From a virus (lineage: Duplodnaviria; Caudoviricetes): a stretch of 58,743 nt of DNA. The DNA is taken from positions 1 through 58,743 of the IMG/VR virus record IMGVR_UViG_3300032293_000861; one strand, given 5' to 3'. A model generated the notes under the pieces. It searched no databases and was not told the DNA's origin. It worked only from the letters and a program-made list of their open reading frames with translations. Of this stretch, positions 1 through 58,743 are shown one piece after another. Both the position numbers and the translations under genes were made by a program. Every line of letters starts with the position of its first letter. Position 1 is the stretch's first letter.

Positions 1-133
1 GAAAGTTGCACCGCCGAAAGTTGCACCGCCGAAAGTTGCACCGCCGAAAGTTGCACCGCCGAAAGTTGCACCGCCGAAAGTTGCACCGCCGAAAGTTGCA
101 CCGACGAAAGCTGCACCGCCGAAAGTTGCACCT
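1..133 (+). repeat. 15-bp tandem repeat GAAAGTTGCACCGCC encoding (KVAPP)n; left contig end, overlapping the right end
   Basis: About 9 units, with variants at 91-120. Read from position 2 it is in the same frame as ORF 185-9682 with no stop. Positions 1-102 are identical to 58642-58743. Confidence 0.95.
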
Positions 134-3100
134 AAACGGGTAAGAACCCCCAAACCCGGAGACGTTGTTGATAGTTCTGGCAGCGTGGTTGAACCTACGC
201 TTGACGATCAGATCTCTGAATTTTTGATTTCGGAAAATATTCTTAGTTACGAAGAAGCAACCCTAGAGTCGCCTACTGGAGGGGTTAACCCTAACTTTGA
301 AGCTACGGCAGCAGCAATCAAGAATGTGATAGTAGCGGGATATCCGGTCAAATTCTCCACGAACTATCAGTATGGATTAAAAGGCGTTAAATTTACTACA
401 GATAACTTAAGCAAGCTTAATAAGTTTATCATTGAGCAGATTGACCAACGCTATCCGAAGATCCCCCTACCGGATGCTCCCGGCAACTACACATCAAAGA
501 CTTTTTCAGATTCCTCTGGTAACAAACGCACGGTATACTTCCAGAACGATATCCCACATTTCGATAATGACCCAGTTACTGTGAGACTTTTGATCGCTGC
601 TGGGCACACTGTTGTAGTCCCCAATATGTTCTGGGGCAACATCAATAGAGCGATTAAAGTTCAGACCTACGACGTAAAACGAGCCACACGGGTGCTTCGT
701 CTTGATGCTGAGACTTTGATACCTGTAGCCATCGCCACCACCAGTATAAACGTCCCTGCTGGAATCGCATACTACGACTCCGAGTCGTTTGATTACTGGA
801 AGAGTATCTACAGTCTGTTCTGGAACGACAAAGACAAAACCCAAGAGATTGATTTCGGTATCAGTGAGGAAAAAGCCCTCATGTATTATACCGGAAAGGT
901 TGGGAAGATAACCCTTAAAGACTACTTGACCAAAGCAGATAACTTTGTTGGTCAAAAACAACTCTCCCTAAGAAGCTTTCTGCTCATTATCGACAACAAC
1001 GCTGACCTACTTCGACAAGCAAAAGATGAGATTATCGTTGAAGCATACGGTCGCGCAATACAGGCGTTGATAAGGTCCAAGCTCAAGGGGCATGTAACCA
1101 AGTCAGGGGACAAAAACAACTGGGTGATCGGAGAGGGTGCTGTTGATGCCTTCAAAGAGTTCTTGGTGTCCGTTGGGAAAGACCCTAACGAAGTGGCAGG
1201 TGCGCTTCGTGAAATGAATTTCGATAAGAACAAAACACCGAAAAACGACGAGTTGTTTCGGAAATATATCGCAAGTATTTTCAAAGGGCTTAATCAACTT
1301 GGTTTCGGAGACAGTGATTCCGTTGATAAAATCTCCGACAGGGTTATCGACCGCTACAGGAAGTTCATCAAGAAGTCGAGACTCAGGGAAGCTGTTTCAA
1401 ATACGATAGCTATCGATAACTTCGCCAGAGTGGCGGATGCTCCTGTTTCGGTTTCGGTTGGCGGCGACTTGACTCGTATGTCCTTTGAAGGATATGCCGA
1501 GTTAACTAGTGGTGAAACACCACCTGACGTTGCAATGATGCGTAAAGAAAGCGGGTATTTCATCGATGAAATCTTGAATCTTTCTCCGATAAGCTTACCA
1601 CCGGGAGCGATTGGAATTGGAGTTCAAGAAATTACCGAACCCCAACGACAGGTGTGGACATCCCCTACAGGGGCTACTCTTTCCGAACCCATTTACTATG
1701 GTGGCAATAGGGCATTCATGGTTAGCAGCGTTATTGAATATAGCCCTGCTGAAGGTGCATTGAATCCGGGAGATATCATTACGGAAATCAATGGTGAGCC
1801 GACTTCGCGCATTTACTTCTCAGATCTTCCAGAGAAACTTCTCTACGGTAATCCCGGAGAAGAGGTAAACTTGCAGGTTATTCGCTTCGACCAAGCCACG
1901 AATAGTTATGCGGGAGGAAGCACTCCAGTAACCCTGACCCGTGTTTCTCAAGCTGCTATTAGCGAGGCAGGTATACCACAGGGAATCAAGGATTTCAGCA
2001 ACCTTTCTTATTCGGAGATTTCAAAAGCACTTGGTAGGTTGTCCGACGTTGTTGTAGCTACCGCTGATAAATATCCAGAGATTAAGACGGGACTTATCGA
2101 GATTTATCGAGGCTTCCTTGGGACAAGCGAGACCTACTTGGATTTGCGTGACAAAACTTCCCGTGAAATTCTAAGCGGTGCGATGGATGTTCTCAATGCT
2201 CTTAGCACTGACTCCGATCTAGGGGACTTCCAGCTTTATTCTGATGAATCCCCTGTATCAAAAGAAGCTCTCGATGCGATGGCGTTTTTGAATAAGCTGC
2301 GAGGACCGGATCAGAACTTGACCAAGCCACTGTTGCTATTCAGAAACTACCTGCGGGTGATGTATAACTTCTCCAATGGGTCTATTGATGCACCACTTAC
2401 CGATGCTGAAGAAGTCTTGATCTTAAGACCCGTCGAAGATTTGTTTGAAATGGTTGGGATGCAATTGAATGAAGACAACTTCAACTCGATTGTGAAAGTC
2501 CTTTCCATGAAGATTGGTAATGTTATCGGGAAGCGGGTGCAGGACGGTTTTGCGAAGAACTTCGCACGGACTAAAGAGCAGCGTGACGCAGCCGAGCAGC
2601 GGAACACTGGAGAAGCCAAAGAACTTGGTCTTGTCAGCGGTGATCCCGAGTCGGTTATCACTGCACTCAATCGGATCGTTGCCGACAACGACTACCCGCT
2701 CTACCTCCGCACCACAGCACGGGCGTTGCTTCGTTCGCCGGATCTTATCCGTAATACGAAGATCAACATCTTCAGCAACAACCTCGACTTCGCTGGTAAG
2801 TTTGGGACGGATGTCAACGGCAACTATGTTGTAAGCCTCAATCTCCGTGGGTCGAACGGCAAGTCCCTTGCCTCTGTCCTCACCCACGAATACCTCCACG
2901 CCCTTACGCACAATGCGCTTAACGATCCTCGCTATGCCAACAATGCGAAGGTCATCGAACTCAAGCGCACCTATGAGGAACTCAAGACCCTCATCGAAGA
3001 GAAGGGTCTGACCGACCCAGAGCTTCTCGCAGGGATGGAGCGTGTTGATGAGTTCGTCGCATACATGTTTACTTCGCAGTCCTTCCAGAACGCAATCAAG

Positions 3101-6100
3101 CGTGTTGGATTCCGCGAAAGCAAAGGATTCTTCAAACGCATCTTGGATACTATCTTGGATATCTTTGGAATCCGCGCAGCCCTCCGTCAGAGCGAGATCT
3201 ACACACAGATGGTTGATCTCGTTTACTACGCCCCGAACACGGAACCCCGCACGATGGGTCGCTTTAACTCTGGGCTAGCACAGTCGGTCGCGGAAGCGGC
3301 AGCGGAGTATAAGGAGAATACGTCAACGGTTGGGGACTTGACCCGACCCGGAACCGTGATCCCTGCACCCAATGCCCAAGCAACGCCTGTGGTGGCAGGA
3401 GACCCGAACATGGTCCAAGACCCCCGTGATACCGAACGGCAGCGGGAGCTTGCCCGAACCATGGTCGCACGAATCCGGAGTCTTGGATCTGTCCCCGCCG
3501 AAGTCCCCGTGGTTGTTAACTACGGTCTGCCACAAGCAATGGGCATCGATGTCGAGACAGGCAACTTGATCATCAACCCCGACAAGATCGCCTCTGATTT
3601 TGTGGGTATCACACAAGATGATGCGGAAGTTGACGTAGCACTGGAGATCGCCCTTGATGAGGAACTGACTCACGTTGCTGACGTTTCCACGATCCCACAA
3701 GGGGAGTTCAATCAATTCGCGAACACCATTGCCGACAGTGAGCTTGAGGAAACCGGAGTTAAATACTACAACGATCCTACCTACACGTTGCCGGATCCTG
3801 CCGTTGATTCGGACAGATACTTGACGGAACGAAACCTCCTTGTCTCCGAACGTCTGCGCCAGAATGTGCAGGGCATCCTCCTTGGTCAGTCCACGGAAGA
3901 CATGTTCTTGTTCCTTAGCCGGAACAAGGCTAACAAAGCGGTGTCCATGTTCGCAGAGGCATACTTCAAGCGTGTTGTCGCAGGATACACGATGAAGCGG
4001 AATCTGCGTAAGTTCAGCCCCCGCGAGCGTGCGCTCCTCACCAGACTCATCAACGAGCGTAGAAGGCTTGCCCTCAACTACCGTTCGCCAAACCCACACT
4101 TGACTGCGGGACTTACCGGAGAAGACTTGGTTAATCAGGTGGAGGCATTCATTGCCCAGCATAACAGTAAAATCGCCCCTGCCCCACCAGAGGAAGACAA
4201 ACCCGCAGAGGATCCGACCAAGTTCGATCAACAGAACAATCGGTTCACGGTGCAGGACGCGACCTTTGTCAGTCCGACCGACAACACCAAACTCTCTGGT
4301 GAGTTCCGTTCGTCTTTCAACCTGCCTCTTGTTACGGGACAAGTGGAGGAGATTGGCAAGCTGCTCGATAGAGGCAGGAACGACGAGGCATATGCCATGG
4401 CGGAGACCGCAGTCGCGCACATGCTTTCCGATATTCCGGCTGCGAAGTATACCTTCAAGGTCCAGAGAATCCGTGGAGCGTGGGCAGATCAATCGCAGCC
4501 GTCCTTGTCGATGACCTTTGGGACGGACTCAGAGGAGACCCTCACCGCTATCCGCAACCGGATGAACGCTCTTGGTCTCGCCTTCAACCAAGACGAGATC
4601 CACGAACTGGAAGTCCTCGATACTCTGCCCGAAGGCGCAGACTACGAGATCGGAGTGATCGATTCCGATGGGTCTCAGATCCAGCCGATGGTTACCATCA
4701 ACCTAAAGCAATCGATTCCAGCGGCAGCTATCGAGACCTACCGTAGGACATCCGGTATCGAGGGTATGAGCTATGACGATAAGAAGAAAGAGATAATTCT
4801 CTACAACCTCGATGGCGACCCGGAACTGTTTGTTCAGAAATTCCAAACAATTGTAAACAACATCAAAAATGACTTCCCGAAAACTATCCGATCTTATACA
4901 GAGGGCAATGTCCGAATCCGGCGTAGTGGCAATGCCACGGACGAAGGGCGCGGCATCTTCGCCTATGAAGACAACTATGTTCCTGACAGCAATGCCTATG
5001 GGCGCGACTCCGCCGATGAGTTCTTTGCCGCAAGGAATGCCTTTGTCCGAAGCATCCTTACCACAACCGGAGGAAGACTGACCTCACCGATCAACGGGAT
5101 ACAGATGGCAGTCTACAAGAAGACTGCACTTCCCGCTGAGCATAGCTTGCTACTTTTCGATACTGCTACCGACTTTGACAACCTACCGTTGGACGACTCC
5201 GCTAACCCAACGGTGCTGAAAGCATATGAAGCTTTGGTCAAGGATCTTGATCGGGCTTACAAGAGCATCGTAAACAAGAAGCTGAAGATCCAGCTTACCG
5301 ATGGTAAACCCTATGGGTCTCAGGATGAACTCATGTCCGACCTGACCACAGGGGTGTTGAAGATCCAGCGCACCAACCCGGATAGCTTTACGACTCCGGA
5401 CATTGCGAAGAAGCACCCGCTCCTCCGCGCCACCAACTACACAGGGATGCTTGTCGGTGAAGACGGAGCCGAAACTGTCGAGGCGACCCTGCTTAGTAAC
5501 GACCTGCTCCGGGTGCTTCACACTTTCTCTACCTACGGTGTATCCGGTCCCGTGTCTCAAGAAGGTTCGTACCAGTTCATGGCTGCTATGATGAGCAAGC
5601 CGGAAGCAGTGTGGGCCTTGAGTGGAGAGATCCGTGGGCAGTATGCTTGGCATATCTATGGACCCCATGCCCGTAAGCAGAACGGTGACTTGCTCCGCCC
5701 GGATGAAGTGGGGTATGTTCGTGGACCAGATCGTAGGTGGTCTGAGCAGAAGCTTGCCCTACTCCCGATCAAGGATGCTTTGACAGGGAATGCTGTTATC
5801 GATGACAAGCTCCGTAAATTTGCCAAGGATCTTGAGAGTGCCGCACCAGCACCGACCGTGCTTCCTGCACCCAGTGCCTCGCGATTCGGTGGAGGGAATC
5901 TTATCCCTGTTGTTGATAGGTTCGCCCCCGGCGTTGTGAAGGAGCGTGGTTTTGGGGGGAGATCACGGTCGGTCCTTGTGGAGATGCCTATCGATGAGTT
6001 TTTGAAGTATCCGACTCCGTTGGATAAAGAATCCCGCCAAGATGCCAGAGATTCTTTTAACAATGGAATTGGTTGGGATGATATCCCGAACCTTAAGATT

Positions 6101-9100
6101 GACGATACGGACATCAATAATGTCCGGGTTACAGGACATGAAGGCAGACACAGGGCACTTGTTCTAAAAGAGGCTGGGTATGTAACCATGCCTGTTGAGA
6201 TTCGTAGCACCTTGATTCGTTGGTCTGAGCAGAGTAACCCCCAAGCATCCGACTATACAGAATACATCCCTACTCAAGTATTATCCGAAGATGGTAAGCG
6301 AATGCTGCCCTATCCAGCGGATAGGAATTCATATCAGAACCAACAAGCTGTCTTTAATAGGTTGTCCTCACCACAAGTGGTCGGGGGTGGTATCCTTCCT
6401 GCACCCAGTGCCTCGCGATTCGGAGCCATATCCGGTATCCCGAATGCTGTATCGGCAGATACGACTGACTACTCTGGGTTCACTGAGTTGTTCACCATGC
6501 CAGCCTTTGAAGTTGGCACATACAGAAGCCCTTCGTCTACCTTGGGGAAAGTATTCTATGGATCATACGACACCCGCATCAAGCGACTGCTGAACATCAA
6601 CAATAGTCTTGAGCGTGCAGGTCTCGACATGATGGAACGCTTCAAGAAGCGTATCGACCTAATCGTTAAAAAGGAGTTCGATGGAGATCCTTCGCAGGTT
6701 GTAGGTCTTATGAACCGCGCATCCGGCACGACTCAGACAACCTTCAGCGATAATGCGTGGAACGCGATCAACGACAAGTATGACAAGCAGATCGAAGAGA
6801 TCGGGACTCCTGCCCGACCCTACGATCAGGTTGAATACGATGACATGATCACTGCGCTTACCGTGTCGAACCCGACTGTCCAAGCAGCGGTCATTGATAA
6901 GATGGCGCGGAGAGAACTCTACTCCTTGGAGGTGAACAGAGTTGAGGCAACGAGAACCGCTGAGATCAACGCGGAGCGTAAGAAGATCAATGATGCAGTC
7001 AGGTTGGATCGTGACGCAGCCTTCATCGAGCTTCGCAACATCTCGCCCAAGCTCGCCAAGGCAGTCGCTGACCTGCGCCAGATCATCGATGAGATCTCCC
7101 GTAAAGCGTCGAAGGAAACAGGGATCAAGAACCCCGCTCTTTCGGTCATCATCGAGGACAACCTTGGGATCTACGTCACCCGTGCTTATCAGTTCTTTGA
7201 AGATGCTGGATACGCGGACATCGTGATGAGTCCCGATGCTCAGGCTAGTTCAGCGATTGACCCAAGGGTTATCGATGCTGCGGACGATTACTTCCGGAAC
7301 GAGTTCCTCAAGTATGAAGTCAAACGACTCCAGAAGAATGACCTCACACTGACCAAGAGTCAGGCGGAAGCAGAAGCAGAGTATCGTTACCGGACCAGTT
7401 CGCATAAGCACGGCATGTCCCCTGCCATTGCAGCACGGATCGAGTTCCTTTCCCGCTATCGTCCGGGTGGCGCATCCGACCGCATGGCAGTAAACCAAGA
7501 CGTTGTGGACGTTGTGGATGCTTCCCTCAAACGTAGGAAAGATATCCCGCTGGTTCTGCGGAATCTGCTGGGTGAGCGCACTGGAGACGACGGTATCTAC
7601 AATCTGATCAGGACACTTGGTGTAGTCACGCGGGTGACATCCAGTCAAGCGATGGTCAACACCATCCACAACATCGCTACCACGGGTCCGAACAAGTGGG
7701 TCTACGGTCCCGATGAGGTTGGGGTGGGTGACGGGCAGATTCGTCGCGGAACTCTCAACGCAAAAGGTTACACCGCAATTTCCAACAAGGTGGGTAGTTC
7801 GCCCTTCAGCGCACTCCAAGGATACTTCGCCCCTAAAGAATTCGTTGAGGCTATGGAGCAATCCGCGAGCGAAGCATCAAGGAGATATGCCGCAGCAGCA
7901 AGTGAGGCGACAATCGAAAAGGCACTGGGGTGGTTTAAGTATCTCACCGGGGCTGTCATGGGTTGGAAGACCTTGTGGTCTGTTGCTCACTTTGGGCGGA
8001 ACGTCTTGGGTCAGTCGATGATGGCTATCCATCAGGGTAGGCCACACCTTATCTTTACATCTGCTAAACCACTACTTATGGAGGAAGGACCACGGGTTCT
8101 GCTTAGAACTTTGGGGATGGATGTAGATGAAGAGACCTTCGCCAGACGCATCAAGCTTGTCGGTCTTGGTGTCTTGGAGGATAACGTCCGCACCAACACG
8201 TTCCGGCAGTTGGTCGCAGGTCAGCGAACCATCGATGATGTCCAAGGGGAGATGCGTATGCTCTTCGACAAAGTTACCAAGAACAAGGTCGTTGGGTTTC
8301 TAGGCGACGTTCAGAACAGACTCGCAGAGTTGGAAGGTGCGACCGAAGACTTTATGAAGGTAGCGGTTTTCAGAGATACTCTGTCCGTCCTTACCAAGGC
8401 GCGGGACTCTGGCGAAGGTGGTTTCAAGGGAGTGGAGTTCGCCAAGATGACGGACAACGATCTTGAGCGACTAGCCGCAGACATGACTCAAGAGACCATG
8501 CCAGCATACTCGCGGACCACTCCGCTGGTGAAGGCATTCACCAAGTCAAACGCAGGAGATCTTGTGGCCCCCTTCATCCGGTATTGGTCTGAGATGATCC
8601 GTGTTACTGCGAGATCTCCGGTCCTTGCCTTGGAGGAGATTAGGTCAGGGAATCCGGTCATGCAGAAGCGGGGTGTCCAGCGTTTGGTTGGGTCCGCTAC
8701 AGCACATGCGATCTCTGCATTTGCCGCAGAAGCAATCACCTCATGGTTCTCCGATGTGGATGACGAGGAGGAAGAAACTCTGCGGGAAGGCACGCAGTCT
8801 TATCTACAAAACCACGCCCTCGCTTACTACCGTGATGCTGTGGATGGTGTTCTATACCAGCTTGATATATCCTTCCTAAACCCGCTATCAGTGGTGGGGG
8901 ATCCGATCAAGGCAGGATACGACAAGATGATCAAGGGTGACTTCTATGGTGGTATGTCAGCAATGCTTGGAACCGCACTGGAGGATACGATCTTGAATCC
9001 CCAGATTCTATTCGGTGCGGTTAAGAATGCTGTGGAGAATAGGAATGCAACGACTGGCGAACCTATATACATCGAGGGTGTTGATGCTGGCAGGGAAGCT

Positions 9101-9682
9101 GCATATAAGCAGATCAGTTATGTGGCGAGTAAGATCGCCCCGACCCTTGTGATCAGCACGTATAGGATTTATAAAGCTATGACTGCTGACGGTCCTGTTG
9201 AGGATGAATACTCTGCTGAAGCTGCGTTGAGGCAACTGGTCCTTCCTGCTCGCCCAACTCCCGTGGACGTAGAGCGGACCATGAGAAACATTACGAGAGT
9301 CACGAAAGATCAATTGAGTCAAGTAGCTTCGGCTCAGTATAGAGTCACTACACGAAAACTTACGAGTGATGAGGATGCCCGAGAGATGTATAGGGACACA
9401 GTCGAAGACACAAGGGGTATCCTGTCTAGGCTTTACAAGCACGGGGTAGCCTTAAGCTCACTGGGGGTTCCCAACGAGATCTTGTATGGCGGGATATCCG
9501 ACACCATCGGAAAGGGAAAAACCGACATGCTTTACTCAGGGTTCATGGCTGCTCCAGAGATACCAGAAGGGGTGGTAGAATCACTACTCCGATCCGACCG
9601 TAAAGAGGGTATTGGTCCTAGACTATTAAAAGCCCTCTACGGAGAAAGGGAGAACACCCCCGACTTCCTATCGGTCAAGTGA
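2..9682 (+). CDS. C-terminal ~3,200 aa of a giant virion-associated polyvalent/ejection protein (continues from 54710 across the contig join)
   Basis: Open frame from position 2 through 185 to the stop at 9682. Contains a PDZ-like segment (~1712-1890), zincin motif HEYLH (2885-2899), ParB/Srx-like GHEGRHR (~6134-6154) and a helical C-terminus typical of large phage internal proteins. Confidence 0.8.
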   Translation, partial: KVAPPKVAPPKVAPPKVAPPKVAPPKVAPPKVAPTKAAPPKVAPKRVRTPKPGDVVDSSGSVVEPTLDDQISEFLISENILSYEEATLESPTGGVNPNFEATAAAIKNVIVAGYPVKFSTNYQYGLKGVKFTTDNLSKLNKFIIEQIDQRYPKIPLPDAPGNYTSKTFSDSSGNKRTVYFQNDIPHFDNDPVTVRLLIAAGHTVVVPNMFWGNINRAIKVQTYDVKRATRVLRLDAETLIPVAIATTSINVPAGIAYYDSESFDYWKSIYSLFWNDKDKTQEIDFGISEEKALMYYTGKVGKITLKDYLTKADNFVGQKQLSLRSFLLIIDNNADLLRQAKDEIIVEAYGRAIQALIRSKLKGHVTKSGDKNNWVIGEGAVDAFKEFLVSVGKDPNEVAGALREMNFDKNKTPKNDELFRKYIASIFKGLNQLGFGDSDSVDKISDRVIDRYRKFIKKSRLREAVSNTIAIDNFARVADAPVSVSVGGDLTRMSFEGYAELTSGETPPDVAMMRKESGYFIDEILNLSPISLPPGAIGIGVQEITEPQRQVWTSPTGATLSEPIYYGGNRAFMVSSVIEYSPAEGALNPGDIITEINGEPTSRIYFSDLPEKLLYGNPGEEVNLQVIRFDQATNSYAGGSTPVTLTRVSQAAISEAGIPQGIKDFSNLSYSEISKALGRLSDVVVATADKYPEIKTGLIEIYRGFLGTSETYLDLRDKTSREILSGAMDVLNALSTDSDLGDFQLYSDESPVSKEALDAMAFLNKLRGPDQNLTKPLLLFRNYLRVMYNFSNGSIDAPLTDAEEVLILRPVEDLFEMVGMQLNEDNFNSIVKVLSMKIGNVIGKRVQDGFAKNFARTKEQRDAAEQRNTGEAKELGLVSGDPESVITALNRIVADNDYPLYLRTTARALLRSPDLIRNTKINIFSNNLDFAGKFGTDVNGNYVVSLNLRGSNGKSLASVLTHEYLHALTHNALNDPRYANNAKVIELKRTYEELKTLIEEKGLTDPELLAGMERVDEFVAYMFTSQSFQNAIKRVGFRESKGFFKRILDTILDIFGIRAALRQSEIYTQMVDLVYYAPNTEPRTMGRFNSGLAQSVAEAAAEYKENTSTVGDLTRPGTVIPAPNAQATPVVAGDPNMVQDPRDTERQRELARTMVARIRSLGSVPAEVPVVVNYGLPQAMGIDVETGNLIINPDKIASDFVGITQDDAEVDVALEIALDEELTHVADVSTIPQGEFNQFANTIADSELEETGVKYYNDPTYTLPDPAVDSDRYLTERNLLVSERLRQNVQGILLGQSTEDMFLFLSRNKANKAVSMFAEAYFKRVVAGYTMKRNLRKFSPRERALLTRLINERRRLALNYRSPNPHLTAGLTGEDLVNQVEAFIAQHNSKIAPAPPEEDKPAEDPTKFDQQNNRFTVQDATFVSPTDNTKLSGEFRSSFNLPLVTGQVEEIGKLLDRGRNDEAYAMAETAVAHMLSDIPAAKYTFKVQRIRGAWADQSQPSLSMTFGTDSEETLTAIRNRMNALGLAFNQDEIHELEVLDTLPEGADYEIGVIDSDGSQIQPMVTINLKQSIPAAAIETYRRTSGIEGMSYDDKKKEIILYNLDGDPELFVQKFQTIVNNIKNDFPKTIRSYTEGNVRIRRSGNATDEGRGIFAYEDNYVPDSNAYGRDSADEFFAARNAFVRSILTTTGGRLTSPINGIQMAVYKKTALPAEHSLLLFDTATDFDNLPLDDSANPTVLKAYEALVKDLDRAYKSIVNKKLKIQLTDGKPYGSQDELMSDLTTGVLKIQRTNPDSFTTPDIAKKHPLLRATNYTGMLVGEDGAETVEATLLSNDLLRVLHTFSTYGVSGPVSQEGSYQFMAAMMSKPEAVWALSGEIRGQYAWHIYGPHARKQNGDLLRPDEVGYVRGPDRRWSEQKLALLPIKDALTGNAVIDDKLRKFAKDLESAAPAPTVLPAPSASRFGGGNLIPVVDRFAPGVVKERGFGGRSRSVLVEMPIDEFLKYPTPLDKESRQDARDSFNNGIGWDDIPNLKIDDTDINNVRVTGHEGRHRALVLKEAGYVTMPVEIRSTLIRWSEQSNPQASDYTEYIPTQVLSEDGKRMLPYPADRNSYQNQQAVFNRLSSPQVVGGGILPAPSASRFGAISGIPNAVSADTTDYSGFTELFTMPAFEVGTYRSPSSTLGKVFYGSYDTRIKRLLNINNSLERAGLDMMERFKKRIDLIVKKEFDGDPSQVVGLMNRASGTTQTTFSDNAWNAINDKYDKQIEEIGTPARPYDQVEYDDMITALTVSNPTVQAAVIDKMARRELYSLEVNRVEATRTAEINAERKKINDAVRLDRDAAFIELRNISPKLAKAVADLRQIIDEISRKASKETGIKNPALSVIIEDNLGIYVTRAYQFFEDAGYADIVMSPDAQASSAIDPRVIDAADDYFRNEFLKYEVKRLQKNDLTLTKSQAEAEAEYRYRTSSHKHGMSPAIAARIEFLSRYRPGGASDRMAVNQDVVDVVDASLKRRKDIPLVLRNLLGERTGDDGIYNLIRTLGVVTRVTSSQAMVNTIHNIATTGPNKWVYGPDEVGVGDGQIRRGTLNAKGYTAISNKVGSSPFSALQGYFAPKEFVEAMEQSASEASRRYAAAASEATIEKALGWFKYLTGAVMGWKTLWSVAHFGRNVLGQSMMAIHQGRPHLIFTSAKPLLMEEGPRVLLRTLGMDVDEETFARRIKLVGLGVLEDNVRTNTFRQLVAGQRTIDDVQGEMRMLFDKVTKNKVVGFLGDVQNRLAELEGATEDFMKVAVFRDTLSVLTKARDSGEGGFKGVEFAKMTDNDLERLAADMTQETMPAYSRTTPLVKAFTKSNAGDLVAPFIRYWSEMIRVTARSPVLALEEIRSGNPVMQKRGVQRLVGSATAHAISAFAAEAITSWFSDVDDEEEETLREGTQSYLQNHALAYYRDAVDGVLYQLDISFLNPLSVVGDPIKAGYDKMIKGDFYGGMSAMLGTALEDTILNPQILFGAVKNAVENRNATTGEPIYIEGVDAGREAAYKQISYVASKIAPTLVISTYRIYKAMTADGPVEDEYSAEAALRQLVLPARPTPVDVERTMRNITRVTKDQLSQVASAQYRVTTRKLTSDEDAREMYRDTVEDTRGILSRLYKHGVALSSLGVPNEILYGGISDTIGKGKTDMLYSGFMAAPEIPEGVVESLLRSDRKEGIGPRLLKALYGERENTPDFLSVK
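5861..6423 (+). repeat. 29-bp exact direct repeat CTTCCTGCACCCAGTGCCTCGCGATTCGG (5861-5889 and 6395-6423) flanking a ParB-like domain
   Basis: Both copies read directly from the sequence; both encode LPAPSASRFG. Confidence 0.9.
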
Positions 9683-9700
9683 CCGTTATATCGGGACACG

Positions 9701-9738
9701 AAAAAGCCCCCGCTCAGAACAATCGTCTGAGCGGGGGC
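9701..9738 (-). terminator. Rho-independent terminator of the minus-strand early operon (possibly bidirectional)
   Basis: GCCCCCGCTCAGA-loop-TCTGAGCGGGGGC followed by TTTTT on the minus strand; lies between convergent genes. Confidence 0.85.
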
Positions 9739-9751
9739 GTGGGTGGTAGGG

Positions 9752-10033
9752 TCAGTTCATTATGTGTTGCTGCGGATCCTCGTCCGCGATGATCCGGTTT
9801 ATCTCCGAGAACAACTCCGAAGTATACTTTTCTCTAGCTTCCGGAGCGTGAACATGGGGTGCGATACAAGCGAGGCAGAACCTGTTCAGCGCACTGAATG
9901 ACTCCAGCTTTGAACACCGCACTGAGATGTCAGGGAGGAATGCGATAGCCCCCCAACGTCCGTGACGGTATCCGATCTTGATGTCGATTGAAACGGGGAA
10001 CTCCCCTTTGATTTCGTGTAGGTATTTAATCAT
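9752..10033 (-). CDS. hypothetical protein (93 aa)
   Basis: ORF 9752-10126; start moved to the ATG at 10033, which follows an A-rich leader. Confidence 0.65.
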   Translation of the reverse strand: MIKYLHEIKGEFPVSIDIKIGYRHGRWGAIAFLPDISVRCSKLESFSALNRFCLACIAPHVHAPEAREKYTSELFSEINRIIADEDPQQHIMN

Positions 10034-10077
10034 TTTATCTTGTTGTTTATCTTGTCGTTTATTTGTTGGTGGTCTGG

Positions 10078-10176
10078 TTAGAACAACCAGTCCGCTAGTG
10101 CGATGGCGATTAACTGCCAGAGGCATACTCCGAAGAACACCATAACCTGTATCGGGAATCCTAAAGGTTCCTTCAT
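10078..10176 (-). CDS. small hydrophobic membrane peptide (32 aa, MKEPLGFPIQVMVFFGVCLWQLIAIALADWLF)
   Basis: ATGA overlap with the upstream stop; single hydrophobic helix; below the ORF-track cutoff. Confidence 0.55.
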   Translation of the reverse strand: MKEPLGFPIQVMVFFGVCLWQLIAIALADWLF

Positions 10177-10541
10177 CCGATCAGGTCATCGAGGTTAATG
10201 CCCGTGTCCAGCATGGCGAACAAGGCATCGTAAGCTTTCTTCATGTCCGTTGTCTGATGAGTCAAGTCGATCATCATGATGTGTCCGTCATAGGTTGGGA
10301 AACTTTCCCTGTATACTTCACACAACATAGCCCATTGGTTGAGGGTCATCGAAGTGTGATCAGACTTCCAGACACAGAAGGTGACCTCCGTGTCTGTTGG
10401 TGTTCCCACCAGAGATCCAGCTACCATCAGCCCCAACCCCCGAAGGAGATCGAACCGCTGGTCGATTGCCTTGTCGATCTCATCGTCATCCATGCCGAGA
10501 GATCCAGCGTCTTTACCGAAGAACAGAATACCTGCTGTCAT
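10173..10541 (-). CDS. hypothetical protein
   Basis: 122-aa ORF in the operon with an A-rich leader. Confidence 0.7.
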   Translation of the reverse strand: MTAGILFFGKDAGSLGMDDDEIDKAIDQRFDLLRGLGLMVAGSLVGTPTDTEVTFCVWKSDHTSMTLNQWAMLCEVYRESFPTYDGHIMMIDLTHQTTDMKKAYDALFAMLDTGINLDDLIG

Positions 10542-10574
10542 TTTTAAGTGTATGTTATTTGTTTGAGTTGTCTA

Positions 10575-12110
10575 TCACTTACGGTTCATCACAACGACCT
10601 CGCCGAAGGGATACTTGGTGTATCCTCCGGACCAGTCCAACCACATCACTGGATACTCAGGCATCACGATCCGTTTGAGATCATCGGAGTCTCCATCGGT
10701 CATGTAGATGAGACCCTCGCATTGAGGCACGGACTCCGCGACCCAGTCGAACCCCGGCTTGAGGCAAGTGCCACCACCGTAGTTGAGTTTAGCCGGGACC
10801 GATTCACCGGGGAATAACTCCCAAGTTTTGCCGATGTTGGTGGTGGTCTCAGCGAGGACAACCGACTCAGGCTTGAGTTCGTCAAGGAACCACTGCACCT
10901 CGCCCAGCATCTCCTCCACTGACGCGACAGGCACTGACCAGCTTACGTCGAAGAGGATCACAACCGACCCCATCTTCTTACGCCCACGCCCAGCGCAGAC
11001 CAGACCCGTGCTGGTGTAGATCGGAGCATTGAAGGGCTTGAGCCAGCCCTCCTCGACCCGCGCCTTGAACCAGTTGCGGACGAGATAGTGCCAGTCGCCC
11101 TGCTGCGGTCTCGCACGCTGCTCGATGGCAGCGGTGACTCCACCCATGGACCCTTCGCTACACCCTGCTGCTTCGTTGATCTGCTGTTGCAGCATCGCAT
11201 CCTCTGCGGCTTGCTCGATCTTGTTGGACACCTCATCGAGGGTCTCACCGGGATCGACATCGGGCTTGCGGGTATCCGCAGACCCAGTGCCTACCCAGTC
11301 CTTACCGAGGATATCAGCATCGGACTTACCAGCACCACCGTCACCGGAGTCACCGTCCCCATCACCGTCCCCGTCCCCGTCCCCATCACCGTCATCATCG
11401 GAGTCGGAGTCACCGGAGTCAGGCTTGGACTTGGACTTCTTGGGCTTGGACTTCTTAGGCTTGGAGTCACCGTCATCGGAGTCACCGTCATCATCGGAGT
11501 CACCGTCATCATCGGAGTCGGAGTCACCGTCATCGGAGTCACCGGAGTCACCTGACATACCGTCACCGGGATCATCGTCACCCTGCTGACCGGGAGCCAC
11601 GTTGATCGGAGGTTGCTGCTGTTGCTTCCGACTCTGGGCGAGCAGCACTTGATAGAGGGACTCAGCCGAGTGGTCACCCGCCAGCTTGGGATCGTCCAGC
11701 ACCCCATCGATGAGCGGGAATGGATCGAATGACAAGCCATGCTTCGCCCGTGCTTCCTTGTTGATGATGCGGATGATCGCGTTGATCACATAGTCCGCAG
11801 ACTGGTTGAACGTGTTATGGTCTGCGAGCTTGGCTCCACGCACCCCATGGTTGAAGATGGCATGGAGGCATTCATGCAAAAACAGGAACGCCGTGAGACC
11901 CACAGGGTCACTGGTCTTCTTGAGTTTCTCCAACCCGTCCCGGTTGAGATACATCTTCAACCCATCGGTCGCCCCGTAGGTGGTGAAGCTGCACCACTCC
12001 CAGATCAGACCCAATGCCCGGATGAAGGCGAAGGGTGCATACTTCTGTAGACGCCTCAAAGCCTGAGCCTCGATGCTGTTTCCTTGCGTTGTCACTTCTA
12101 TTTTATTCAT
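10575..12110 (-). CDS. DUF2201-type putative metallopeptidase + VWA-like domain protein
   Basis: ATDG motif, HECLH zincin motif, N-x-S-A-D-Y-V-I-N, acidic low-complexity linker, MIDAS-like DVSWS, GGGT and YMTDG motifs. Confidence 0.85.
   Translation of the reverse strand: MNKIEVTTQGNSIEAQALRRLQKYAPFAFIRALGLIWEWCSFTTYGATDGLKMYLNRDGLEKLKKTSDPVGLTAFLFLHECLHAIFNHGVRGAKLADHNTFNQSADYVINAIIRIINKEARAKHGLSFDPFPLIDGVLDDPKLAGDHSAESLYQVLLAQSRKQQQQPPINVAPGQQGDDDPGDGMSGDSGDSDDGDSDSDDDGDSDDDGDSDDGDSKPKKSKPKKSKSKPDSGDSDSDDDGDGDGDGDGDGDGDSGDGGAGKSDADILGKDWVGTGSADTRKPDVDPGETLDEVSNKIEQAAEDAMLQQQINEAAGCSEGSMGGVTAAIEQRARPQQGDWHYLVRNWFKARVEEGWLKPFNAPIYTSTGLVCAGRGRKKMGSVVILFDVSWSVPVASVEEMLGEVQWFLDELKPESVVLAETTTNIGKTWELFPGESVPAKLNYGGGTCLKPGFDWVAESVPQCEGLIYMTDGDSDDLKRIVMPEYPVMWLDWSGGYTKYPFGEVVVMNRK
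11336..11580 (-). repeat. in-frame 6/18-bp repeats encoding the Asp/Gly/Ser linker (DSDDDG, GD)
   Basis: Repeated TCGGAGTCACCGTCATCA and CCCGTC units. Confidence 0.85.
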
Positions 12111-12135
12111 GTCTTTTGTTTTGTTGGTTTAGTTA

Positions 12136-13026
12136 TCAGATACCAAGGTCACTGAGCGTTGACTCGATGGCGGCGCGACCTGCCTTGACCGACTCGATAG
12201 CAGCAGCCCGTTGAGCCGACTCTCCTGCGACCACGTAGTCACCCACTGGCAGGGTCTGGTCGAGCCTGTCACAGAGGGCATCGATCTCCTCGACACGGAA
12301 CCAGTTGCGCTCGCGGATCGACAGGACACGGTCACGGAGGTTGTCGAACCGTGCGCCCTTAATCCTCTTCGCATCAGTCCACTGAGCCACTGAGCCATCG
12401 ATGTAGTCCAACACATCTTCCAGATCACGGGTGAGGTTCTCGGTGTAGAACTCAGTGAACTGACGCTCCGACTCGATGCGGGTGCGGGTCGCGACCTCCT
12501 CGCCGAGGACGGCAAGAGTTTCCTGACTGAGGGGGGAGAACCCATCCAGCCACCTGATGCTGAAGGTCAGTTTTCTGATGTAGTCATCCGCAGTGGGCCA
12601 AACTAGGTTGTTGATGCCAACCAGTCCAGCAAGGTTCGCCTTGGCGGTATCCACGATGTCCCCCCACTGATCGCGGATGCGGTTGTGGAGGACAACCAAC
12701 GTCCCCTTGAGCTTGTCCTCCCCATCCTTGACGAGGGGGATGTTCTTGGCGGGGATGATGATCGTCCCCTCGATGGAGGTGGGTGTGCCACTATACTTAC
12801 GGCTCGTCTTGAGTTCCGTGCGGAACCCTTCGATGGCTGAGAGGCACTCGCCCACTGCGTTCCCCTTGCGGGGGATCATCGATGCCGTGATCTTGAAGGC
12901 GCGACGATCCGCACCACTTGACATCGCTATCTGTTCCTTCGTCTCCTTGAGGGAGAGCGTAGGGATCTGACGCGCCCCACTGAAGACAAGGGTGGAGAGC
13001 GAGGTGATTTCCATATTCAGTTTCAT
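12136..13026 (-). CDS. hypothetical protein of the AAA/VWA module (DUF3150-like position)
   Basis: 296-aa helical ORF between the MoxR-like ATPase and VWA genes; family assigned by synteny only. Confidence 0.6.
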   Translation of the reverse strand: MKLNMEITSLSTLVFSGARQIPTLSLKETKEQIAMSSGADRRAFKITASMIPRKGNAVGECLSAIEGFRTELKTSRKYSGTPTSIEGTIIIPAKNIPLVKDGEDKLKGTLVVLHNRIRDQWGDIVDTAKANLAGLVGINNLVWPTADDYIRKLTFSIRWLDGFSPLSQETLAVLGEEVATRTRIESERQFTEFYTENLTRDLEDVLDYIDGSVAQWTDAKRIKGARFDNLRDRVLSIRERNWFRVEEIDALCDRLDQTLPVGDYVVAGESAQRAAAIESVKAGRAAIESTLSDLGI

Positions 13027-13160
13027 ATCTTATCTAGTTTTCTATCCGGCTAGTTTAGGTTGACCCTCCGCCGCACCGGGGACGGTTGGGAGGGGAGGTG
13101 TTGATCCACCTATGCCACCACCTTAGCCCATCGGTGGGCTAAGGTGGCAGGGGAGGGGGA
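13027..13160 (-). ncRNA. structured intergenic element, type A copy 1 (TTAG/CTAA hairpin + small hairpin + CCCGGU pseudoknot + A-rich leader)
   Basis: Near-identical to 14301-14436; stems covary among copies. Confidence 0.7.
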
Positions 13161-14300
13161 TCACGCAGTCATCCAAGCCTTGACCCGCGCATCGGAGGTC
13201 AGGGACAGGAGCGGGTCACGGGAACCCAGATCAACGAGGTAGTCGCGCACCTCTTTGGAGCCACGATTATCAAGGGCGACCAACACCCGTTCGATGTAGG
13301 GGGCGAGACCACCTGCCAGTGCGAAGTAGGAGGGCGACTCCGCCGCACGGGACTGGTTCCTCGTCAAGCGGTGCGCTGCCACTGCCGTGCAGAACTCCGC
13401 CTGTTTTGCAGTAGGCAGTGAGGCGTGACCTGCCAGCACATTCTTGGCAGTGTCGATGTGCTTTGCCAGTGTCTGCGAGAACGCATAGCTGGCGGGTCCG
13501 GTGTTGGGTCCGAGGATACCTTGCAGCAGAAGCTGCATGACCTGCGGGTTGTCCCTATACTCAAAGTCAGGGTGAGTCGCCCTGCAAGCACCCTCATGTC
13601 CTCGCGGGGTGGGGTAGGGAACCCCATCCCAAGGGGTGACAGGGGCAGGGGACCAGTGACGCTCCACCTCTTGGGCATGGGTGGAGAACTTCAAGAACTT
13701 CGCATGATCCGACTCCCCAAGGATCGCACCCCGATCCGGCTCCGGGAAGGAACCAGACCGTGATGCGTTGCCGGAACCACCGTTCGCCCAGTCCATCCAG
13801 AAGTCGAGATCAGGCTCGACTAGGATGGTCACGCATCGTGTCACCATTGGCGCGGACAGCACCCGCACACTGGTGCTGTGCTTCCGCTGGTTCCCGGTGA
13901 TGACTGGCAAGACTCGCTTGCCGAGACGGTGTGTCCCGATCTTCGCGCCCTCACTATCAGCATCAAAGATGCCGTGGAACTCCGCGATGACTTCGTCCCC
14001 AGCGTTGGGGAGTTCGTCAATAGCGAACAGTGTGGGTTCGTCCCATGTTGGGAGATCCTCCGGGCAGGAGAATCTCATGGCTCCGGTCGAGGCATCGGGG
14101 ATGCCATAACCGATGACCTCCTGTGGGCCTTTGCCCACAGGGTTGAGCTTGTGGTATCTGGTGCAGCCGCACAAAGCCTGTGCGGTCTTGGTCAATGCGG
14201 TCTTACCGACTCCCGGCGCACCGAGGAGCAAAGGAGTGAGACCGCAGAGGTGGGAAGCACGGATCATGTCCGCGACGAGGGCAGTAGGGGTAGTATTCAT
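13161..14300 (-). CDS. MoxR-like AAA+ ATPase
   Basis: Walker A GAPGVGKT, Walker B LFAIDE, ITGN sensor, TPR motif. Confidence 0.88.
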   Translation of the reverse strand: MNTTPTALVADMIRASHLCGLTPLLLGAPGVGKTALTKTAQALCGCTRYHKLNPVGKGPQEVIGYGIPDASTGAMRFSCPEDLPTWDEPTLFAIDELPNAGDEVIAEFHGIFDADSEGAKIGTHRLGKRVLPVITGNQRKHSTSVRVLSAPMVTRCVTILVEPDLDFWMDWANGGSGNASRSGSFPEPDRGAILGESDHAKFLKFSTHAQEVERHWSPAPVTPWDGVPYPTPRGHEGACRATHPDFEYRDNPQVMQLLLQGILGPNTGPASYAFSQTLAKHIDTAKNVLAGHASLPTAKQAEFCTAVAAHRLTRNQSRAAESPSYFALAGGLAPYIERVLVALDNRGSKEVRDYLVDLGSRDPLLSLTSDARVKAWMTA

Positions 14301-14436
14301 ATCTTATCTTTTGTTTTATCCGGCAGGTTTGGTTGGTTGACCCTCCGCCGCACCGGGACGGTTGAGAGGGTAGGTGTTGAGCCACCTGTGCTACCACCTT
14401 AGCCCATCGGTGGGCTAAGGTGGCAGGGGAGGGGGA
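14301..14436 (-). ncRNA. structured intergenic element, type A copy 2
   Basis: Same hairpin and pseudoknot architecture as 13027-13160. Confidence 0.7.
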
Positions 14437-15012
14437 TCAGGCGACAGTAATCCAGTCGAAACGGAAGTCAGGGTGTCCTTCTTTCTTGGACATGATCGCG
14501 ACCGAGTTAGTGTCACCATCCCATTCGTAGTTGTCAGGATCAACGTCACCATAGTGTCCGTTCTCCATCATCCAAGCGTGCATGTCACAACCCATGACAT
14601 CCTGCCCTTCGCAGGTAACGAAGACATCAACGAGGGTCTCCACCCCCTCATCGAATCGGAAGAGATGCCACGCGAACTCAGAGTTGTCGCGATACCAATG
14701 GAACTTAGCCTCGTCGTTGATGCTCTCGACAGCATCGTTGAACTCCTCTTCCGAGAAGGGGAATGTGAGGGCGATAGGTCCAACCTCGACATCGGAACCC
14801 TCCACGATGCTGCCGATCATCAAGGCAGTGACGTTGAGGGGATCGAAACCCACCGGGGGAGTATCCTCGTAGTAAACTTCAGACCCATCTCTCAGCACGG
14901 CAGTAGTCCACGGACCACATTCGATAGCCTTGTAAAGAGATCGTCCGAATTGATAGAGGTTATCACTACCGAAGGACTTCAACAACTTGGGGAACGAACT
15001 GTGTTTTTTCAT
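14437..15012 (-). CDS. hypothetical protein (acidic)
   Basis: ORF 14437-15066; start moved to the ATG at 15012 after the AAAGAT leader. Confidence 0.75.
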   Translation of the reverse strand: MKKHSSFPKLLKSFGSDNLYQFGRSLYKAIECGPWTTAVLRDGSEVYYEDTPPVGFDPLNVTALMIGSIVEGSDVEVGPIALTFPFSEEEFNDAVESINDEAKFHWYRDNSEFAWHLFRFDEGVETLVDVFVTCEGQDVMGCDMHAWMMENGHYGDVDPDNYEWDGDTNSVAIMSKKEGHPDFRFDWITVA

Positions 15013-15166
15013 ATCTTTATCTTGTCTTTCATCCGGCAGGTTTGGTTGGTTGACCCTCCGCCGCACCGGGACGGTTGGGAGGGGAGGGCGGTAAACCCAT
15101 GCCGCACCGGGGATCGGACCCCGGTGCGGGTTGGAGCTACCACATGTAGCAGACTTTTAATTAAGG
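15013..15166 (-). ncRNA. structured intergenic element, type A copy 3 (pseudoknot kept, upstream hairpins replaced)
   Basis: 15031-15083 matches copies 1 and 2; a different GC-rich hairpin lies at 15102-15129. Confidence 0.65.
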
Positions 15167-15559
15167 TCAATTCTTTTTGGTGATGCTGTAGAGGTGCGTC
15201 ACCTTCCGTCGATCTCGCCCCCGGCACGGGTCAAGGTCAACGAGGACCAGTCCCGTAGGGGCAAGGAGCAGGGCATGACCCGTCACCCTCACCAACACTC
15301 CGACAAAGGCAGGGTCATGGATGGGGGTGGTCCTGAGCCATCGACAGAGGGTCGAGACCTCCCGTCCGAGGAACGGGGGGTTCCTGATCCATGTCACATG
15401 ATACAGGGTTCGGGATGCACGAACGATATCGGCTACAGTGTGGAGGTAGCGGACTCTGTGGGTAACTCCTAGGTAGTCGGTGATCGCGACCGCACAGGAG
15501 TTCCGGCGTGGGTCCACCCCATTGCTGGAGCGGACCAGTCGATGCCTATCTGGGGTCAT
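15167..15559 (-). CDS. hypothetical protein, possible papain-like Cys-His-Asp fold
   Basis: NSCAVAI ... VRVTGHALL ... VLVDLD spacing; start at ATG 15559 overlaps the upstream gene end. Confidence 0.5.
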   Translation of the reverse strand: MTPDRHRLVRSSNGVDPRRNSCAVAITDYLGVTHRVRYLHTVADIVRASRTLYHVTWIRNPPFLGREVSTLCRWLRTTPIHDPAFVGVLVRVTGHALLLAPTGLVLVDLDPCRGRDRRKVTHLYSITKKN

Positions 15560-15908
15560 TTGGTTGGATGAGGATCTCCTTCCCGGTGATGACCGCATAC
15601 TTCGCGGAGTGGATGGGTTCCCCCGATCCTACTATCTGGAAGGAGGGCATCGTGTATGGGTTGTAGGTGACTACGGTGGTGGGGTTGATCGGGTCTCCAG
15701 TTACGAGGACCAACTCACCTTCGATGAAGGCGTGGACGTTCTTCCGCTTCTCCCGTAGCACCCGTTGCCTCCCTGACTCAGACACCTTGAACCGGATGTT
15801 ATGGAGCGCGACTTGGGCAGCATGCCGCCATAGCCTCCACCCTTTAGGGGTCTTGTGCTGCACCGACAACTGATCACGGTGCAGGTTAAAGTAGACTCTC
15901 ACTTTCAT
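15546..15908 (-). CDS. conserved phage hypothetical protein (resembles the mycobacteriophage L5 gp82-like family)
   Basis: VYFNLH ... FKVSESGRQRVLREKRKNVHAF ... YNPY motifs, recognised from memory. Confidence 0.7.
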   Translation of the reverse strand: MKVRVYFNLHRDQLSVQHKTPKGWRLWRHAAQVALHNIRFKVSESGRQRVLREKRKNVHAFIEGELVLVTGDPINPTTVVTYNPYTMPSFQIVGSGEPIHSAKYAVITGKEILIQPNDPR

Positions 15909-15910
15909 GG

Positions 15911-16003
15911 TTATGGGAAGATGAGGTTGAGGATACTGTCTACGGACATCACGGCGATGAGTCCGAGTCCGATTACGATGGCTTCAATGATGTGCTTTAG
16001 CAT
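15911..16003 (-). CDS. small membrane peptide (30 aa, MLKHIIEAIVIGLGLIAVMSVDSILNLIFP)
   Basis: Directly follows a type B element leader; stop lies 2 nt before the next ATG. Confidence 0.65.
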   Translation of the reverse strand: MLKHIIEAIVIGLGLIAVMSVDSILNLIFP

Positions 16004-16107
16004 ACTTATCTATTCTTCTATTGGTTTGTTTGTTTAGTTGGGCGACTTACCCCTGCTGCCCACTTAGTGCAAGCTTGCACTAAATGGGCAGGGTGGGGTG
16101 CTTCACA
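16004..16107 (-). ncRNA. structured intergenic element, type B copy 1
   Basis: TTAGTGCAAGCTTGCACTAA hairpin, GGGCGA small hairpin and AACTAAAC A-rich leader. Confidence 0.65.
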
Positions 16108-16680
16108 TTAGGCACTCATCTCATCCGCGATGCGGCGGAAGGCATCCGCTACCTTGCGGCGGAGCAAGGCATCGATCTTGGAATCGATGTCGATGCCATC
16201 GACGATGCGGTCGATGATTTCACTTTCATCTACCTCGTAGTTCTCCACGATGCGATCCGTGACATCGTCCTCATCGATGCTGATACCACTTGTGAGATCA
16301 TCGATGATGCGGTCTTCGATTTCGCTGCAATCGGAGATGTTACTCTTCACATACTTTGTGATGTCATCCTCCACGTTGGTGACATCGAAGTTGTCTGCCA
16401 CATCCCGCACGATCTGGTCGCTGATGCCGTCAAGGTCCATCCCGTTATACATGATGTAGCTCATCACATCGTCCTGTGACAGGTCACGTGAGACATCATC
16501 CGCCAGACTCTGGCAGATCTCTTCGGTATTGATTTGATCTGACAGGGATCGTACCGCATGGGCCTTGATGCTTTCGATCAAGGTTCCGGGATCAGGGATC
16601 AGGATCTTGACGATCCCGGTGATGGCACGGGTGCGGAGGTTGGTGATGGTGGTGGTGATGGTGTTCTTGATGTTCTTCAT
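16108..16680 (-). CDS. acidic hypothetical protein with ~13-aa internal repeats (D..EI.DRI)
   Basis: 190-aa ORF with a TAGAT-ATG leader. Confidence 0.75.
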   Translation of the reverse strand: MKNIKNTITTTITNLRTRAITGIVKILIPDPGTLIESIKAHAVRSLSDQINTEEICQSLADDVSRDLSQDDVMSYIMYNGMDLDGISDQIVRDVADNFDVTNVEDDITKYVKSNISDCSEIEDRIIDDLTSGISIDEDDVTDRIVENYEVDESEIIDRIVDGIDIDSKIDALLRRKVADAFRRIADEMSA

Positions 16681-16829
16681 ATCTATTCTTCTTTTGTTTT
16701 GTTGGTTTGTTTAGTTGGGCGACTCGCCCCTGCTACCCATTTAGTGCAAGCTTGCACTAAATGGGCAGGGTGGGGTGCTTCACGGGTGTGCTGCTAATCG
16801 GGCATCAACTAGCAGCAAATTAGCAGGGG
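16681..16829 (-). ncRNA. structured intergenic element, type B copy 2
   Basis: Near-identical to 17273-17412, with an extra TGCTGCTA..TAGCAGCA hairpin relative to copy 1. Confidence 0.7.
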
Positions 16830-17012
16830 TTACAGGGTGACGGTCTCCGCCTTGATCTGGACGGTGAAGCCCAGTGCCTTGAGGGCATCGATGTCATGCC
16901 TGTCGATGGTGACCTTCTTGGTCAGGGTGCTGACCGCACGGGCGGTATCGGGGTCGTTGATGTAATACATCAAGTTTCCGTAGTTGCTTTTGGTGTGGAC
17001 GTAGATCGTCAT
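16830..17012 (-). CDS. small phage hypothetical protein (60 aa)
   Basis: MTIYVHTKSNYG...TLTKKVTIDRHDIDALKALGF; start moved to ATG 17012. Confidence 0.65.
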   Translation of the reverse strand: MTIYVHTKSNYGNLMYYINDPDTARAVSTLTKKVTIDRHDIDALKALGFTVQIKAETVTL

Positions 17013-17032
17013 GGGGTGTTGGGGTTGGGGGA

Positions 17033-17272
17033 TCAGACAGAGACGGTGTGGATGCGGGTTGACCCATTGATCCGCTTGCAATCCATCGTGCAAGTGGTGT
17101 CAGGGAGTAGTGACAACCGTTTCGCCAGCATAAACGCGGCGATTGAGTGGAGGTGGTCATCGCTATGCCTCCACGGCACTGTGTCACACAGACCATATGG
17201 CACGCTATACGTGACACGTGATGTCTCACAGGATGCGACGATGTTCCCCTTTTTCTTAGTGGTCTTGATCAT
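17033..17272 (-). CDS. hypothetical protein
   Basis: 79-aa ORF directly after an element leader ending TAGAT-ATG. Confidence 0.65.
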   Translation of the reverse strand: MIKTTKKKGNIVASCETSRVTYSVPYGLCDTVPWRHSDDHLHSIAAFMLAKRLSLLPDTTCTMDCKRINGSTRIHTVSV

Positions 17273-17412
17273 ATCTATTCTATTCTTCTATTGGTTTAGT
17301 TTAGTTGGGCGACTCGCCCCTGCTACCCTTAGCCCACGGATGGGCTAAGGGCAGGGTGGGGTGCTTCACGGGTGTGCTGCTAATTGGGTAGCAACTAGCA
17401 GCAAATTAGCTA
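17273..17412 (-). ncRNA. structured intergenic element, type B copy 3 (carries a type A inner hairpin)
   Basis: Type B flanks with a TTAGCCCA-CGGA-TGGGCTAA core. Confidence 0.7.
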
Positions 17413-18135
17413 TCAGTGTTGGGGATACAGGATCAGGGTCCGCCCACCTTGCGAGCAAAGCGTGCAACCACCCTTGCCGGAACCACACTTGATCTTGACG
17501 GGTCTCCTAAGAATCGTGGATGCGATGGCGGGGCAGACGCTCGCACCGGGATTGGCACGGGCAATCTCTTGGGCCTTGGCGAGGCGATCCCGCTTCGTCT
17601 TCCCGTCATACACGATGCGGGATGCGGGATCACCGGAGGCGAGGGAATCCATGGCGCGTTGGTCAGACTGTGCGGACTCCCTGACCACAAGGGTCAGGTC
17701 ATATGCTTTGGCAATGTCACGGAACCGCTCCGCCTTCTCCCGCGTTTCCACAGGGAAGTGAACCGGGACACCGGGAGGAAACGCCCGGACCAATCGCACG
17801 AAGGCAGCTTCCTCCGCAAGGGTGAGTTCACGATCCGGCACGGAGCCGAAGGTAGAGAATCGAATCCACGGGACCATGGTCCCCCTTGCAGATAGTCGCG
17901 CTATCTCTTCACGGTATGCATCGCAGAGCGGGGCAAACCCGTGGAGTCTTTTCCGTTCACCCGAGGTTTGGATGGACGGCTTCATCTTTTCGGTATGCAC
18001 TGCGTAGCAGACATTCTTGATGAGTGCCTCGCAGGTGGGTGAGCAATTCACCCCGCCGGATTCGGCGAAGTTAAGGGAGACAGCACCGGGGAGTGCCTTG
18101 CTGAATTCACCGAGTTTTGGTTTCCAGTTTTTCAT
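17413..18135 (-). CDS. Cys-rich protein, Gp88-like (radical-SAM-related Cys motif)
   Basis: CSPTC...CYA, IRFSTFGSVP, CPA...CGSGKGGCTLC and terminal YPQH; start at ATG 18135. Confidence 0.65.
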   Translation of the reverse strand: MKNWKPKLGEFSKALPGAVSLNFAESGGVNCSPTCEALIKNVCYAVHTEKMKPSIQTSGERKRLHGFAPLCDAYREEIARLSARGTMVPWIRFSTFGSVPDRELTLAEEAAFVRLVRAFPPGVPVHFPVETREKAERFRDIAKAYDLTLVVRESAQSDQRAMDSLASGDPASRIVYDGKTKRDRLAKAQEIARANPGASVCPAIASTILRRPVKIKCGSGKGGCTLCSQGGRTLILYPQH

Positions 18136-18281
18136 ATCTTCTTTTCTTTTGTTTTGTTGTATCCGGCAAGCTGTGTTGAACCTTCGCACCGCACCGGGAC
18201 GGTGCGAAGGGTAGGTGATGCACCTCTGCTACCCATTTAGCAAACGTTTGCTAAATGGGCAGGGTGGGGTGGGTCACAGGG
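18136..18281 (-). ncRNA. structured intergenic element, type A copy 4
   Basis: 12-bp stem with CCCGGU loop and downstream UGCCGGAU; TTAGCAAACGTTTGCTAA hairpin. Confidence 0.7.
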
Positions 18282-18581
18282 TCACGCGTGAGGGAAACCT
18301 CCGTCTCCTAGAAGGACTCCAAGGTCGATGCCTCCGTTCTCAGCGATGAATTGCTCCACCTTGTGAACGGGAACGTAGGCGTAGATGCCCCCATTAGACT
18401 CCCCATACTCTTCAAAGTAGGGCGGAGCGTCTCCACCTTGGATGAATCCAACTTCACATTCCGAGTAAGCTTGAGAGCAATCCTCCCGAGGTTCTGAGTA
18501 AACGAAGGAGTTCGCTTGAACGGAGAAGGAAACTCCGTTTTTGCACACAAGGCGACGGTTCAATTGGCGGGTCAATTTCAT
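18282..18581 (-). CDS. conserved phage hypothetical protein
   Basis: CKNGVSFSVQA...YSEPR...EVGF...IYAYVP motifs; start at ATG 18581. Confidence 0.7.
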   Translation of the reverse strand: MKLTRQLNRRLVCKNGVSFSVQANSFVYSEPREDCSQAYSECEVGFIQGGDAPPYFEEYGESNGGIYAYVPVHKVEQFIAENGGIDLGVLLGDGGFPHA

Positions 18582-18766
18582 ATGGTATTCTATTCTTCTA
18601 TCCGGCAAGTTTGGTTTGGTTCCTGCATCATGACACCGGGATCATGATGCAGGGTGCGGGGATCATTCCCCCTCCCATCCACTTAGTGCAAGCTTGCACT
18701 AAATGGGCGGGAGGGGAAACCCTGCTTAGTGCAAGCTTGCACTAAGCAGGGATCCGGGTGCGGGGA
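18582..18766 (-). ncRNA. structured intergenic element with two TTAG/CTAA hairpins and the pseudoknot (copy 5)
   Basis: 13-bp stem of unrelated sequence but the same CCCGGU loop and UGCCGGAU partner; hairpins at 18666-18718 and 18720-18751. Confidence 0.7.
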
Positions 18767-19150
18767 TCAGGCAAGATCGGCCACGGTGATGCCGTGCTCT
18801 TCCATCATCGCCTTGATCTTGGCGAGCGCTTTATCCTTTGAGCTAGCCTTGACAGTCCCGGATCGCTCCTTGCGCTTCGCACCGTCTTTGTTCGTGGACT
18901 CAAAACCAGAATCCCGGAGCCATCGGTTTAGAATGGATTGTGAGCGAATCTCGCTACCGTCCTCCGTGTTAGTGTTCCACTTCTTAAGTGACTTAAGAGC
19001 TGAATCACGAGAAACGCCAGACTCCCTTGCGGCCACGAGTAGCTCTTTGATGCAATCGGACAAGTAAACGAGCTGATTGTCTCCCTCGCGAATGGAGATG
19101 AAAAGGTTACAAAGTTGCTCGTTCATTTGTGCGTTCATTTGTTTGTTCAT
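18767..19150 (-). CDS. hypothetical protein, first gene of the early operon
   Basis: 127-aa ORF with an A-rich leader; C-terminal IKAMMEEHGITVADL recalls the H-NS oligomerisation segment (weak). Confidence 0.7.
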   Translation of the reverse strand: MNKQMNAQMNEQLCNLFISIREGDNQLVYLSDCIKELLVAARESGVSRDSALKSLKKWNTNTEDGSEIRSQSILNRWLRDSGFESTNKDGAKRKERSGTVKASSKDKALAKIKAMMEEHGITVADLA

Positions 19151-19242
19151 AGTAGTGTCTTTCTTTTCTTTGTTTTTGTTATGTCAGTTAGTGCAACCTT
19201 GCACTACCCTGATCTATACCCTTACGGGAAAGTGACCTAAAA

Positions 19243-19310
19243 CCCTCCCCTCTCTTATATAGGGGAACCATGCACCCCCTCCCCTCTCTTATATAGGGGA
19301 ACCATGCACC
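19243..19310. repeat. 34-bp exact tandem duplication CCCTCCCCTCTCTTATATAGGGGAACCATGCACC at the transcription divergence point
   Basis: Copies at 19243-19276 and 19277-19310; internal CCCCT..AGGGG inverted arms. Confidence 0.9.
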
Positions 19311-19421
19311 CTGTCCCCCGGACCCAGAACCATGAACCACTGTTCAAGAGACCACGCCACGGGTGGGTGCGGCAGCTTTGCTGCGCGCGCGTATACATAT
19401 ATACCTCCAAAGGAAAAAAAT

Positions 19422-19449
19422 TTGACTCCTGCACCGGACCCGCTACCAT
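19422..19449 (+). promoter_or_regulatory. putative sigma70-type promoter (TTGACT-16-TACCAT) with an upstream A-tract; nearly leaderless gene
   Basis: Consensus-like hexamers ending 5 nt before ATG 19455. Confidence 0.45.
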
Positions 19450-19454
19450 GACCC

Positions 19455-19772
19455 ATGACTCAGGAATCAGGAGACAAGGACAGCTACTACGCCCGTAACC
19501 GCAAGGATCGTCTGGCTTATCAAAAGGAATACTATTGGAGAAACAAAGACAAGATCCTAGAAAAGGAGCGTGAAAGGAAAAAAGTTGACGACGAATACAA
19601 GGAGCGAAAACGGGTATATAATGAACACTACTTCGCCACCCATAGGGTTCAGATTTATGAACAGCGGAAGCGCAGGGGTTCAAAATCTGCCCTCATGTAT
19701 TCAAAAAGCAGGGTCAAGGAACCAGAGGGGGTTCAAAAAAATGAACAGGGTTCAAAACTAGCCCCAAACTAG
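19455..19772 (+). CDS. basic, charged hypothetical protein (possibly DNA-binding)
   Basis: YYARNRKDRLAYQKEYYWRNKDKI repeats of the type found in HNH-associated helical segments. Confidence 0.6.
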   Translation: MTQESGDKDSYYARNRKDRLAYQKEYYWRNKDKILEKERERKKVDDEYKERKRVYNEHYFATHRVQIYEQRKRRGSKSALMYSKSRVKEPEGVQKNEQGSKLAPN

Positions 19773-19793
19773 AACTATAAAATACTCATAGCC

Positions 19794-19915
19794 ACTACAC
19801 ACAAACCGACCCCCCCAGTTTAAAAGTCCCCGTAGGGGGTGGGTTACGCTTATACGTATAAGCGTAACCCAGTATTTAGAAAAGACTTTTTATGTAGGGG
19901 GGGTAAAAAACAAAA
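19794..19915 (+). repeat. ~120-bp element, copy 1 of a long-range inverted repeat; contains a perfect 32-bp palindrome (19840-19871)
   Basis: TGGGTTACGCTTATAC|GTATAAGCGTAACCCA; the reverse complement matches 48029-48149. Confidence 0.92.
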
Positions 19916-19940
19916 TATTCACTGACAGCAAGAAACAAAA

Positions 19941-20402
19941 ATGAATACTGATCTGCAAAAAACAAAAATCCACGGACTGCCGGGGTATTATCTGACCGAT
20001 GACGACTTTGTTTTCTCGGACTACTCCAACCGCAAGTTGAGTCGTCGTTGGATCCATCGGGAGTGGCATACGGCTTTGCGAATGCCGGGAGGTCGCCTTC
20101 GCATCATGCCCCACTCCGCCCTGCGTGATCCGAAGTTCAACCCAGACAAGTTCCAGCGCACCCCCTACCCACCTGCTGACTCGCGACCGATCCCCGGATT
20201 CTCCGCATACGTCATTACCCACTGGGGGGCTGTCTGGCGCGTCACGCCCTACCGCAACAACCGATGGGGGAAGCGCACCCCCTTCGCTCTGTCGGAGATC
20301 GAACACCACGGTAGTCGCTACTATCGCATGACTGGGGACAACGGGAAGCTGCGGAGCATCCGCGCCCAGAAGTTGCTGGAGCAAGTCTGGGACGACAAAT
20401 GA
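19941..20402 (+). CDS. protein with two NUMOD4-like repeats and no visible HNH motif
   Basis: KIHGLPGYYLTDDDFVFS and RPIPGFSAYVITHWGAVWR. Confidence 0.55.
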   Translation: MNTDLQKTKIHGLPGYYLTDDDFVFSDYSNRKLSRRWIHREWHTALRMPGGRLRIMPHSALRDPKFNPDKFQRTPYPPADSRPIPGFSAYVITHWGAVWRVTPYRNNRWGKRTPFALSEIEHHGSRYYRMTGDNGKLRSIRAQKLLEQVWDDK

Positions 20403-20438
20403 GCTTTGACTTTGTATTTGACTCGCTTACTGTCACAT

Positions 20439-22691
20439 ATGCTTAACAAGAAGCCCACGGAGGTCGATGCGCTCGATCTGGCAAACCTTGACGAAAAAGG
20501 TAAGCCAGTCGAGACGAGGCTTAGAGACGTAGCCAGTGCCTTGAGCATTTATGCCACGCTCCGGAAAGCTGACGAGAAGTCAGCGATCAATCGCGCCCGT
20601 ATCGATGCAATGTTCGACGGAGCCGCGCCCTACAACGGGGACAAGCTTGTCGCCACAGGGCAGTCGCTCAAGACCAACCTCAACTTCGGTGAGTCCCAGC
20701 GGTTGCTCGACATCTCGCTCTCCGCCTACGTTGACCTCTACTCCAGCTTGGAGACCCTCGTAGAAGTGCGCGGGACGCAGGGCGAGGCGAGCGAGATCAA
20801 ACCGATGGAGGATGTGGTCGCCGATGAGTTGACCCACCTCATGCGTTCATGGCCAGAGTTCCACAGCAGCTACCTGCGCCTCTGCACCATGTTCATCAAA
20901 CACGGAGTGGGGATTGCCTACTTCGATTCCCCAGAGGACTGGCGTTTCCGGGTGGGCGGGTTCACTGACATCTTGATCCCCCGGCAGACTCCTGCGTCGG
21001 AGAATGCCATCGACATCGCAGTCGGTCGCCGGGATTATCTTGTCCATGAACTATTCCACTTTATCCGGAACGAGAAGGCTGCTGCGGCAGTTGGGTGGAA
21101 CGTGGACGAGGTAAAGCGAGTCATCAAACACAACGTCAAGACCACGGGGCGGGGACACCTTGGCAGTGGGTCGCTCTTCACCGACTACGAAGCGGTCCAG
21201 TCGGAACTGAAGAACAACGACCTCTACACCGGAATCCAGAACCCTCAGATTCCAGTCCTGCACTTTTGGATCCGCGAGATGGATGGCACAGTCTCGCACT
21301 ACATCTGCGCGGAGGACAGCCCGAAGGAATTCCTCTACAAGAAGGTCAGTCGCTTTGAGTCGCCGGAACAGGCATACGTCTTGTTCACCTATGGGGTAGG
21401 GACCAACGGAACCTACCACAGCATCCGTGGTCTCGGTCAGCGCATCTTTGCTCACATCCAGACGAGCAACAGGCTGCGCTGCCAGATGATCGATGGAGCG
21501 ATGCTGGGCAGTGCGGTGATGATCCAGCCGGAAACGCAACGCGCCATGGACGAGTTGCAGTTCACCTACTACGGAGCCTACGCGATCCTTTCGCCGGGAG
21601 TGAACATCGTGGAGAAGGCTATCCCGAACCTTGGCAACTCTGTGCGCCCAGCCTTGGATGACCTTACCCAACAGTTGCAACTGAACACGGATACGGTGTC
21701 CACGTATGGGTCGAATCAGAGTTCACCTTACAGGAATCAGATGCAGGTTGTCGCGGACATGGATGTCTCGACCCGTTTGTCCGGTTCCTCGCTCAATCTT
21801 TTCTACACCAGTTGGACCCGACTCCTTCGCGAAGTTGTGCGTCGTGTAGTCGTTGCCAAGAAGAATGACCCCGCCATCAAGGAGTTCTTCCGCCGATGTG
21901 CAGACCGGGGAGTCCCAGAAGCGTTCATCAAGACCCTTGACCTTGCGAAGACCCGTGCGGTTCGTTCTATCGGCAGCGGCAGTTACGCTAACCGTCTAGT
22001 TGCCCTCCGTGAGTTGCAAGGCATCTCAGGGCAGTTTGATGAGATCGGTCGCCGCAACCTTACCCGCGACATCGTAGCGACCCGTGTGGGCCATGACCTC
22101 GCCAACAGGTATGTCCCGGCGAACGAGGAACCCCGTCCGTCCATCGATGTCAAGATCGCCTTCCTTGAGAACCAGCAGTTGAACCAAGGGCAACCTATCC
22201 CGGTCATCGGATCGGAGATGCACGGCACGCACCTCCAGTTGCACGTTCCTGCGCTCAACCAGTTGATCGAGGCGTTGAACACGGGTCAGGCAGACCCGAT
22301 GCAGTCACTCGGTCCTATCCAAGCTTTTTATCAGCACGTTACCGACACGCTCCAGTTCGCTGGACAGGATCCTGCCTTGCAGGGTGCTACTGCCAGTGCC
22401 AAGCAAGTTCTACAATATGCGGAGGAAGTCATCAACAACACGATGAAGTCGCTGGAAAAAATGCAGCGTGACGCAGCCCAGAACCCAGAGGCACAGGGTG
22501 CAGGAACCCCGGCACAGGAATCAGGTGCTGCGCCCATGGACATCAAGATGCAGCAAGCCCAGATCCAGATGGATATCGCACGGCAAAAAGCTGAACTGGA
22601 CATGGAGCTTAAGCAGCGCAAGTTTGAGCAGGAACAAGCAATGCGTGATGCAGAAGCTGCGCTAAAGTTCCGCGAGAACATGGGTGGTTGA
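20439..22691 (+). CDS. portal (head-tail connector) protein
   Basis: ~750 aa, first large gene of the head block ahead of scaffold and capsid, Gln-rich coiled-coil C-terminus; start moved to ATG 20439. Confidence 0.75.
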   Translation: MLNKKPTEVDALDLANLDEKGKPVETRLRDVASALSIYATLRKADEKSAINRARIDAMFDGAAPYNGDKLVATGQSLKTNLNFGESQRLLDISLSAYVDLYSSLETLVEVRGTQGEASEIKPMEDVVADELTHLMRSWPEFHSSYLRLCTMFIKHGVGIAYFDSPEDWRFRVGGFTDILIPRQTPASENAIDIAVGRRDYLVHELFHFIRNEKAAAAVGWNVDEVKRVIKHNVKTTGRGHLGSGSLFTDYEAVQSELKNNDLYTGIQNPQIPVLHFWIREMDGTVSHYICAEDSPKEFLYKKVSRFESPEQAYVLFTYGVGTNGTYHSIRGLGQRIFAHIQTSNRLRCQMIDGAMLGSAVMIQPETQRAMDELQFTYYGAYAILSPGVNIVEKAIPNLGNSVRPALDDLTQQLQLNTDTVSTYGSNQSSPYRNQMQVVADMDVSTRLSGSSLNLFYTSWTRLLREVVRRVVVAKKNDPAIKEFFRRCADRGVPEAFIKTLDLAKTRAVRSIGSGSYANRLVALRELQGISGQFDEIGRRNLTRDIVATRVGHDLANRYVPANEEPRPSIDVKIAFLENQQLNQGQPIPVIGSEMHGTHLQLHVPALNQLIEALNTGQADPMQSLGPIQAFYQHVTDTLQFAGQDPALQGATASAKQVLQYAEEVINNTMKSLEKMQRDAAQNPEAQGAGTPAQESGAAPMDIKMQQAQIQMDIARQKAELDMELKQRKFEQEQAMRDAEAALKFRENMGG

Positions 22692-22698
22692 AGAATTT

Positions 22699-22998
22699 AT
22701 GAACAAAGCAAAAGTCCCCGTAGACATCGAAAAGTGGTTCGCGAATCAGGTAGCGGTTGAGGAACTCAGTAACATCTTGAAGTCGGACGCTTTTCAGCAA
22801 GCGGTCGCTACCTTGAAAGAAGCCTCTGGTCCCTCCTACTCCAGTCTTTCGCAAAGCACGGAACAGAACAACATGCGCTACGCATGGTATGCCGGATACC
22901 GGGATGCTTTCGCGGATCTGGAGAAGCTGACCAAGTTCCGCAGCAGCAAGTCCCAGAACCTTTCCGAAGAGTGGGGTCACATCGACCTTAACAACTGA
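22699..22998 (+). CDS. small hypothetical protein between portal and scaffold
   Basis: 99-aa ORF at a position that is conserved in podovirus head modules. Confidence 0.7.
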   Translation: MNKAKVPVDIEKWFANQVAVEELSNILKSDAFQQAVATLKEASGPSYSSLSQSTEQNNMRYAWYAGYRDAFADLEKLTKFRSSKSQNLSEEWGHIDLNN

Positions 22999-23010
22999 TA
23001 GACAAATAAC

Positions 23011-24225
23011 ATGACTGAAGCACCAACACTAGAAGCACCCGTCGAAGCACCCGCCATCGACAGCCTACCCAACGCAGTTCCCGCAGAAGACGGATTCTCC
23101 TCTGCGGTGGACCGTGCGTTCGGTAGCCTTGAGGCGGTAATGGAGGCTCCTACGAGACCCAGCAAGACCAGCGAAGTTCAAAATACCGTCGAGCCGGGGA
23201 ACGAAGAGACCGACTTTGGGAATGAATCACAAGCAGCCCCTGTAGGTGAAGAATACCCGGAGGACCAACTCGATGCCGATATTGACGATTGGACCCCGAA
23301 GGCTGCAAAGCGATTCAAGCAACTCAAGGACGAGCGCAAGCAATACCGTTCTGAGATCGATGAACTTCGCCAGAAGACTCGGGAATACGAGACGCAGTTG
23401 CAGGAACTCAGCGGCATGGAGTCCGTTGACGAACTGAAGGGTAAGCTCGCAGAATACGAGCAGGAGCGGATGTTCTACAACTTGCAGAACACCGATGCCT
23501 ACAGGCAGGTTGTGGATACCCCCTTGCGGGATACCATTTCCCGTATCGAGGCACTGGGTCAACAGTATGGGCTGAATGTTGAAGGGATCATCGAGATCGC
23601 CTCAGAGGAGACTCCGACCCATGAAGTCCGCTTCAATCCGGACGGCACAACTTACATCCCCAAGGATGTCCGGTTGGAGGAACTGGTGTCCTCCGCCCCT
23701 CTTCGCGTTCAAGCGGAGTTGCTCAACTACGTGCAGCGGGTTGACCAGATCTTCGACCGTCAGGCGGAACTCTACCAGAACGTCGAGGAAGCACTGAACG
23801 AGGCTCAGTATCTGGAGCAGGAGAAGCTCAAGCACGAAGCGTCGAAGGCTGCGGAGCAGCGGAAAGCGGTGACGCAGAACGTCATTGGTCGCCTTGAGGA
23901 AAAGCTTCCGTTCCTCAAAGGGATCGAAGGGCTTGACCTTGGTATGGTCGAGAAGAAGGTCAGCAGCATGAATCCTTACTCGATGCACCTTGTGGACCAG
24001 CAATACAATGCTGTCGTCGCACAGGTCTTCCCGAACCTCATCAAGGATTACGTCTCCCTGCAAAAGGAACTCGACCTCTTGACCGACCGTCTCAGCGAAT
24101 ACGAGGATGCGGAGCCGGGATCGAAGAATGCGTCGAATGGTCGCTCCGCCCCGTTCAAGGGATCCTCTGGAGCTACGGAAGGAAACTTCATCGACCGTGT
24201 CAACGCAGCCCTCGGGTCTCTCTGA
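23011..24225 (+). CDS. capsid scaffolding protein (putative)
   Basis: Acidic, disordered N-terminus plus coiled coils; immediately upstream of the capsid gene. Confidence 0.65.
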   Translation: MTEAPTLEAPVEAPAIDSLPNAVPAEDGFSSAVDRAFGSLEAVMEAPTRPSKTSEVQNTVEPGNEETDFGNESQAAPVGEEYPEDQLDADIDDWTPKAAKRFKQLKDERKQYRSEIDELRQKTREYETQLQELSGMESVDELKGKLAEYEQERMFYNLQNTDAYRQVVDTPLRDTISRIEALGQQYGLNVEGIIEIASEETPTHEVRFNPDGTTYIPKDVRLEELVSSAPLRVQAELLNYVQRVDQIFDRQAELYQNVEEALNEAQYLEQEKLKHEASKAAEQRKAVTQNVIGRLEEKLPFLKGIEGLDLGMVEKKVSSMNPYSMHLVDQQYNAVVAQVFPNLIKDYVSLQKELDLLTDRLSEYEDAEPGSKNASNGRSAPFKGSSGATEGNFIDRVNAALGSL

Positions 24226-24249
24226 GTCCCGGTAGATCAACCCTAAACC

Positions 24250-24293
24250 TGCCAGTATGTTGGGGGAAACTCCACATACTGGCATTTTATTTA
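24250..24293 (+). terminator. Rho-independent terminator after the scaffold gene
   Basis: TGCCAGTATGT...ACATACTGGCA followed by TTTTATTT. Confidence 0.75.
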
Positions 24294-24307
24294 TCTGAAA
24301 TATACCA

Positions 24308-24337
24308 TTGACTGTTATCGGCAACTGTGGTTAACTT
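24308..24337 (+). promoter_or_regulatory. putative promoter for the capsid gene (TTGACT...TAACTT)
   Basis: -35-like and -10-like hexamers just after the terminator. Confidence 0.45.
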
Positions 24338-24346
24338 ATCCATATT

Positions 24347-24480
24347 ACCGTCCCTGTGCAGGTTGCTCTAGCCATCAAATAGTTTTAGCACGGGTCCAGT
24401 AACCAACTTTTAGATCGTCCAACAGACTCGGTTGCTCTAGCCATAAGTAGTTCTAGGAAAGTCGCGGACAAAGAAACGGT
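24347..24480 (+). ncRNA. structured 5' leader of the capsid gene with two copies of GGUUGCUCUAGCCAU-N-UAGUUYUAG
   Basis: Copies start at 24361 and 24430, each enclosed by a different stem; outer ACCGT/ACGGT stem. Confidence 0.5.
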
Positions 24481-24530
24481 TGTGCTTACAATCATTTTTT
24501 ACCCCCAACCAACCTTAACTTTTTATTGAT

Positions 24531-25829
24531 ATGGCTACTTTTGATCTCGCAACTGGCATTTCTGCCGTCAACACGATCCTTGCTGAAGAAGCAAACCGGA
24601 TCAACCAAGACATTTACAACCGGACGCTCCACACTTCCCCGTGGCTCGATCTGATGAAGCAATCGACCTTCCCTGACGGGATGGGTTATCAACTGACCAC
24701 GTTGATCTATGATCGGGCTGTCCCGACCACGGACTCTGCTGGTAATACGGCTGGCGTTACTTGGTCCGCTCTTGGGACGCTTAACGGTGGTGCTAACAAC
24801 TTCACTACCTCGGACCTCAACCAGCCCCTCAAGGATGCTGCGGATGATATCCAAGGTGGTCGTGGCACTGGTAGCTCGGACAAGCGTTCCTACATCCGGT
24901 TCAGCAAGCAACTGAAGAATTACTCCATCGACCGTGCGGTTATCGAATCGCCCCGGATCTCGCTGGAAGACCTCCGCTTTGCCGTCCACCGTCAGGAACA
25001 GCTTCGTGCTGTTATGGACTCCATGACCGAAGCCGTCCGGTATACGTGGGAAAACCGCTACCGCGATGAATTCGCCAAGGTGTGTGATAGCTACGTTGGT
25101 GCAGTTACCACTGGCACTGCGATCCAAAGCGGGTTTGAAGGTGACGCGATCACTGGAACCCTTGACCTTGGTGATGGCACTCCCGCCGCATTCACCGTCC
25201 CGACTGCGAACATCTCTAACGCGATCCTTGACAAGGTCTACTTCAACATGATCCGCAAGGGTTGTGGTTCCGAAGCTTATGGTCGTGAGAACGGTCGCCC
25301 TGTCTTCGGTCTGGTGTGTTCCTCGGAAGCGTCTTACCAACTCTTCACGGAGTCCGGTTTCCGCGACGACGTTCGATACAACAACAGCAAGGTCAGCGAG
25401 CTTATTGCCCCGCTTGGTATCGAGAAGTCGTTCCGTGGTTTCTACCACCTGATCGATGACCTCGCCCCGCGTTTCACGCTCGGCAGCACGGACCAACTTA
25501 CCCGTGTTATGCCTTACACGGTAACCAGCGGTGTCACCACTCAGACTGCTGCTTACGAGACCGCTCCTTACGAGGCTGCGTTCGTCATCCACCCCCATGT
25601 GTGCGAATCCCAGATCCCGAACCCCTTCTCCGGGGCTAGCGGTATCAGCTTCAATCCCGTCAACTATCGTGGCGACTTCAAGTGGACCAACATCCCGAAC
25701 GAAGTCACCAACGCCGATGGGACTATCGGATTCTTCCGTGGTATCCTCGCCAGTGCGATCAAGCCGATCAAGACCGACTTCGGTTACGTGGTCATCTTCA
25801 AGCGCACGGAGAACACTCCCGGAGCCTAA
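24531..25829 (+). CDS. major capsid protein
   Basis: 432 aa, strong codon bias, follows the scaffold gene and is followed by a terminator. Confidence 0.8.
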   Translation: MATFDLATGISAVNTILAEEANRINQDIYNRTLHTSPWLDLMKQSTFPDGMGYQLTTLIYDRAVPTTDSAGNTAGVTWSALGTLNGGANNFTTSDLNQPLKDAADDIQGGRGTGSSDKRSYIRFSKQLKNYSIDRAVIESPRISLEDLRFAVHRQEQLRAVMDSMTEAVRYTWENRYRDEFAKVCDSYVGAVTTGTAIQSGFEGDAITGTLDLGDGTPAAFTVPTANISNAILDKVYFNMIRKGCGSEAYGRENGRPVFGLVCSSEASYQLFTESGFRDDVRYNNSKVSELIAPLGIEKSFRGFYHLIDDLAPRFTLGSTDQLTRVMPYTVTSGVTTQTAAYETAPYEAAFVIHPHVCESQIPNPFSGASGISFNPVNYRGDFKWTNIPNEVTNADGTIGFFRGILASAIKPIKTDFGYVVIFKRTENTPGA

Positions 25830-25831
25830 TT

Positions 25832-25874
25832 AAAAGCCCACCCCGGATCCGCAATGGGTCTGGGGTGGGTTTTC
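25832..25874 (+). terminator. Rho-independent terminator after the capsid gene
   Basis: GCCCACCCCGGATCC-GCAAT-GGGTCTGGGGTGGGT followed by TTT. Confidence 0.75.
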
Positions 25875-25897
25875 GGCAACCTACACACATCCATACC

Positions 25898-26125
25898 ATG
25901 CCCACTCTTGACGACGCACCTATCGTTGAAGTCCTCCTTGGAACCACTAGCCTACTCGCTGGGGATACTACCAGTGCTACGCTGATTGCCCGTGGAGACC
26001 TCGTCCAAGTCTTTGATAGCTCTGAGCAGAAGCCGAAGACGATCACGGTCCAAGAGCTTGGAAAAGCTTTCGGACTCACCTTTAGCTCTAGTAGCTCTAG
26101 CTCTAGCTCTAGCTCCAGTGCCTGA
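25898..26125 (+). CDS. small putative virion/decoration protein with a C-terminal poly-Ser tail (75 aa)
   Basis: MPTLDDAP...GLTF then 12 Ser then Ala; start at ATG 25898. Confidence 0.7.
   Translation: MPTLDDAPIVEVLLGTTSLLAGDTTSATLIARGDLVQVFDSSEQKPKTITVQELGKAFGLTFSSSSSSSSSSSSA
26084..26119 (+). repeat. (AGCTCT)n microsatellite encoding poly-Ser
   Basis: Read directly from the sequence. Confidence 0.9.
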
Positions 26126-26156
26126 TAATCCCTCGGTCAGTAGCATGTAAAGCCTC

Positions 26157-26194
26157 CGATGCCCCCATACCCTGCTACTGGTATGGGGGCATCG
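26157..26194. terminator. strong intergenic hairpin (terminator or processing site)
   Basis: CGATGCCCCCATACC-loop-GGTATGGGGGCATCG; no clear U-tract. Confidence 0.5.
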
Positions 26195-26216
26195 CTACAT
26201 ATAACCCTTTGTTGTT

Positions 26217-26981
26217 ATGGCAGATTCTTACACTACCTTTCGCAATAGCCCTAGAGAATACGCTTTCAAGGACACCACTCGCTTGATGCCTTCGGCGGAC
26301 AACCCTAAAGAATACACTTTTAGGGACGACTCCAGATTTATGCCTAACGCAACTGGTTACTTTAAAGACACCACTCGCGTAATGCCCACTGCCGATGAAG
26401 AGGATGAAGATCCTTTTTCTGAAGCAGAGTATGCAGCAGCAGATGCTGCGGAGGCTGAGATTGTAGCTCGACGCAACCTTCGCCGGGATGACTCAGAAAA
26501 ATTGAAGGCTCTTGTTAAGAAGAAGGCTACTCCTGATATGGGCTACGAACGTCTGTCTATTGACGACGAATACTCTGAGCCATTAGTTGAGCGGCAAACG
26601 AATCGCGAACCTATTAATTATGAGGATGCCGTTGACCAGCGTCTTGAGGAACTTACGGTAAATGATTCTCCATATCCCAATATGGATCAAGCTAGGTCAT
26701 TTGGTGCTATTCAATCGGCTAAGAAACTGCGAGCTGAAGATGAGTATAAAGCTGCTGAAGCTAGGAGACAGATGGAAGTAGAAGAGGGCAACGAAGAAGC
26801 CCCCTCTTATAATCCTGACGAGCTTACGGGAGATTTTCGTAAGATCATGGGGTCTTCTTTCGACCCCAAGTCTAGTGTAGACGCACAGAAAATGGATGTG
26901 CTTCTTCAGTTTAAACAGCAGTATCCTGAGCTTTCCACGAACGCACTTGCCTTGAAAATTTACCGATCCGGCGCACTATGA
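26217..26981 (+). CDS. acidic hypothetical protein with three N-terminal repeats (F-K/R-D-T/D-T/S-R-x-M-P)
   Basis: 254-aa ORF. Confidence 0.75.
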   Translation: MADSYTTFRNSPREYAFKDTTRLMPSADNPKEYTFRDDSRFMPNATGYFKDTTRVMPTADEEDEDPFSEAEYAAADAAEAEIVARRNLRRDDSEKLKALVKKKATPDMGYERLSIDDEYSEPLVERQTNREPINYEDAVDQRLEELTVNDSPYPNMDQARSFGAIQSAKKLRAEDEYKAAEARRQMEVEEGNEEAPSYNPDELTGDFRKIMGSSFDPKSSVDAQKMDVLLQFKQQYPELSTNALALKIYRSGAL

Positions 26982-27337
26982 ACGAATGTTGTGGACCAAT
27001 GCCTGACATGAAGGATCTGGAGATGGCTAAACAGCAACTCCAGAATCTTCATGCTAACGTCATGGACATCCTTGAACACATGGAGGAGTGCCCTACTTGC
27101 CCCCTGCTTAGTCAGGCGTGGGTCCAGTCCAAGCTCACCTTGTCCAATGCTTACGTAGATTCCGTTCGGGACTACGTGGTCAATAGCCACGCAGACGGTC
27201 CCGGATCCCTTAAGTCCATGAAGAAAAGTGGAGTCTATGAGGAAGAAGGCAAAGAGTATGGAGAAGAGGATGACGAAGAATCCATGCAACCCGGAGGGTT
27301 TCTCGTTGCCATTGAACGTGGAATGAAGAAGTATTAG
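26978..27337 (+). CDS. hypothetical protein
   Basis: ATGA overlap; WVQSKLTLS...YVDSVRDY motif is common in phage small proteins. Confidence 0.7.
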   Translation: MNECCGPMPDMKDLEMAKQQLQNLHANVMDILEHMEECPTCPLLSQAWVQSKLTLSNAYVDSVRDYVVNSHADGPGSLKSMKKSGVYEEEGKEYGEEDDEESMQPGGFLVAIERGMKKY

Positions 27338-27339
27338 CC

Positions 27340-27636
27340 ATGACTAGCGTAACTGATAAACAATCTTTCGGTCAGGGTGGTGCTTTGTTTGGGCACACTA
27401 CTGATAAACTATTCACGGGTCAGTTCTGTATGATCCATGTGATCACAGCAGCGAAGTTTAAAACTTTTACGTGGTCTGGGCTTAACGTCACTGCTGAAAC
27501 AGGAGGTGACCCAATCCACAATGCCACCAGTGGTTCGGCACATTCGTTCCCGGCAGGATCCATTATCTACGGGCAGATCTCTTCGTTTACCCTGCACAGT
27601 GGTGCTGTTATGGCGTATTACTCCGTGCATAGCTAA
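27340..27636 (+). CDS. small beta-rich putative virion protein
   Basis: FPAGSIIYGQISSFTLHSGAVMAY C-terminus. Confidence 0.65.
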   Translation: MTSVTDKQSFGQGGALFGHTTDKLFTGQFCMIHVITAAKFKTFTWSGLNVTAETGGDPIHNATSGSAHSFPAGSIIYGQISSFTLHSGAVMAYYSVHS

Positions 27637-27643
27637 CCTCTCC

Positions 27644-27943
27644 ATGAGCTGGTCCCAAGCAATCGATCAAGTCAAACCGGAGTTGCTGCGGTGGGCAGTC
27701 AACTACTTCGGACTCGCTATCGTCCTTGGTGCAGTGTCTTGGATGCTGTGGGGTGAATACACGAAGCAGGTCGAGGCTAGGTTTGCTACCATCGACCGGG
27801 AGCTTAATGCTTATCAGTCCCGTATTGTCTTCCTTGAAGAAGACGCGAGGCATCGGAGGGAGATTGAAATCGAGGAGCAAAAGCAGAGGGCTAGCTTATT
27901 CTCTTCCATCGAGGATCACCTTAGATCACTTGTGAACAAGTGA
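27644..27943 (+). CDS. membrane protein with a coiled coil (holin- or spanin-like)
   Basis: One TM helix (FGLAIVLGAVSWMLW) followed by a coiled coil; start at ATG 27644. Confidence 0.6.
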   Translation: MSWSQAIDQVKPELLRWAVNYFGLAIVLGAVSWMLWGEYTKQVEARFATIDRELNAYQSRIVFLEEDARHRREIEIEEQKQRASLFSSIEDHLRSLVNK

Positions 27944-27989
27944 TTCTGTTAACACTTGAAACTTCTCAAGTTTTATTGTAGGTATCGAG

Positions 27990-29564
27990 ATGCCACGCAT
28001 CCTCGCCTACACTGTCTCAGACCGTAATTTCTTCACAGGAACCTTGGCTGCGGTCAACTCGTTCCTGTATTACAACAAAGAGTTGGGTGCTGATATTGTC
28101 GTCGCTAACAGTGGCGAATACAACGAACCACTGTCAGAGGCTCAGATTGAGATGCTGACCAAAGCTGGGGCGAAAGTCATGCCCCACACGGACTTTGCTG
28201 CTGAAGGTAGAGTCCTTGGCGCGTGGCAGTTGAAGGCTTATGGTCCCTCCGATCTAGCCGACAAGTATGATCTGGTCATTGGGTTTGACTCGGATTTGAT
28301 GTTCTGTTCAAGCGTAGCAGACGTTGTCAATGAGAGTCTAGCCACCGGATTGATTATGGGCGGGCGTGATGGAGATGGGGCTATCTACGACGAACGATTT
28401 ACGCCTTATGGAATCGAACCTAGCCCCACAAGAACAACATACATGTCTACCGCATGTTACTTCCTACCTGTTACGGAAGTTAGCCAGAGGATTCTTCAGT
28501 TATGGTCGATTAGGAGTAACACTGCTGCATACGGCCCACAAGATGAAAAAGTATACCATGGGCATGGAGACCAAGGAGTCTTGAACGCGACTCTGTATGC
28601 GGAGACAAAGCACACCAATGTCAAATTGTTAGACAACAACACATGGACCCAGCACTGGACCTTTGAGTCGGATGTTGTCCAGTGGGACGGTGAGTCACTC
28701 TGGAACTACTCATCAAACAGCAAGATGAGGACTCTCCACTGCGGTGGGTCTAGTAAATTCTGGACCAAGGAGTGTTCTGAGAAACGGGAGACAGTAGGGG
28801 GTAGTCAGAGATGGATCTATGCCCACTTTCTTAGGATGGTATTCCTTGCTGGACCTGCGTGGGACAAAGATCCCGCGATGGTTCTCCCAGATAATCAACA
28901 CCACCTTCTGGCGGATTTTATCAACTACCATCAGTTGATCCGTGTCATGGAGCCGGATTTCCGCCAACTCTACGAAGAGAAGCTACATTGGCAGTGGTTG
29001 AGTAGATTGTGTGCGGTTGTAGACCAACATCGCATGATGACTTTGTGTGGGGACGGATCAATGGATCGCTACATCGAACTGGTGAAGACACTTCCAGATA
29101 AGTCCCTTATCGTAGAAGCGGGGAGTTATATCGGGGGTTCTATTGTCACACTTGCCGCAGCCTTGATTGCCCGTGGTCATACGATCTGGTCTGCCGAATC
29201 TTTTACCGGGAATCTTGACAACACCGTAGACGGGTGGCCTTTGCCAACACTTAAGAAGTATGTGCATAATACCAAAGCGAACCTTCCGTTCCTTAATATC
29301 AATATTGCCCAGCTTCCCGGTCAGTTTGCTATATCCCTGTTTGAAGATGAGTCCATCGACTTTATGTTCATTGATGGGGACCACAGCACGGAAGCAGTCC
29401 TTAGAGATATTGAGATGTGGTTGCCCAAGGTTAAAAAAGGAGGTATTCTTGCGGGGGACGACATCGGGTGGGTCTCTGTTAAACAAGCGGTTGAACAGAA
29501 ATTTGGATCAAACTACGTTGAAAAACAGTCCGTCTGGCACACCATCAAGCCGCATACACTTTAA
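27990..29564 (+). CDS. GT-A (GT8-like) glycosyltransferase fused to a class I SAM methyltransferase (Methyltransf_24-like)
   Basis: DSD (DxD), HGDQGVLN and HCGG..KFW in the N-domain; VEAGSYIGGS, FMFIDGDH and GGILAGDD in the C-domain. Confidence 0.85.
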   Translation: MPRILAYTVSDRNFFTGTLAAVNSFLYYNKELGADIVVANSGEYNEPLSEAQIEMLTKAGAKVMPHTDFAAEGRVLGAWQLKAYGPSDLADKYDLVIGFDSDLMFCSSVADVVNESLATGLIMGGRDGDGAIYDERFTPYGIEPSPTRTTYMSTACYFLPVTEVSQRILQLWSIRSNTAAYGPQDEKVYHGHGDQGVLNATLYAETKHTNVKLLDNNTWTQHWTFESDVVQWDGESLWNYSSNSKMRTLHCGGSSKFWTKECSEKRETVGGSQRWIYAHFLRMVFLAGPAWDKDPAMVLPDNQHHLLADFINYHQLIRVMEPDFRQLYEEKLHWQWLSRLCAVVDQHRMMTLCGDGSMDRYIELVKTLPDKSLIVEAGSYIGGSIVTLAAALIARGHTIWSAESFTGNLDNTVDGWPLPTLKKYVHNTKANLPFLNINIAQLPGQFAISLFEDESIDFMFIDGDHSTEAVLRDIEMWLPKVKKGGILAGDDIGWVSVKQAVEQKFGSNYVEKQSVWHTIKPHTL

Positions 29565-29573
29565 AATTAGATC

Positions 29574-30923
29574 ATGCCCGTAACTCCAAAAAACCAACCC
29601 GCACCGAAAAGACAACGTGTCTTGACGTTCGTGAGTCCGGATGTCGCGGACATTCTTTTCTACGAGACGGTAGATACACAACGTATTGGGGCGGACATCC
29701 CTGAGTATGGCACACCGCACCCGGACTCGATCAGGTGGCCACACCATGAATTGGTTTATGTGCAACAGGATGGTCAAGATGGTCAGCTTTATAAGTTCTA
29801 CTATGCCGCTCGTCGCGAGGATCAAGATGCTTACAACTACGAGCTTAGAGACGGCTCAGAGCTAGTGCGAACCTACATAATTAAGAGAGCGGACTACCCT
29901 GCGGGACTTCCTGTTCCTGCTGGTGGGACTGTTGATGCGACGTTTACGGGTTATGGATTCGTAGGGGACTCTATTCAGACTGTCGAAGAACCTCTTTCTA
30001 GTGTTTACATCGCAGTGCAACGCCGCTACATCATTCCAGAAGTTACTGAAACCGTGTATGATCCAAACATTGAATCAAATGTGAAGACCATCAAGACAGT
30101 GGTATCTAGTAATTATGATCTAGTTGCGAATAATAAAATCAGCGGTCCCGGAGAAACTTTTGAAGTTCGCCACGGCAATAAGTTCCATGATATTTTGATC
30201 AGGCAGACCGTTAAAAATGCACAAGGTGAAGTTCCTAACAGAGCTTTGGACATAATCTACTCTGCTCAGAAATATGATGCCATTCCTCAACGATTGGACA
30301 GTGTTGTGTTTGCTTTCGTGTCTTCTTTCGTTTCCGGGATCGATACGACTGGCAACGCCCGTGGGCAATATGCGGAGGACAATACTGCGGAGTTTGCGGT
30401 TACCGCTCCTAGCAGTGGTCCATTTAAGACAAAGACAGAAAGAACTGTCACAGCTAGTCCAGAGGGATTGATCGATTCAATTTTGGCTTCTGCTAACTTC
30501 TTACCCAGACCTAAACGCGAAGACGTATCGATCAAATATGCAGCTTACTCGTTTAGTCCCCCCACCGCTCAAGCAGCCGCAAGGCAATACACACTACCTA
30601 CAGCAATCCACGGGGTTGTTCCTGTTACATCCACAGGCACTATTAACGGGACTACAGTAACTCCTTCTGGGTTGATTATTAACCGAAGCACGACCCCATC
30701 TAGCCTCTCTGCCACCCCCGGATTTGTTGGATCGGACCTCGTTGGGACTTACTTGATCGATGTCAATATCCGTAGAACAAGTCTGGACTTGTTCATCGTT
30801 GAAGCTACGAGCCTTATTCTAAATGGAGTTTACCCTCCCACCTCTAGCTCTAGCTCTAGCTCTAGCTCTAGATCTAGCTCTAGCTCTAGATCTAGCTCTA
30901 GCTCTAGATCTAGCTCTTTATAG
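29574..30923 (+). CDS. putative tail/virion structural protein with a C-terminal poly-Ser tail
   Basis: Beta-rich 449-aa protein ending in a Ser/Arg tract. Confidence 0.6.
   Translation: MPVTPKNQPAPKRQRVLTFVSPDVADILFYETVDTQRIGADIPEYGTPHPDSIRWPHHELVYVQQDGQDGQLYKFYYAARREDQDAYNYELRDGSELVRTYIIKRADYPAGLPVPAGGTVDATFTGYGFVGDSIQTVEEPLSSVYIAVQRRYIIPEVTETVYDPNIESNVKTIKTVVSSNYDLVANNKISGPGETFEVRHGNKFHDILIRQTVKNAQGEVPNRALDIIYSAQKYDAIPQRLDSVVFAFVSSFVSGIDTTGNARGQYAEDNTAEFAVTAPSSGPFKTKTERTVTASPEGLIDSILASANFLPRPKREDVSIKYAAYSFSPPTAQAAARQYTLPTAIHGVVPVTSTGTINGTTVTPSGLIINRSTTPSSLSATPGFVGSDLVGTYLIDVNIRRTSLDLFIVEATSLILNGVYPPTSSSSSSSSSRSSSSSRSSSSSRSSSL
30843..30917 (+). repeat. (TCTAGC)n microsatellite encoding poly-Ser with TCTAGA (Ser-Arg) interruptions
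   Basis: Read directly from the sequence. Confidence 0.9.
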
Positions 30924-30972
30924 GGTGGTAACTTCCCTCCAGTTTTAGCTCAGGCGCATAATTTAATTACCA

Positions 30973-31599
30973 ATGAACGGTCAAGGAACAGACACAGGAG
31001 AACAGTCTTTTCGTAAACTTTACACGATTAATGTGCCCCCACAAAATGCAGACATTCTGTTTACCGCTATACCCTCTGTAGCGTGGGCGGATACCTCTAT
31101 TCAAGACTTCCAACCACAAGGGACTTACCTTGCAAAAGAAGGTGTCCCGAATGTAGATCCTTCTTGGTCAAGTTTAGCTAGTAACAGTAGCAGTATTACA
31201 GTTATTAGTAGCACTAACCCTAACCCTAGCTCTAGCTCTGAGTCTAGCTCTAGCTCTAGCTCTAGCTATAGCTCTAGCTCTAGCTATAGTTATAGCTCTA
31301 GCTCTAGCTCTAGCTCTAGCTCTAGCTCTAGATCTAGCTCTAGCTCTAGCTCTGAGTCTAGCTCTGAGTCTAGCTCTGAGTATAGCTCTGAGTATAGCTC
31401 TGAGTATAGCTCTGAGTATAGCTCTGAGTATAGCTCTGAGTATAGCTCTGATTCTAGCTCTAGCGGTGAACTGACCACTTGGACCTGCGAAACAGGACTT
31501 TACCCTGCTACTGGTAATTATCAAATAGCTGTAACGGTCCCTCCGGGTTATATTAATTCCGGCCAATCGGTATTTTGCTACACAGATACCCCGCCGTAA
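30973..31599 (+). CDS. serine-rich putative virion protein
   Basis: ~80-aa Ser-rich tract including (SEYS)n between short globular ends. Confidence 0.7.
   Translation: MNGQGTDTGEQSFRKLYTINVPPQNADILFTAIPSVAWADTSIQDFQPQGTYLAKEGVPNVDPSWSSLASNSSSITVISSTNPNPSSSSESSSSSSSSYSSSSSYSYSSSSSSSSSSSSRSSSSSSSESSSESSSEYSSEYSSEYSSEYSSEYSSEYSSDSSSSGELTTWTCETGLYPATGNYQIAVTVPPGYINSGQSVFCYTDTPP
31228..31464 (+). repeat. (AGCTCT)n and 12-bp TCTGAGTATAGC tandem repeats encoding poly-Ser/SEYS
   Basis: Read directly from the sequence. Confidence 0.9.
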
Positions 31600-32601
31600 T
31601 TATAGCGGGGCTGTAAGGTGAGCCTCCACACGGGACCATTTATCCGGGTCTATGACCTTATAAGACCCGCCGACCAGATACTTGAAGACTGCCGTGACCA
31701 CACTCGCGGGGGTGATCATTTCCATGCATTTCGGTGTATGAGTTCCAACAGAGGATATGGTAGGAGCCGCGCACAGGCTATTATCTTTGTCACTGCCGTC
31801 GTTCAACGCTACGGTGCGGGACTTCCAGCACCCTCCGGTTTGGCAGCAGGGGAGCATTCCGACAGTGTGCATGAACTGGTGAGACGGATAATGCTCCCAC
31901 GCAACGGGTTCCCTGCCTCCTGCAACGACGATACAAGCCCTGTTCGTAGGGTTACCTTCCTTTGCCGGGACAGCCGCAGCAAGGTGCATGAGGCTGGTTA
32001 CAGGACACACGATCCCTTGGGAGTGGTGGACCAACCGGATCAACTGTCTGACATCGGTCTTACCTCGTAGATCGATCACCCCGTCAAGCTGGGGGTGGTG
32101 GTGGTCCTTTTCACCCACATGCACGAACAAGACTTTCCCGCGCAGTTCATCCACCACCTTTTGGTAATGGTGATGCCCCCACCATTTGCAGGTATAGTCG
32201 AACTTCCCGCCGGATACGATGATCCAGAAAGGGGCATCGAAACCTACGATTTCATGCACTTGGCTAACCCACTTCTTCTCATCATCAGTCAGGTGGATAT
32301 CCCCTTTGAACTCTGTGATGGGGATATCCACCCCTAACGTATCTGACAAGAACTCATGGTAAGCCTCGATGAAGTGCCGGGGGCGTTGATTGCTTTTATG
32401 GATTGCAGGATACTCCAAATTAATTTCCTCTGCCTCCGGATCGTGTTCGATGTAGGGGTTGTGGTCAAAAACTTGCGCACAAGATCCCGTATATCCAGTT
32501 AGGAACTTACCCGGATGAGCTTTATGCAAATCACGGATAGCCGCAGAACAAACGACGACATCCCCAAGGCTCAGGTTGTTCCTTAACAAAAGTTTTCTCA
32601 T
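31600..32601 (-). CDS. GT9-family (ADP-heptose heptosyltransferase-like) glycosyltransferase with a Cys cluster
   Basis: SLGDVV, DLRGKTDVRQL, SLMHLAAA; CCQTGGCW...C...KCMEMITP. Confidence 0.85.
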   Translation of the reverse strand: MRKLLLRNNLSLGDVVVCSAAIRDLHKAHPGKFLTGYTGSCAQVFDHNPYIEHDPEAEEINLEYPAIHKSNQRPRHFIEAYHEFLSDTLGVDIPITEFKGDIHLTDDEKKWVSQVHEIVGFDAPFWIIVSGGKFDYTCKWWGHHHYQKVVDELRGKVLFVHVGEKDHHHPQLDGVIDLRGKTDVRQLIRLVHHSQGIVCPVTSLMHLAAAVPAKEGNPTNRACIVVAGGREPVAWEHYPSHQFMHTVGMLPCCQTGGCWKSRTVALNDGSDKDNSLCAAPTISSVGTHTPKCMEMITPASVVTAVFKYLVGGSYKVIDPDKWSRVEAHLTAPL

Positions 32602-32646
32602 AAGACTCTGTTCTTGAATATTCTCTTTACTGATCTAGACTTTACC

Positions 32647-33579
32647 ATGGCTCAATTTGTCTCAGCCTTAAGCTCGTCCCTTTCTGGCTACATACCTCCG
32701 GGGGATGGCTTTGTCAATTATTTGAACATGGCTCTCCCACGACTTTATAGTCTGGGCTACTGGCGCGACCTTGTGTTTGAATACACCATCTCTACAGACA
32801 CAAACTACTTCTACATCCCACGGGAAGCGGAGTCTGTAATGTCTGCCGTTATAGAGGGCTACCCTGTTGATCTGAACGCTCGATGGCAGGACTACAAAAC
32901 CAGCGGTCGCTATGAGGATAGTCCAAACTACCTGTATGGTGCAGTGGATGACGGGCTACACCCAACCAAGTTTGAGTTTGATGGGACCACCAAGTATCAA
33001 CTAAAGGTGGTCCCCGTCACGCCGGAAGTCGTTTTGCCAACCTATGGGGCGGTATACGTGACCTACGTAAAATCGGACTCGCAGAAGGTAATCCACAAGT
33101 TTCAGTTAGATGGGAGTGCTTCCATACAGACTGCGTTTACTGATGCCAACAAAGTTGTTGATGTTGAGTTGGTCCGCTTTGAAGGCTTAACGGCTATGGT
33201 AGATGTCCAGTTAGTTTCGGGAGCCACCAGTTTTTCCTTAGCAGAAGGTCGCGGGGATGAAATCGCTCGCTATCGCTGGTATCGTTTTGCAAACCCCAAT
33301 AGCGATGAGAAGCACGTTGTTCTTTTGCTTAAGCGAAAGTTCAACACGCTGCTCTTCAACACGGACATCGTTTACCTTTCCAACATCAACGCTATCAAAC
33401 ACGCTTTGCTTGGTATCGTTGCTGAAGATAACGCTGACATGGAGCGTTCTGCGTTTCATTGGGGAACTTGCAAACAGTTGCTCGATGAGGAGAAGGATGC
33501 CTTCAATGGCATGGCTCGACCCAAAGTCCAACTGGACCCGATGGGCAAATCAGGACATAGTCTTTACAACATGATGTGA
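32647..33579 (+). CDS. putative tail adaptor/tubular protein
   Basis: Helix-beta-helix layout (FVNYLNMALPRL ... INAIKHALLG) typical of podovirus adaptors; start at ATG 32647. Confidence 0.55.
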   Translation: MAQFVSALSSSLSGYIPPGDGFVNYLNMALPRLYSLGYWRDLVFEYTISTDTNYFYIPREAESVMSAVIEGYPVDLNARWQDYKTSGRYEDSPNYLYGAVDDGLHPTKFEFDGTTKYQLKVVPVTPEVVLPTYGAVYVTYVKSDSQKVIHKFQLDGSASIQTAFTDANKVVDVELVRFEGLTAMVDVQLVSGATSFSLAEGRGDEIARYRWYRFANPNSDEKHVVLLLKRKFNTLLFNTDIVYLSNINAIKHALLGIVAEDNADMERSAFHWGTCKQLLDEEKDAFNGMARPKVQLDPMGKSGHSLYNMM

Positions 33580-33603
33580 GTCATGTTACACCCAACAAAT
33601 AAT

Positions 33604-33771
33604 ATGGAAAAAATCAAATCCCGTAAGCTGTGGGCTGCTGTCATCGGCACGACCCTGATCACGTTCGGAACTCAAGTCGGACTTACCCCCGAGATGTCCC
33701 AGTGGATCGCTACGATCATCACCGGATACATCGTCGGTCAAGGCATCGCTGATGCTGGCAAGAAATTCTAA
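33604..33771 (+). CDS. holin-like small membrane protein
   Basis: KSRKLW, two TM helices, YIVGQGIAD; directly upstream of the endolysin. Confidence 0.7.
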   Translation: MEKIKSRKLWAAVIGTTLITFGTQVGLTPEMSQWIATIITGYIVGQGIADAGKKF

Positions 33772-33798
33772 TTCCGATAACCCGAAACTGGTATTCCC

Positions 33799-34497
33799 AT
33801 GAACGACATCAAGGAAATCCAGACTCGACTTAAAGTCCACGGGTTCGATCCCGGACCCGTGGACGGCAAGCTCAGTCTCCTTACCTCTTCTGCTATTGTA
33901 GCATTTAAGGTTTTCAAGGGTCTCAGTCCACGGGATTACGTGGGTCCGATCACGATGGCGGAACTCCGAAAGGAACCCTCCGACCGTGTTGCCCCACCCT
34001 CTGTCGCCGATGAACCTATCTGGCTCCGTCGCGCACGGCAAGAGATCGGGGTTTCTGAGATCGCCGGGAAGCAACACAGTAAGCGGGTGCTGTCCTATTG
34101 GGAGTTGGCAAAACTGTCGTTCCGGGACGACGAGACCCCTTGGTGTGCTGGCTATGTCAATGCGATGTTGGAAGACGTTGATATCAAAGGCACACGTTCC
34201 GGCATGGCGCGGAGCTTTGAAAGATGGGGTCAACCCTGTGGTCCGCTCAAGGGAGCCATCGTTGTGTTCTGGCGCGGGTCGCGGAACTCTTCCACGGGTC
34301 ACGTTGGTTTCCTGACTGGGAAAGACCAATATGGTAACCTGATGATTCTTGGCGGTAACCAAGGTGATGCCGTAAACATTAAGCCTTTCCTTCAATCCCG
34401 TGTGGTTGGGTATCGGTGGCCCAGCGGATTCAACCTCGATGGATCCCCGGCTGAAGTTGTTCAGAGTGACGGGCAGGTTTCGACAAACGAAGCATGA
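33799..34497 (+). CDS. endolysin: peptidoglycan-binding domain + TIGR02594-type (NlpC/P60/CHAP-like) domain
   Basis: GFDPGPVDG...GPIT binding motif; DETPWCAGYV, GHVGF, LGGNQGDAV. Confidence 0.88.
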   Translation: MNDIKEIQTRLKVHGFDPGPVDGKLSLLTSSAIVAFKVFKGLSPRDYVGPITMAELRKEPSDRVAPPSVADEPIWLRRARQEIGVSEIAGKQHSKRVLSYWELAKLSFRDDETPWCAGYVNAMLEDVDIKGTRSGMARSFERWGQPCGPLKGAIVVFWRGSRNSSTGHVGFLTGKDQYGNLMILGGNQGDAVNIKPFLQSRVVGYRWPSGFNLDGSPAEVVQSDGQVSTNEA

Positions 34498-34616
34498 AGA
34501 CCAAGAGCAAACAGCAAGTGCGGTATCTCTTGTCCAAGGGGTCTCCCCTCCGCAAGACTCAGATCGAAAAGCTTCGTAAGGAGCTTCATTCCGGAGAGGT
34601 CAAAATCAAGAAATGA
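34494..34616 (+). CDS. small basic protein (40 aa)
   Basis: MKTKSKQQVRYLLSKGSPL...; ATGA overlaps at both ends. Confidence 0.65.
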   Translation: MKTKSKQQVRYLLSKGSPLRKTQIEKLRKELHSGEVKIKK

Positions 34617-34792
34617 AATCTGAGTCACGGGTCAACGAAGCGGGGAATTACACCAAGCCCTCCATGCGTAAGCAATTGTTCAACCAGATCAAAGGTGGGA
34701 GCAAAGGCGGCAAACCGGGGCAGTGGTCTGCGAGAAAAGCCCAGCTACTCGCGCTCCGCTACAAACAATCAGGCGGAGGGTATACCGATTAA
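34613..34792 (+). CDS. small basic protein, DUF5872-associated N-terminal type (59 aa)
   Basis: GNYTKPSMRKQLFNQIKGGSKGGKPGQWSARKAQLLALRYKQSGGGY; missing from the ORF track. Confidence 0.75.
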   Translation: MKSESRVNEAGNYTKPSMRKQLFNQIKGGSKGGKPGQWSARKAQLLALRYKQSGGGYTD

Positions 34793-34794
34793 CC

Positions 34795-35082
34795 ATGGCC
34801 CTCCGTGCTTCACAGAAATCGTTGAAGAGTTGGACCGACCAGAAATGGAGGACCAAGAGCGGTAAGCCTTCGACCCAAGGCCCAGAGGCTACGGGAGAAC
34901 GCTACTTACCTGAGAAAGCAATCGGAGCTTTGTCCGATGCGGAGTATCAAAGGACTTCGGCAGCGAAGCGGGAGGGCATGAAAAAGGGGCAGCAATTTGT
35001 CGCGCAACCCAGAAAGATCGCTGACAAAGTGCGCCCCTATCGCAGCCGGAAAGCTGCCATCAAGGATGCTCGCAAGAGTTAG
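34795..35082 (+). CDS. DUF5872-like basic protein
   Basis: SQKSLKSWTDQKWRTKSGKPS...GERYLPEKAI...QQFVAQP; start at ATG 34795. Confidence 0.7.
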   Translation: MALRASQKSLKSWTDQKWRTKSGKPSTQGPEATGERYLPEKAIGALSDAEYQRTSAAKREGMKKGQQFVAQPRKIADKVRPYRSRKAAIKDARKS

Positions 35083-35240
35083 TCCCACTCTGCCATCACA
35101 CGATAGGCATTGAGATCACCTACGATCTCCTCGATTTCCTTTGCGTGTCTTTGCTCAACTACGACATGGGTCGCCCATGCGTAGATAACTCCGAATGCCA
35201 TGCCGAAACACATCCCGGCAACAAGTCCATAGTTTGTCAT
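35079..35240 (-). CDS. small membrane protein (53 aa)
   Basis: Start 1 nt after the primase stop; one TM helix. Confidence 0.55.
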   Translation of the reverse strand: MTNYGLVAGMCFGMAFGVIYAWATHVVVEQRHAKEIEEIVGDLNAYRVMAEWD

Positions 35241-35241
35241 A

Positions 35242-37401
35242 TTAGTGTAGGTTTTTGATGATATCGAAGCGTTCTTCAATTCCGATTGTCCAGACCTTAC
35301 CGCCACCACTTCCTGTGGAGCGGACTGGACGTAGCTTGGTGTTGGATTTATAAGCCTCCTCCATGGCAGCAATCCCGCGACGAACGAATTCAAGGTTCGC
35401 GGACTGCCCCACATGGCGACCGTTGTTGTATTCCTGCACCAAGACTTGGAACTGAGTAACTGTCCCAGTCCACTCGTTCATTGAAGTGTTAACCCCACGG
35501 CAGTGAACTGCAAAGAACTCAACCAGTTCCGCAATGGACGAACGGCTGGAGTTGTCATACGCGGCAGACGCAATGGACTCATCGATGTAGCTTTCAATCC
35601 CGAAACGGGAGTAGACTTCGATGTCCTGTGGGACAGCCCAGTCCAAGATGTATTTGGCGAAGTGGGGGAGTTCCTTGTCGATGATGTCCTCAAGGATGTT
35701 ATTCGATGGGAAGTTACTGGTAGCAGCATCGCTGATCCGCAAGGCGAGCAGCTTGTCCCGGTTGGAACTATCGAGCGCAGGGATAACTGACAGACTGTTA
35801 GCATCCATGTTCAACGACAAGATAACCCGCCCCGTCCAAGGGATCGACACGGCATCAACGTATTTGGCGTGATACTCGATGCGCGGGTTTGCTACGGCAC
35901 GCTTGATAAGCTCCGTTGCTCGTCGCTGATCTTGGAACGATGCAGCGGATACCGTGTCATCGATCACCCATGCAGCGACCCGTGCGAGATCCTTGTTAAA
36001 CTTCGTTTGCCCGGACAGGTATTCGGAAGCGTCTGCAAGCCCACCAACCATCGCGGAGATAACCTTGTTGGACAGGAGTGACTTCCCCTTGTTGGTAGGT
36101 CCAACCAACAACAGTGCCTGTCCTTGGGAAAACTTACGGTTGAGGACAGCTTGGTAGAATCGTTTGATCCAAGCAAACAGGTAGTCGGTCGCAGGTCTGG
36201 GACCGTTGGCTCCATACGCAGGGACGAACATCTGACCCAGCCACGCATTCATAAACGGCCAAAGCGCAGGGTCTCCGTCGTCAGCAGGTTCGACAGGCTC
36301 GATGGATGCCGAGTTGAGAATCCGGTGACCGTTGTGTTCGACAATGCGGTCTGCGGAGAACACGACCGGGGCGATCTCATCCACGCGATTGTGGTTGGAG
36401 ATTGCCAGCACTGCTTGCTCGATTTCCGTAAGGACTTGGTTCTTCTTCGGTTTGGAAGAAAAGTTAGCTGCCTTCAACTCAAGCAATAGTTGGTCCTTGG
36501 GGATAATCACGGAGCTACCGTTGAGGAGCTTGAAGAAGCTCTTCCCGTTGAACCAGTATTCATCAAGGACGATTCCGATCTTCTTACGCTCATACTGCTC
36601 GATGAACTTCTTGCCCAAGATTTCGCGCCATGAGACGAATCCTTTTCCGGCCCGATCACTGTAACAGATCATCCCGTCTTCAGCGACCTGACAACCATCA
36701 CGGTTGATTCCATCGTCAATCCAGAACAACGGACCACGCGCACCAACCTCGAAATCGCCATGCCATCGACCGGGGTATTGAGCCTCGATCTCTGCCGCGA
36801 CAACATCCATGGGGACTGTTGTATCAGTCGATGTTGGGGGGCGTGTCCCAGCAACTTTTACAAGAGCGGTGTAGATGAGGTCACCGGGGACTACGGACCC
36901 CATCTTTGTCCAGTCGGATCCGATCTCGTAATACTGAGTCGATTTGTAGCTGCATTCGTCAAACCCAGCCAACGCTTTCGGAGCCTTGAGGCTACGTGCA
37001 AGTTCCCGGATGAAGGCATCATACATGTTTGGGTCGATTGGAAGCGGCTCTTCAAACTCCCAGATCATGCGGATATATCCGCTGAACGTCTTGGTGATCC
37101 AAGTAGGAGCGACCGGGAGTGCTGCGTTGATGATGTCTTTGACGGAGACCCAGTCAACCGGGGCATCAAAGTCCGCGATAAACCCCCCCACCTTGTTCAC
37201 AGGATTCTTGGCAGAGACCCGCTTGCGCGGGGAGTCGCCTTCACAATAGCTGATGAAAGCGTGCTTGGTGTTCTGGTCCGCGCACCAGTCACGGAACTCA
37301 GCCTTGCTGTCGAACTGTGGGACGGCACAGCTTTTCGACTTTGTCTGGGGATCATCCAGCTTCTTTGCGTCGTCGCTTCTAAGGTTATCGATGTATCTCA
37401 T
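35242..37401 (-). CDS. primase-helicase (N-terminal prim-pol-like domain, C-terminal SF3/DUF5906-type helicase)
   Basis: ADFD motif; Walker A GPTNKGKS; Walker B WVIDD; adjacent to the DNA polymerase. Confidence 0.8.
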   Translation of the reverse strand: MRYIDNLRSDDAKKLDDPQTKSKSCAVPQFDSKAEFRDWCADQNTKHAFISYCEGDSPRKRVSAKNPVNKVGGFIADFDAPVDWVSVKDIINAALPVAPTWITKTFSGYIRMIWEFEEPLPIDPNMYDAFIRELARSLKAPKALAGFDECSYKSTQYYEIGSDWTKMGSVVPGDLIYTALVKVAGTRPPTSTDTTVPMDVVAAEIEAQYPGRWHGDFEVGARGPLFWIDDGINRDGCQVAEDGMICYSDRAGKGFVSWREILGKKFIEQYERKKIGIVLDEYWFNGKSFFKLLNGSSVIIPKDQLLLELKAANFSSKPKKNQVLTEIEQAVLAISNHNRVDEIAPVVFSADRIVEHNGHRILNSASIEPVEPADDGDPALWPFMNAWLGQMFVPAYGANGPRPATDYLFAWIKRFYQAVLNRKFSQGQALLLVGPTNKGKSLLSNKVISAMVGGLADASEYLSGQTKFNKDLARVAAWVIDDTVSAASFQDQRRATELIKRAVANPRIEYHAKYVDAVSIPWTGRVILSLNMDANSLSVIPALDSSNRDKLLALRISDAATSNFPSNNILEDIIDKELPHFAKYILDWAVPQDIEVYSRFGIESYIDESIASAAYDNSSRSSIAELVEFFAVHCRGVNTSMNEWTGTVTQFQVLVQEYNNGRHVGQSANLEFVRRGIAAMEEAYKSNTKLRPVRSTGSGGGKVWTIGIEERFDIIKNLH

Positions 37402-39173
37402 TTTTCGTATTGCTTCAAAATCTTACCTTCGGCACTAAGAGGCAAGTCGATCCACTCTGGTGCGGTGGACATGATCTTTACGACCTCCTTCAAGGTTTCT
37501 TCAGCACCCTCAGAAGGGGACTCGATGACGACTTCGTCATGGACATGGAACAGGATCTTATACCCCGCCTCATGGAGCGAGACAATGTGGTGGCAGAAGA
37601 TATCCCGCGCAAGGGCTTGTGATGCGTTTTCCGTGATGACCCCACCCCATACGCGGGTCTTGCGTTTATTCCCACCGATGATTTTGTCGATAACACACTG
37701 CCGTCCTCCGTTGTGGGACACGAAGGAGATACCGGAGTAGTTGAGGGATCGCCCGGATGGCAGGGTAAGATCCCACTTCCTGCCGGAACTGATCATCTGA
37801 AACGCAGAGTATAGGCAAGAATCATACTTCGCCCAGAGTTTGGGGACTTTTGGCAAGGCCCGTCGATACAGGTGGACTGCCTCAAAAGCCTCGACCATAT
37901 CCATATCGGAGATCTCCGAGAACTTCTTCGCCCCCGCACCATACCCGCAGCCAAGGACGATGGTCTTGACCTTGTGGCGCAGCTTGGGATCTTCCGCCCG
38001 GAGAGAACCACGATCCTTCGACCACATCCCGAATCGGATCGCGAAGACCTCATAGATATCGTCAGACTGTGCGATCTCCTTCAACAGGTCTTCATCTCCT
38101 GCCAACCACGCCAAGGTGCGAACTTCGATCTGGGACAAGTCAACCACAACCAAGCTCTTCCCGGCTGGAGCAGTAATCAAGGAGCGGAGGTTCACTCCGA
38201 ACATCTCAGCGCGGGGAAGGTTCTGGATGTTAAAGTTCCCACCACTTCCGGAGAAGCGTCCGGTGTGCGCTCCGAAGTAGGTCAGTCCGATGTAGCAGCG
38301 ACCGGAGGCATTGGTGGAGTGGTCAATGGACTCCAGCTTCTTCTGGAGTGCATTGATACGTCTCCAGTTTCGGACAGCTTCGACCCACAGGAACTTTTTA
38401 CCGTATCGGCGGATCCATTCCTCTGCGTCAGGGTCATCCATCGCAAGGCTTTTCGGAGGTTCGATACCCACTTCGCGACAGGCATTGTTGAATGCTTTCG
38501 GGCTAAGGATCGGGGATTCATCCGCCCACGGAACCTGCTGTTCGACTTTGAACAACTCAGCCTTCAAATAATCCTTCTGGGTCTTAAGTTCGTTAACGTC
38601 CATCGGGACACCGTTCCTGAGAACCATCCGGTTGATGCGACTGATCTTGCGCTCTACTTCCGGCCATTGTGCAGACACAGCATTCCACAGATCAAGACAG
38701 AGGACACTGTCCTTGATGGCGTAGTCGCTCACCTGCTTCTGGAACTCTGGGGTCATGCTGTCCCAGTTTTGCCCCTTCATGGTGTCCCGGACTTCCTTGG
38801 AAACCTCAACGCCAAGCACCTCTTTAGAAGCGTTCTTAAGTGCGCGGGGAAGTCCAAGGAACGAAGCCATATCAGCGGTGCAGTTCCATTCGACAGACTC
38901 CGGACCCTTCCACCACCCTTTCAACAGTCCTTCGTGGTAGAGCAACTCATCGAAGGCTGCGTTGTGGGAGATAGCCATGTTCCCGTCCAAGATGGACCAG
39001 TCCAGTTCTTTAGGAGATCCCACGTAGGAAAACTCTCCTTGATCATCATTCGCGTAGACCGTGACAAGGTAGGCATCGAAAGCGAAGTGGTTAAAGTATC
39101 CTTTCCACCCGAGTGTTTTAATACTGCACTCGTTGTCGTAGTAGGTTTCAAAATCGACTGCGTAAATTCTCAT
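37398..39173 (-). CDS. family A DNA polymerase with a 3'-5' exonuclease domain
   Basis: DFETY, HNAAFD and YAIKD exonuclease motifs; HTGRFSG; motif A DLSQIEVR; motif B KTIVLGCGYG; motif C HVHDE. Confidence 0.95.
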   Translation of the reverse strand: MRIYAVDFETYYDNECSIKTLGWKGYFNHFAFDAYLVTVYANDDQGEFSYVGSPKELDWSILDGNMAISHNAAFDELLYHEGLLKGWWKGPESVEWNCTADMASFLGLPRALKNASKEVLGVEVSKEVRDTMKGQNWDSMTPEFQKQVSDYAIKDSVLCLDLWNAVSAQWPEVERKISRINRMVLRNGVPMDVNELKTQKDYLKAELFKVEQQVPWADESPILSPKAFNNACREVGIEPPKSLAMDDPDAEEWIRRYGKKFLWVEAVRNWRRINALQKKLESIDHSTNASGRCYIGLTYFGAHTGRFSGSGGNFNIQNLPRAEMFGVNLRSLITAPAGKSLVVVDLSQIEVRTLAWLAGDEDLLKEIAQSDDIYEVFAIRFGMWSKDRGSLRAEDPKLRHKVKTIVLGCGYGAGAKKFSEISDMDMVEAFEAVHLYRRALPKVPKLWAKYDSCLYSAFQMISSGRKWDLTLPSGRSLNYSGISFVSHNGGRQCVIDKIIGGNKRKTRVWGGVITENASQALARDIFCHHIVSLHEAGYKILFHVHDEVVIESPSEGAEETLKEVVKIMSTAPEWIDLPLSAEGKILKQYEK

Positions 39174-39195
39174 TTTTGTTTTTTAATTTGAGTTT

Positions 39196-39232
39196 AAAAA
39201 ACCCCCCTCTGGTATTTCACAGAGGGGGGTTT
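39196..39232 (-). terminator. Rho-independent terminator
   Basis: ACCCCCCTCTG-loop-CAGAGGGGGGT with a T-tract on the minus strand. Confidence 0.75.
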
Positions 39233-39272
39233 CGGTGACTTCGTTAGTCTTCAATGCCTTTCGGCTACAGGA

Positions 39273-39452
39273 TTAGTTGTCGCGGAAACTCAATTCCGGA
39301 TTGGCTTCCAGAACAATCTCGATTGCTTTCTGGACCAATCTAATCCTGTCCAGTTCCCGGTCGATTTCATCTTGTTTTTCTTCCAGCTTCCGCCCGAGGT
39401 AATCCAGTTCCACAGTGTAGCTGCGGAGGGTGGTCAGTTCGTCACCGCTCAT
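39273..39452 (-). CDS. small coiled-coil protein (59 aa)
   Basis: MSGDELTTLRSY...; ATGA overlap with the SSB stop. Confidence 0.6.
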   Translation of the reverse strand: MSGDELTTLRSYTVELDYLGRKLEEKQDEIDRELDRIRLVQKAIEIVLEANPELSFRDN

Positions 39453-40069
39453 GCAGAAAACTTGTTGAGGAACTCAAGGATCTGCGGGTTGGTTTCTCTG
39501 GAGGTAACCTTCAGAGAAGGGACGAACCAACTGTGGGGTCCACGCTGGAGGAGGGAGGATTTAAACTCCCATTCAACCTCCGAGATACTGCGGGGGCTAT
39601 TGGCAGCAGCCCACGTAGCGAGTGCCTTGTAGGTCATGCGGTAGGCATCCTTGTGGACATGGATCTTGCCGAGGGCGCAGAACTTACCACCCAACGGGAG
39701 CGGGTAAGTCGCGGGATCGGGATCTTCGTCAGGCGACTGGAACAGAAGCGTGATCTCTGCGAACTCGATGACCTTGTGGTCCGACTCTTCGCGGAGGACC
39801 GCTGCTTCAGCTTCGTTGTAAGCCATCCGGCACATGGCATCGGAGCCATACGGGATGTCTTCTTTCCAACCCTTGACAGGGTTGATCACCGTGACGGGGA
39901 TCGCCGACTCTTTCTCAGCGAGAACGTGGATCTTGTCCAGAACGATGGACCCAACTGGAGCATCGATATTCGATGTCTTCTGGATCAGGTTGATGCGGGG
40001 GATATCAATGTCATCTGCGGAGATGAGAAATCCCTTGTTTGCTGGTTGCGTCTTTACGATTTCACTCAT
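39449..40069 (-). CDS. putative single-stranded DNA-binding protein
   Basis: DIDIPRINLIQKTS N-terminus, SWFVP motif; lies between the nuclease and the polymerase. Confidence 0.6.
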   Translation of the reverse strand: MSEIVKTQPANKGFLISADDIDIPRINLIQKTSNIDAPVGSIVLDKIHVLAEKESAIPVTVINPVKGWKEDIPYGSDAMCRMAYNEAEAAVLREESDHKVIEFAEITLLFQSPDEDPDPATYPLPLGGKFCALGKIHVHKDAYRMTYKALATWAAANSPRSISEVEWEFKSSLLQRGPHSWFVPSLKVTSRETNPQILEFLNKFSA

Positions 40070-40114
40070 GTTGTTTTACTGCTTTTTGTTTTATTGGTTT
40101 GTTAGTTTAGCGTC

Positions 40115-40981
40115 TCAGGAGAGCGTGAACCGCTCCTCAGAGGTCTCAAGGATCCCATGTGAATCGAGATCGTCAAGAAATTCTTTTTGTTTCGCACTCT
40201 TTTCGCCCTTCGGAGCTTTATCAGAAATAGCCTTGGTAAGCTTACCCAACGGGAAGGTTGCTGCGGAAAGGACTTCAATGTCCGTAAGTCCATAACTCAT
40301 AGCTACTTCTACAAGCTTCTCGTTGTCCTCGCAACGCTTCGTACACCCCATGGAACGCAGCCGCAAGGTAGGGAACTCAAGCCCGTCCTTCGCCATAGCC
40401 ACCACCTTGGAGCGGAAGGTGTCTGCCCAATTGGACACAACCTTAGCGATTCCGTAGACGTTCTCAAGCGTCTCAGGGTCTGCTCCTTCTGGGTCGAGCG
40501 AATCAGGCAAGTTCACGCCCAACTTATCTGCGACCCCAAGGACGAGACTTCCCAACGCGGGGCAGTTCGACTCGTAAGCGCAGAAGCGGCAGTTCTGAGA
40601 CGGATTCAATTCATCCAACGACGGTGTGCCGCAGGTCCACTTGGAGCGGACATAGGCAGCACGGGCGATTACCACGCTGACCTTTTCCCGCAGGGTCTCA
40701 AGTTCACTGCGGTGGAAGGTATGGTTGGGGGTGTCGTTGTAGAAGGGGATGTAGAAAACGAACGTGACGCTTTCAATGTCACTGAACTTATCAAATACCC
40801 CGATGGTGTAAGCCATCGCTTGCCAGTTCTCAGAGGGGTGATCAATCTGTGATACCCCCGTTTTATAATCAGCGAGGAGTGCCTTCTTATCTTTGATCGT
40901 AAGACGGTCGCAGGTTCCGTAGGTCTTAAGACCGTAGTTGAGGGGGATCTCCAATTGGATCTCGTTGTATTCTGTTATCAT
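40115..40981 (-). CDS. Cas4-like/DUF2800 PD-(D/E)xK exonuclease, C-terminal part
   Basis: E...YGTCD, ADYKTG, QAMAY and CRFC...CPAL motifs. Confidence 0.85.
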   Translation of the reverse strand: MITEYNEIQLEIPLNYGLKTYGTCDRLTIKDKKALLADYKTGVSQIDHPSENWQAMAYTIGVFDKFSDIESVTFVFYIPFYNDTPNHTFHRSELETLREKVSVVIARAAYVRSKWTCGTPSLDELNPSQNCRFCAYESNCPALGSLVLGVADKLGVNLPDSLDPEGADPETLENVYGIAKVVSNWADTFRSKVVAMAKDGLEFPTLRLRSMGCTKRCEDNEKLVEVAMSYGLTDIEVLSAATFPLGKLTKAISDKAPKGEKSAKQKEFLDDLDSHGILETSEERFTLS

Positions 40982-41196
40982 TGATTTTCTCGTTTAAGAT
41001 GCTTCACAAATTCTCTGACATTCTTGGGGTTAGCGGTAGCCCAAAGGCATCCCCGCTCTTGGTGACACCAATCCTCATACAGCATGGTCAAGGTTTCGTC
41101 CGGGAACTTGGAAAGAAGCTCATGCTCCTTGAGGAGCCTCATATCTTTCATCTGCGACTTGTCGAGCCATTCTCCGACAGTGTGTGATTCAGTCAT
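40978..41196 (-). CDS. hypothetical protein inserted between the nuclease halves
   Basis: 72-aa ORF overlapping both neighbours. Confidence 0.65.
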   Translation of the reverse strand: MTESHTVGEWLDKSQMKDMRLLKEHELLSKFPDETLTMLYEDWCHQERGCLWATANPKNVREFVKHLKRENQ

Positions 41197-41446
41197 TGTC
41201 TTTTGTATTTAGTTGCCAAAGTGTTCCTTTACGGCAGTTGTTGGATGATTCCTTGAGGAGTCGCCGGGGATCCCGTGTGACTACCAAATGTTGTTTTATC
41301 TCGTTGAGAACTTTTGAGATGTTGGTTGCCTTCGGCCACGCGAGAGCTTCAGTCAAGTCCCGGATGTGCCATTGCTTCCCATCGCTTAACAACAGTAGGA
41401 TTCGGTCACGTAAGTCTGCCCGTTGTCCGTATCGAAGGGATTTCAT
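41189..41446 (-). CDS. winged-helix-like small protein inserted between the nuclease halves
   Basis: RILLLLSDGKQWHIRDLTEALAW...NISKVL pattern. Confidence 0.6.
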   Translation of the reverse strand: MKSLRYGQRADLRDRILLLLSDGKQWHIRDLTEALAWPKATNISKVLNEIKQHLVVTRDPRRLLKESSNNCRKGTLWQLNTKDND

Positions 41447-41688
41447 CCTGAGATAAAGGTCTCAAGGAATGCGGTTTCCATATCAACGATCTTGTCGTAG
41501 ATCGAGACTTCTTCCTCATCGTGCAGCGCAGATGGGTCGCGGGTTTCGAGAGCTTCGTGGATGCGTGTTCCCTTTTCTGCGGCGGCACTGCTGCCACTCA
41601 GTCCTTTGTAGCCGGGGCATCCAGCGACATACTTCAGTGAGCTTGGGGAGAACTCAGCGTGTCCCCGGTTTGCGTGGTCTGGTTTCAT
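41443..41688 (-). CDS. Cas4-like/DUF2800 nuclease, N-terminal part
   Basis: HAEFSPSSLKYVAGCPG...AAEKGTRIHEALE, the canonical N-terminal motifs of this family. Confidence 0.8.
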   Translation of the reverse strand: MKPDHANRGHAEFSPSSLKYVAGCPGYKGLSGSSAAAEKGTRIHEALETRDPSALHDEEEVSIYDKIVDMETAFLETFISG

Positions 41689-41894
41689 TTTTCGTTTAGT
41701 AGTTTCATCACAAAAGCTTTCACATCTTCTTTACTCATGTCTCCGCTAAGGGACTTAATGAGTTCTTTGAGAAGGTGCTGGGTGAAGTTCATGTCCCCGA
41801 TGGTGGAGTCAATGTCAACGATGAGGTTGACAATTTTCTTCTCGCTCATCGTAGCGAGGATCGCGTCAGCGTCAATTTCTGGGTCTCTTGTCAT
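41685..41894 (-). CDS. hypothetical protein
   Basis: 69-aa ORF whose stop overlaps the next ATG. Confidence 0.6.
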   Translation of the reverse strand: MTRDPEIDADAILATMSEKKIVNLIVDIDSTIGDMNFTQHLLKELIKSLSGDMSKEDVKAFVMKLLNEK

Positions 41895-41916
41895 ACTTTA
41901 AAATATGAGTTTCCTC

Positions 41917-42228
41917 TTAGAGAGGGTTTTCTTGTTTAGGAAAAAGCCTCTCTGAAGAAAGGGTCATTTTAAAGGCGATACTCGCGATCATTTTGCCGGG
42001 GGCAACGTCCATGAACGCAACAGGTTCGGTGTCACGTTGCGCGTTGTATCGCTCCCGCGCCTTGTCCATCGCGTCTTGTCTCTCCGCTTCTTGTTGATCG
42101 GACTGAGCGGCTACCCCTGCGTTGAAGGCGCGTGTGAAAAGCTCATGCATCGTCATGTAGGGTTTTCTTTCAAACTCAGCCATTCTCTCTGCGTTGCTAT
42201 CTTCTCTTCGGTTATCGATGATGTTCAT
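41917..42228 (-). CDS. hypothetical protein
   Basis: 103-aa ORF with an A-rich leader. Confidence 0.65.
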   Translation of the reverse strand: MNIIDNRREDSNAERMAEFERKPYMTMHELFTRAFNAGVAAQSDQQEAERQDAMDKARERYNAQRDTEPVAFMDVAPGKMIASIAFKMTLSSERLFPKQENPL

Positions 42229-42258
42229 TTGTTATTTATACTTGTTTGGTTTGTTCTG

Positions 42259-42615
42259 TCATTTAGTCTTCTGGTTTGGAAAGAGGGCGCGGAGGAGTAG
42301 CGGTTCAAGGCGACTCGCGATCCTCTCGTCTTCGGTATCCGCTATGTGGTCGGGGGCGCACTGCTGCGCCCAACGTAGGTCTTGGACGAGGAGGTGTGCT
42401 GCCTCATGGACAGCCGTAGAGACCAAGACCTTATCGCGCTCCATCATCTGTGCGTTAAACTTAACGTGGGCAGTGCAGTCTACCGAGTTCCGGTGGATGC
42501 TTGCGTAAGCGACCATCGAATTATCCAACTCAAATGAGGTTCTGAAATGGATTAGCCCGAGAGCCTCTTGAGATTTTTTGAAAGCGTCGATAAATATCTG
42601 GTCAGCGGTTTTCAT
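42259..42615 (-). CDS. small zincin-like (HExxH) protein
   Basis: STAVHEAAHLLV ... EDE; start at ATG 42615. Confidence 0.65.
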   Translation of the reverse strand: MKTADQIFIDAFKKSQEALGLIHFRTSFELDNSMVAYASIHRNSVDCTAHVKFNAQMMERDKVLVSTAVHEAAHLLVQDLRWAQQCAPDHIADTEDERIASRLEPLLLRALFPNQKTK

Positions 42616-42617
42616 GA

Positions 42618-42905
42618 TTAGTCGTTGGTGCGTTGTTCCACTTTTTCCTGCCACTCACGCAGGAACGATTCCTCGCCGTCGTCGCCGCTGAGTAGGTAGT
42701 CAATTCGCTTAACCATCTCCGCGACCTTCCGCAAGGTGTATACCGTTTCTTCAAACTTGTCGGTGATCTCCTGCGGGAATCCGTTCCCAATCCTCTCTCC
42801 GAATCGGTCTAGAGTCTTGTCGTCGTTCAACGCGATCAATTCCTCAATTTCAAATGCGATATCCGTTAAGCGGTGCTGATGATAGCCGATATATCCTCCA
42901 CTCAT
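42618..42905 (-). CDS. conserved phage hypothetical protein
   Basis: MSGG..Y N-terminus and RIDYLLSGDDGEESF motif. Confidence 0.7.
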   Translation of the reverse strand: MSGGYIGYHQHRLTDIAFEIEELIALNDDKTLDRFGERIGNGFPQEITDKFEETVYTLRKVAEMVKRIDYLLSGDDGEESFLREWQEKVEQRTND

Positions 42906-42944
42906 AATTCGTCATGCTCTGCGAGTAATCTGAAATTACTCGTT

Positions 42945-43349
42945 TTATTCGCCGATTATGGCGATTACCCTTTCCATCTCTGCGTTGTGAGCATCAATGA
43001 TGGCTTTTAAATGCGGAAAATCTAACAAGGTTTCGACGGTCCAAGGATCCCACTCGACCGGAAGGACTTCGCGGATGTGGACCTGCCTCAACGTGTAATC
43101 GCTGCAATGGGTCTTAGCGTCCTCCTCAGTAAGATAAATAAAACCCATGTATTCTTCATCAGGAGCATAAAGGTTGATCCAGCCCTCAATCCTCTTAGGC
43201 TTTGGGCGGTGTTTCTCAACGATTTGTCGAGCCTCCTCAATCACATTCCATTCAGAGATGGTGAGATCCCCGAAAGTGATAGCATCGATGGTGCTTAGGA
43301 TTCCCAACAGTTTTTCTGCGGCTTCTAGTAGTTCGTTTTGTTCTTTCAT
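42945..43349 (-). CDS. hypothetical protein
   Basis: 134-aa ORF in the operon. Confidence 0.65.
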   Translation of the reverse strand: MKEQNELLEAAEKLLGILSTIDAITFGDLTISEWNVIEEARQIVEKHRPKPKRIEGWINLYAPDEEYMGFIYLTEEDAKTHCSDYTLRQVHIREVLPVEWDPWTVETLLDFPHLKAIIDAHNAEMERVIAIIGE

Positions 43350-43423
43350 GGTTTAAAAATAATGTTGATCATAGCGACTCCATTGAGGATCGCGAAGAGG
43401 ACAAGGAGTGCCAAGTCGGTCAT
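43346..43423 (-). CDS. small membrane peptide (25 aa, MTDLALLVLFAILNGVAMINIIFKP)
   Basis: ATGA overlaps at both ends, exactly filling the gap. Confidence 0.55.
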   Translation of the reverse strand: MTDLALLVLFAILNGVAMINIIFKP

Positions 43424-43653
43424 GGTTTCTCTTGTGCGTTTCGTTCGGTGGGGGTGGGTTTATCAAAGGGGATACCACGGGATGCTCTGTATCGGTTGCG
43501 GTTGTATTGACGAGATTTCTCAGCGCAGCTAGCACAACGGTTCTTGGTTCCGCCTTCGCCACCGAAAGGGTAGCGTCCGCACTGTAGGCACATGCCTTGG
43601 TCAATCTTTTGTTTCTGCCAGTTATTCATGGTTCTAGTATCTTTGTTATGCAA
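43420..43653 (-). CDS. zinc-finger small protein
   Basis: CLQC ... CASC. Confidence 0.65.
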   Translation of the reverse strand: MHNKDTRTMNNWQKQKIDQGMCLQCGRYPFGGEGGTKNRCASCAEKSRQYNRNRYRASRGIPFDKPTPTERNAQEKP

Positions 43654-44965
43654 CCCCGTGCAGGGTTGTTAAATTTTCGATCTTCCGCTGGAGTGCCTTG
43701 ATGACCACCTCCTCGATGGAGTCTGAGGCGAACAAGACCTTCTGGATCGCATCGGACTTCGCGCCATTGCGGTGGATTCGCCCAAGGCACTGCACATGGT
43801 TTTTCGCGGAGTAGCTGGGCGAGATCAACGACACCCGTGGGTATTCACCCCGCAGATCGTGGAGCGAGATACCAGTTCCTCCTGCGGCGATATTGACCAC
43901 TACGACTCTATCCTCGTCCCTCTGGAATCGGTCGATGATGTTCTGCCTGTCGTCGGCTGTCTGGTTGCCCACGATCTTCCCGCACCCCAAGAGTTGGGCA
44001 AGGGCATCTGCCGTGTCGGAGAAATTGACAAAGATCACCACGGACTTTCCTTCCAGCAAAAGATCCTCCGCCATCTCTGCGATGTCATGGACCTTGAGCG
44101 ACTCCGCTAACTGCCGTGCGCGTAGGATGTTTACGAGCATGATGTTGTCCTTGTCCTCAACGGTCCCGTTCTCGATGTAGTCCTCCATGATTTGGGGCGT
44201 AAGCCCAAGGTCACTGAATGCCTTGCGGATCTTGGACAGGTTGGAGAACTGGATCGGCTCGTAGTGGACCATGTTTCCACGGAACGAATCGGGGAAGTCC
44301 GAAATGCTGAGTTTATGTGCGGAGTGTCCGTCTGCCTCGTAAAGCTCCGTGCGGATGTTGGAGAGGTATCTTTTGGCGACGAAGTCCCACTGACCCCATG
44401 CGTTCCTCACACAACCATTGCGTAACATCCATGAGAAAAAGTTAGGTAATCCGTTCTCCGATTTGTTGAGGTTGTGCAGTTGCATCGCGTAACCCAACCC
44501 ACGCATCTCTGCTGGATTCTCCGCTGCCGTAGCAGACATGGAGTGGGTCACATACCCTTGCTGGAGCAGCGAGATAAACAACTGCGCGTTCTGCGTGTAT
44601 GGACCCTTGCACTTATGGACTTCGTCAAGCAGGACAAGGGTGTTCTTGGGCAGCTTCCAAGTCATTAGCTTCGCCCCTTGCTTGGACATCCAAGGGGTTT
44701 TCCCACCCCGGATTTTCTCGTAGTTGGTCACGAAAAGCGGTGTCACGTTGCACTCAGCCAACTCACGCTCCCATGAAGGGATCACTGCCTTTGGGCAAAG
44801 GACGGCAACGTGGTTACCTTCCTGCACCCACTCCATGGCGAGTCTCGCGGCTACCACGGTCTTACCCGTTCCGGTCGAGGAGGTGTCGAGGGTCGATTTT
44901 CTGGACAGGTGTTTCGTCCGGAAGAAGTCTTTTGCCTCCACTTGTTTGTCGAATAATTGCTTCAC
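43646..44965 (-). CDS. superfamily 2 (SNF2-like) helicase
   Basis: TGTGKT, DEVH, SAT, AGGTGISL and QCLGRIHR motifs. Confidence 0.92.
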   Translation of the reverse strand: MKQLFDKQVEAKDFFRTKHLSRKSTLDTSSTGTGKTVVAARLAMEWVQEGNHVAVLCPKAVIPSWERELAECNVTPLFVTNYEKIRGGKTPWMSKQGAKLMTWKLPKNTLVLLDEVHKCKGPYTQNAQLFISLLQQGYVTHSMSATAAENPAEMRGLGYAMQLHNLNKSENGLPNFFSWMLRNGCVRNAWGQWDFVAKRYLSNIRTELYEADGHSAHKLSISDFPDSFRGNMVHYEPIQFSNLSKIRKAFSDLGLTPQIMEDYIENGTVEDKDNIMLVNILRARQLAESLKVHDIAEMAEDLLLEGKSVVIFVNFSDTADALAQLLGCGKIVGNQTADDRQNIIDRFQRDEDRVVVVNIAAGGTGISLHDLRGEYPRVSLISPSYSAKNHVQCLGRIHRNGAKSDAIQKVLFASDSIEEVVIKALQRKIENLTTLHGVA

Positions 44966-45010
44966 AGGGGGACCGTAAAGCCGGAAACAAAACCATCAAG
45001 GGATTTTTGT

Positions 45011-45490
45011 TTACTTTTGTTTTCTCCAATAACACGCGATAAGATAAGCGTCGATCATCCCGTCATGGGGGATTGTCGCCTTGTCTGATTTTGTCCAATC
45101 CTCGCCGGGGGATAACTGTTCAGCCACGGTCAGCGCAGCAGCCTTCGTTCCCTTGCCCTTGGATCCTACCAGCATATTCTTCTGCCAGTGGTGGACTTCA
45201 ACAGGAACCGTTTGCCACCCCTTCATCTCACACGCCCCTAGGATCTTGCCGAAGTTCATCGCCATCGACCGCATTGCCTGAGAGCTTTTGGCGTGGCGCA
45301 AGGGTTCCTCGACCACGATACAGGGTTCAGTGTGCAGGGCGAGGATCCAATCGCGGAGCATGGGGACATCCACTTCGGACTTACCATTCCGCTTGAGGAT
45401 CGGCATGACACGCTTCGCGATAATTTTGCCGTGACTACGCGAGATTGCGCAGAGTCCTCCATCGATCCCGTTATCGATCCCGATGATCAT
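45011..45490 (-). CDS. RuvC-like Holliday junction resolvase
   Basis: IIGIDNG, VVEE, FG..LG, WQK and DGMIDAYLIA motifs. Confidence 0.85.
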   Translation of the reverse strand: MIIGIDNGIDGGLCAISRSHGKIIAKRVMPILKRNGKSEVDVPMLRDWILALHTEPCIVVEEPLRHAKSSQAMRSMAMNFGKILGACEMKGWQTVPVEVHHWQKNMLVGSKGKGTKAAALTVAEQLSPGEDWTKSDKATIPHDGMIDAYLIACYWRKQK

Positions 45491-46185
45491 CCTTCGTCCT
45501 CGACCTCGATCTCAACCTCACCGTCAACTTCGTCGTCCTCGACCTCAACGTCGATGACCTTACCCTTGTTCTGCCGCAGTGCCTTGACATCGATGGTGTG
45601 GGTGGGGACTCCCCCTACACCCACCGCACCTCCGTTGAGCGCAGCCTTGCTGTTGGTCAGGATCGATACGTCGATGCTGATCTTGCCGCGACCACCACCA
45701 GATCGTGCATCAAGGCCGAAGCTGCGCCGGATGATCTGGTCAAGTTGGTCAAGCTCGCGGATGTTCTTGGCGGGTTTAACCAACTTAAGGCTATCCCGCA
45801 TTAGCTTGACCGCACCAGCGGCAATGTAGCTCTGATACTTCTCAGCGGGGGATGTCTGTGCAGCAGCGTGTTCCAAGATCGCCAGATCTTCTGCTTGCCG
45901 TTCATTGGTCTTCTCAAGCCGGATCGAGTCACTGAGAACCCCGGTCAGGTTCGTGGTAAGGACTTCCTCTACAGGGTCAACCTTCGGTTCTCCTAGCTTT
46001 GTGTTAGTGTGGTAGCGACTCTCCTTTGGGGGGATCCCCAACTCACGCAACCATCGACGGAGGGTTGATTTCGAGATCTGCAACTCCTGCATGATGCGGG
46101 GCTGCGGGATATCCTGATTGTGCAGATCAATAGCCCTCTGCCTTAACTGATCCTTTTGGAGTTGGTGTTTGGTCAATTTGGGCAT
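45487..46185 (-). CDS. HTH protein, probable terminase small subunit
   Basis: N-terminal HTH (RIMQELQISKSTLRRWL), helical middle and acidic tail; adjacent (divergent) to TerL. Confidence 0.6.
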   Translation of the reverse strand: MPKLTKHQLQKDQLRQRAIDLHNQDIPQPRIMQELQISKSTLRRWLRELGIPPKESRYHTNTKLGEPKVDPVEEVLTTNLTGVLSDSIRLEKTNERQAEDLAILEHAAAQTSPAEKYQSYIAAGAVKLMRDSLKLVKPAKNIRELDQLDQIIRRSFGLDARSGGGRGKISIDVSILTNSKAALNGGAVGVGGVPTHTIDVKALRQNKGKVIDVEVEDDEVDGEVEIEVEDEG

Positions 46186-46208
46186 ACTTTGAATAACAGA
46201 TCCCCATT

Positions 46209-47993
46209 ATGGCAAACAAGTCAAGGCTGGAGCCGAAGGTTGATCCAAAAACCCAGTTGATGCAGGTTGGTGATTTTACGATCCCACCCACCACATTACT
46301 GACTGGGCTGCTCTTTGGATTCGCAAAACACAACGTCGTCAAGGAGAAGGAGTATTACTTCTGGCGGATCTGCGATGTCCTCTGGAATGACCCTGACAGG
46401 TGTCCGGAGCCGATGATGGTCAAGCACCCGTGGGCGGAGTTGATGATCCGGGAAGCTCTGGAACATAAGTATCTGTCCATCGGCGGGTCTGCCAGTTCCG
46501 GTAAGTCACATACCATGGCGGCGTTTGGGATTGTCAATTGGTTATCCCAGCCCAACGAGACCCTGATCCTGATGACCTCAACGACCCTGCAAGGTGCGCG
46601 GACACGTATCTGGGGGTCCGTGATCTCGTTGATGTCTGTCATTGAAGATTTCGCCCCCTGCAAGATTCGGGACTCCATCGGCAGTATCGCCTACACCAAT
46701 GACAAGGGGACGCTGATCGAACGGGCGGGGCTGCGACTCATCGCGGCAGAGAAGTCCAAGACTCGCGAAGCAGTCGGGAAGTTCATCGGTATCAAACAGA
46801 AGAGAGTCTTCGTTATCGCGGATGAGTTGTCAGAACTCAGCGAGGCGATTCTCAATGCGGGTCTCTCCAACTTGTCGAAGAACGAAGAGCTACACATCAT
46901 CGGCATGTCGAACCCCTCCTCCCGGTTCAACGCCTTTGGTATCTGGTCTGAGCCAAAGGACGGGTGGAACAGTGTTGATGTCCAGCTACACGATTCGTGG
47001 GGGACCAAGTGGGGTGGGCGCTATGTGAGGCTCGACGGTGAGCGCAGCCCGAACATCGTAGCGGGGGAGACCCTGTATCCTTGGCTACCTACCTTTGATA
47101 AGGTAGAGGAGGACAAGGCGATTCTGGGCGAAGACTCACGGGCCTACATGCGAATGGTCCGCGCCGTGTTCTTCGACGGGGATGAGAACGAGAGCATCTA
47201 CAGTGAGACGGAACTGGTCAACACCGGAGCGGTGAGTCCTGCGGATTGGCAGTCCAAACCAGTCCTTGTCGCGGGGCTTGACCCAGCCTTCACCAACGGG
47301 GGTGACCGAACAGTTCTCTTTTTTGCCCAGATAGGCTACGAGAAGAGCGGGAGCTTCTCCATCGAGTTCCTTAACCATTACTTGCTGTCGGATGATGCCA
47401 CCAACAAGGCAGTGCCGCGCACCTACCAGATCGTTAAGCAGGTTGTTGATCTCTGCAAGAAGCACAAGGTGTCGGCGGAAAACCTTGCGGTCGATGCCAC
47501 GGGCGCGGGGTCGCCGTTCTGTGATGTCCTAGCGGGGGAGTGGAGCGGCGACTTCCTGCGCGTCAGCTTCGGGGGCAGGGCATCGGACAGGCGCGTCAGT
47601 GCAAACAGCAAGCTGGTTGGCGAAGAACTTTACGTTAACCGTGTATCCGAACTCTGGTTCGTGGGCAAGGAACTGATGCGAACTCGACAACTGCGGGGTG
47701 TATCTTCCGAATTGGCGCGAGAGATAACGAACCGGAACTATGATTTGGTCAAGTCTGGGACTCTTCGGGTCAAGGTCGAGACCAAACCGGAGTATAAGGC
47801 GCGGATGGGCAGAAGCCCGGATTTGGCTGATGCAGCCTTCCTTGCGCTCGACTGCGCCCGTCAGCGGATGGGGTTGGTGGCCGTGGAACCCCGAACCCAG
47901 AATCAGGAATCAGGGTTCAAGAGACATCAAACGAAGAACATTAAGTCACTGAGAATGAGTCTGTCATCGGAGGATTCCACACTCATGGATTAG
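46209..47993 (+). CDS. terL: terminase large subunit
   Basis: Walker A GSASSGKS, Walker B VIADE, coupling motif SNP, nuclease GLDPA..GGD, VDATGAG and SPDLADA. Confidence 0.9.
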   Translation: MANKSRLEPKVDPKTQLMQVGDFTIPPTTLLTGLLFGFAKHNVVKEKEYYFWRICDVLWNDPDRCPEPMMVKHPWAELMIREALEHKYLSIGGSASSGKSHTMAAFGIVNWLSQPNETLILMTSTTLQGARTRIWGSVISLMSVIEDFAPCKIRDSIGSIAYTNDKGTLIERAGLRLIAAEKSKTREAVGKFIGIKQKRVFVIADELSELSEAILNAGLSNLSKNEELHIIGMSNPSSRFNAFGIWSEPKDGWNSVDVQLHDSWGTKWGGRYVRLDGERSPNIVAGETLYPWLPTFDKVEEDKAILGEDSRAYMRMVRAVFFDGDENESIYSETELVNTGAVSPADWQSKPVLVAGLDPAFTNGGDRTVLFFAQIGYEKSGSFSIEFLNHYLLSDDATNKAVPRTYQIVKQVVDLCKKHKVSAENLAVDATGAGSPFCDVLAGEWSGDFLRVSFGGRASDRRVSANSKLVGEELYVNRVSELWFVGKELMRTRQLRGVSSELAREITNRNYDLVKSGTLRVKVETKPEYKARMGRSPDLADAAFLALDCARQRMGLVAVEPRTQNQESGFKRHQTKNIKSLRMSLSSEDSTLMD

Positions 47994-48028
47994 CTTCCGG
48001 GTGCAGGATACAGGGATCAGGAGGGTGT

Positions 48029-48149
48029 TTTTGTTTTTTACCCCCCTACATAAAAAGTCTTTTCTAACTACTGGGTTACGCTTATACGTATAACTGTAAC
48101 CCACCCCCTACGGGGACTTTTCAAATAGGGGGGTAGGATCGTGTGTAGT
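48029..48149 (-). repeat. ~120-bp element, copy 2 (inverted) with the 32-bp palindrome carrying 2 mismatches (48072-48103)
   Basis: Reverse complement aligns with 19794-19915. Confidence 0.92.
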
Positions 48150-48265
48150 CGTTGTGGTAATTCAGATAGCTCATATTAAAGCCTACGTTGCATATGGGAG
48201 AGGGTGCATCCCATACACAAGGCAGGGTTGCATACAGTGTCCACATGGGGGATCACTTACGCACA

Positions 48266-48300
48266 TAACACTTGAAGTCATGTGGTTTTTAAGGCATCCT
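48266..48300 (+). promoter_or_regulatory. putative late promoter TAACAC-TTG...TTTTTAAGGCATC, shared with 51164-51198
   Basis: TTGAAG-17-CATCCT here and TTGCTG-17-CATCTT at 51170; both lie just upstream of an ATG. Confidence 0.55.
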
Positions 48301-48308
48301 TTGTGGTT

Positions 48309-48671
48309 ATGTCTTGCTCCACTCAAACTCTCTGTCTAACGGCTGGACAGATCTGGGATATGCCCTTGACGTTTACGGATGATGCTGGATACCCCATCAA
48401 CCTTACAGGGACCACTGTGCATTTTATGGCGAAGAGTAACCTCGCTGATTCTGACGGGAGTGCTTTGGTGAACATCTCACAGGCTACCCACGTAAACGCT
48501 ATCCGTGGGGAGACAACGCTACGGGTAAATCTTTCCTCGCTTGCCTCAAGCTATTTTGTTTCTGGGGGAATCTTGAAAGCTTCCTTATGGCTTCAAGATG
48601 CCAATGGGGACCGTATCCCGTATGGGCTTCTGGATCTGGATATTCAACCATCTGCCAAATATAAACCGTAG
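48309..48671 (+). CDS. Ig-like (BppU N-terminal-like) tail/receptor-binding adaptor protein
   Basis: GQIWDMPLTFTDDAGYPINLTGTTVHF pattern; precedes the fibre gene; start at ATG 48309. Confidence 0.6.
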   Translation: MSCSTQTLCLTAGQIWDMPLTFTDDAGYPINLTGTTVHFMAKSNLADSDGSALVNISQATHVNAIRGETTLRVNLSSLASSYFVSGGILKASLWLQDANGDRIPYGLLDLDIQPSAKYKP

Positions 48672-48677
48672 TTCTGT

Positions 48678-50678
48678 ATGAGTAATGGTATTATCCGCAT
48701 TCAGTCCGGTAAAGGTGGTAAGGTAGTCCTACCCGCCAAAGGGGACATCGTAGCAGTATCCGGGAAGCAGGGTCCGAGTGGACCTACTGGCGCTGCTGGC
48801 GCAACCGGGGCTACCGGGGCTACCGGAGCAACCGGAGCAACCGGGGCTGCTGGTGCTACTGGTGCGCCCGGAGCAACCGGAGCAACCGGAGCAACCGGAG
48901 CAACCGGAGCTAAAGGAGACACTGGAGCAACCGGGGCTGCTGGACCCAATACGGTCACTACGTCCACGACCACTCCTATAAATGGTGTTCTTAAAGGTAA
49001 TGGGTCTACTATTGCTCAAGCTACTGCTGGGACTGATTACATTGCCCCAAATACGGACGCGACCCTTACTAACCTAACGGTTACTTCGCTTCGGGGGGTG
49101 GCGGGTGCAAAGGCTCAACTTCAGTTTCCTGATTTTACCACATATGGGACAAATAGGTTTGTCGGGACAGGAACCGGAGCGACTGGTTTTAATTTGACCG
49201 AGCTTTACGACGGGGCAGGGAACCGAATTGGTTATGTCTACTGTGATGCTACGGGGGGTATGAGCTTTGCCAATGAGCGATCAGGAAGTCTCAAGTTCCT
49301 ATCCAATGGTGTTGATCGACTCACTGTTTACTCAGGGGGTGGGGCATATCTTGGGAATGCACCCAGCGACCCCGGCGCATTCAACTTCAAGGTTCAAGGC
49401 ACGGTAGAAGCTGGAGATGGGTTTATCTACACCCCCACAACCCTTGCAAACTGGACCAGCGGTGCTGACCCCGGAATGGTAAAGGATGCCCTCGACCAAC
49501 TTGCCTCACGGACAAAGACGCTGGAGACCACTGGTGGTAGCGGCACTAACGGGTGGAGTCCTGTATTTGCTGTCGTATCTGATGGTGAGCGCAGGGTTCT
49601 TCAAGTCGCGGACTGGCAAGGAGGGACCGGGACCAAACCTACAACTGGGCTTTATGTTGGGACTACAGGGCTTGTAGCACTTATTGCAAATGGTGTTGAT
49701 GTTCGTGGAGCAACCGGGGCGACAGGTGCAACCGGGGCTACGGGGGCTGCTGGCGCAACCGGGGCTGCGGGACCAAACACGGTCACTACGTCCACGACTA
49801 CTAATATTACAGGTCTACTCAAAGGTAACGGAACAACCGTTGCTCAAGCTACTGCCGGAACCGACTTCGTTGCCACTAACGACTCGCGCCTAACCGATGC
49901 GAGGACACCGACAAGCCACGTTCATGGAGGCATCTCAAACGATGGTGCTATCGGAACGACTCCCGGTCTACCAATTAAAACAGGAACCAGCGGAGTCCTT
50001 GAGGTGGGAGCGTTTGGTAGTTCGGCTGGTCAATTCGCTCAAGGTAACGATTCGCGATTCCACGACCGTAGCCACGCGATCACTTCAACTTCAGACCACA
50101 CTGCCGGAAACTGGAAAGTATTTCACTCCAACGACAGCGGACAACTTGTTGAGCTTGCCCTTGGCGCAAACGGGACTTTCTTAAAGAGTAACGGCACTGC
50201 TGCCGCACCCTCCTTCGCGACTCCTGCGGGAGGAGGCGGGGAATATGCGATCCTCGACGAAGATAATTTTGTAGATACAATTGGGACGCTAGCAGCGGTC
50301 CCCGGTATGTCTTTCTCGATTGCTGGAGGGGAGGCGGTAACCGCAATCTTCTCTGGATACTGGGCAACCGGAGGGTCAAACTACGGGTTTAAGTATGACT
50401 TTACTGGACCCTCTTCCCCAACTTTTGTGACTTATAGTGAATATGCGTTTACGGCACTCGCCGCAGCACGAACTATCGGCACATCCGTCTCCGCGTTTGA
50501 AACTCTAAAAGAGCAAGGTGCTGCGACCATTGGTTCGTATTTCCCGATCACTATTCAAATTACTGTTATTGCCTCTTCTGGTAACGGAGGAACGGTAGCG
50601 TTACGAATGGCAGGAGAGTCTTCTAATGCTTCTTTCAATCTTTTACGTGGATTTACAATGCATGTTATGCGTGCCTAA
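48678..50678 (+). CDS. tail fibre protein with collagen-like (GAT)n repeats
   Basis: Two G-X-T collagen blocks, [15 protein letters not shown] fibre motifs; followed by a chaperone-like gene. Confidence 0.85.
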
Positions 50679-51112
50679 TGATCTCAACACACGACATCCT
50701 TTCGATTGCTTGGCCCAACCGTGGAGGTTGGCGCGTCTACGGTGATGAAATCACCGCAGGAGACGGTGGTCCTATCCCTACGATGGAAGAGATCGAAGCG
50801 GCACGACCTGCGGCTGAGATCGCCCACGCCGCGCATCTAGCGGCAGCGACCCTCGCAAATACAAGGGCTAACCTGATCCTCACCCGCGCCCAGTTCGGCG
50901 AGATGCTGATCCGTAAAGGACTCAAGGCAACCGTTCTTGCAGCTATTGCAGCCATCCAGAACCAGACCGAACGGGACATTATGACTGAATGGTTTGAATA
51001 TGCACCTACCGTGCGTCGAACCTCCCCGAAAGTCGAGGCGATCCGGCAGCAATTACTCATCGACGCAGACGACGTAGATGACTGGTTCACCGAAGCAATG
51101 ACCTACGAGTGA
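50678..51112 (+). CDS. tail fibre assembly/chaperone-like protein
   Basis: PIPTMEEI and LTRAQF...WFEYA..VRRTSP...DDWF motifs; TAATG overlap with the fibre gene. Confidence 0.65.
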   Translation: MISTHDILSIAWPNRGGWRVYGDEITAGDGGPIPTMEEIEAARPAAEIAHAAHLAAATLANTRANLILTRAQFGEMLIRKGLKATVLAAIAAIQNQTERDIMTEWFEYAPTVRRTSPKVEAIRQQLLIDADDVDDWFTEAMTYE

Positions 51113-51121
51113 GATCAGATT

Positions 51122-51153
51122 GGATGTTCACGCACCCGTGAACATCCTGTTTC
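51122..51153 (+). terminator. probable terminator hairpin
   Basis: GGATGTTCACG-CACC-CGTGAACATCC followed by TGTTT. Confidence 0.6.
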
Positions 51154-51163
51154 CTGCATCATA

Positions 51164-51198
51164 TAACACTTGCTGTCATTTGATTTTTAAGGCATCTT
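51164..51198 (+). promoter_or_regulatory. putative late promoter, second copy
   Basis: TAACACTTGCTGTCATTTGATTTTTAAGGCATC matches the 48266 motif. Confidence 0.55.
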
Positions 51199-51204
51199 TT
51201 AGGG

Positions 51205-51498
51205 ATGCCTAATCAACGCTTCAAGCGACTACCCGGAGGAGGAATACGCTACATGGGAGAAACCTATCCCGGTTTCAACAAGCCCAAGCAAGCCCCCGAA
51301 GGGTCGAAGAAGAAGTTCGTTGTGTTGGGTAAGGAAGGCGAGAAAGTCAAAAAGGTATCCTATGGACACCGGGACTACGAAGACTTCCGGCAGCACAAGG
51401 ATCCGAAACGTCGAGCAAATTTCCGCGCCCGCCACAACTGTGAGTCGGCTACTGATAAAACCACTGCCCGACATTGGGCTTGCAAACACCTCTGGTAA
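51205..51498 (+). CDS. DUF5754-like small basic protein
   Basis: KKVSYGHRDYEDFRQHKDPKRRANFRARHNC...ARHWACKHLW. Confidence 0.7.
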   Translation: MPNQRFKRLPGGGIRYMGETYPGFNKPKQAPEGSKKKFVVLGKEGEKVKKVSYGHRDYEDFRQHKDPKRRANFRARHNCESATDKTTARHWACKHLW

Positions 51499-51500
51499 CC

Positions 51501-52712
51501 ATGGCAACGACCGCATTTGGAACTTCTTTTAGTTCTGGTAGATCTTCCGGAGCCGGATACGGCACTTCGATTCAGAGGGACACTCTAGGCACTCCTACAA
51601 ACACCGTAGCGGGTAACTGGAATGATTCTGTAGAAGCTAGACGAATGCGTCTTGAAGAGGAGCGTAACGCAAAAAAACTTGAGACGGAAGGATCTAGTTA
51701 TCCGACTAACGCGGAAGAGCGTGAAGAGAAGGAGTTTGCAAAAGCTGTAGAAGACCGCATCAAAGCTGAAGAAAAAGCTGCCGCTGAGAAAGCTGCCGCT
51801 GAGAAAGCTGCGGCTGAGAAAGCTGCGGCTGAGAAAGCTGCGGCTGAGAAAGCTAAACGCGATAGGGATGCTGCCGCTAAGGGGGAAACCCAAACAGGTG
51901 TCCTTGAAGCACCGCCTTCCCCATCCCCGTCCGTCGAACCACAAACCCGATCAGTAAAGCCAGAAACACCCGCAGCTACCACTACTCCTGATCAAATCAG
52001 GGCGCGTCAAGATATTGCACGCAATCTTCGTTCAGCTTTAGGTGCAGAAGATGGGCGTGATAAAGATGAGATGATCGCAGGGCTTAAAGCCGAGGCTAAA
52101 AGTGCTGGGGTGTCTGATACAGCCTTTGATTCGTTCATGGATCGTGAGCTAGCAAGGCCCACCCAAGGTCAGTTAACTGCCCGACAAGAGGTTGCTAACC
52201 GTTTGAAGGCGGGTATCCGAAGTGGTGATTTTAATGTTATCAGTGCAGCCAAGGAAGACGCTATTAATGCTGGAGTTGGGTATGATCTTGATAGATTTAT
52301 AGCTAGGCAAGAAGAAGAACTTGCCAGACGGGGTGAGATTACTAATAGAGTAGGTCTTGAAGGCAAGGGTAGTGGACTTGATGAATACTACCAGACGCAG
52401 ACCGAAAAATCCCGTGGAGTCCCCCTTGGCTTTTCTTCTGGTAAGGGGCGACCCATTGCCCCTGCTCACCGGATCCACACTCGCCTAAATAGACTCGTTA
52501 ACAGAAGAACCTACGAAGGCGAACGAGATAGGAGCATCTCACCCGAAGCTGCGGCTATGCGCTACGAGGAAGCTCTTGCACGACAACTTGGAGTCGATAG
52601 CCCACTTGATTACTTTAAAATGCAACGCGACCGTGCGGAAAAAAGACGCATTGCTCTTGAAGGAGGCGCACCAGAAGGCACAAACCTATATGGTTTTGGT
52701 GGACGACAATAA
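51501..52712 (+). CDS. putative internal virion/ejection protein with (EKAAA)n
   Basis: Helical, low-complexity; 15-bp repeat at 51771-51854; start at ATG 51501. Confidence 0.6.
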   Translation: MATTAFGTSFSSGRSSGAGYGTSIQRDTLGTPTNTVAGNWNDSVEARRMRLEEERNAKKLETEGSSYPTNAEEREEKEFAKAVEDRIKAEEKAAAEKAAAEKAAAEKAAAEKAAAEKAKRDRDAAAKGETQTGVLEAPPSPSPSVEPQTRSVKPETPAATTTPDQIRARQDIARNLRSALGAEDGRDKDEMIAGLKAEAKSAGVSDTAFDSFMDRELARPTQGQLTARQEVANRLKAGIRSGDFNVISAAKEDAINAGVGYDLDRFIARQEEELARRGEITNRVGLEGKGSGLDEYYQTQTEKSRGVPLGFSSGKGRPIAPAHRIHTRLNRLVNRRTYEGERDRSISPEAAAMRYEEALARQLGVDSPLDYFKMQRDRAEKRRIALEGGAPEGTNLYGFGGRQ

Positions 52713-52740
52713 GGGTTTTAAACTTTAACACACTAAGATT

Positions 52741-53673
52741 ATGGGTTATTCAGGACATAAAGGAGCTCCCGACGGTATGACTGGCACTCAACGTGCTCAG
52801 TATGAGGCGGATGTTAGTCATATTAAAAACTATTATACTCCAGAAGCCCTCAAAAGAACGGGTCGGCAAGAACTTGAAAAGGGCAGACTTATGGGGAATC
52901 TAAATGACCCATACTATAATACGTACAGAGAACTTGCGAAATCGGGGGATTACTCTAAAGCGGTGGGTATTTACCGAGGCTATCTGGCTGATAAAGAAGT
53001 CGCAGAAGGTATAAGACAACGCAACATAGCTTCTAGAATTGAAGGGGTAGCTAGTCCTGCTGGCGTCGGCGGCAGCGTCCGCAGCCGGGGCGGGGGCGGA
53101 GGCGGGGGCGGGGTCGGGGGTGGTATGTTTATTGGAGGGACTGCCGGAGTATACTCCGGTTCTTCTCAGTATCAAAATTATCTCAACAATCAAGGACAAC
53201 CTACGGCAGGTACACCAGCAGCCAGTATAAATTTTAGCTCCCGCGGGGGTAGGGGCAGAAAAGGAGCTATTCAAAGTGCTTATAGAAAAATTCTTGCCGC
53301 GAATAGTGCTCCACCATCAGCAACACCAACAGCACCATCAGATGTGACAACTGCCGCTAGGGTTGATGATAACGGGTTGGTGTATGGTATGGGGGTTGTT
53401 CCGTCTTCTACGCCAACATTTAAGGCTCCCCAGCTATCGCGTTTCGAGAATAAAAAACTTAAACAGATGGGGCAAACCCCTGAGTCTTTGTATGCACGGG
53501 GTATACAACAGAACCCACTTAATAATCAATATTTCGGGCAACCCCCGATTATTAACTCACCATTTTTTGGGCAGTCACCCACGATGGGCGGAAGGTTTGG
53601 TGGGCAAGCCATGTCTCCGTCTTCTCGACAATTTAGTGGGGTGAATAACCCATATACTGGACGGTTGATTTAG
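52741..53673 (+). CDS. Gly/Gln-rich putative internal virion protein
   Basis: 310-aa low-complexity ORF in the ejection-gene block. Confidence 0.55.
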   Translation: MGYSGHKGAPDGMTGTQRAQYEADVSHIKNYYTPEALKRTGRQELEKGRLMGNLNDPYYNTYRELAKSGDYSKAVGIYRGYLADKEVAEGIRQRNIASRIEGVASPAGVGGSVRSRGGGGGGGGVGGGMFIGGTAGVYSGSSQYQNYLNNQGQPTAGTPAASINFSSRGGRGRKGAIQSAYRKILAANSAPPSATPTAPSDVTTAARVDDNGLVYGMGVVPSSTPTFKAPQLSRFENKKLKQMGQTPESLYARGIQQNPLNNQYFGQPPIINSPFFGQSPTMGGRFGGQAMSPSSRQFSGVNNPYTGRLI

Positions 53674-53703
53674 AGAAATACATGCCACATAAAATAAGTT
53701 ATT

Positions 53704-54684
53704 ATGGCTGAGTCTATCTGGAGTTATGAAGGTGATGTAGCCCCTCAAAAAAACAGCTACTTTCCTGATGCAGCGCCATCCCGCGCAGGATCTCGATTCA
53801 CGTATTCGACTCCTGATGCGCAACGCTATGCCGCAGGAGTCCTTGCCCCTGCACAGGCTGCTATTCGTCAGGCAGAGGAAGACGAGCGCAAGAGGCGCGA
53901 CGACGAGTTGGTTTTCCAACGGAACAAAGCTCTTTTAGAAGAAGGAAAAGAGCAGTCGAGAATGCGCAGGGAAGCTCTGGAGTTTATTAACAACCCAGAG
54001 TTAGCAACTCAGCTATCCGCAATTGATCAAAAGATTCCCGTGGATCCAGTCCAAGCTCAGAAAGAACTGTCAGATTGGACGATGAAGAATATCTCTGGAA
54101 TTGAATCCAGTTCCGTTCTCAAAGAGAACATCGCTCAGATTCGTGAACGAATAAACCAAGCTCAGTTGGACACTCGTCAAAAAGATGCTGATCAGCTTAC
54201 CCGCGTTGAAATGTTGGTAAAGGCTAACAGCTTCGACAGAGCTAAAGAAGAAGCCGCAAAGATTAAGGATTCCGGCATTTTAGGAACCGCTAATGTTCTT
54301 TTGGAAGCTCAGGGGGCTGTTAATAAGTCCGCACAAGCCCAGTCAGATGCAACGGCAAAACAGCAGCAGGACAAAGATAGCCAAGCCACAGAGCAGAAAA
54401 GGTTTAGTGCAATGTTCTCTGATCTTAAAAGTATGGAGATGGTCATACCGACTCCGGCTTCAGGTGGTGGGCCAAACGCATCTATTAACAGGGAACCCGC
54501 TCTTAAACCAATTGAAAGAACTAGATTGAAAGGTTACGCAAAAATCTTTAAACTAGACCCGAACCTCCCAGATGAATCTTTATATCAGTCTGTGTGGGAA
54601 CAAGTGCTACCCTATGGGGTTGACGGTTCCAGTAATGGAGGTAATGTTGGTGAAGTTACTGGGAGGATGACACCAACCCCGTAG
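53704..54684 (+). CDS. coiled-coil putative internal virion protein
   Basis: 326-aa helical ORF just upstream of the giant gene. Confidence 0.6.
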   Translation: MAESIWSYEGDVAPQKNSYFPDAAPSRAGSRFTYSTPDAQRYAAGVLAPAQAAIRQAEEDERKRRDDELVFQRNKALLEEGKEQSRMRREALEFINNPELATQLSAIDQKIPVDPVQAQKELSDWTMKNISGIESSSVLKENIAQIRERINQAQLDTRQKDADQLTRVEMLVKANSFDRAKEEAAKIKDSGILGTANVLLEAQGAVNKSAQAQSDATAKQQQDKDSQATEQKRFSAMFSDLKSMEMVIPTPASGGGPNASINREPALKPIERTRLKGYAKIFKLDPNLPDESLYQSVWEQVLPYGVDGSSNGGNVGEVTGRMTPTP

Positions 54685-54709
54685 CAAAACCAACAGCATC
54701 GTTTTAGGA

Positions 54710-57700
54710 ATGGCTACTTTATCCGACCCAAATAAACCAACCTCCTCATTCCTAAAGTTCGATGAATGGCTCCAGAGACCGGAGACCTCGAATAAGTTTG
54801 ACACCCTTCGTGTCGATAGTCTGTTAGGCAAATCTGCCCCCGCAGACGATTATCATAGACCCGTCAAGGAATACGGTAACTATGTTCGTCAGTCCTTGTT
54901 GAGTTCCAACAAGTATTCCGGAGCGGACTCTGAGAATGAGATCCGCCAAGGGATGGCAAACATCCTTGATTATTACGGAGCAGTCGAAAAAACCGAAGAC
55001 GAAGAAGACGAAGAAGCCCGTAAAAAAGCCCGTCAAGAAGCCCTCGATAAGACAGGGATCTTCATGGAAGATGAGCTTGATACCGAAAAGCTCATAGGGC
55101 TTGCCCGTGATAGTGACAACCTGACCAAAGACGAACGGGACGTTCTTTCCGAGTATGTTGCCTTTAGGGATGTCCTCAACGAACGGGATGAAGCAGTCTC
55201 GTATGAGTATTCGGAACTTAAAAAAGAAGGTTTTGCGGACGGTGTAGAAGACAAATACAACATCCTCAAGGCCGAAGCTGATAAGATCGTATCCGATCCC
55301 TTGTTCCAGAACAAGATCAAGCGAGATCTGGTTTCCCAAGGGAGTTTCCGCATGGCGGAAATCTACCGAGAAAAGGGTGGTCAATTGGAACTGGATAAGG
55401 ACGGGAAACCCATCAAGGATTTGTTCTTCCCCCGTGGTGTTCCGCAAGAACAAATTAACGCGGAGATCAACAAGGCATACTCTGCTGGGGTGTTGGGGGC
55501 AAGTAAAGCGGCAGACGCTTTCAGTGCTTTGTCCCCAGTGGAAGGACTCAAGGTTGATGGGTCTGATATCCGGTGGGTTGATTACGGACGGTCCAAAGAG
55601 CTAAGTGGGGTAGTCTTTCAATCTATTAAGGATGACCCCTACTTCTCAGAGAGGTTTGGCGAGATCAAAGAAAAAATTGCGGGGGATCAATATCTCAAAA
55701 ATACCCCAGAAAAAACTCTCTTGGAGAATATCACTTCTCCTTTGGATGCTGTGTCTTCCCTTTACTATGGATCACAGGCAACTGAGAGATCCAAACAGGA
55801 TCTGACCGGGGTTTATGAATCAATCGCGGGGGAACTCAACAGGTCTGGTCTTCTTGATAAAGGTGACTCTGTAACGGTTGAAGAAATCAAACCGATTATT
55901 GATACGCTTGCGATGCGCCAAGCCTACTCTGACGGCACAGTTCGCTTTTCAGAAATTGAGGGGGACGATCCGAAACAGGCAGCAGCCAATATTGCGGTAG
56001 CCCCGGACGGGAGTGTTGTGATGCACCCCGCTGCCATGATGAGAAAGACTTCTTTTGAAGCAACATTAGAGGCAAAGAAAGACGAACTGACCCCGCAGCA
56101 GATCGCCGCAGCTAGGCTGGATAGGGAAACAATGATGGTTGAACGTGCGCCCGAAACTGCTAAGCAACTCGCTAGCCAGATGGGGGAGAAGTGGATCACT
56201 TTCCAAGCAGAGGTAATTGGGTCTGGCAAGACCCAGAAGGATGCTGTTGAACTATTCCTTGAGGACCGGGATAACTTCAATGAATTCAAGACCCGTGCAG
56301 CAGGTGTCGGGGCATCGATCAAGGATTCTGTGTGGGGCACGCTTCTTGCCATTCCTGCTTTGGGAGGGAACGAACAATCCAGAGACTATTTCATCAACTA
56401 CGCTAAGGAACAGCAAGAGCGTCGTAACGTAGCTAACCTCTTTGGAGTTCAGTTTGGCATCGAACAGGACATCGCAGAAGGTCTCACCCCGGTCATCGTT
56501 GACGGGCTTGTGACCCTTGGGGTGTCTACCGTAGCTACCCCCGTGGCGGGGGCAGGGTATCTGGCGGCACGGTCTGGCGCACGGATGACGATGAAGGGTC
56601 TTATGACCGCAGCCCTTGGCAAAGGGTTACGAGAGACCACAGAGATGTCCGCTGAAAAGCTTCTGATGAAGGAGTCCTTGGAAGGAGCCTTCAAAAAGTC
56701 CGTGTCGCCGGAAGAAGCCCTTGGTCTAATCAAACAATACAACACGGCGCTTAACTCTGATTGGGTGAAGGCTCCTGCATACTTCCTACCGACAGCAAAC
56801 CGTGTCGCCGGGATGAGTTACAGCAGCACTTATGCGACCTTGTCCGAGATGAAGAAACCGGACGGGACTCCGATGTATACCCCGGAGGAAGTCCGAAAAG
56901 CATCACTATCTTCCGGCCTTATCCAAGGTGGGCTTAGTGCTATTCTTGCCACCACCTTTTCGGTGGTTGGTAAAGCAGGTGGGGTTGAGGAACTGTTCAT
57001 GGCAGGAGCCAACAAGAAGCAGATGCTCAGTGCGATCAATCAGTTCGCTGATACATCTGGCATCACCACCAAGATCAACGGTCGCCTTACCGAAAAGACC
57101 TTTAAAGAAGTCACTGCTAAACGACTCAAGGAAACCATTAAAGAAAATGGTCTTAGTGGGATCGCTTCCCAATCGCGCCTGATGACTGGGGTGGCTGGTG
57201 GTGTGAAGATGGGTCTTGAAGAGTTTCCGGAAGAAGCTTTGGATCAGTTCGTCAATGGCATCGTGGAAACCAGTTTTACAGGGGAAGATAAACCCTTGTT
57301 TGATCGGATGAGCGAAGCACTGCACGCAGGTGTTGTTGGTCTTGCTATCGGTGGTGGTCTTGGGGCTGCGAAAGCAACGTCGAATCAATTTAGCAAGGGT
57401 AGCCAACGGGCAACCCAACTTGCCCAACGGCAGATGGAGAGTGACTTTGTAAGCAAGGTTACTGGTGACCTCCGCAAGTCTGGGTCTCCAATCACGGCAG
57501 ATCTGGTTGAAGCTGTCCTACGTAAATCCTCTGGGCGAGCCGGGGTTCGCGTTGGAAATAAGACTGTTTCTGCTGGGGATCTCCTTGCAGCGACTTTGAA
57601 CAAACCTGCTGCTCCTACGCCGACTCCTGCCGCTGCCGCACCTACCGCTGCACCCACACCGACCCCTGTTGCCGCTGCCGCACCTATCGCTGCACCCACA

Positions 57701-58743
57701 CCGACCCCTGTTGCCGCAGCAACTACACTGACCCCTGTTGCCGCTGCATCTACGCCGATCCCTGTTGCCGCTGAACCTGCTTCCGTTGCACCTACGCTGA
57801 CTCCTGTGGCTGCTTCCGCCACGACAACCCCAACCCGTCGAGCGAGACCAAGTGGACCTTTTGGGGCAGAGTCCGGGCGTATGCGATACACACCGTGGAC
57901 CAGAGCTACAAGCCCTGAGGTTCCAGAAGCTACTGTAGAACAAGGTGAAGAGATCATCAAAGCCATTGAGGAAGACTCAAGGAACCTCATGGACACGACC
58001 CTAGAGCTTGGGACGGATGACATCCCAAAAACTCCAGTTCCTAATAACCCTAAGCTTAAACAACAGGCTGCTGCGGCTGCTGTTCAAGCTGGTCAGCAGA
58101 CCAGATCCAAGTCAGCGAAGAATAAAAAAACAGCGCAGACGGGGGTTGTCAAAAGAGTTTCCGAAAAAGCTGGGGTTGATGCACAACAAGTCAGTCAACA
58201 GATTTCTGCGACACCCAATCGGACCCCACAACTAGTTACCAAGCAAGCTATCAAAAGCGAAACTGGTGACCCAAGAGACAACATCAACAGCAACTATGCT
58301 GTTGATGAAGATGAGGTTGTAGGGGTAATAGAAATCACCCCAAGCAGTTTGGGTAACCTACGAACACTGTGGAGTGAAGTGAGCGACATTTTTGATGTAA
58401 TCAGTGACCCATCAACACGAAGCACGGATATTGTGGAAGGCACTGATCTGGACCCTGATCAAACGATTGAGCTTTTGCTTGTATCCGAGGATATCTACAA
58501 AATCTTTCCGGGTATACCAGAAAACCTTGCTACAGTTCCTACGACTTCAAAGGATATATTTAACTGGCTTCAAGATTTTGAAGGTTGGCTAGACCAACAA
58601 CAGTCTCAGCTTGAGACTACGCCGACGAAAGTTGCACCGACGAAAGTTGCACCGCCGAAAGTTGCACCGCCGAAAGTTGCACCGCCGAAAGTTGCACCGC
58701 CGAAAGTTGCACCGCCGAAAGTTGCACCGCCGAAAGTTGCACC
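54710..58743 (+). CDS. N-terminal ~1,340 aa of the giant virion protein (open to the contig end, continues at position 2)
   Basis: ATG 54710 (MATLSDPNK...); the frame is open wherever I translated it; GLEEFPEEALDQ motif; Ala/Pro/Thr linker at 57601-57830; ends in KVAPP repeats. Confidence 0.85.
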   Translation, partial: MATLSDPNKPTSSFLKFDEWLQRPETSNKFDTLRVDSLLGKSAPADDYHRPVKEYGNYVRQSLLSSNKYSGADSENEIRQGMANILDYYGAVEKTEDEEDEEARKKARQEALDKTGIFMEDELDTEKLIGLARDSDNLTKDERDVLSEYVAFRDVLNERDEAVSYEYSELKKEGFADGVEDKYNILKAEADKIVSDPLFQNKIKRDLVSQGSFRMAEIYREKGGQLELDKDGKPIKDLFFPRGVPQEQINAEINKAYSAGVLGASKAADAFSALSPVEGLKVDGSDIRWVDYGRSKELSGVVFQSIKDDPYFSERFGEIKEKIAGDQYLKNTPEKTLLENITSPLDAVSSLYYGSQATERSKQDLTGVYESIAGELNRSGLLDKGDSVTVEEIKPIIDTLAMRQAYSDGTVRFSEIEGDDPKQAAANIAVAPDGSVVMHPAAMMRKTSFEATLEAKKDELTPQQIAAARLDRETMMVERAPETAKQLASQMGEKWITFQAEVIGSGKTQKDAVELFLEDRDNFNEFKTRAAGVGASIKDSVWGTLLAIPALGGNEQSRDYFINYAKEQQERRNVANLFGVQFGIEQDIAEGLTPVIVDGLVTLGVSTVATPVAGAGYLAARSGARMTMKGLMTAALGKGLRETTEMSAEKLLMKESLEGAFKKSVSPEEALGLIKQYNTALNSDWVKAPAYFLPTANRVAGMSYSSTYATLSEMKKPDGTPMYTPEEVRKASLSSGLIQGGLSAILATTFSVVGKAGGVEELFMAGANKKQMLSAINQFADTSGITTKINGRLTEKTFKEVTAKRLKETIKENGLSGIASQSRLMTGVAGGVKMGLEEFPEEALDQFVNGIVETSFTGEDKPLFDRMSEALHAGVVGLAIGGGLGAAKATSNQFSKGSQRATQLAQRQMESDFVSKVTGDLRKSGSPITADLVEAVLRKSSGRAGVRVGNKTVSAGDLLAATLNKPAAPTPTPAAAAPTAAPTPTPVAAAAPIAAPTPTPVAAATTLTPVAAASTPIPVAAEPASVAPTLTPVAASATTTPTRRARPSGPFGAESGRMRYTPWTRATSPEVPEATVEQGEEIIKAIEEDSRNLMDTTLELGTDDIPKTPVPNNPKLKQQAAAAAVQAGQQTRSKSAKNKKTAQTGVVKRVSEKAGVDAQQVSQQISATPNRTPQLVTKQAIKSETGDPRDNINSNYAVDEDEVVGVIEITPSSLGNLRTLWSEVSDIFDVISDPSTRSTDIVEGTDLDPDQTIELLLVSEDIYKIFPGIPENLATVPTTSKDIFNWLQDFEGWLDQQQSQLETTPTKVAPTKVAPPKVAPPKVAPPKVAPPKVAPPKVAPPKVA
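58627..58743 (+). repeat. 15-bp tandem repeat (KVAPP)n, right contig end
   Basis: Same unit as positions 1-133. Confidence 0.95.

Follow-up and report, generated by a model that had tools for sequence, protein, structure and literature searches.

A leader hairpin element repeated upstream of early-type genes in one clade of uncultivated lake phages

The gp43 operator consists of a hairpin and an adjacent single-stranded word which are read as one unit, and the leader of T4 gene 32 contains a pseudoknot. The RNase III sites of the T7 early region are structured RNAs located between the early genes of a long transcript and comprise about two turns of double-stranded RNA. The hairpin promoters used by the virion RNA polymerase of N4 have a stem of 5-7 bp and a loop of 3 nt and need an N4-type polymerase, while lambda-type nut sites are composed of boxA and boxB, are present in two copies and work with the N protein. 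RegB of T4 is described as cutting early-gene intergenic regions within GGAG/U, to which an A-rich 3' flank contributes; its sites must be unpaired and are mostly the Shine-Dalgarno sequence itself (PMC3014915). The PeSL of T4-type phages are described as a strong sigma-70-like promoter combined with a terminator stem-loop (PMC2839356, PMC4122927).

Phage early genes are mostly small, uncharacterised and fast evolving, and outside the model phages the organisation of their expression is poorly understood. The genome analysed here is the complete 58.7-kb genome of an uncultivated freshwater lake phage (58,743 nucleotides, in the following called the window). In its minus-strand early-type block five genes are each preceded by a hairpin with a fixed loop and a short downstream box.

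Copies, relatives and the intergenic cassette

A preliminary description of this DNA had located five copies of the element on the minus strand, and pattern matches recover all of them at the positions given there. The pattern CCGGTG..GCCGGAT occurs five times in the window, whereas 100 dinucleotide-preserving shuffles contain it 0.06 times on average, with at most one match and never five. Over the whole record the five matches are all on the reverse strand, with none on the forward strand and none in a backwards-read control.

All copies are on the minus strand; the scores given are those of the covariance model R1 described below. Copy 1 (13027..13094) precedes a gene for 296 aa (12136-13026, ATG at 13024-13026) and consists of a hairpin of the internal-loop class (13064-13094, loop CCCCGGT at 13075-13081), a linker (13051-13063), the box GCCGGAT (13044-13050) and a leader (13027-13043); it scores 40.4 bits (E 2.9e-08). 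Copy 2 (14301..14371, 38 bits, E 1.2e-07) is located before a gene for an AAA_5-type ATPase (13161-14300), which is assigned by Pfam as well as PHROG matches. Its hairpin at 14340-14371 has one extra U.G pair and the loop CCCGGT at 14352-14357, followed by linker (14325-14339), box (14318-14324) and leader (14301-14317). Copy 3 (15013..15083, 37.6 bits, E 1.4e-07), upstream of a gene for 191 aa (14437-15012), comprises hairpin (15054-15083, loop 15065-15070), linker (15038-15053), box (15031-15037) and leader (15013-15030). The highest score, 78.1 bits, belongs to copy 4 (18136..18210), which has a perfect 12-bp stem (18181-18210, loop 18193-18198), a linker at 18168-18180, the box at 18161-18167 and, with 25 nt, the longest leader of the five (18136-18160); the gene behind it encodes 240 aa with a weak GP88 match (17413-18135). 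Copy 5 (18582..18653, 38.7 bits, E 7.8e-08) precedes a gene for 99 aa (18282-18581) and has a perfect 13-bp stem (18622-18653, loop 18635-18640), a linker (18607-18621), the box (18600-18606) and a leader (18582-18599).

The three stem classes described before, two perfect and one with an internal loop, were found again, as were the U.G closing pair of the stem in all window copies and a box lying 17-25 nt before the ATG. The linker, given previously as about 12-15 nt, measures 13-16 nt in the window, and the CCGG-to-CCGG spacing is 29-33 nt, a variation of about 4 bp among the window copies.

The model R1 was searched over 136,983 bases, comprising the window and metagenome contigs of close relatives (E<=10). 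Among the 40 matches are 15 full-length instances on the sense strand; in the window these are the same five copies and none besides, and the further 10 are spread over three metagenome contigs (seven in L008, two in L009 and one in L010). Of the remaining 25 matches, 7 cover the hairpin only, on the antisense strand, and 18 are weak (E>=0.023). All 15 instances derive from three to four closely related genomes, whose ATPases are 87-91% identical. The motif is absent from IMG/VR outside the clade of the window phage. A search of the whole window with Rfam 15 gave no match at the gathering score, in agreement with the preliminary description, in which the element was not recognised as a known riboswitch or ribozyme. 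In E-value mode 11 matches at E<=5 were obtained in 12900-19400, none of which overlaps the five elements; these are miRNA and sRNA models with 19-27 bits, compared to gathering scores of 44-90. The leader hairpin element is a real and previously undescribed RNA motif, and it is restricted to one clade of uncultivated lake phages.

The element is part of an intergenic cassette with the order long hairpin, element hairpin, A/C-rich linker, box and A-rich leader. The long hairpins, which start at the stop codon of each upstream gene, have about 20-30 bp with bulges and z-scores to -7.8, and whole cassettes fold much better than shuffles (z-scores -2.9 to -7.3). Across all instances the linker is 11-16 nt long, G-poor and A/C-rich, the distance from box to AUG is 16-25 nt, and the A-rich leader has no Shine-Dalgarno site. 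Three sigma-70-like sites are present in 10000-20500 (at 19422, 19922 and 10574; shuffle mean 5.9), none of them inside a cassette. None of the six terminator-like hits is located at a cassette hairpin, and no T-run follows the long hairpins.

Only five of the approximately nine cassettes of the block contain the element, and its presence before a given gene differs between relatives. In the window the leader of the gene for a 190-aa protein (83% identical) lacks the hairpin (16681-16829), while in L008 hairpin and box are present before it (6677-6727), and the leaders of the ATPase gene and of the 191-aa gene are exchanged between the window and L008. Gene content differs among the window, L008 and L009, the latter being without the 191-aa gene. 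One copy in L008 is degenerate, and its gene is intact. In lake-metagenome contigs, sequence is joined across whole units of gene plus cassette, and the breakpoints fall within the cassettes, for example 14305>15012, 16783>17412, 18266>18589 and 13111>17322. Within the repeated intergenic cassette the element is an optional part, and related phages recombine these cassettes.

In a sister clade a different covarying hairpin occupies the same position of the cassette. A -10-like TATNAT precedes this hairpin by 3 nt in 17 of 18 cassettes, and due to this distance it would sit at the start of the transcript. No complementarity between loop and leader that tracks the changes of its loop was found in the sister clade.

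Hairpin covariation and the proposed loop-box pairing

The hairpin has a stem of 12-13 bp, or of 10 bp with an internal loop, and a loop of 6-7 nt, and four to five stem versions occur among the 15 instances. Six of its 12 pairs are changed on both sides and 94.8% of the cells are paired in the instance alignment, which was fitted to the model R1 and thus leans towards the modelled structure. None of 500 shuffles reached the covariation score of the hairpin, slid controls of the alignment are only 31-54% paired, and RNAalifold as an independent prediction gives nine pairs, five of them with compensatory changes. One-sided changes in the stem lead to a sense-strand U.G in three instances and never to A.C. 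Compensatory change preserves the pairing of the hairpin.

Stems and leaders differ between the instances, as does the length of the linker, whereas the CCGG within the loop and the downstream word CCGGA are invariant. The loop varies only at its first position, where C alternates with A or an extra C is present; the pseudoknot model leaves this position unpaired. The extra loop base is also seen in lake contigs (position 18195).

The wobble pairs had been claimed to work only on the mRNA strand. For the hairpin alone this is in line with a better fold of the sense strand in nine of 14 instances (mean -17.9 versus -16.7 kcal/mol for the antisense strand), but with the linker and the box added to the fold it is the antisense strand that is more stable in 11 of 14. 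The strand preference of the fold is weak evidence for a function on the mRNA strand.

The preliminary description had further proposed an H-type pseudoknot and complete stem covariation. Of 14 instances, 13 can indeed form 5 bp between the loop CCGGU and the box GCCGG and one can form 4 bp, with a predicted duplex energy of -7.7 to -9.2 kcal/mol. However, the covariation concerns the hairpin and does not extend to this second helix, of which four of the five pairs never vary and no pair is changed on both sides, since the CCGG of the loop and that of the box are invariant. The one copy in which the fifth pair is changed, at 5485-5537 of L008 with C for U in the loop and U for G in the box, breaks the pair and does not compensate it. 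As CCGG is its own reverse complement, any two copies of it are complementary by construction, and the match between loop and box is partly automatic. A 5-bp complement of the loop also arises in 2-8% of the shuffles of the same downstream piece. The pairing does not account for the invariant A that follows the CCGG of the box, and the linker composition is not specific for a pseudoknot because hairpin-less cassettes have A/C-rich leaders as well. The connecting loops would measure 1-2 nt (first) and 11-16 nt (third) across a stem of 12-13 bp. Pseudoknots with first stems of 11 bp exist, and by these lengths it appears feasible that the loops span the helices. A loop-box H-type pseudoknot is one possible fold of the element.

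Possible functions of the element

The preliminary description had put forward a nuclease block, an SD-independent translation enhancer or a ligand or protein sensor as candidate functions. Judged by its sequence and position, the element may be a lineage-specific cis-acting 5'-leader RNA element of five genes that acts on mRNA stability or translation, a tentative reading to which we assign a probability of roughly 0.45; a phage protein possibly reads it. The early-type block would be transcribed as long messages, and the long hairpin at the stop codon of the upstream gene would end the upstream message or be cut out of it. In this way the element hairpin could be left near the 5' end of the downstream message, where it might shield the message and keep the leader open for translation independent of a Shine-Dalgarno site. 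Fixed loop and box would serve as recognition surfaces, either by their mutual 5-bp pairing in an H-type pseudoknot or by a single factor that reads both.

We regard it as doubtful that a true loop-box H-type pseudoknot at the 5' edge of the leader lacking a Shine-Dalgarno site acts as a portable "expression cap" or as a protein operator. As a cap it would block decay that depends on the 5' end and dock the small ribosomal subunit; alternatively it might be the operator for a phage RNA-binding protein that governs a temporal sub-class of early messages.

It is also conceivable, with the odds against it, that the element is the operator or target of a trans-acting RNA-binding protein or endoribonuclease from phage or host, which would recognise the CCGGU loop together with the CCGGA(U) box and set the timing or the lifetime of a subset of early messages like T4 RegA, RegB or gp43 control. 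The constancy of loop and box next to varying stems, linker length and leader is a pattern expected of sequence-specific reading, and pairing leaves the invariant A unexplained. The box with its GGA(U) and the A-rich sequence behind it is similar to the T4 RegB site as given in the literature (PMC3014915). The restriction to five of about nine cassettes suggests a sub-regulon, and the conserved hairpin that the sister clade has at the same position is expected for a co-evolving reader. However, no RegA, RegB or other RNA-binding family was detected by Pfam and PHROG among the ORFs scanned, which include part of the small ones. GCCGGAT is furthermore not avoided elsewhere, as it occurs on the sense strand inside two coding regions of the same block (13734 and 17833), and each strand of the genome has 271 occurrences of CCGG. 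The RegA sites, as far as they are described (PMC3014915), overlap the AUG, whereas 16-25 nt separate the box from it.

A signal at the DNA level that marks transcription units, i.e. a promoter for a phage polymerase or sigma-like factor, an N4-type single-stranded DNA hairpin or a priming site, is improbable. Conserved lineage-specific words that recur at a constant, short spacing in front of many early genes typify phage promoters, the sister-clade cassettes carry their -10-like element at the equivalent place, and the giant virion-type ORF, which is open at both ends of the window, first suggested an N4-like virion polymerase. But Pfam revealed no recognisable RNA polymerase in the giant ORF (searched in four pieces) or in the other large ORFs scanned, and searches of PDB sequences with the giant ORF and a 750-aa ORF gave nothing relevant. 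The latter looks portal-like, which is a lead only. A tblastn search with 2,326 aa of the giant ORF retrieved only five phage records, in which the matched genes are labelled as lysin or ADP-ribosyltransferase. In addition, the variation of the CCGG spacing would be poorly tolerated by a two-site signal in double-stranded DNA, stem and loop do not fit the dimensions of an N4 hairpin promoter, and the one-sided stem changes are wobbles of the sense strand.

That the element has no function in expression and is carried along in cassettes which provide homology for the swapping of gene modules is more improbable still. The contig joints, the exchanged leaders, the absence of the 191-aa gene from L009 and the degenerate L008 copy beside an intact gene are in line with such a passenger. 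Swapping driven by homology could do without any structure, but the stem sequence diverges and compensatory changes preserve its pairing. Loop and box are moreover the same on unrelated stems, and the distance from box to AUG is constrained. A ligand sensor before functionally unrelated genes is unlikely, and a small-molecule pseudoknot riboswitch like preQ1-I or SAM-II, which the succession of hairpin, A-rich tail and 3' segment pairing with the loop resembles, is very improbable, as the Rfam matches at E<=5 include no riboswitch model, the first stem of 12-13 bp is far longer than in these classes, and the element precedes five functionally unrelated genes (seven in L008) and is interchangeable with a hairpin-less leader.

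The element is a clean and compact RNA motif, with 15 instances, four to five stem versions and an invariant loop and box, and because it is optional for a given gene, natural pairs with and without it already exist. If it indeed controls stability or translation independent of a Shine-Dalgarno site, a portable part would be added to the post-transcriptional control of phages; a pseudoknot cap or operator would represent a new type of viral regulatory RNA acting in cis, carried from gene to gene by a recombining cassette. Either way the reach is narrow, namely a single clade of uncultivated lake phages, and early arrays punctuated by hairpins are in themselves common among phages.

Comparison with described systems

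Like lambda nut sites, the element combines a linear conserved box with a hairpin of conserved loop and variable stem on early transcripts. Unlike there, the hairpin comes first and five to seven copies are present per genome instead of two. Each copy comes after a hairpin and not before one, and a protein resembling N was not identified. With N4 the phage shares hairpins upstream of early genes and a giant virion-type ORF, but the dimensions do not match and Pfam, PDB sequences and tblastn of the giant ORF revealed no recognisable N4-type polymerase. The T7 RNase III sites are resembled by the long hairpins that precede the element, which with about 20-30 bp reach about two turns, whereas the stem of the element itself is with 12-13 bp short for RNase III, and the T7 sites have nothing that corresponds to its fixed loop and box.

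As in the RegB targets, the regions between early genes hold a short, G-rich word with GGA(G/U) and A-rich sequence behind it; the box ends with GGAU in 13 of 14 instances and with GGAC in one, and an A-rich leader comes after it. In contrast to these targets there is no Shine-Dalgarno site, and the word is CCGGA(U) with a hairpin upstream. A RegB homologue was not found by Pfam and PHROG among the phage ORFs scanned, which include part of the small ones. The translational operators of T4 (gp32, gp43, RegA) and the pseudoknot of the gene 32 leader are likewise structured elements of phage leaders upstream of an unstructured A-rich initiation region, and a hairpin which would be read as a unit with the single-stranded word next to it recalls the gp43 operator. 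The T4 operators are described as autoregulatory for a single gene, or as unstructured and AU-rich at the AUG (PMC3014915), whereas the element recurs in front of five to seven unrelated genes, and its end is 16-25 nt upstream of the AUG.

Neither a sigma-70-like site nor a terminator-like hairpin with a T-run was found in the phage cassettes, and their fixed-loop hairpin and downstream box are without counterpart in the description of PeSL. In both cases, however, small composite regulatory cassettes are repeated between small variable early genes. The copies of PeSL are described to recombine and to cause insertions, deletions and replacements of genes (PMC2839356, PMC4122927), to which the contig joints and the exchange of leaders correspond in the lake phages.

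A hairpin and box element in a lake phage

The viral record is complete, with 58,743 bases, direct terminal repeats and an estimated completeness of 100%. Its genes include those for a family A DNA polymerase, a DUF5906-type primase-helicase, a DEAD-type helicase, a DUF2800/PD-(D/E)XK nuclease, a collagen-repeat protein and, as a lead only, probably a portal protein. No close cultured relative was found in the phage collection searched. Parts of this stretch occur in sequencing runs whose labels name lake or freshwater metagenomes, and close variants are present, as DNA contigs, in the four runs that were examined. All five copies of the motif lie in a minus-strand block of mostly small genes (~10.5-19.2 kb), at the end of which an AAA_5-type ATPase, a 296-aa protein and a DUF2201 metallopeptidase/VWA protein are encoded. 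The same block contains a homologue of mycobacteriophage L5 gp82 (15546-15908, Pfam E 4.5e-32) and a weak match to L5 gp88 (17413-18135). The gp82-like gene shares 73-84% nucleotide identity over ~55-110 bases with 12 Mycobacterium phage records. These matches may hint at gene flow with actinobacteria, or at a host among them.

The copies which the preliminary description had placed at 13044-13094, 14318-14370, 15031-15083, 18161-18210 and 18600-18653 were all recovered when the minus strand was read, and their parts and arrangement are alike in all five. Their stem consists of 12-13 perfect pairs, or of 6+4 pairs around a 3/1 internal loop, and is followed by the loop CCCGGU (CCCCGGU in copy 1), an almost G-free linker of 13-16 nt and the box GCCGGAU. 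An A-rich leader of 17-25 nt without a Shine-Dalgarno site then ends in GAU-AUG. The pattern CCGGTG..GCCGGAT matches five times, always on the minus strand, while 100 dinucleotide-preserving shuffles gave a mean of 0.06 matches and never reached five; a backwards-read control gave none. The words themselves are not avoided in the genome, as GCCGGAT occurs 21 times versus 7.7 expected and CCGG 271 times per strand. Searches against Rfam returned no family for the element, in line with the earlier remark that it was not recognised as a known riboswitch or ribozyme, and a tRNA or tRNA-like nature is rejected, as ARAGORN found 0 such genes in the window. We place this undescribed RNA motif among the leader hairpins and regulatory cassettes that lie between phage genes.

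We also looked for relatives. A single-protein scan found none, and a large protein collection contains eight homologues of the ATPase. A profile of the ATPase had no matches in species genomes, one in IMG/VR (L006/G001, 52% identity) and nine in the JGI metagenomes. The JGI loci comprise three contigs with 87-90% identity (L008, L009 and L010), four with 52-53% (L011-L014), one with 32% (L015) and a short piece with 61% over 70 residues (L016). A covariance model built from an alignment of four perfect-stem copies finds exactly 15 full-length sense-strand instances (E-values 9e-18 to 6e-5): five in the window, seven in L008, two in L009 and one in L010, the last being identical to one of the L009 copies. 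At E<=10 the model gives 40 matches in total; besides those 15, seven are antisense hairpin-only and 18 are weak, and none of these 25 represents an additional copy, be it in the window or in the sister clade with 52-53% ATPase identity. Two pattern scans of IMG/VR gave seven loci, all chance matches in GC-rich and mostly coding sequence, and 13 loci without a hit of the covariance model at E<=1. Because the pattern scans gave chance matches only, the motif is, as far as these sequence collections reach, restricted to one narrow clade.

Pairing within the element

Complete stem covariation had been proposed for the element. That holds for the hairpin, but not for the helix between loop and box, which does not covary. 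In the hairpin 6 of 12 pairs show two-sided changes and 94.8% of the cells are paired, in a 14-row alignment (12 distinct rows) that was fitted to the model and whose rows all come from 3-4 closely related genomes. The covariation score of 0.246 compares with 0.099 in shuffles, none of 500 reaching it, and pairing drops to 31-54% when the partners are slid by 1-3 columns. An independent RNAalifold prediction contains nine pairs, five of them with compensatory changes. Single copies illustrate the same: one L009 stem differs from copy 4 of the window at three pairs, each compensated, and one L008 copy changes G-C to A-U and C-G to U.G. From these comparisons we regard the conserved hairpin as a real structure.

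The wobble pairs had been described as working only on the mRNA strand. The base changes agree with that, since the U.G pair which closes the stem in every copy is sense-only and three further one-sided stem changes give a sense U.G, with no A.C case. The fold energies do not, as their difference is small: the sense hairpin is the more stable fold in 9 of the 14 instances, with mean energies of -17.9 versus -16.7 kcal/mol, the antisense strand is as good or better in five of seven copies of the internal-loop class, and once the linker is added, the antisense strand, rich in G and U, is better in 11 of 14. Together, the strand evidence modestly favours the mRNA strand, and the energy-based test is weakly informative.

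As suggested before, the loop CCGGU is complementary to GCCGG in the box, with a predicted duplex of -7.7 to -9.2 kcal/mol. The two CCGG words are however complementary by construction, because CCGG is its own reverse complement, and shuffling the downstream segment yields a 5-bp complement of the loop in 2-8% of cases. Four of the five pairs of this second helix are invariant. In the only variant copy, L008 5485-5537, the two bases of the fifth pair are both altered and no longer pair; this copy has a G.G mismatch in its stem as well. Only the first loop position varies (C, A or an extra C, the latter also present in lake contigs), and in this respect the variation agrees with the pseudoknot model, where that position is unpaired; the base 5' of the box varies too. 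The A after CCGG in the box is invariant, which the pairing leaves unexplained. Loop lengths of 1-2 nt, 0 nt and, to span a 12-13-bp stem, 11-16 nt look feasible, as there are examples with 11-bp first stems. An H-type pseudoknot is therefore possible in this element but doubtful. As a general principle it is rejected, for the partial complementarity between loop and leader in the sister clade does not follow the changes of the loop.

Exchange of cassettes between genes and genomes

All intergenic regions of the block are highly structured (z-scores -2.9 to -7.8 in eight regions). Each opens with a long hairpin, and the stop codon of the gene upstream forms part of its lower stem; the cassette, as we call this repeated unit, therefore supplies the stop. 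Long minus-strand hairpins with TTAG...CTAA cores lie at 13103-13162, 14383-14438, 16047-16097, 16724-16774, 17320-17370, 18218-18268 and 18666-18716. Their core palindrome is near-uniform within a genome and different between genomes, TGCAAGCTTGCA in the window (family D20) versus TGCATCATGCA in L008, which may reflect concerted change or a reader that evolves along with it.

In the five cassettes studied here the CCGG hairpin and box are inserted between long hairpin and leader. A second class (16004-16107, 16681-16829 and 17273-17412; z -6.3 to -7.8) contains neither, and the long hairpin is directly followed by A/C-rich sequence and the A-rich leader. The gene for a 190-aa protein, 83% identical between the two genomes, has a plain leader in the window (16681-16829) versus a hairpin-box leader in L008 (6677-6760). 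The leaders of the ATPase gene and of the gene for a 191-aa protein, which is missing from L009, are swapped between window (14301-14317 and 15013-15030, box to ATG) and L008 (9279-9294 and 9984-10000). The swap suggests recombination events within the cassettes that fall between hairpin and start codon. Compared with the window, lake contigs carry deletions or replacements of whole genes plus cassettes with breakpoints within the repeated cassettes; within 13111-18589 of the window, the joints include 14305>15012, 16783>17412, 18266>18589, 17358>18582 and 13111>17322. The hairpin-box module is an optional and exchangeable part.

At the equivalent position, the sister clade has another covarying hairpin, in which the loops vary and the stem versions differ by compensatory changes. 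It follows a -10-like TATNAT by 3 nt in 17 of 18 cassettes of L006, L011, L012 and L014 (e.g. L012 1859-1925), a count anchored on the 3' end of the hairpin only and with one further match being a coding false positive. Before the ATPase gene of L006 (~4672-4766), and likewise in L011-L014, a hairpin of 7-8 bp and the A-rich leader lie downstream of a clear TTGACT-17 nt-TACAAT promoter, so the host polymerase appears to read ordinary sigma-70-type promoters. The cassette hairpins of this clade would lie at the very start of their transcripts. By analogy the CCGG hairpin is probably 5'-terminal or nearly so in its message, whose 5' end might be made by initiation at an unrecognised signal or through processing of the transcript at the long hairpin before it.

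Possible roles and related systems

The best-supported reading is that of a cis-acting leader RNA, which would act after transcription. A stable 5'-proximal hairpin could protect the message and insulate the unstructured leader lacking a Shine-Dalgarno site, and the fixed loop and box may be partners in a second helix, or a single factor may recognise both.

In the chief alternative reading, the element is an operator for a protein or the target of a nuclease. Invariance of loop and box fits reading by a protein, and GGAU in the box with its A-rich 3' flank resembles the T4 RegB sites, as set out in PMC3014915; no candidate reader protein was found among the ORFs scanned, however. It is less likely that the motif is a promoter acting as DNA. 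Our searches of the ORFs scanned detected no RNA polymerase, the spacing from CCGG to CCGG varies by ~4 bp and the wobble changes fall on the sense strand. The cassettes of the window contain no sigma-70-like site that a search could find, and inspection by eye for a -35/-10 or other two-box arrangement around the invariant AAC of the linker and the box failed because the distances are insufficient or vary too much. An N4-like virion polymerase with hairpin promoters, brought to mind by the 3,226-aa part of a giant frame open at both window ends (54710-58741 and 2-9682; 1,344 + 3,226 aa), is rejected, because Pfam matches only PDZ domains and no polymerase signature, PDB sequence searches gave nothing relevant, and tblastn with 2,326 aa matched only five phage records, distantly and over genes labelled lysin or ADP-ribosyltransferase.

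The element has a solid and testable hairpin, a narrow spread, an unsupported pseudoknot and a proposed role as leader RNA. Among known systems, the PeSL cassettes of T4-type phages are alike in their exchange behaviour, as described in PMC2839356 and PMC4122927. The cassettes of the window differ from them by the absence of the defining sigma-70-like promoter. Those of the sister clade look like a terminator, a promoter and a 5'-hairpin in succession, and would thereby stand nearer to PeSLs than the cassettes of the window.
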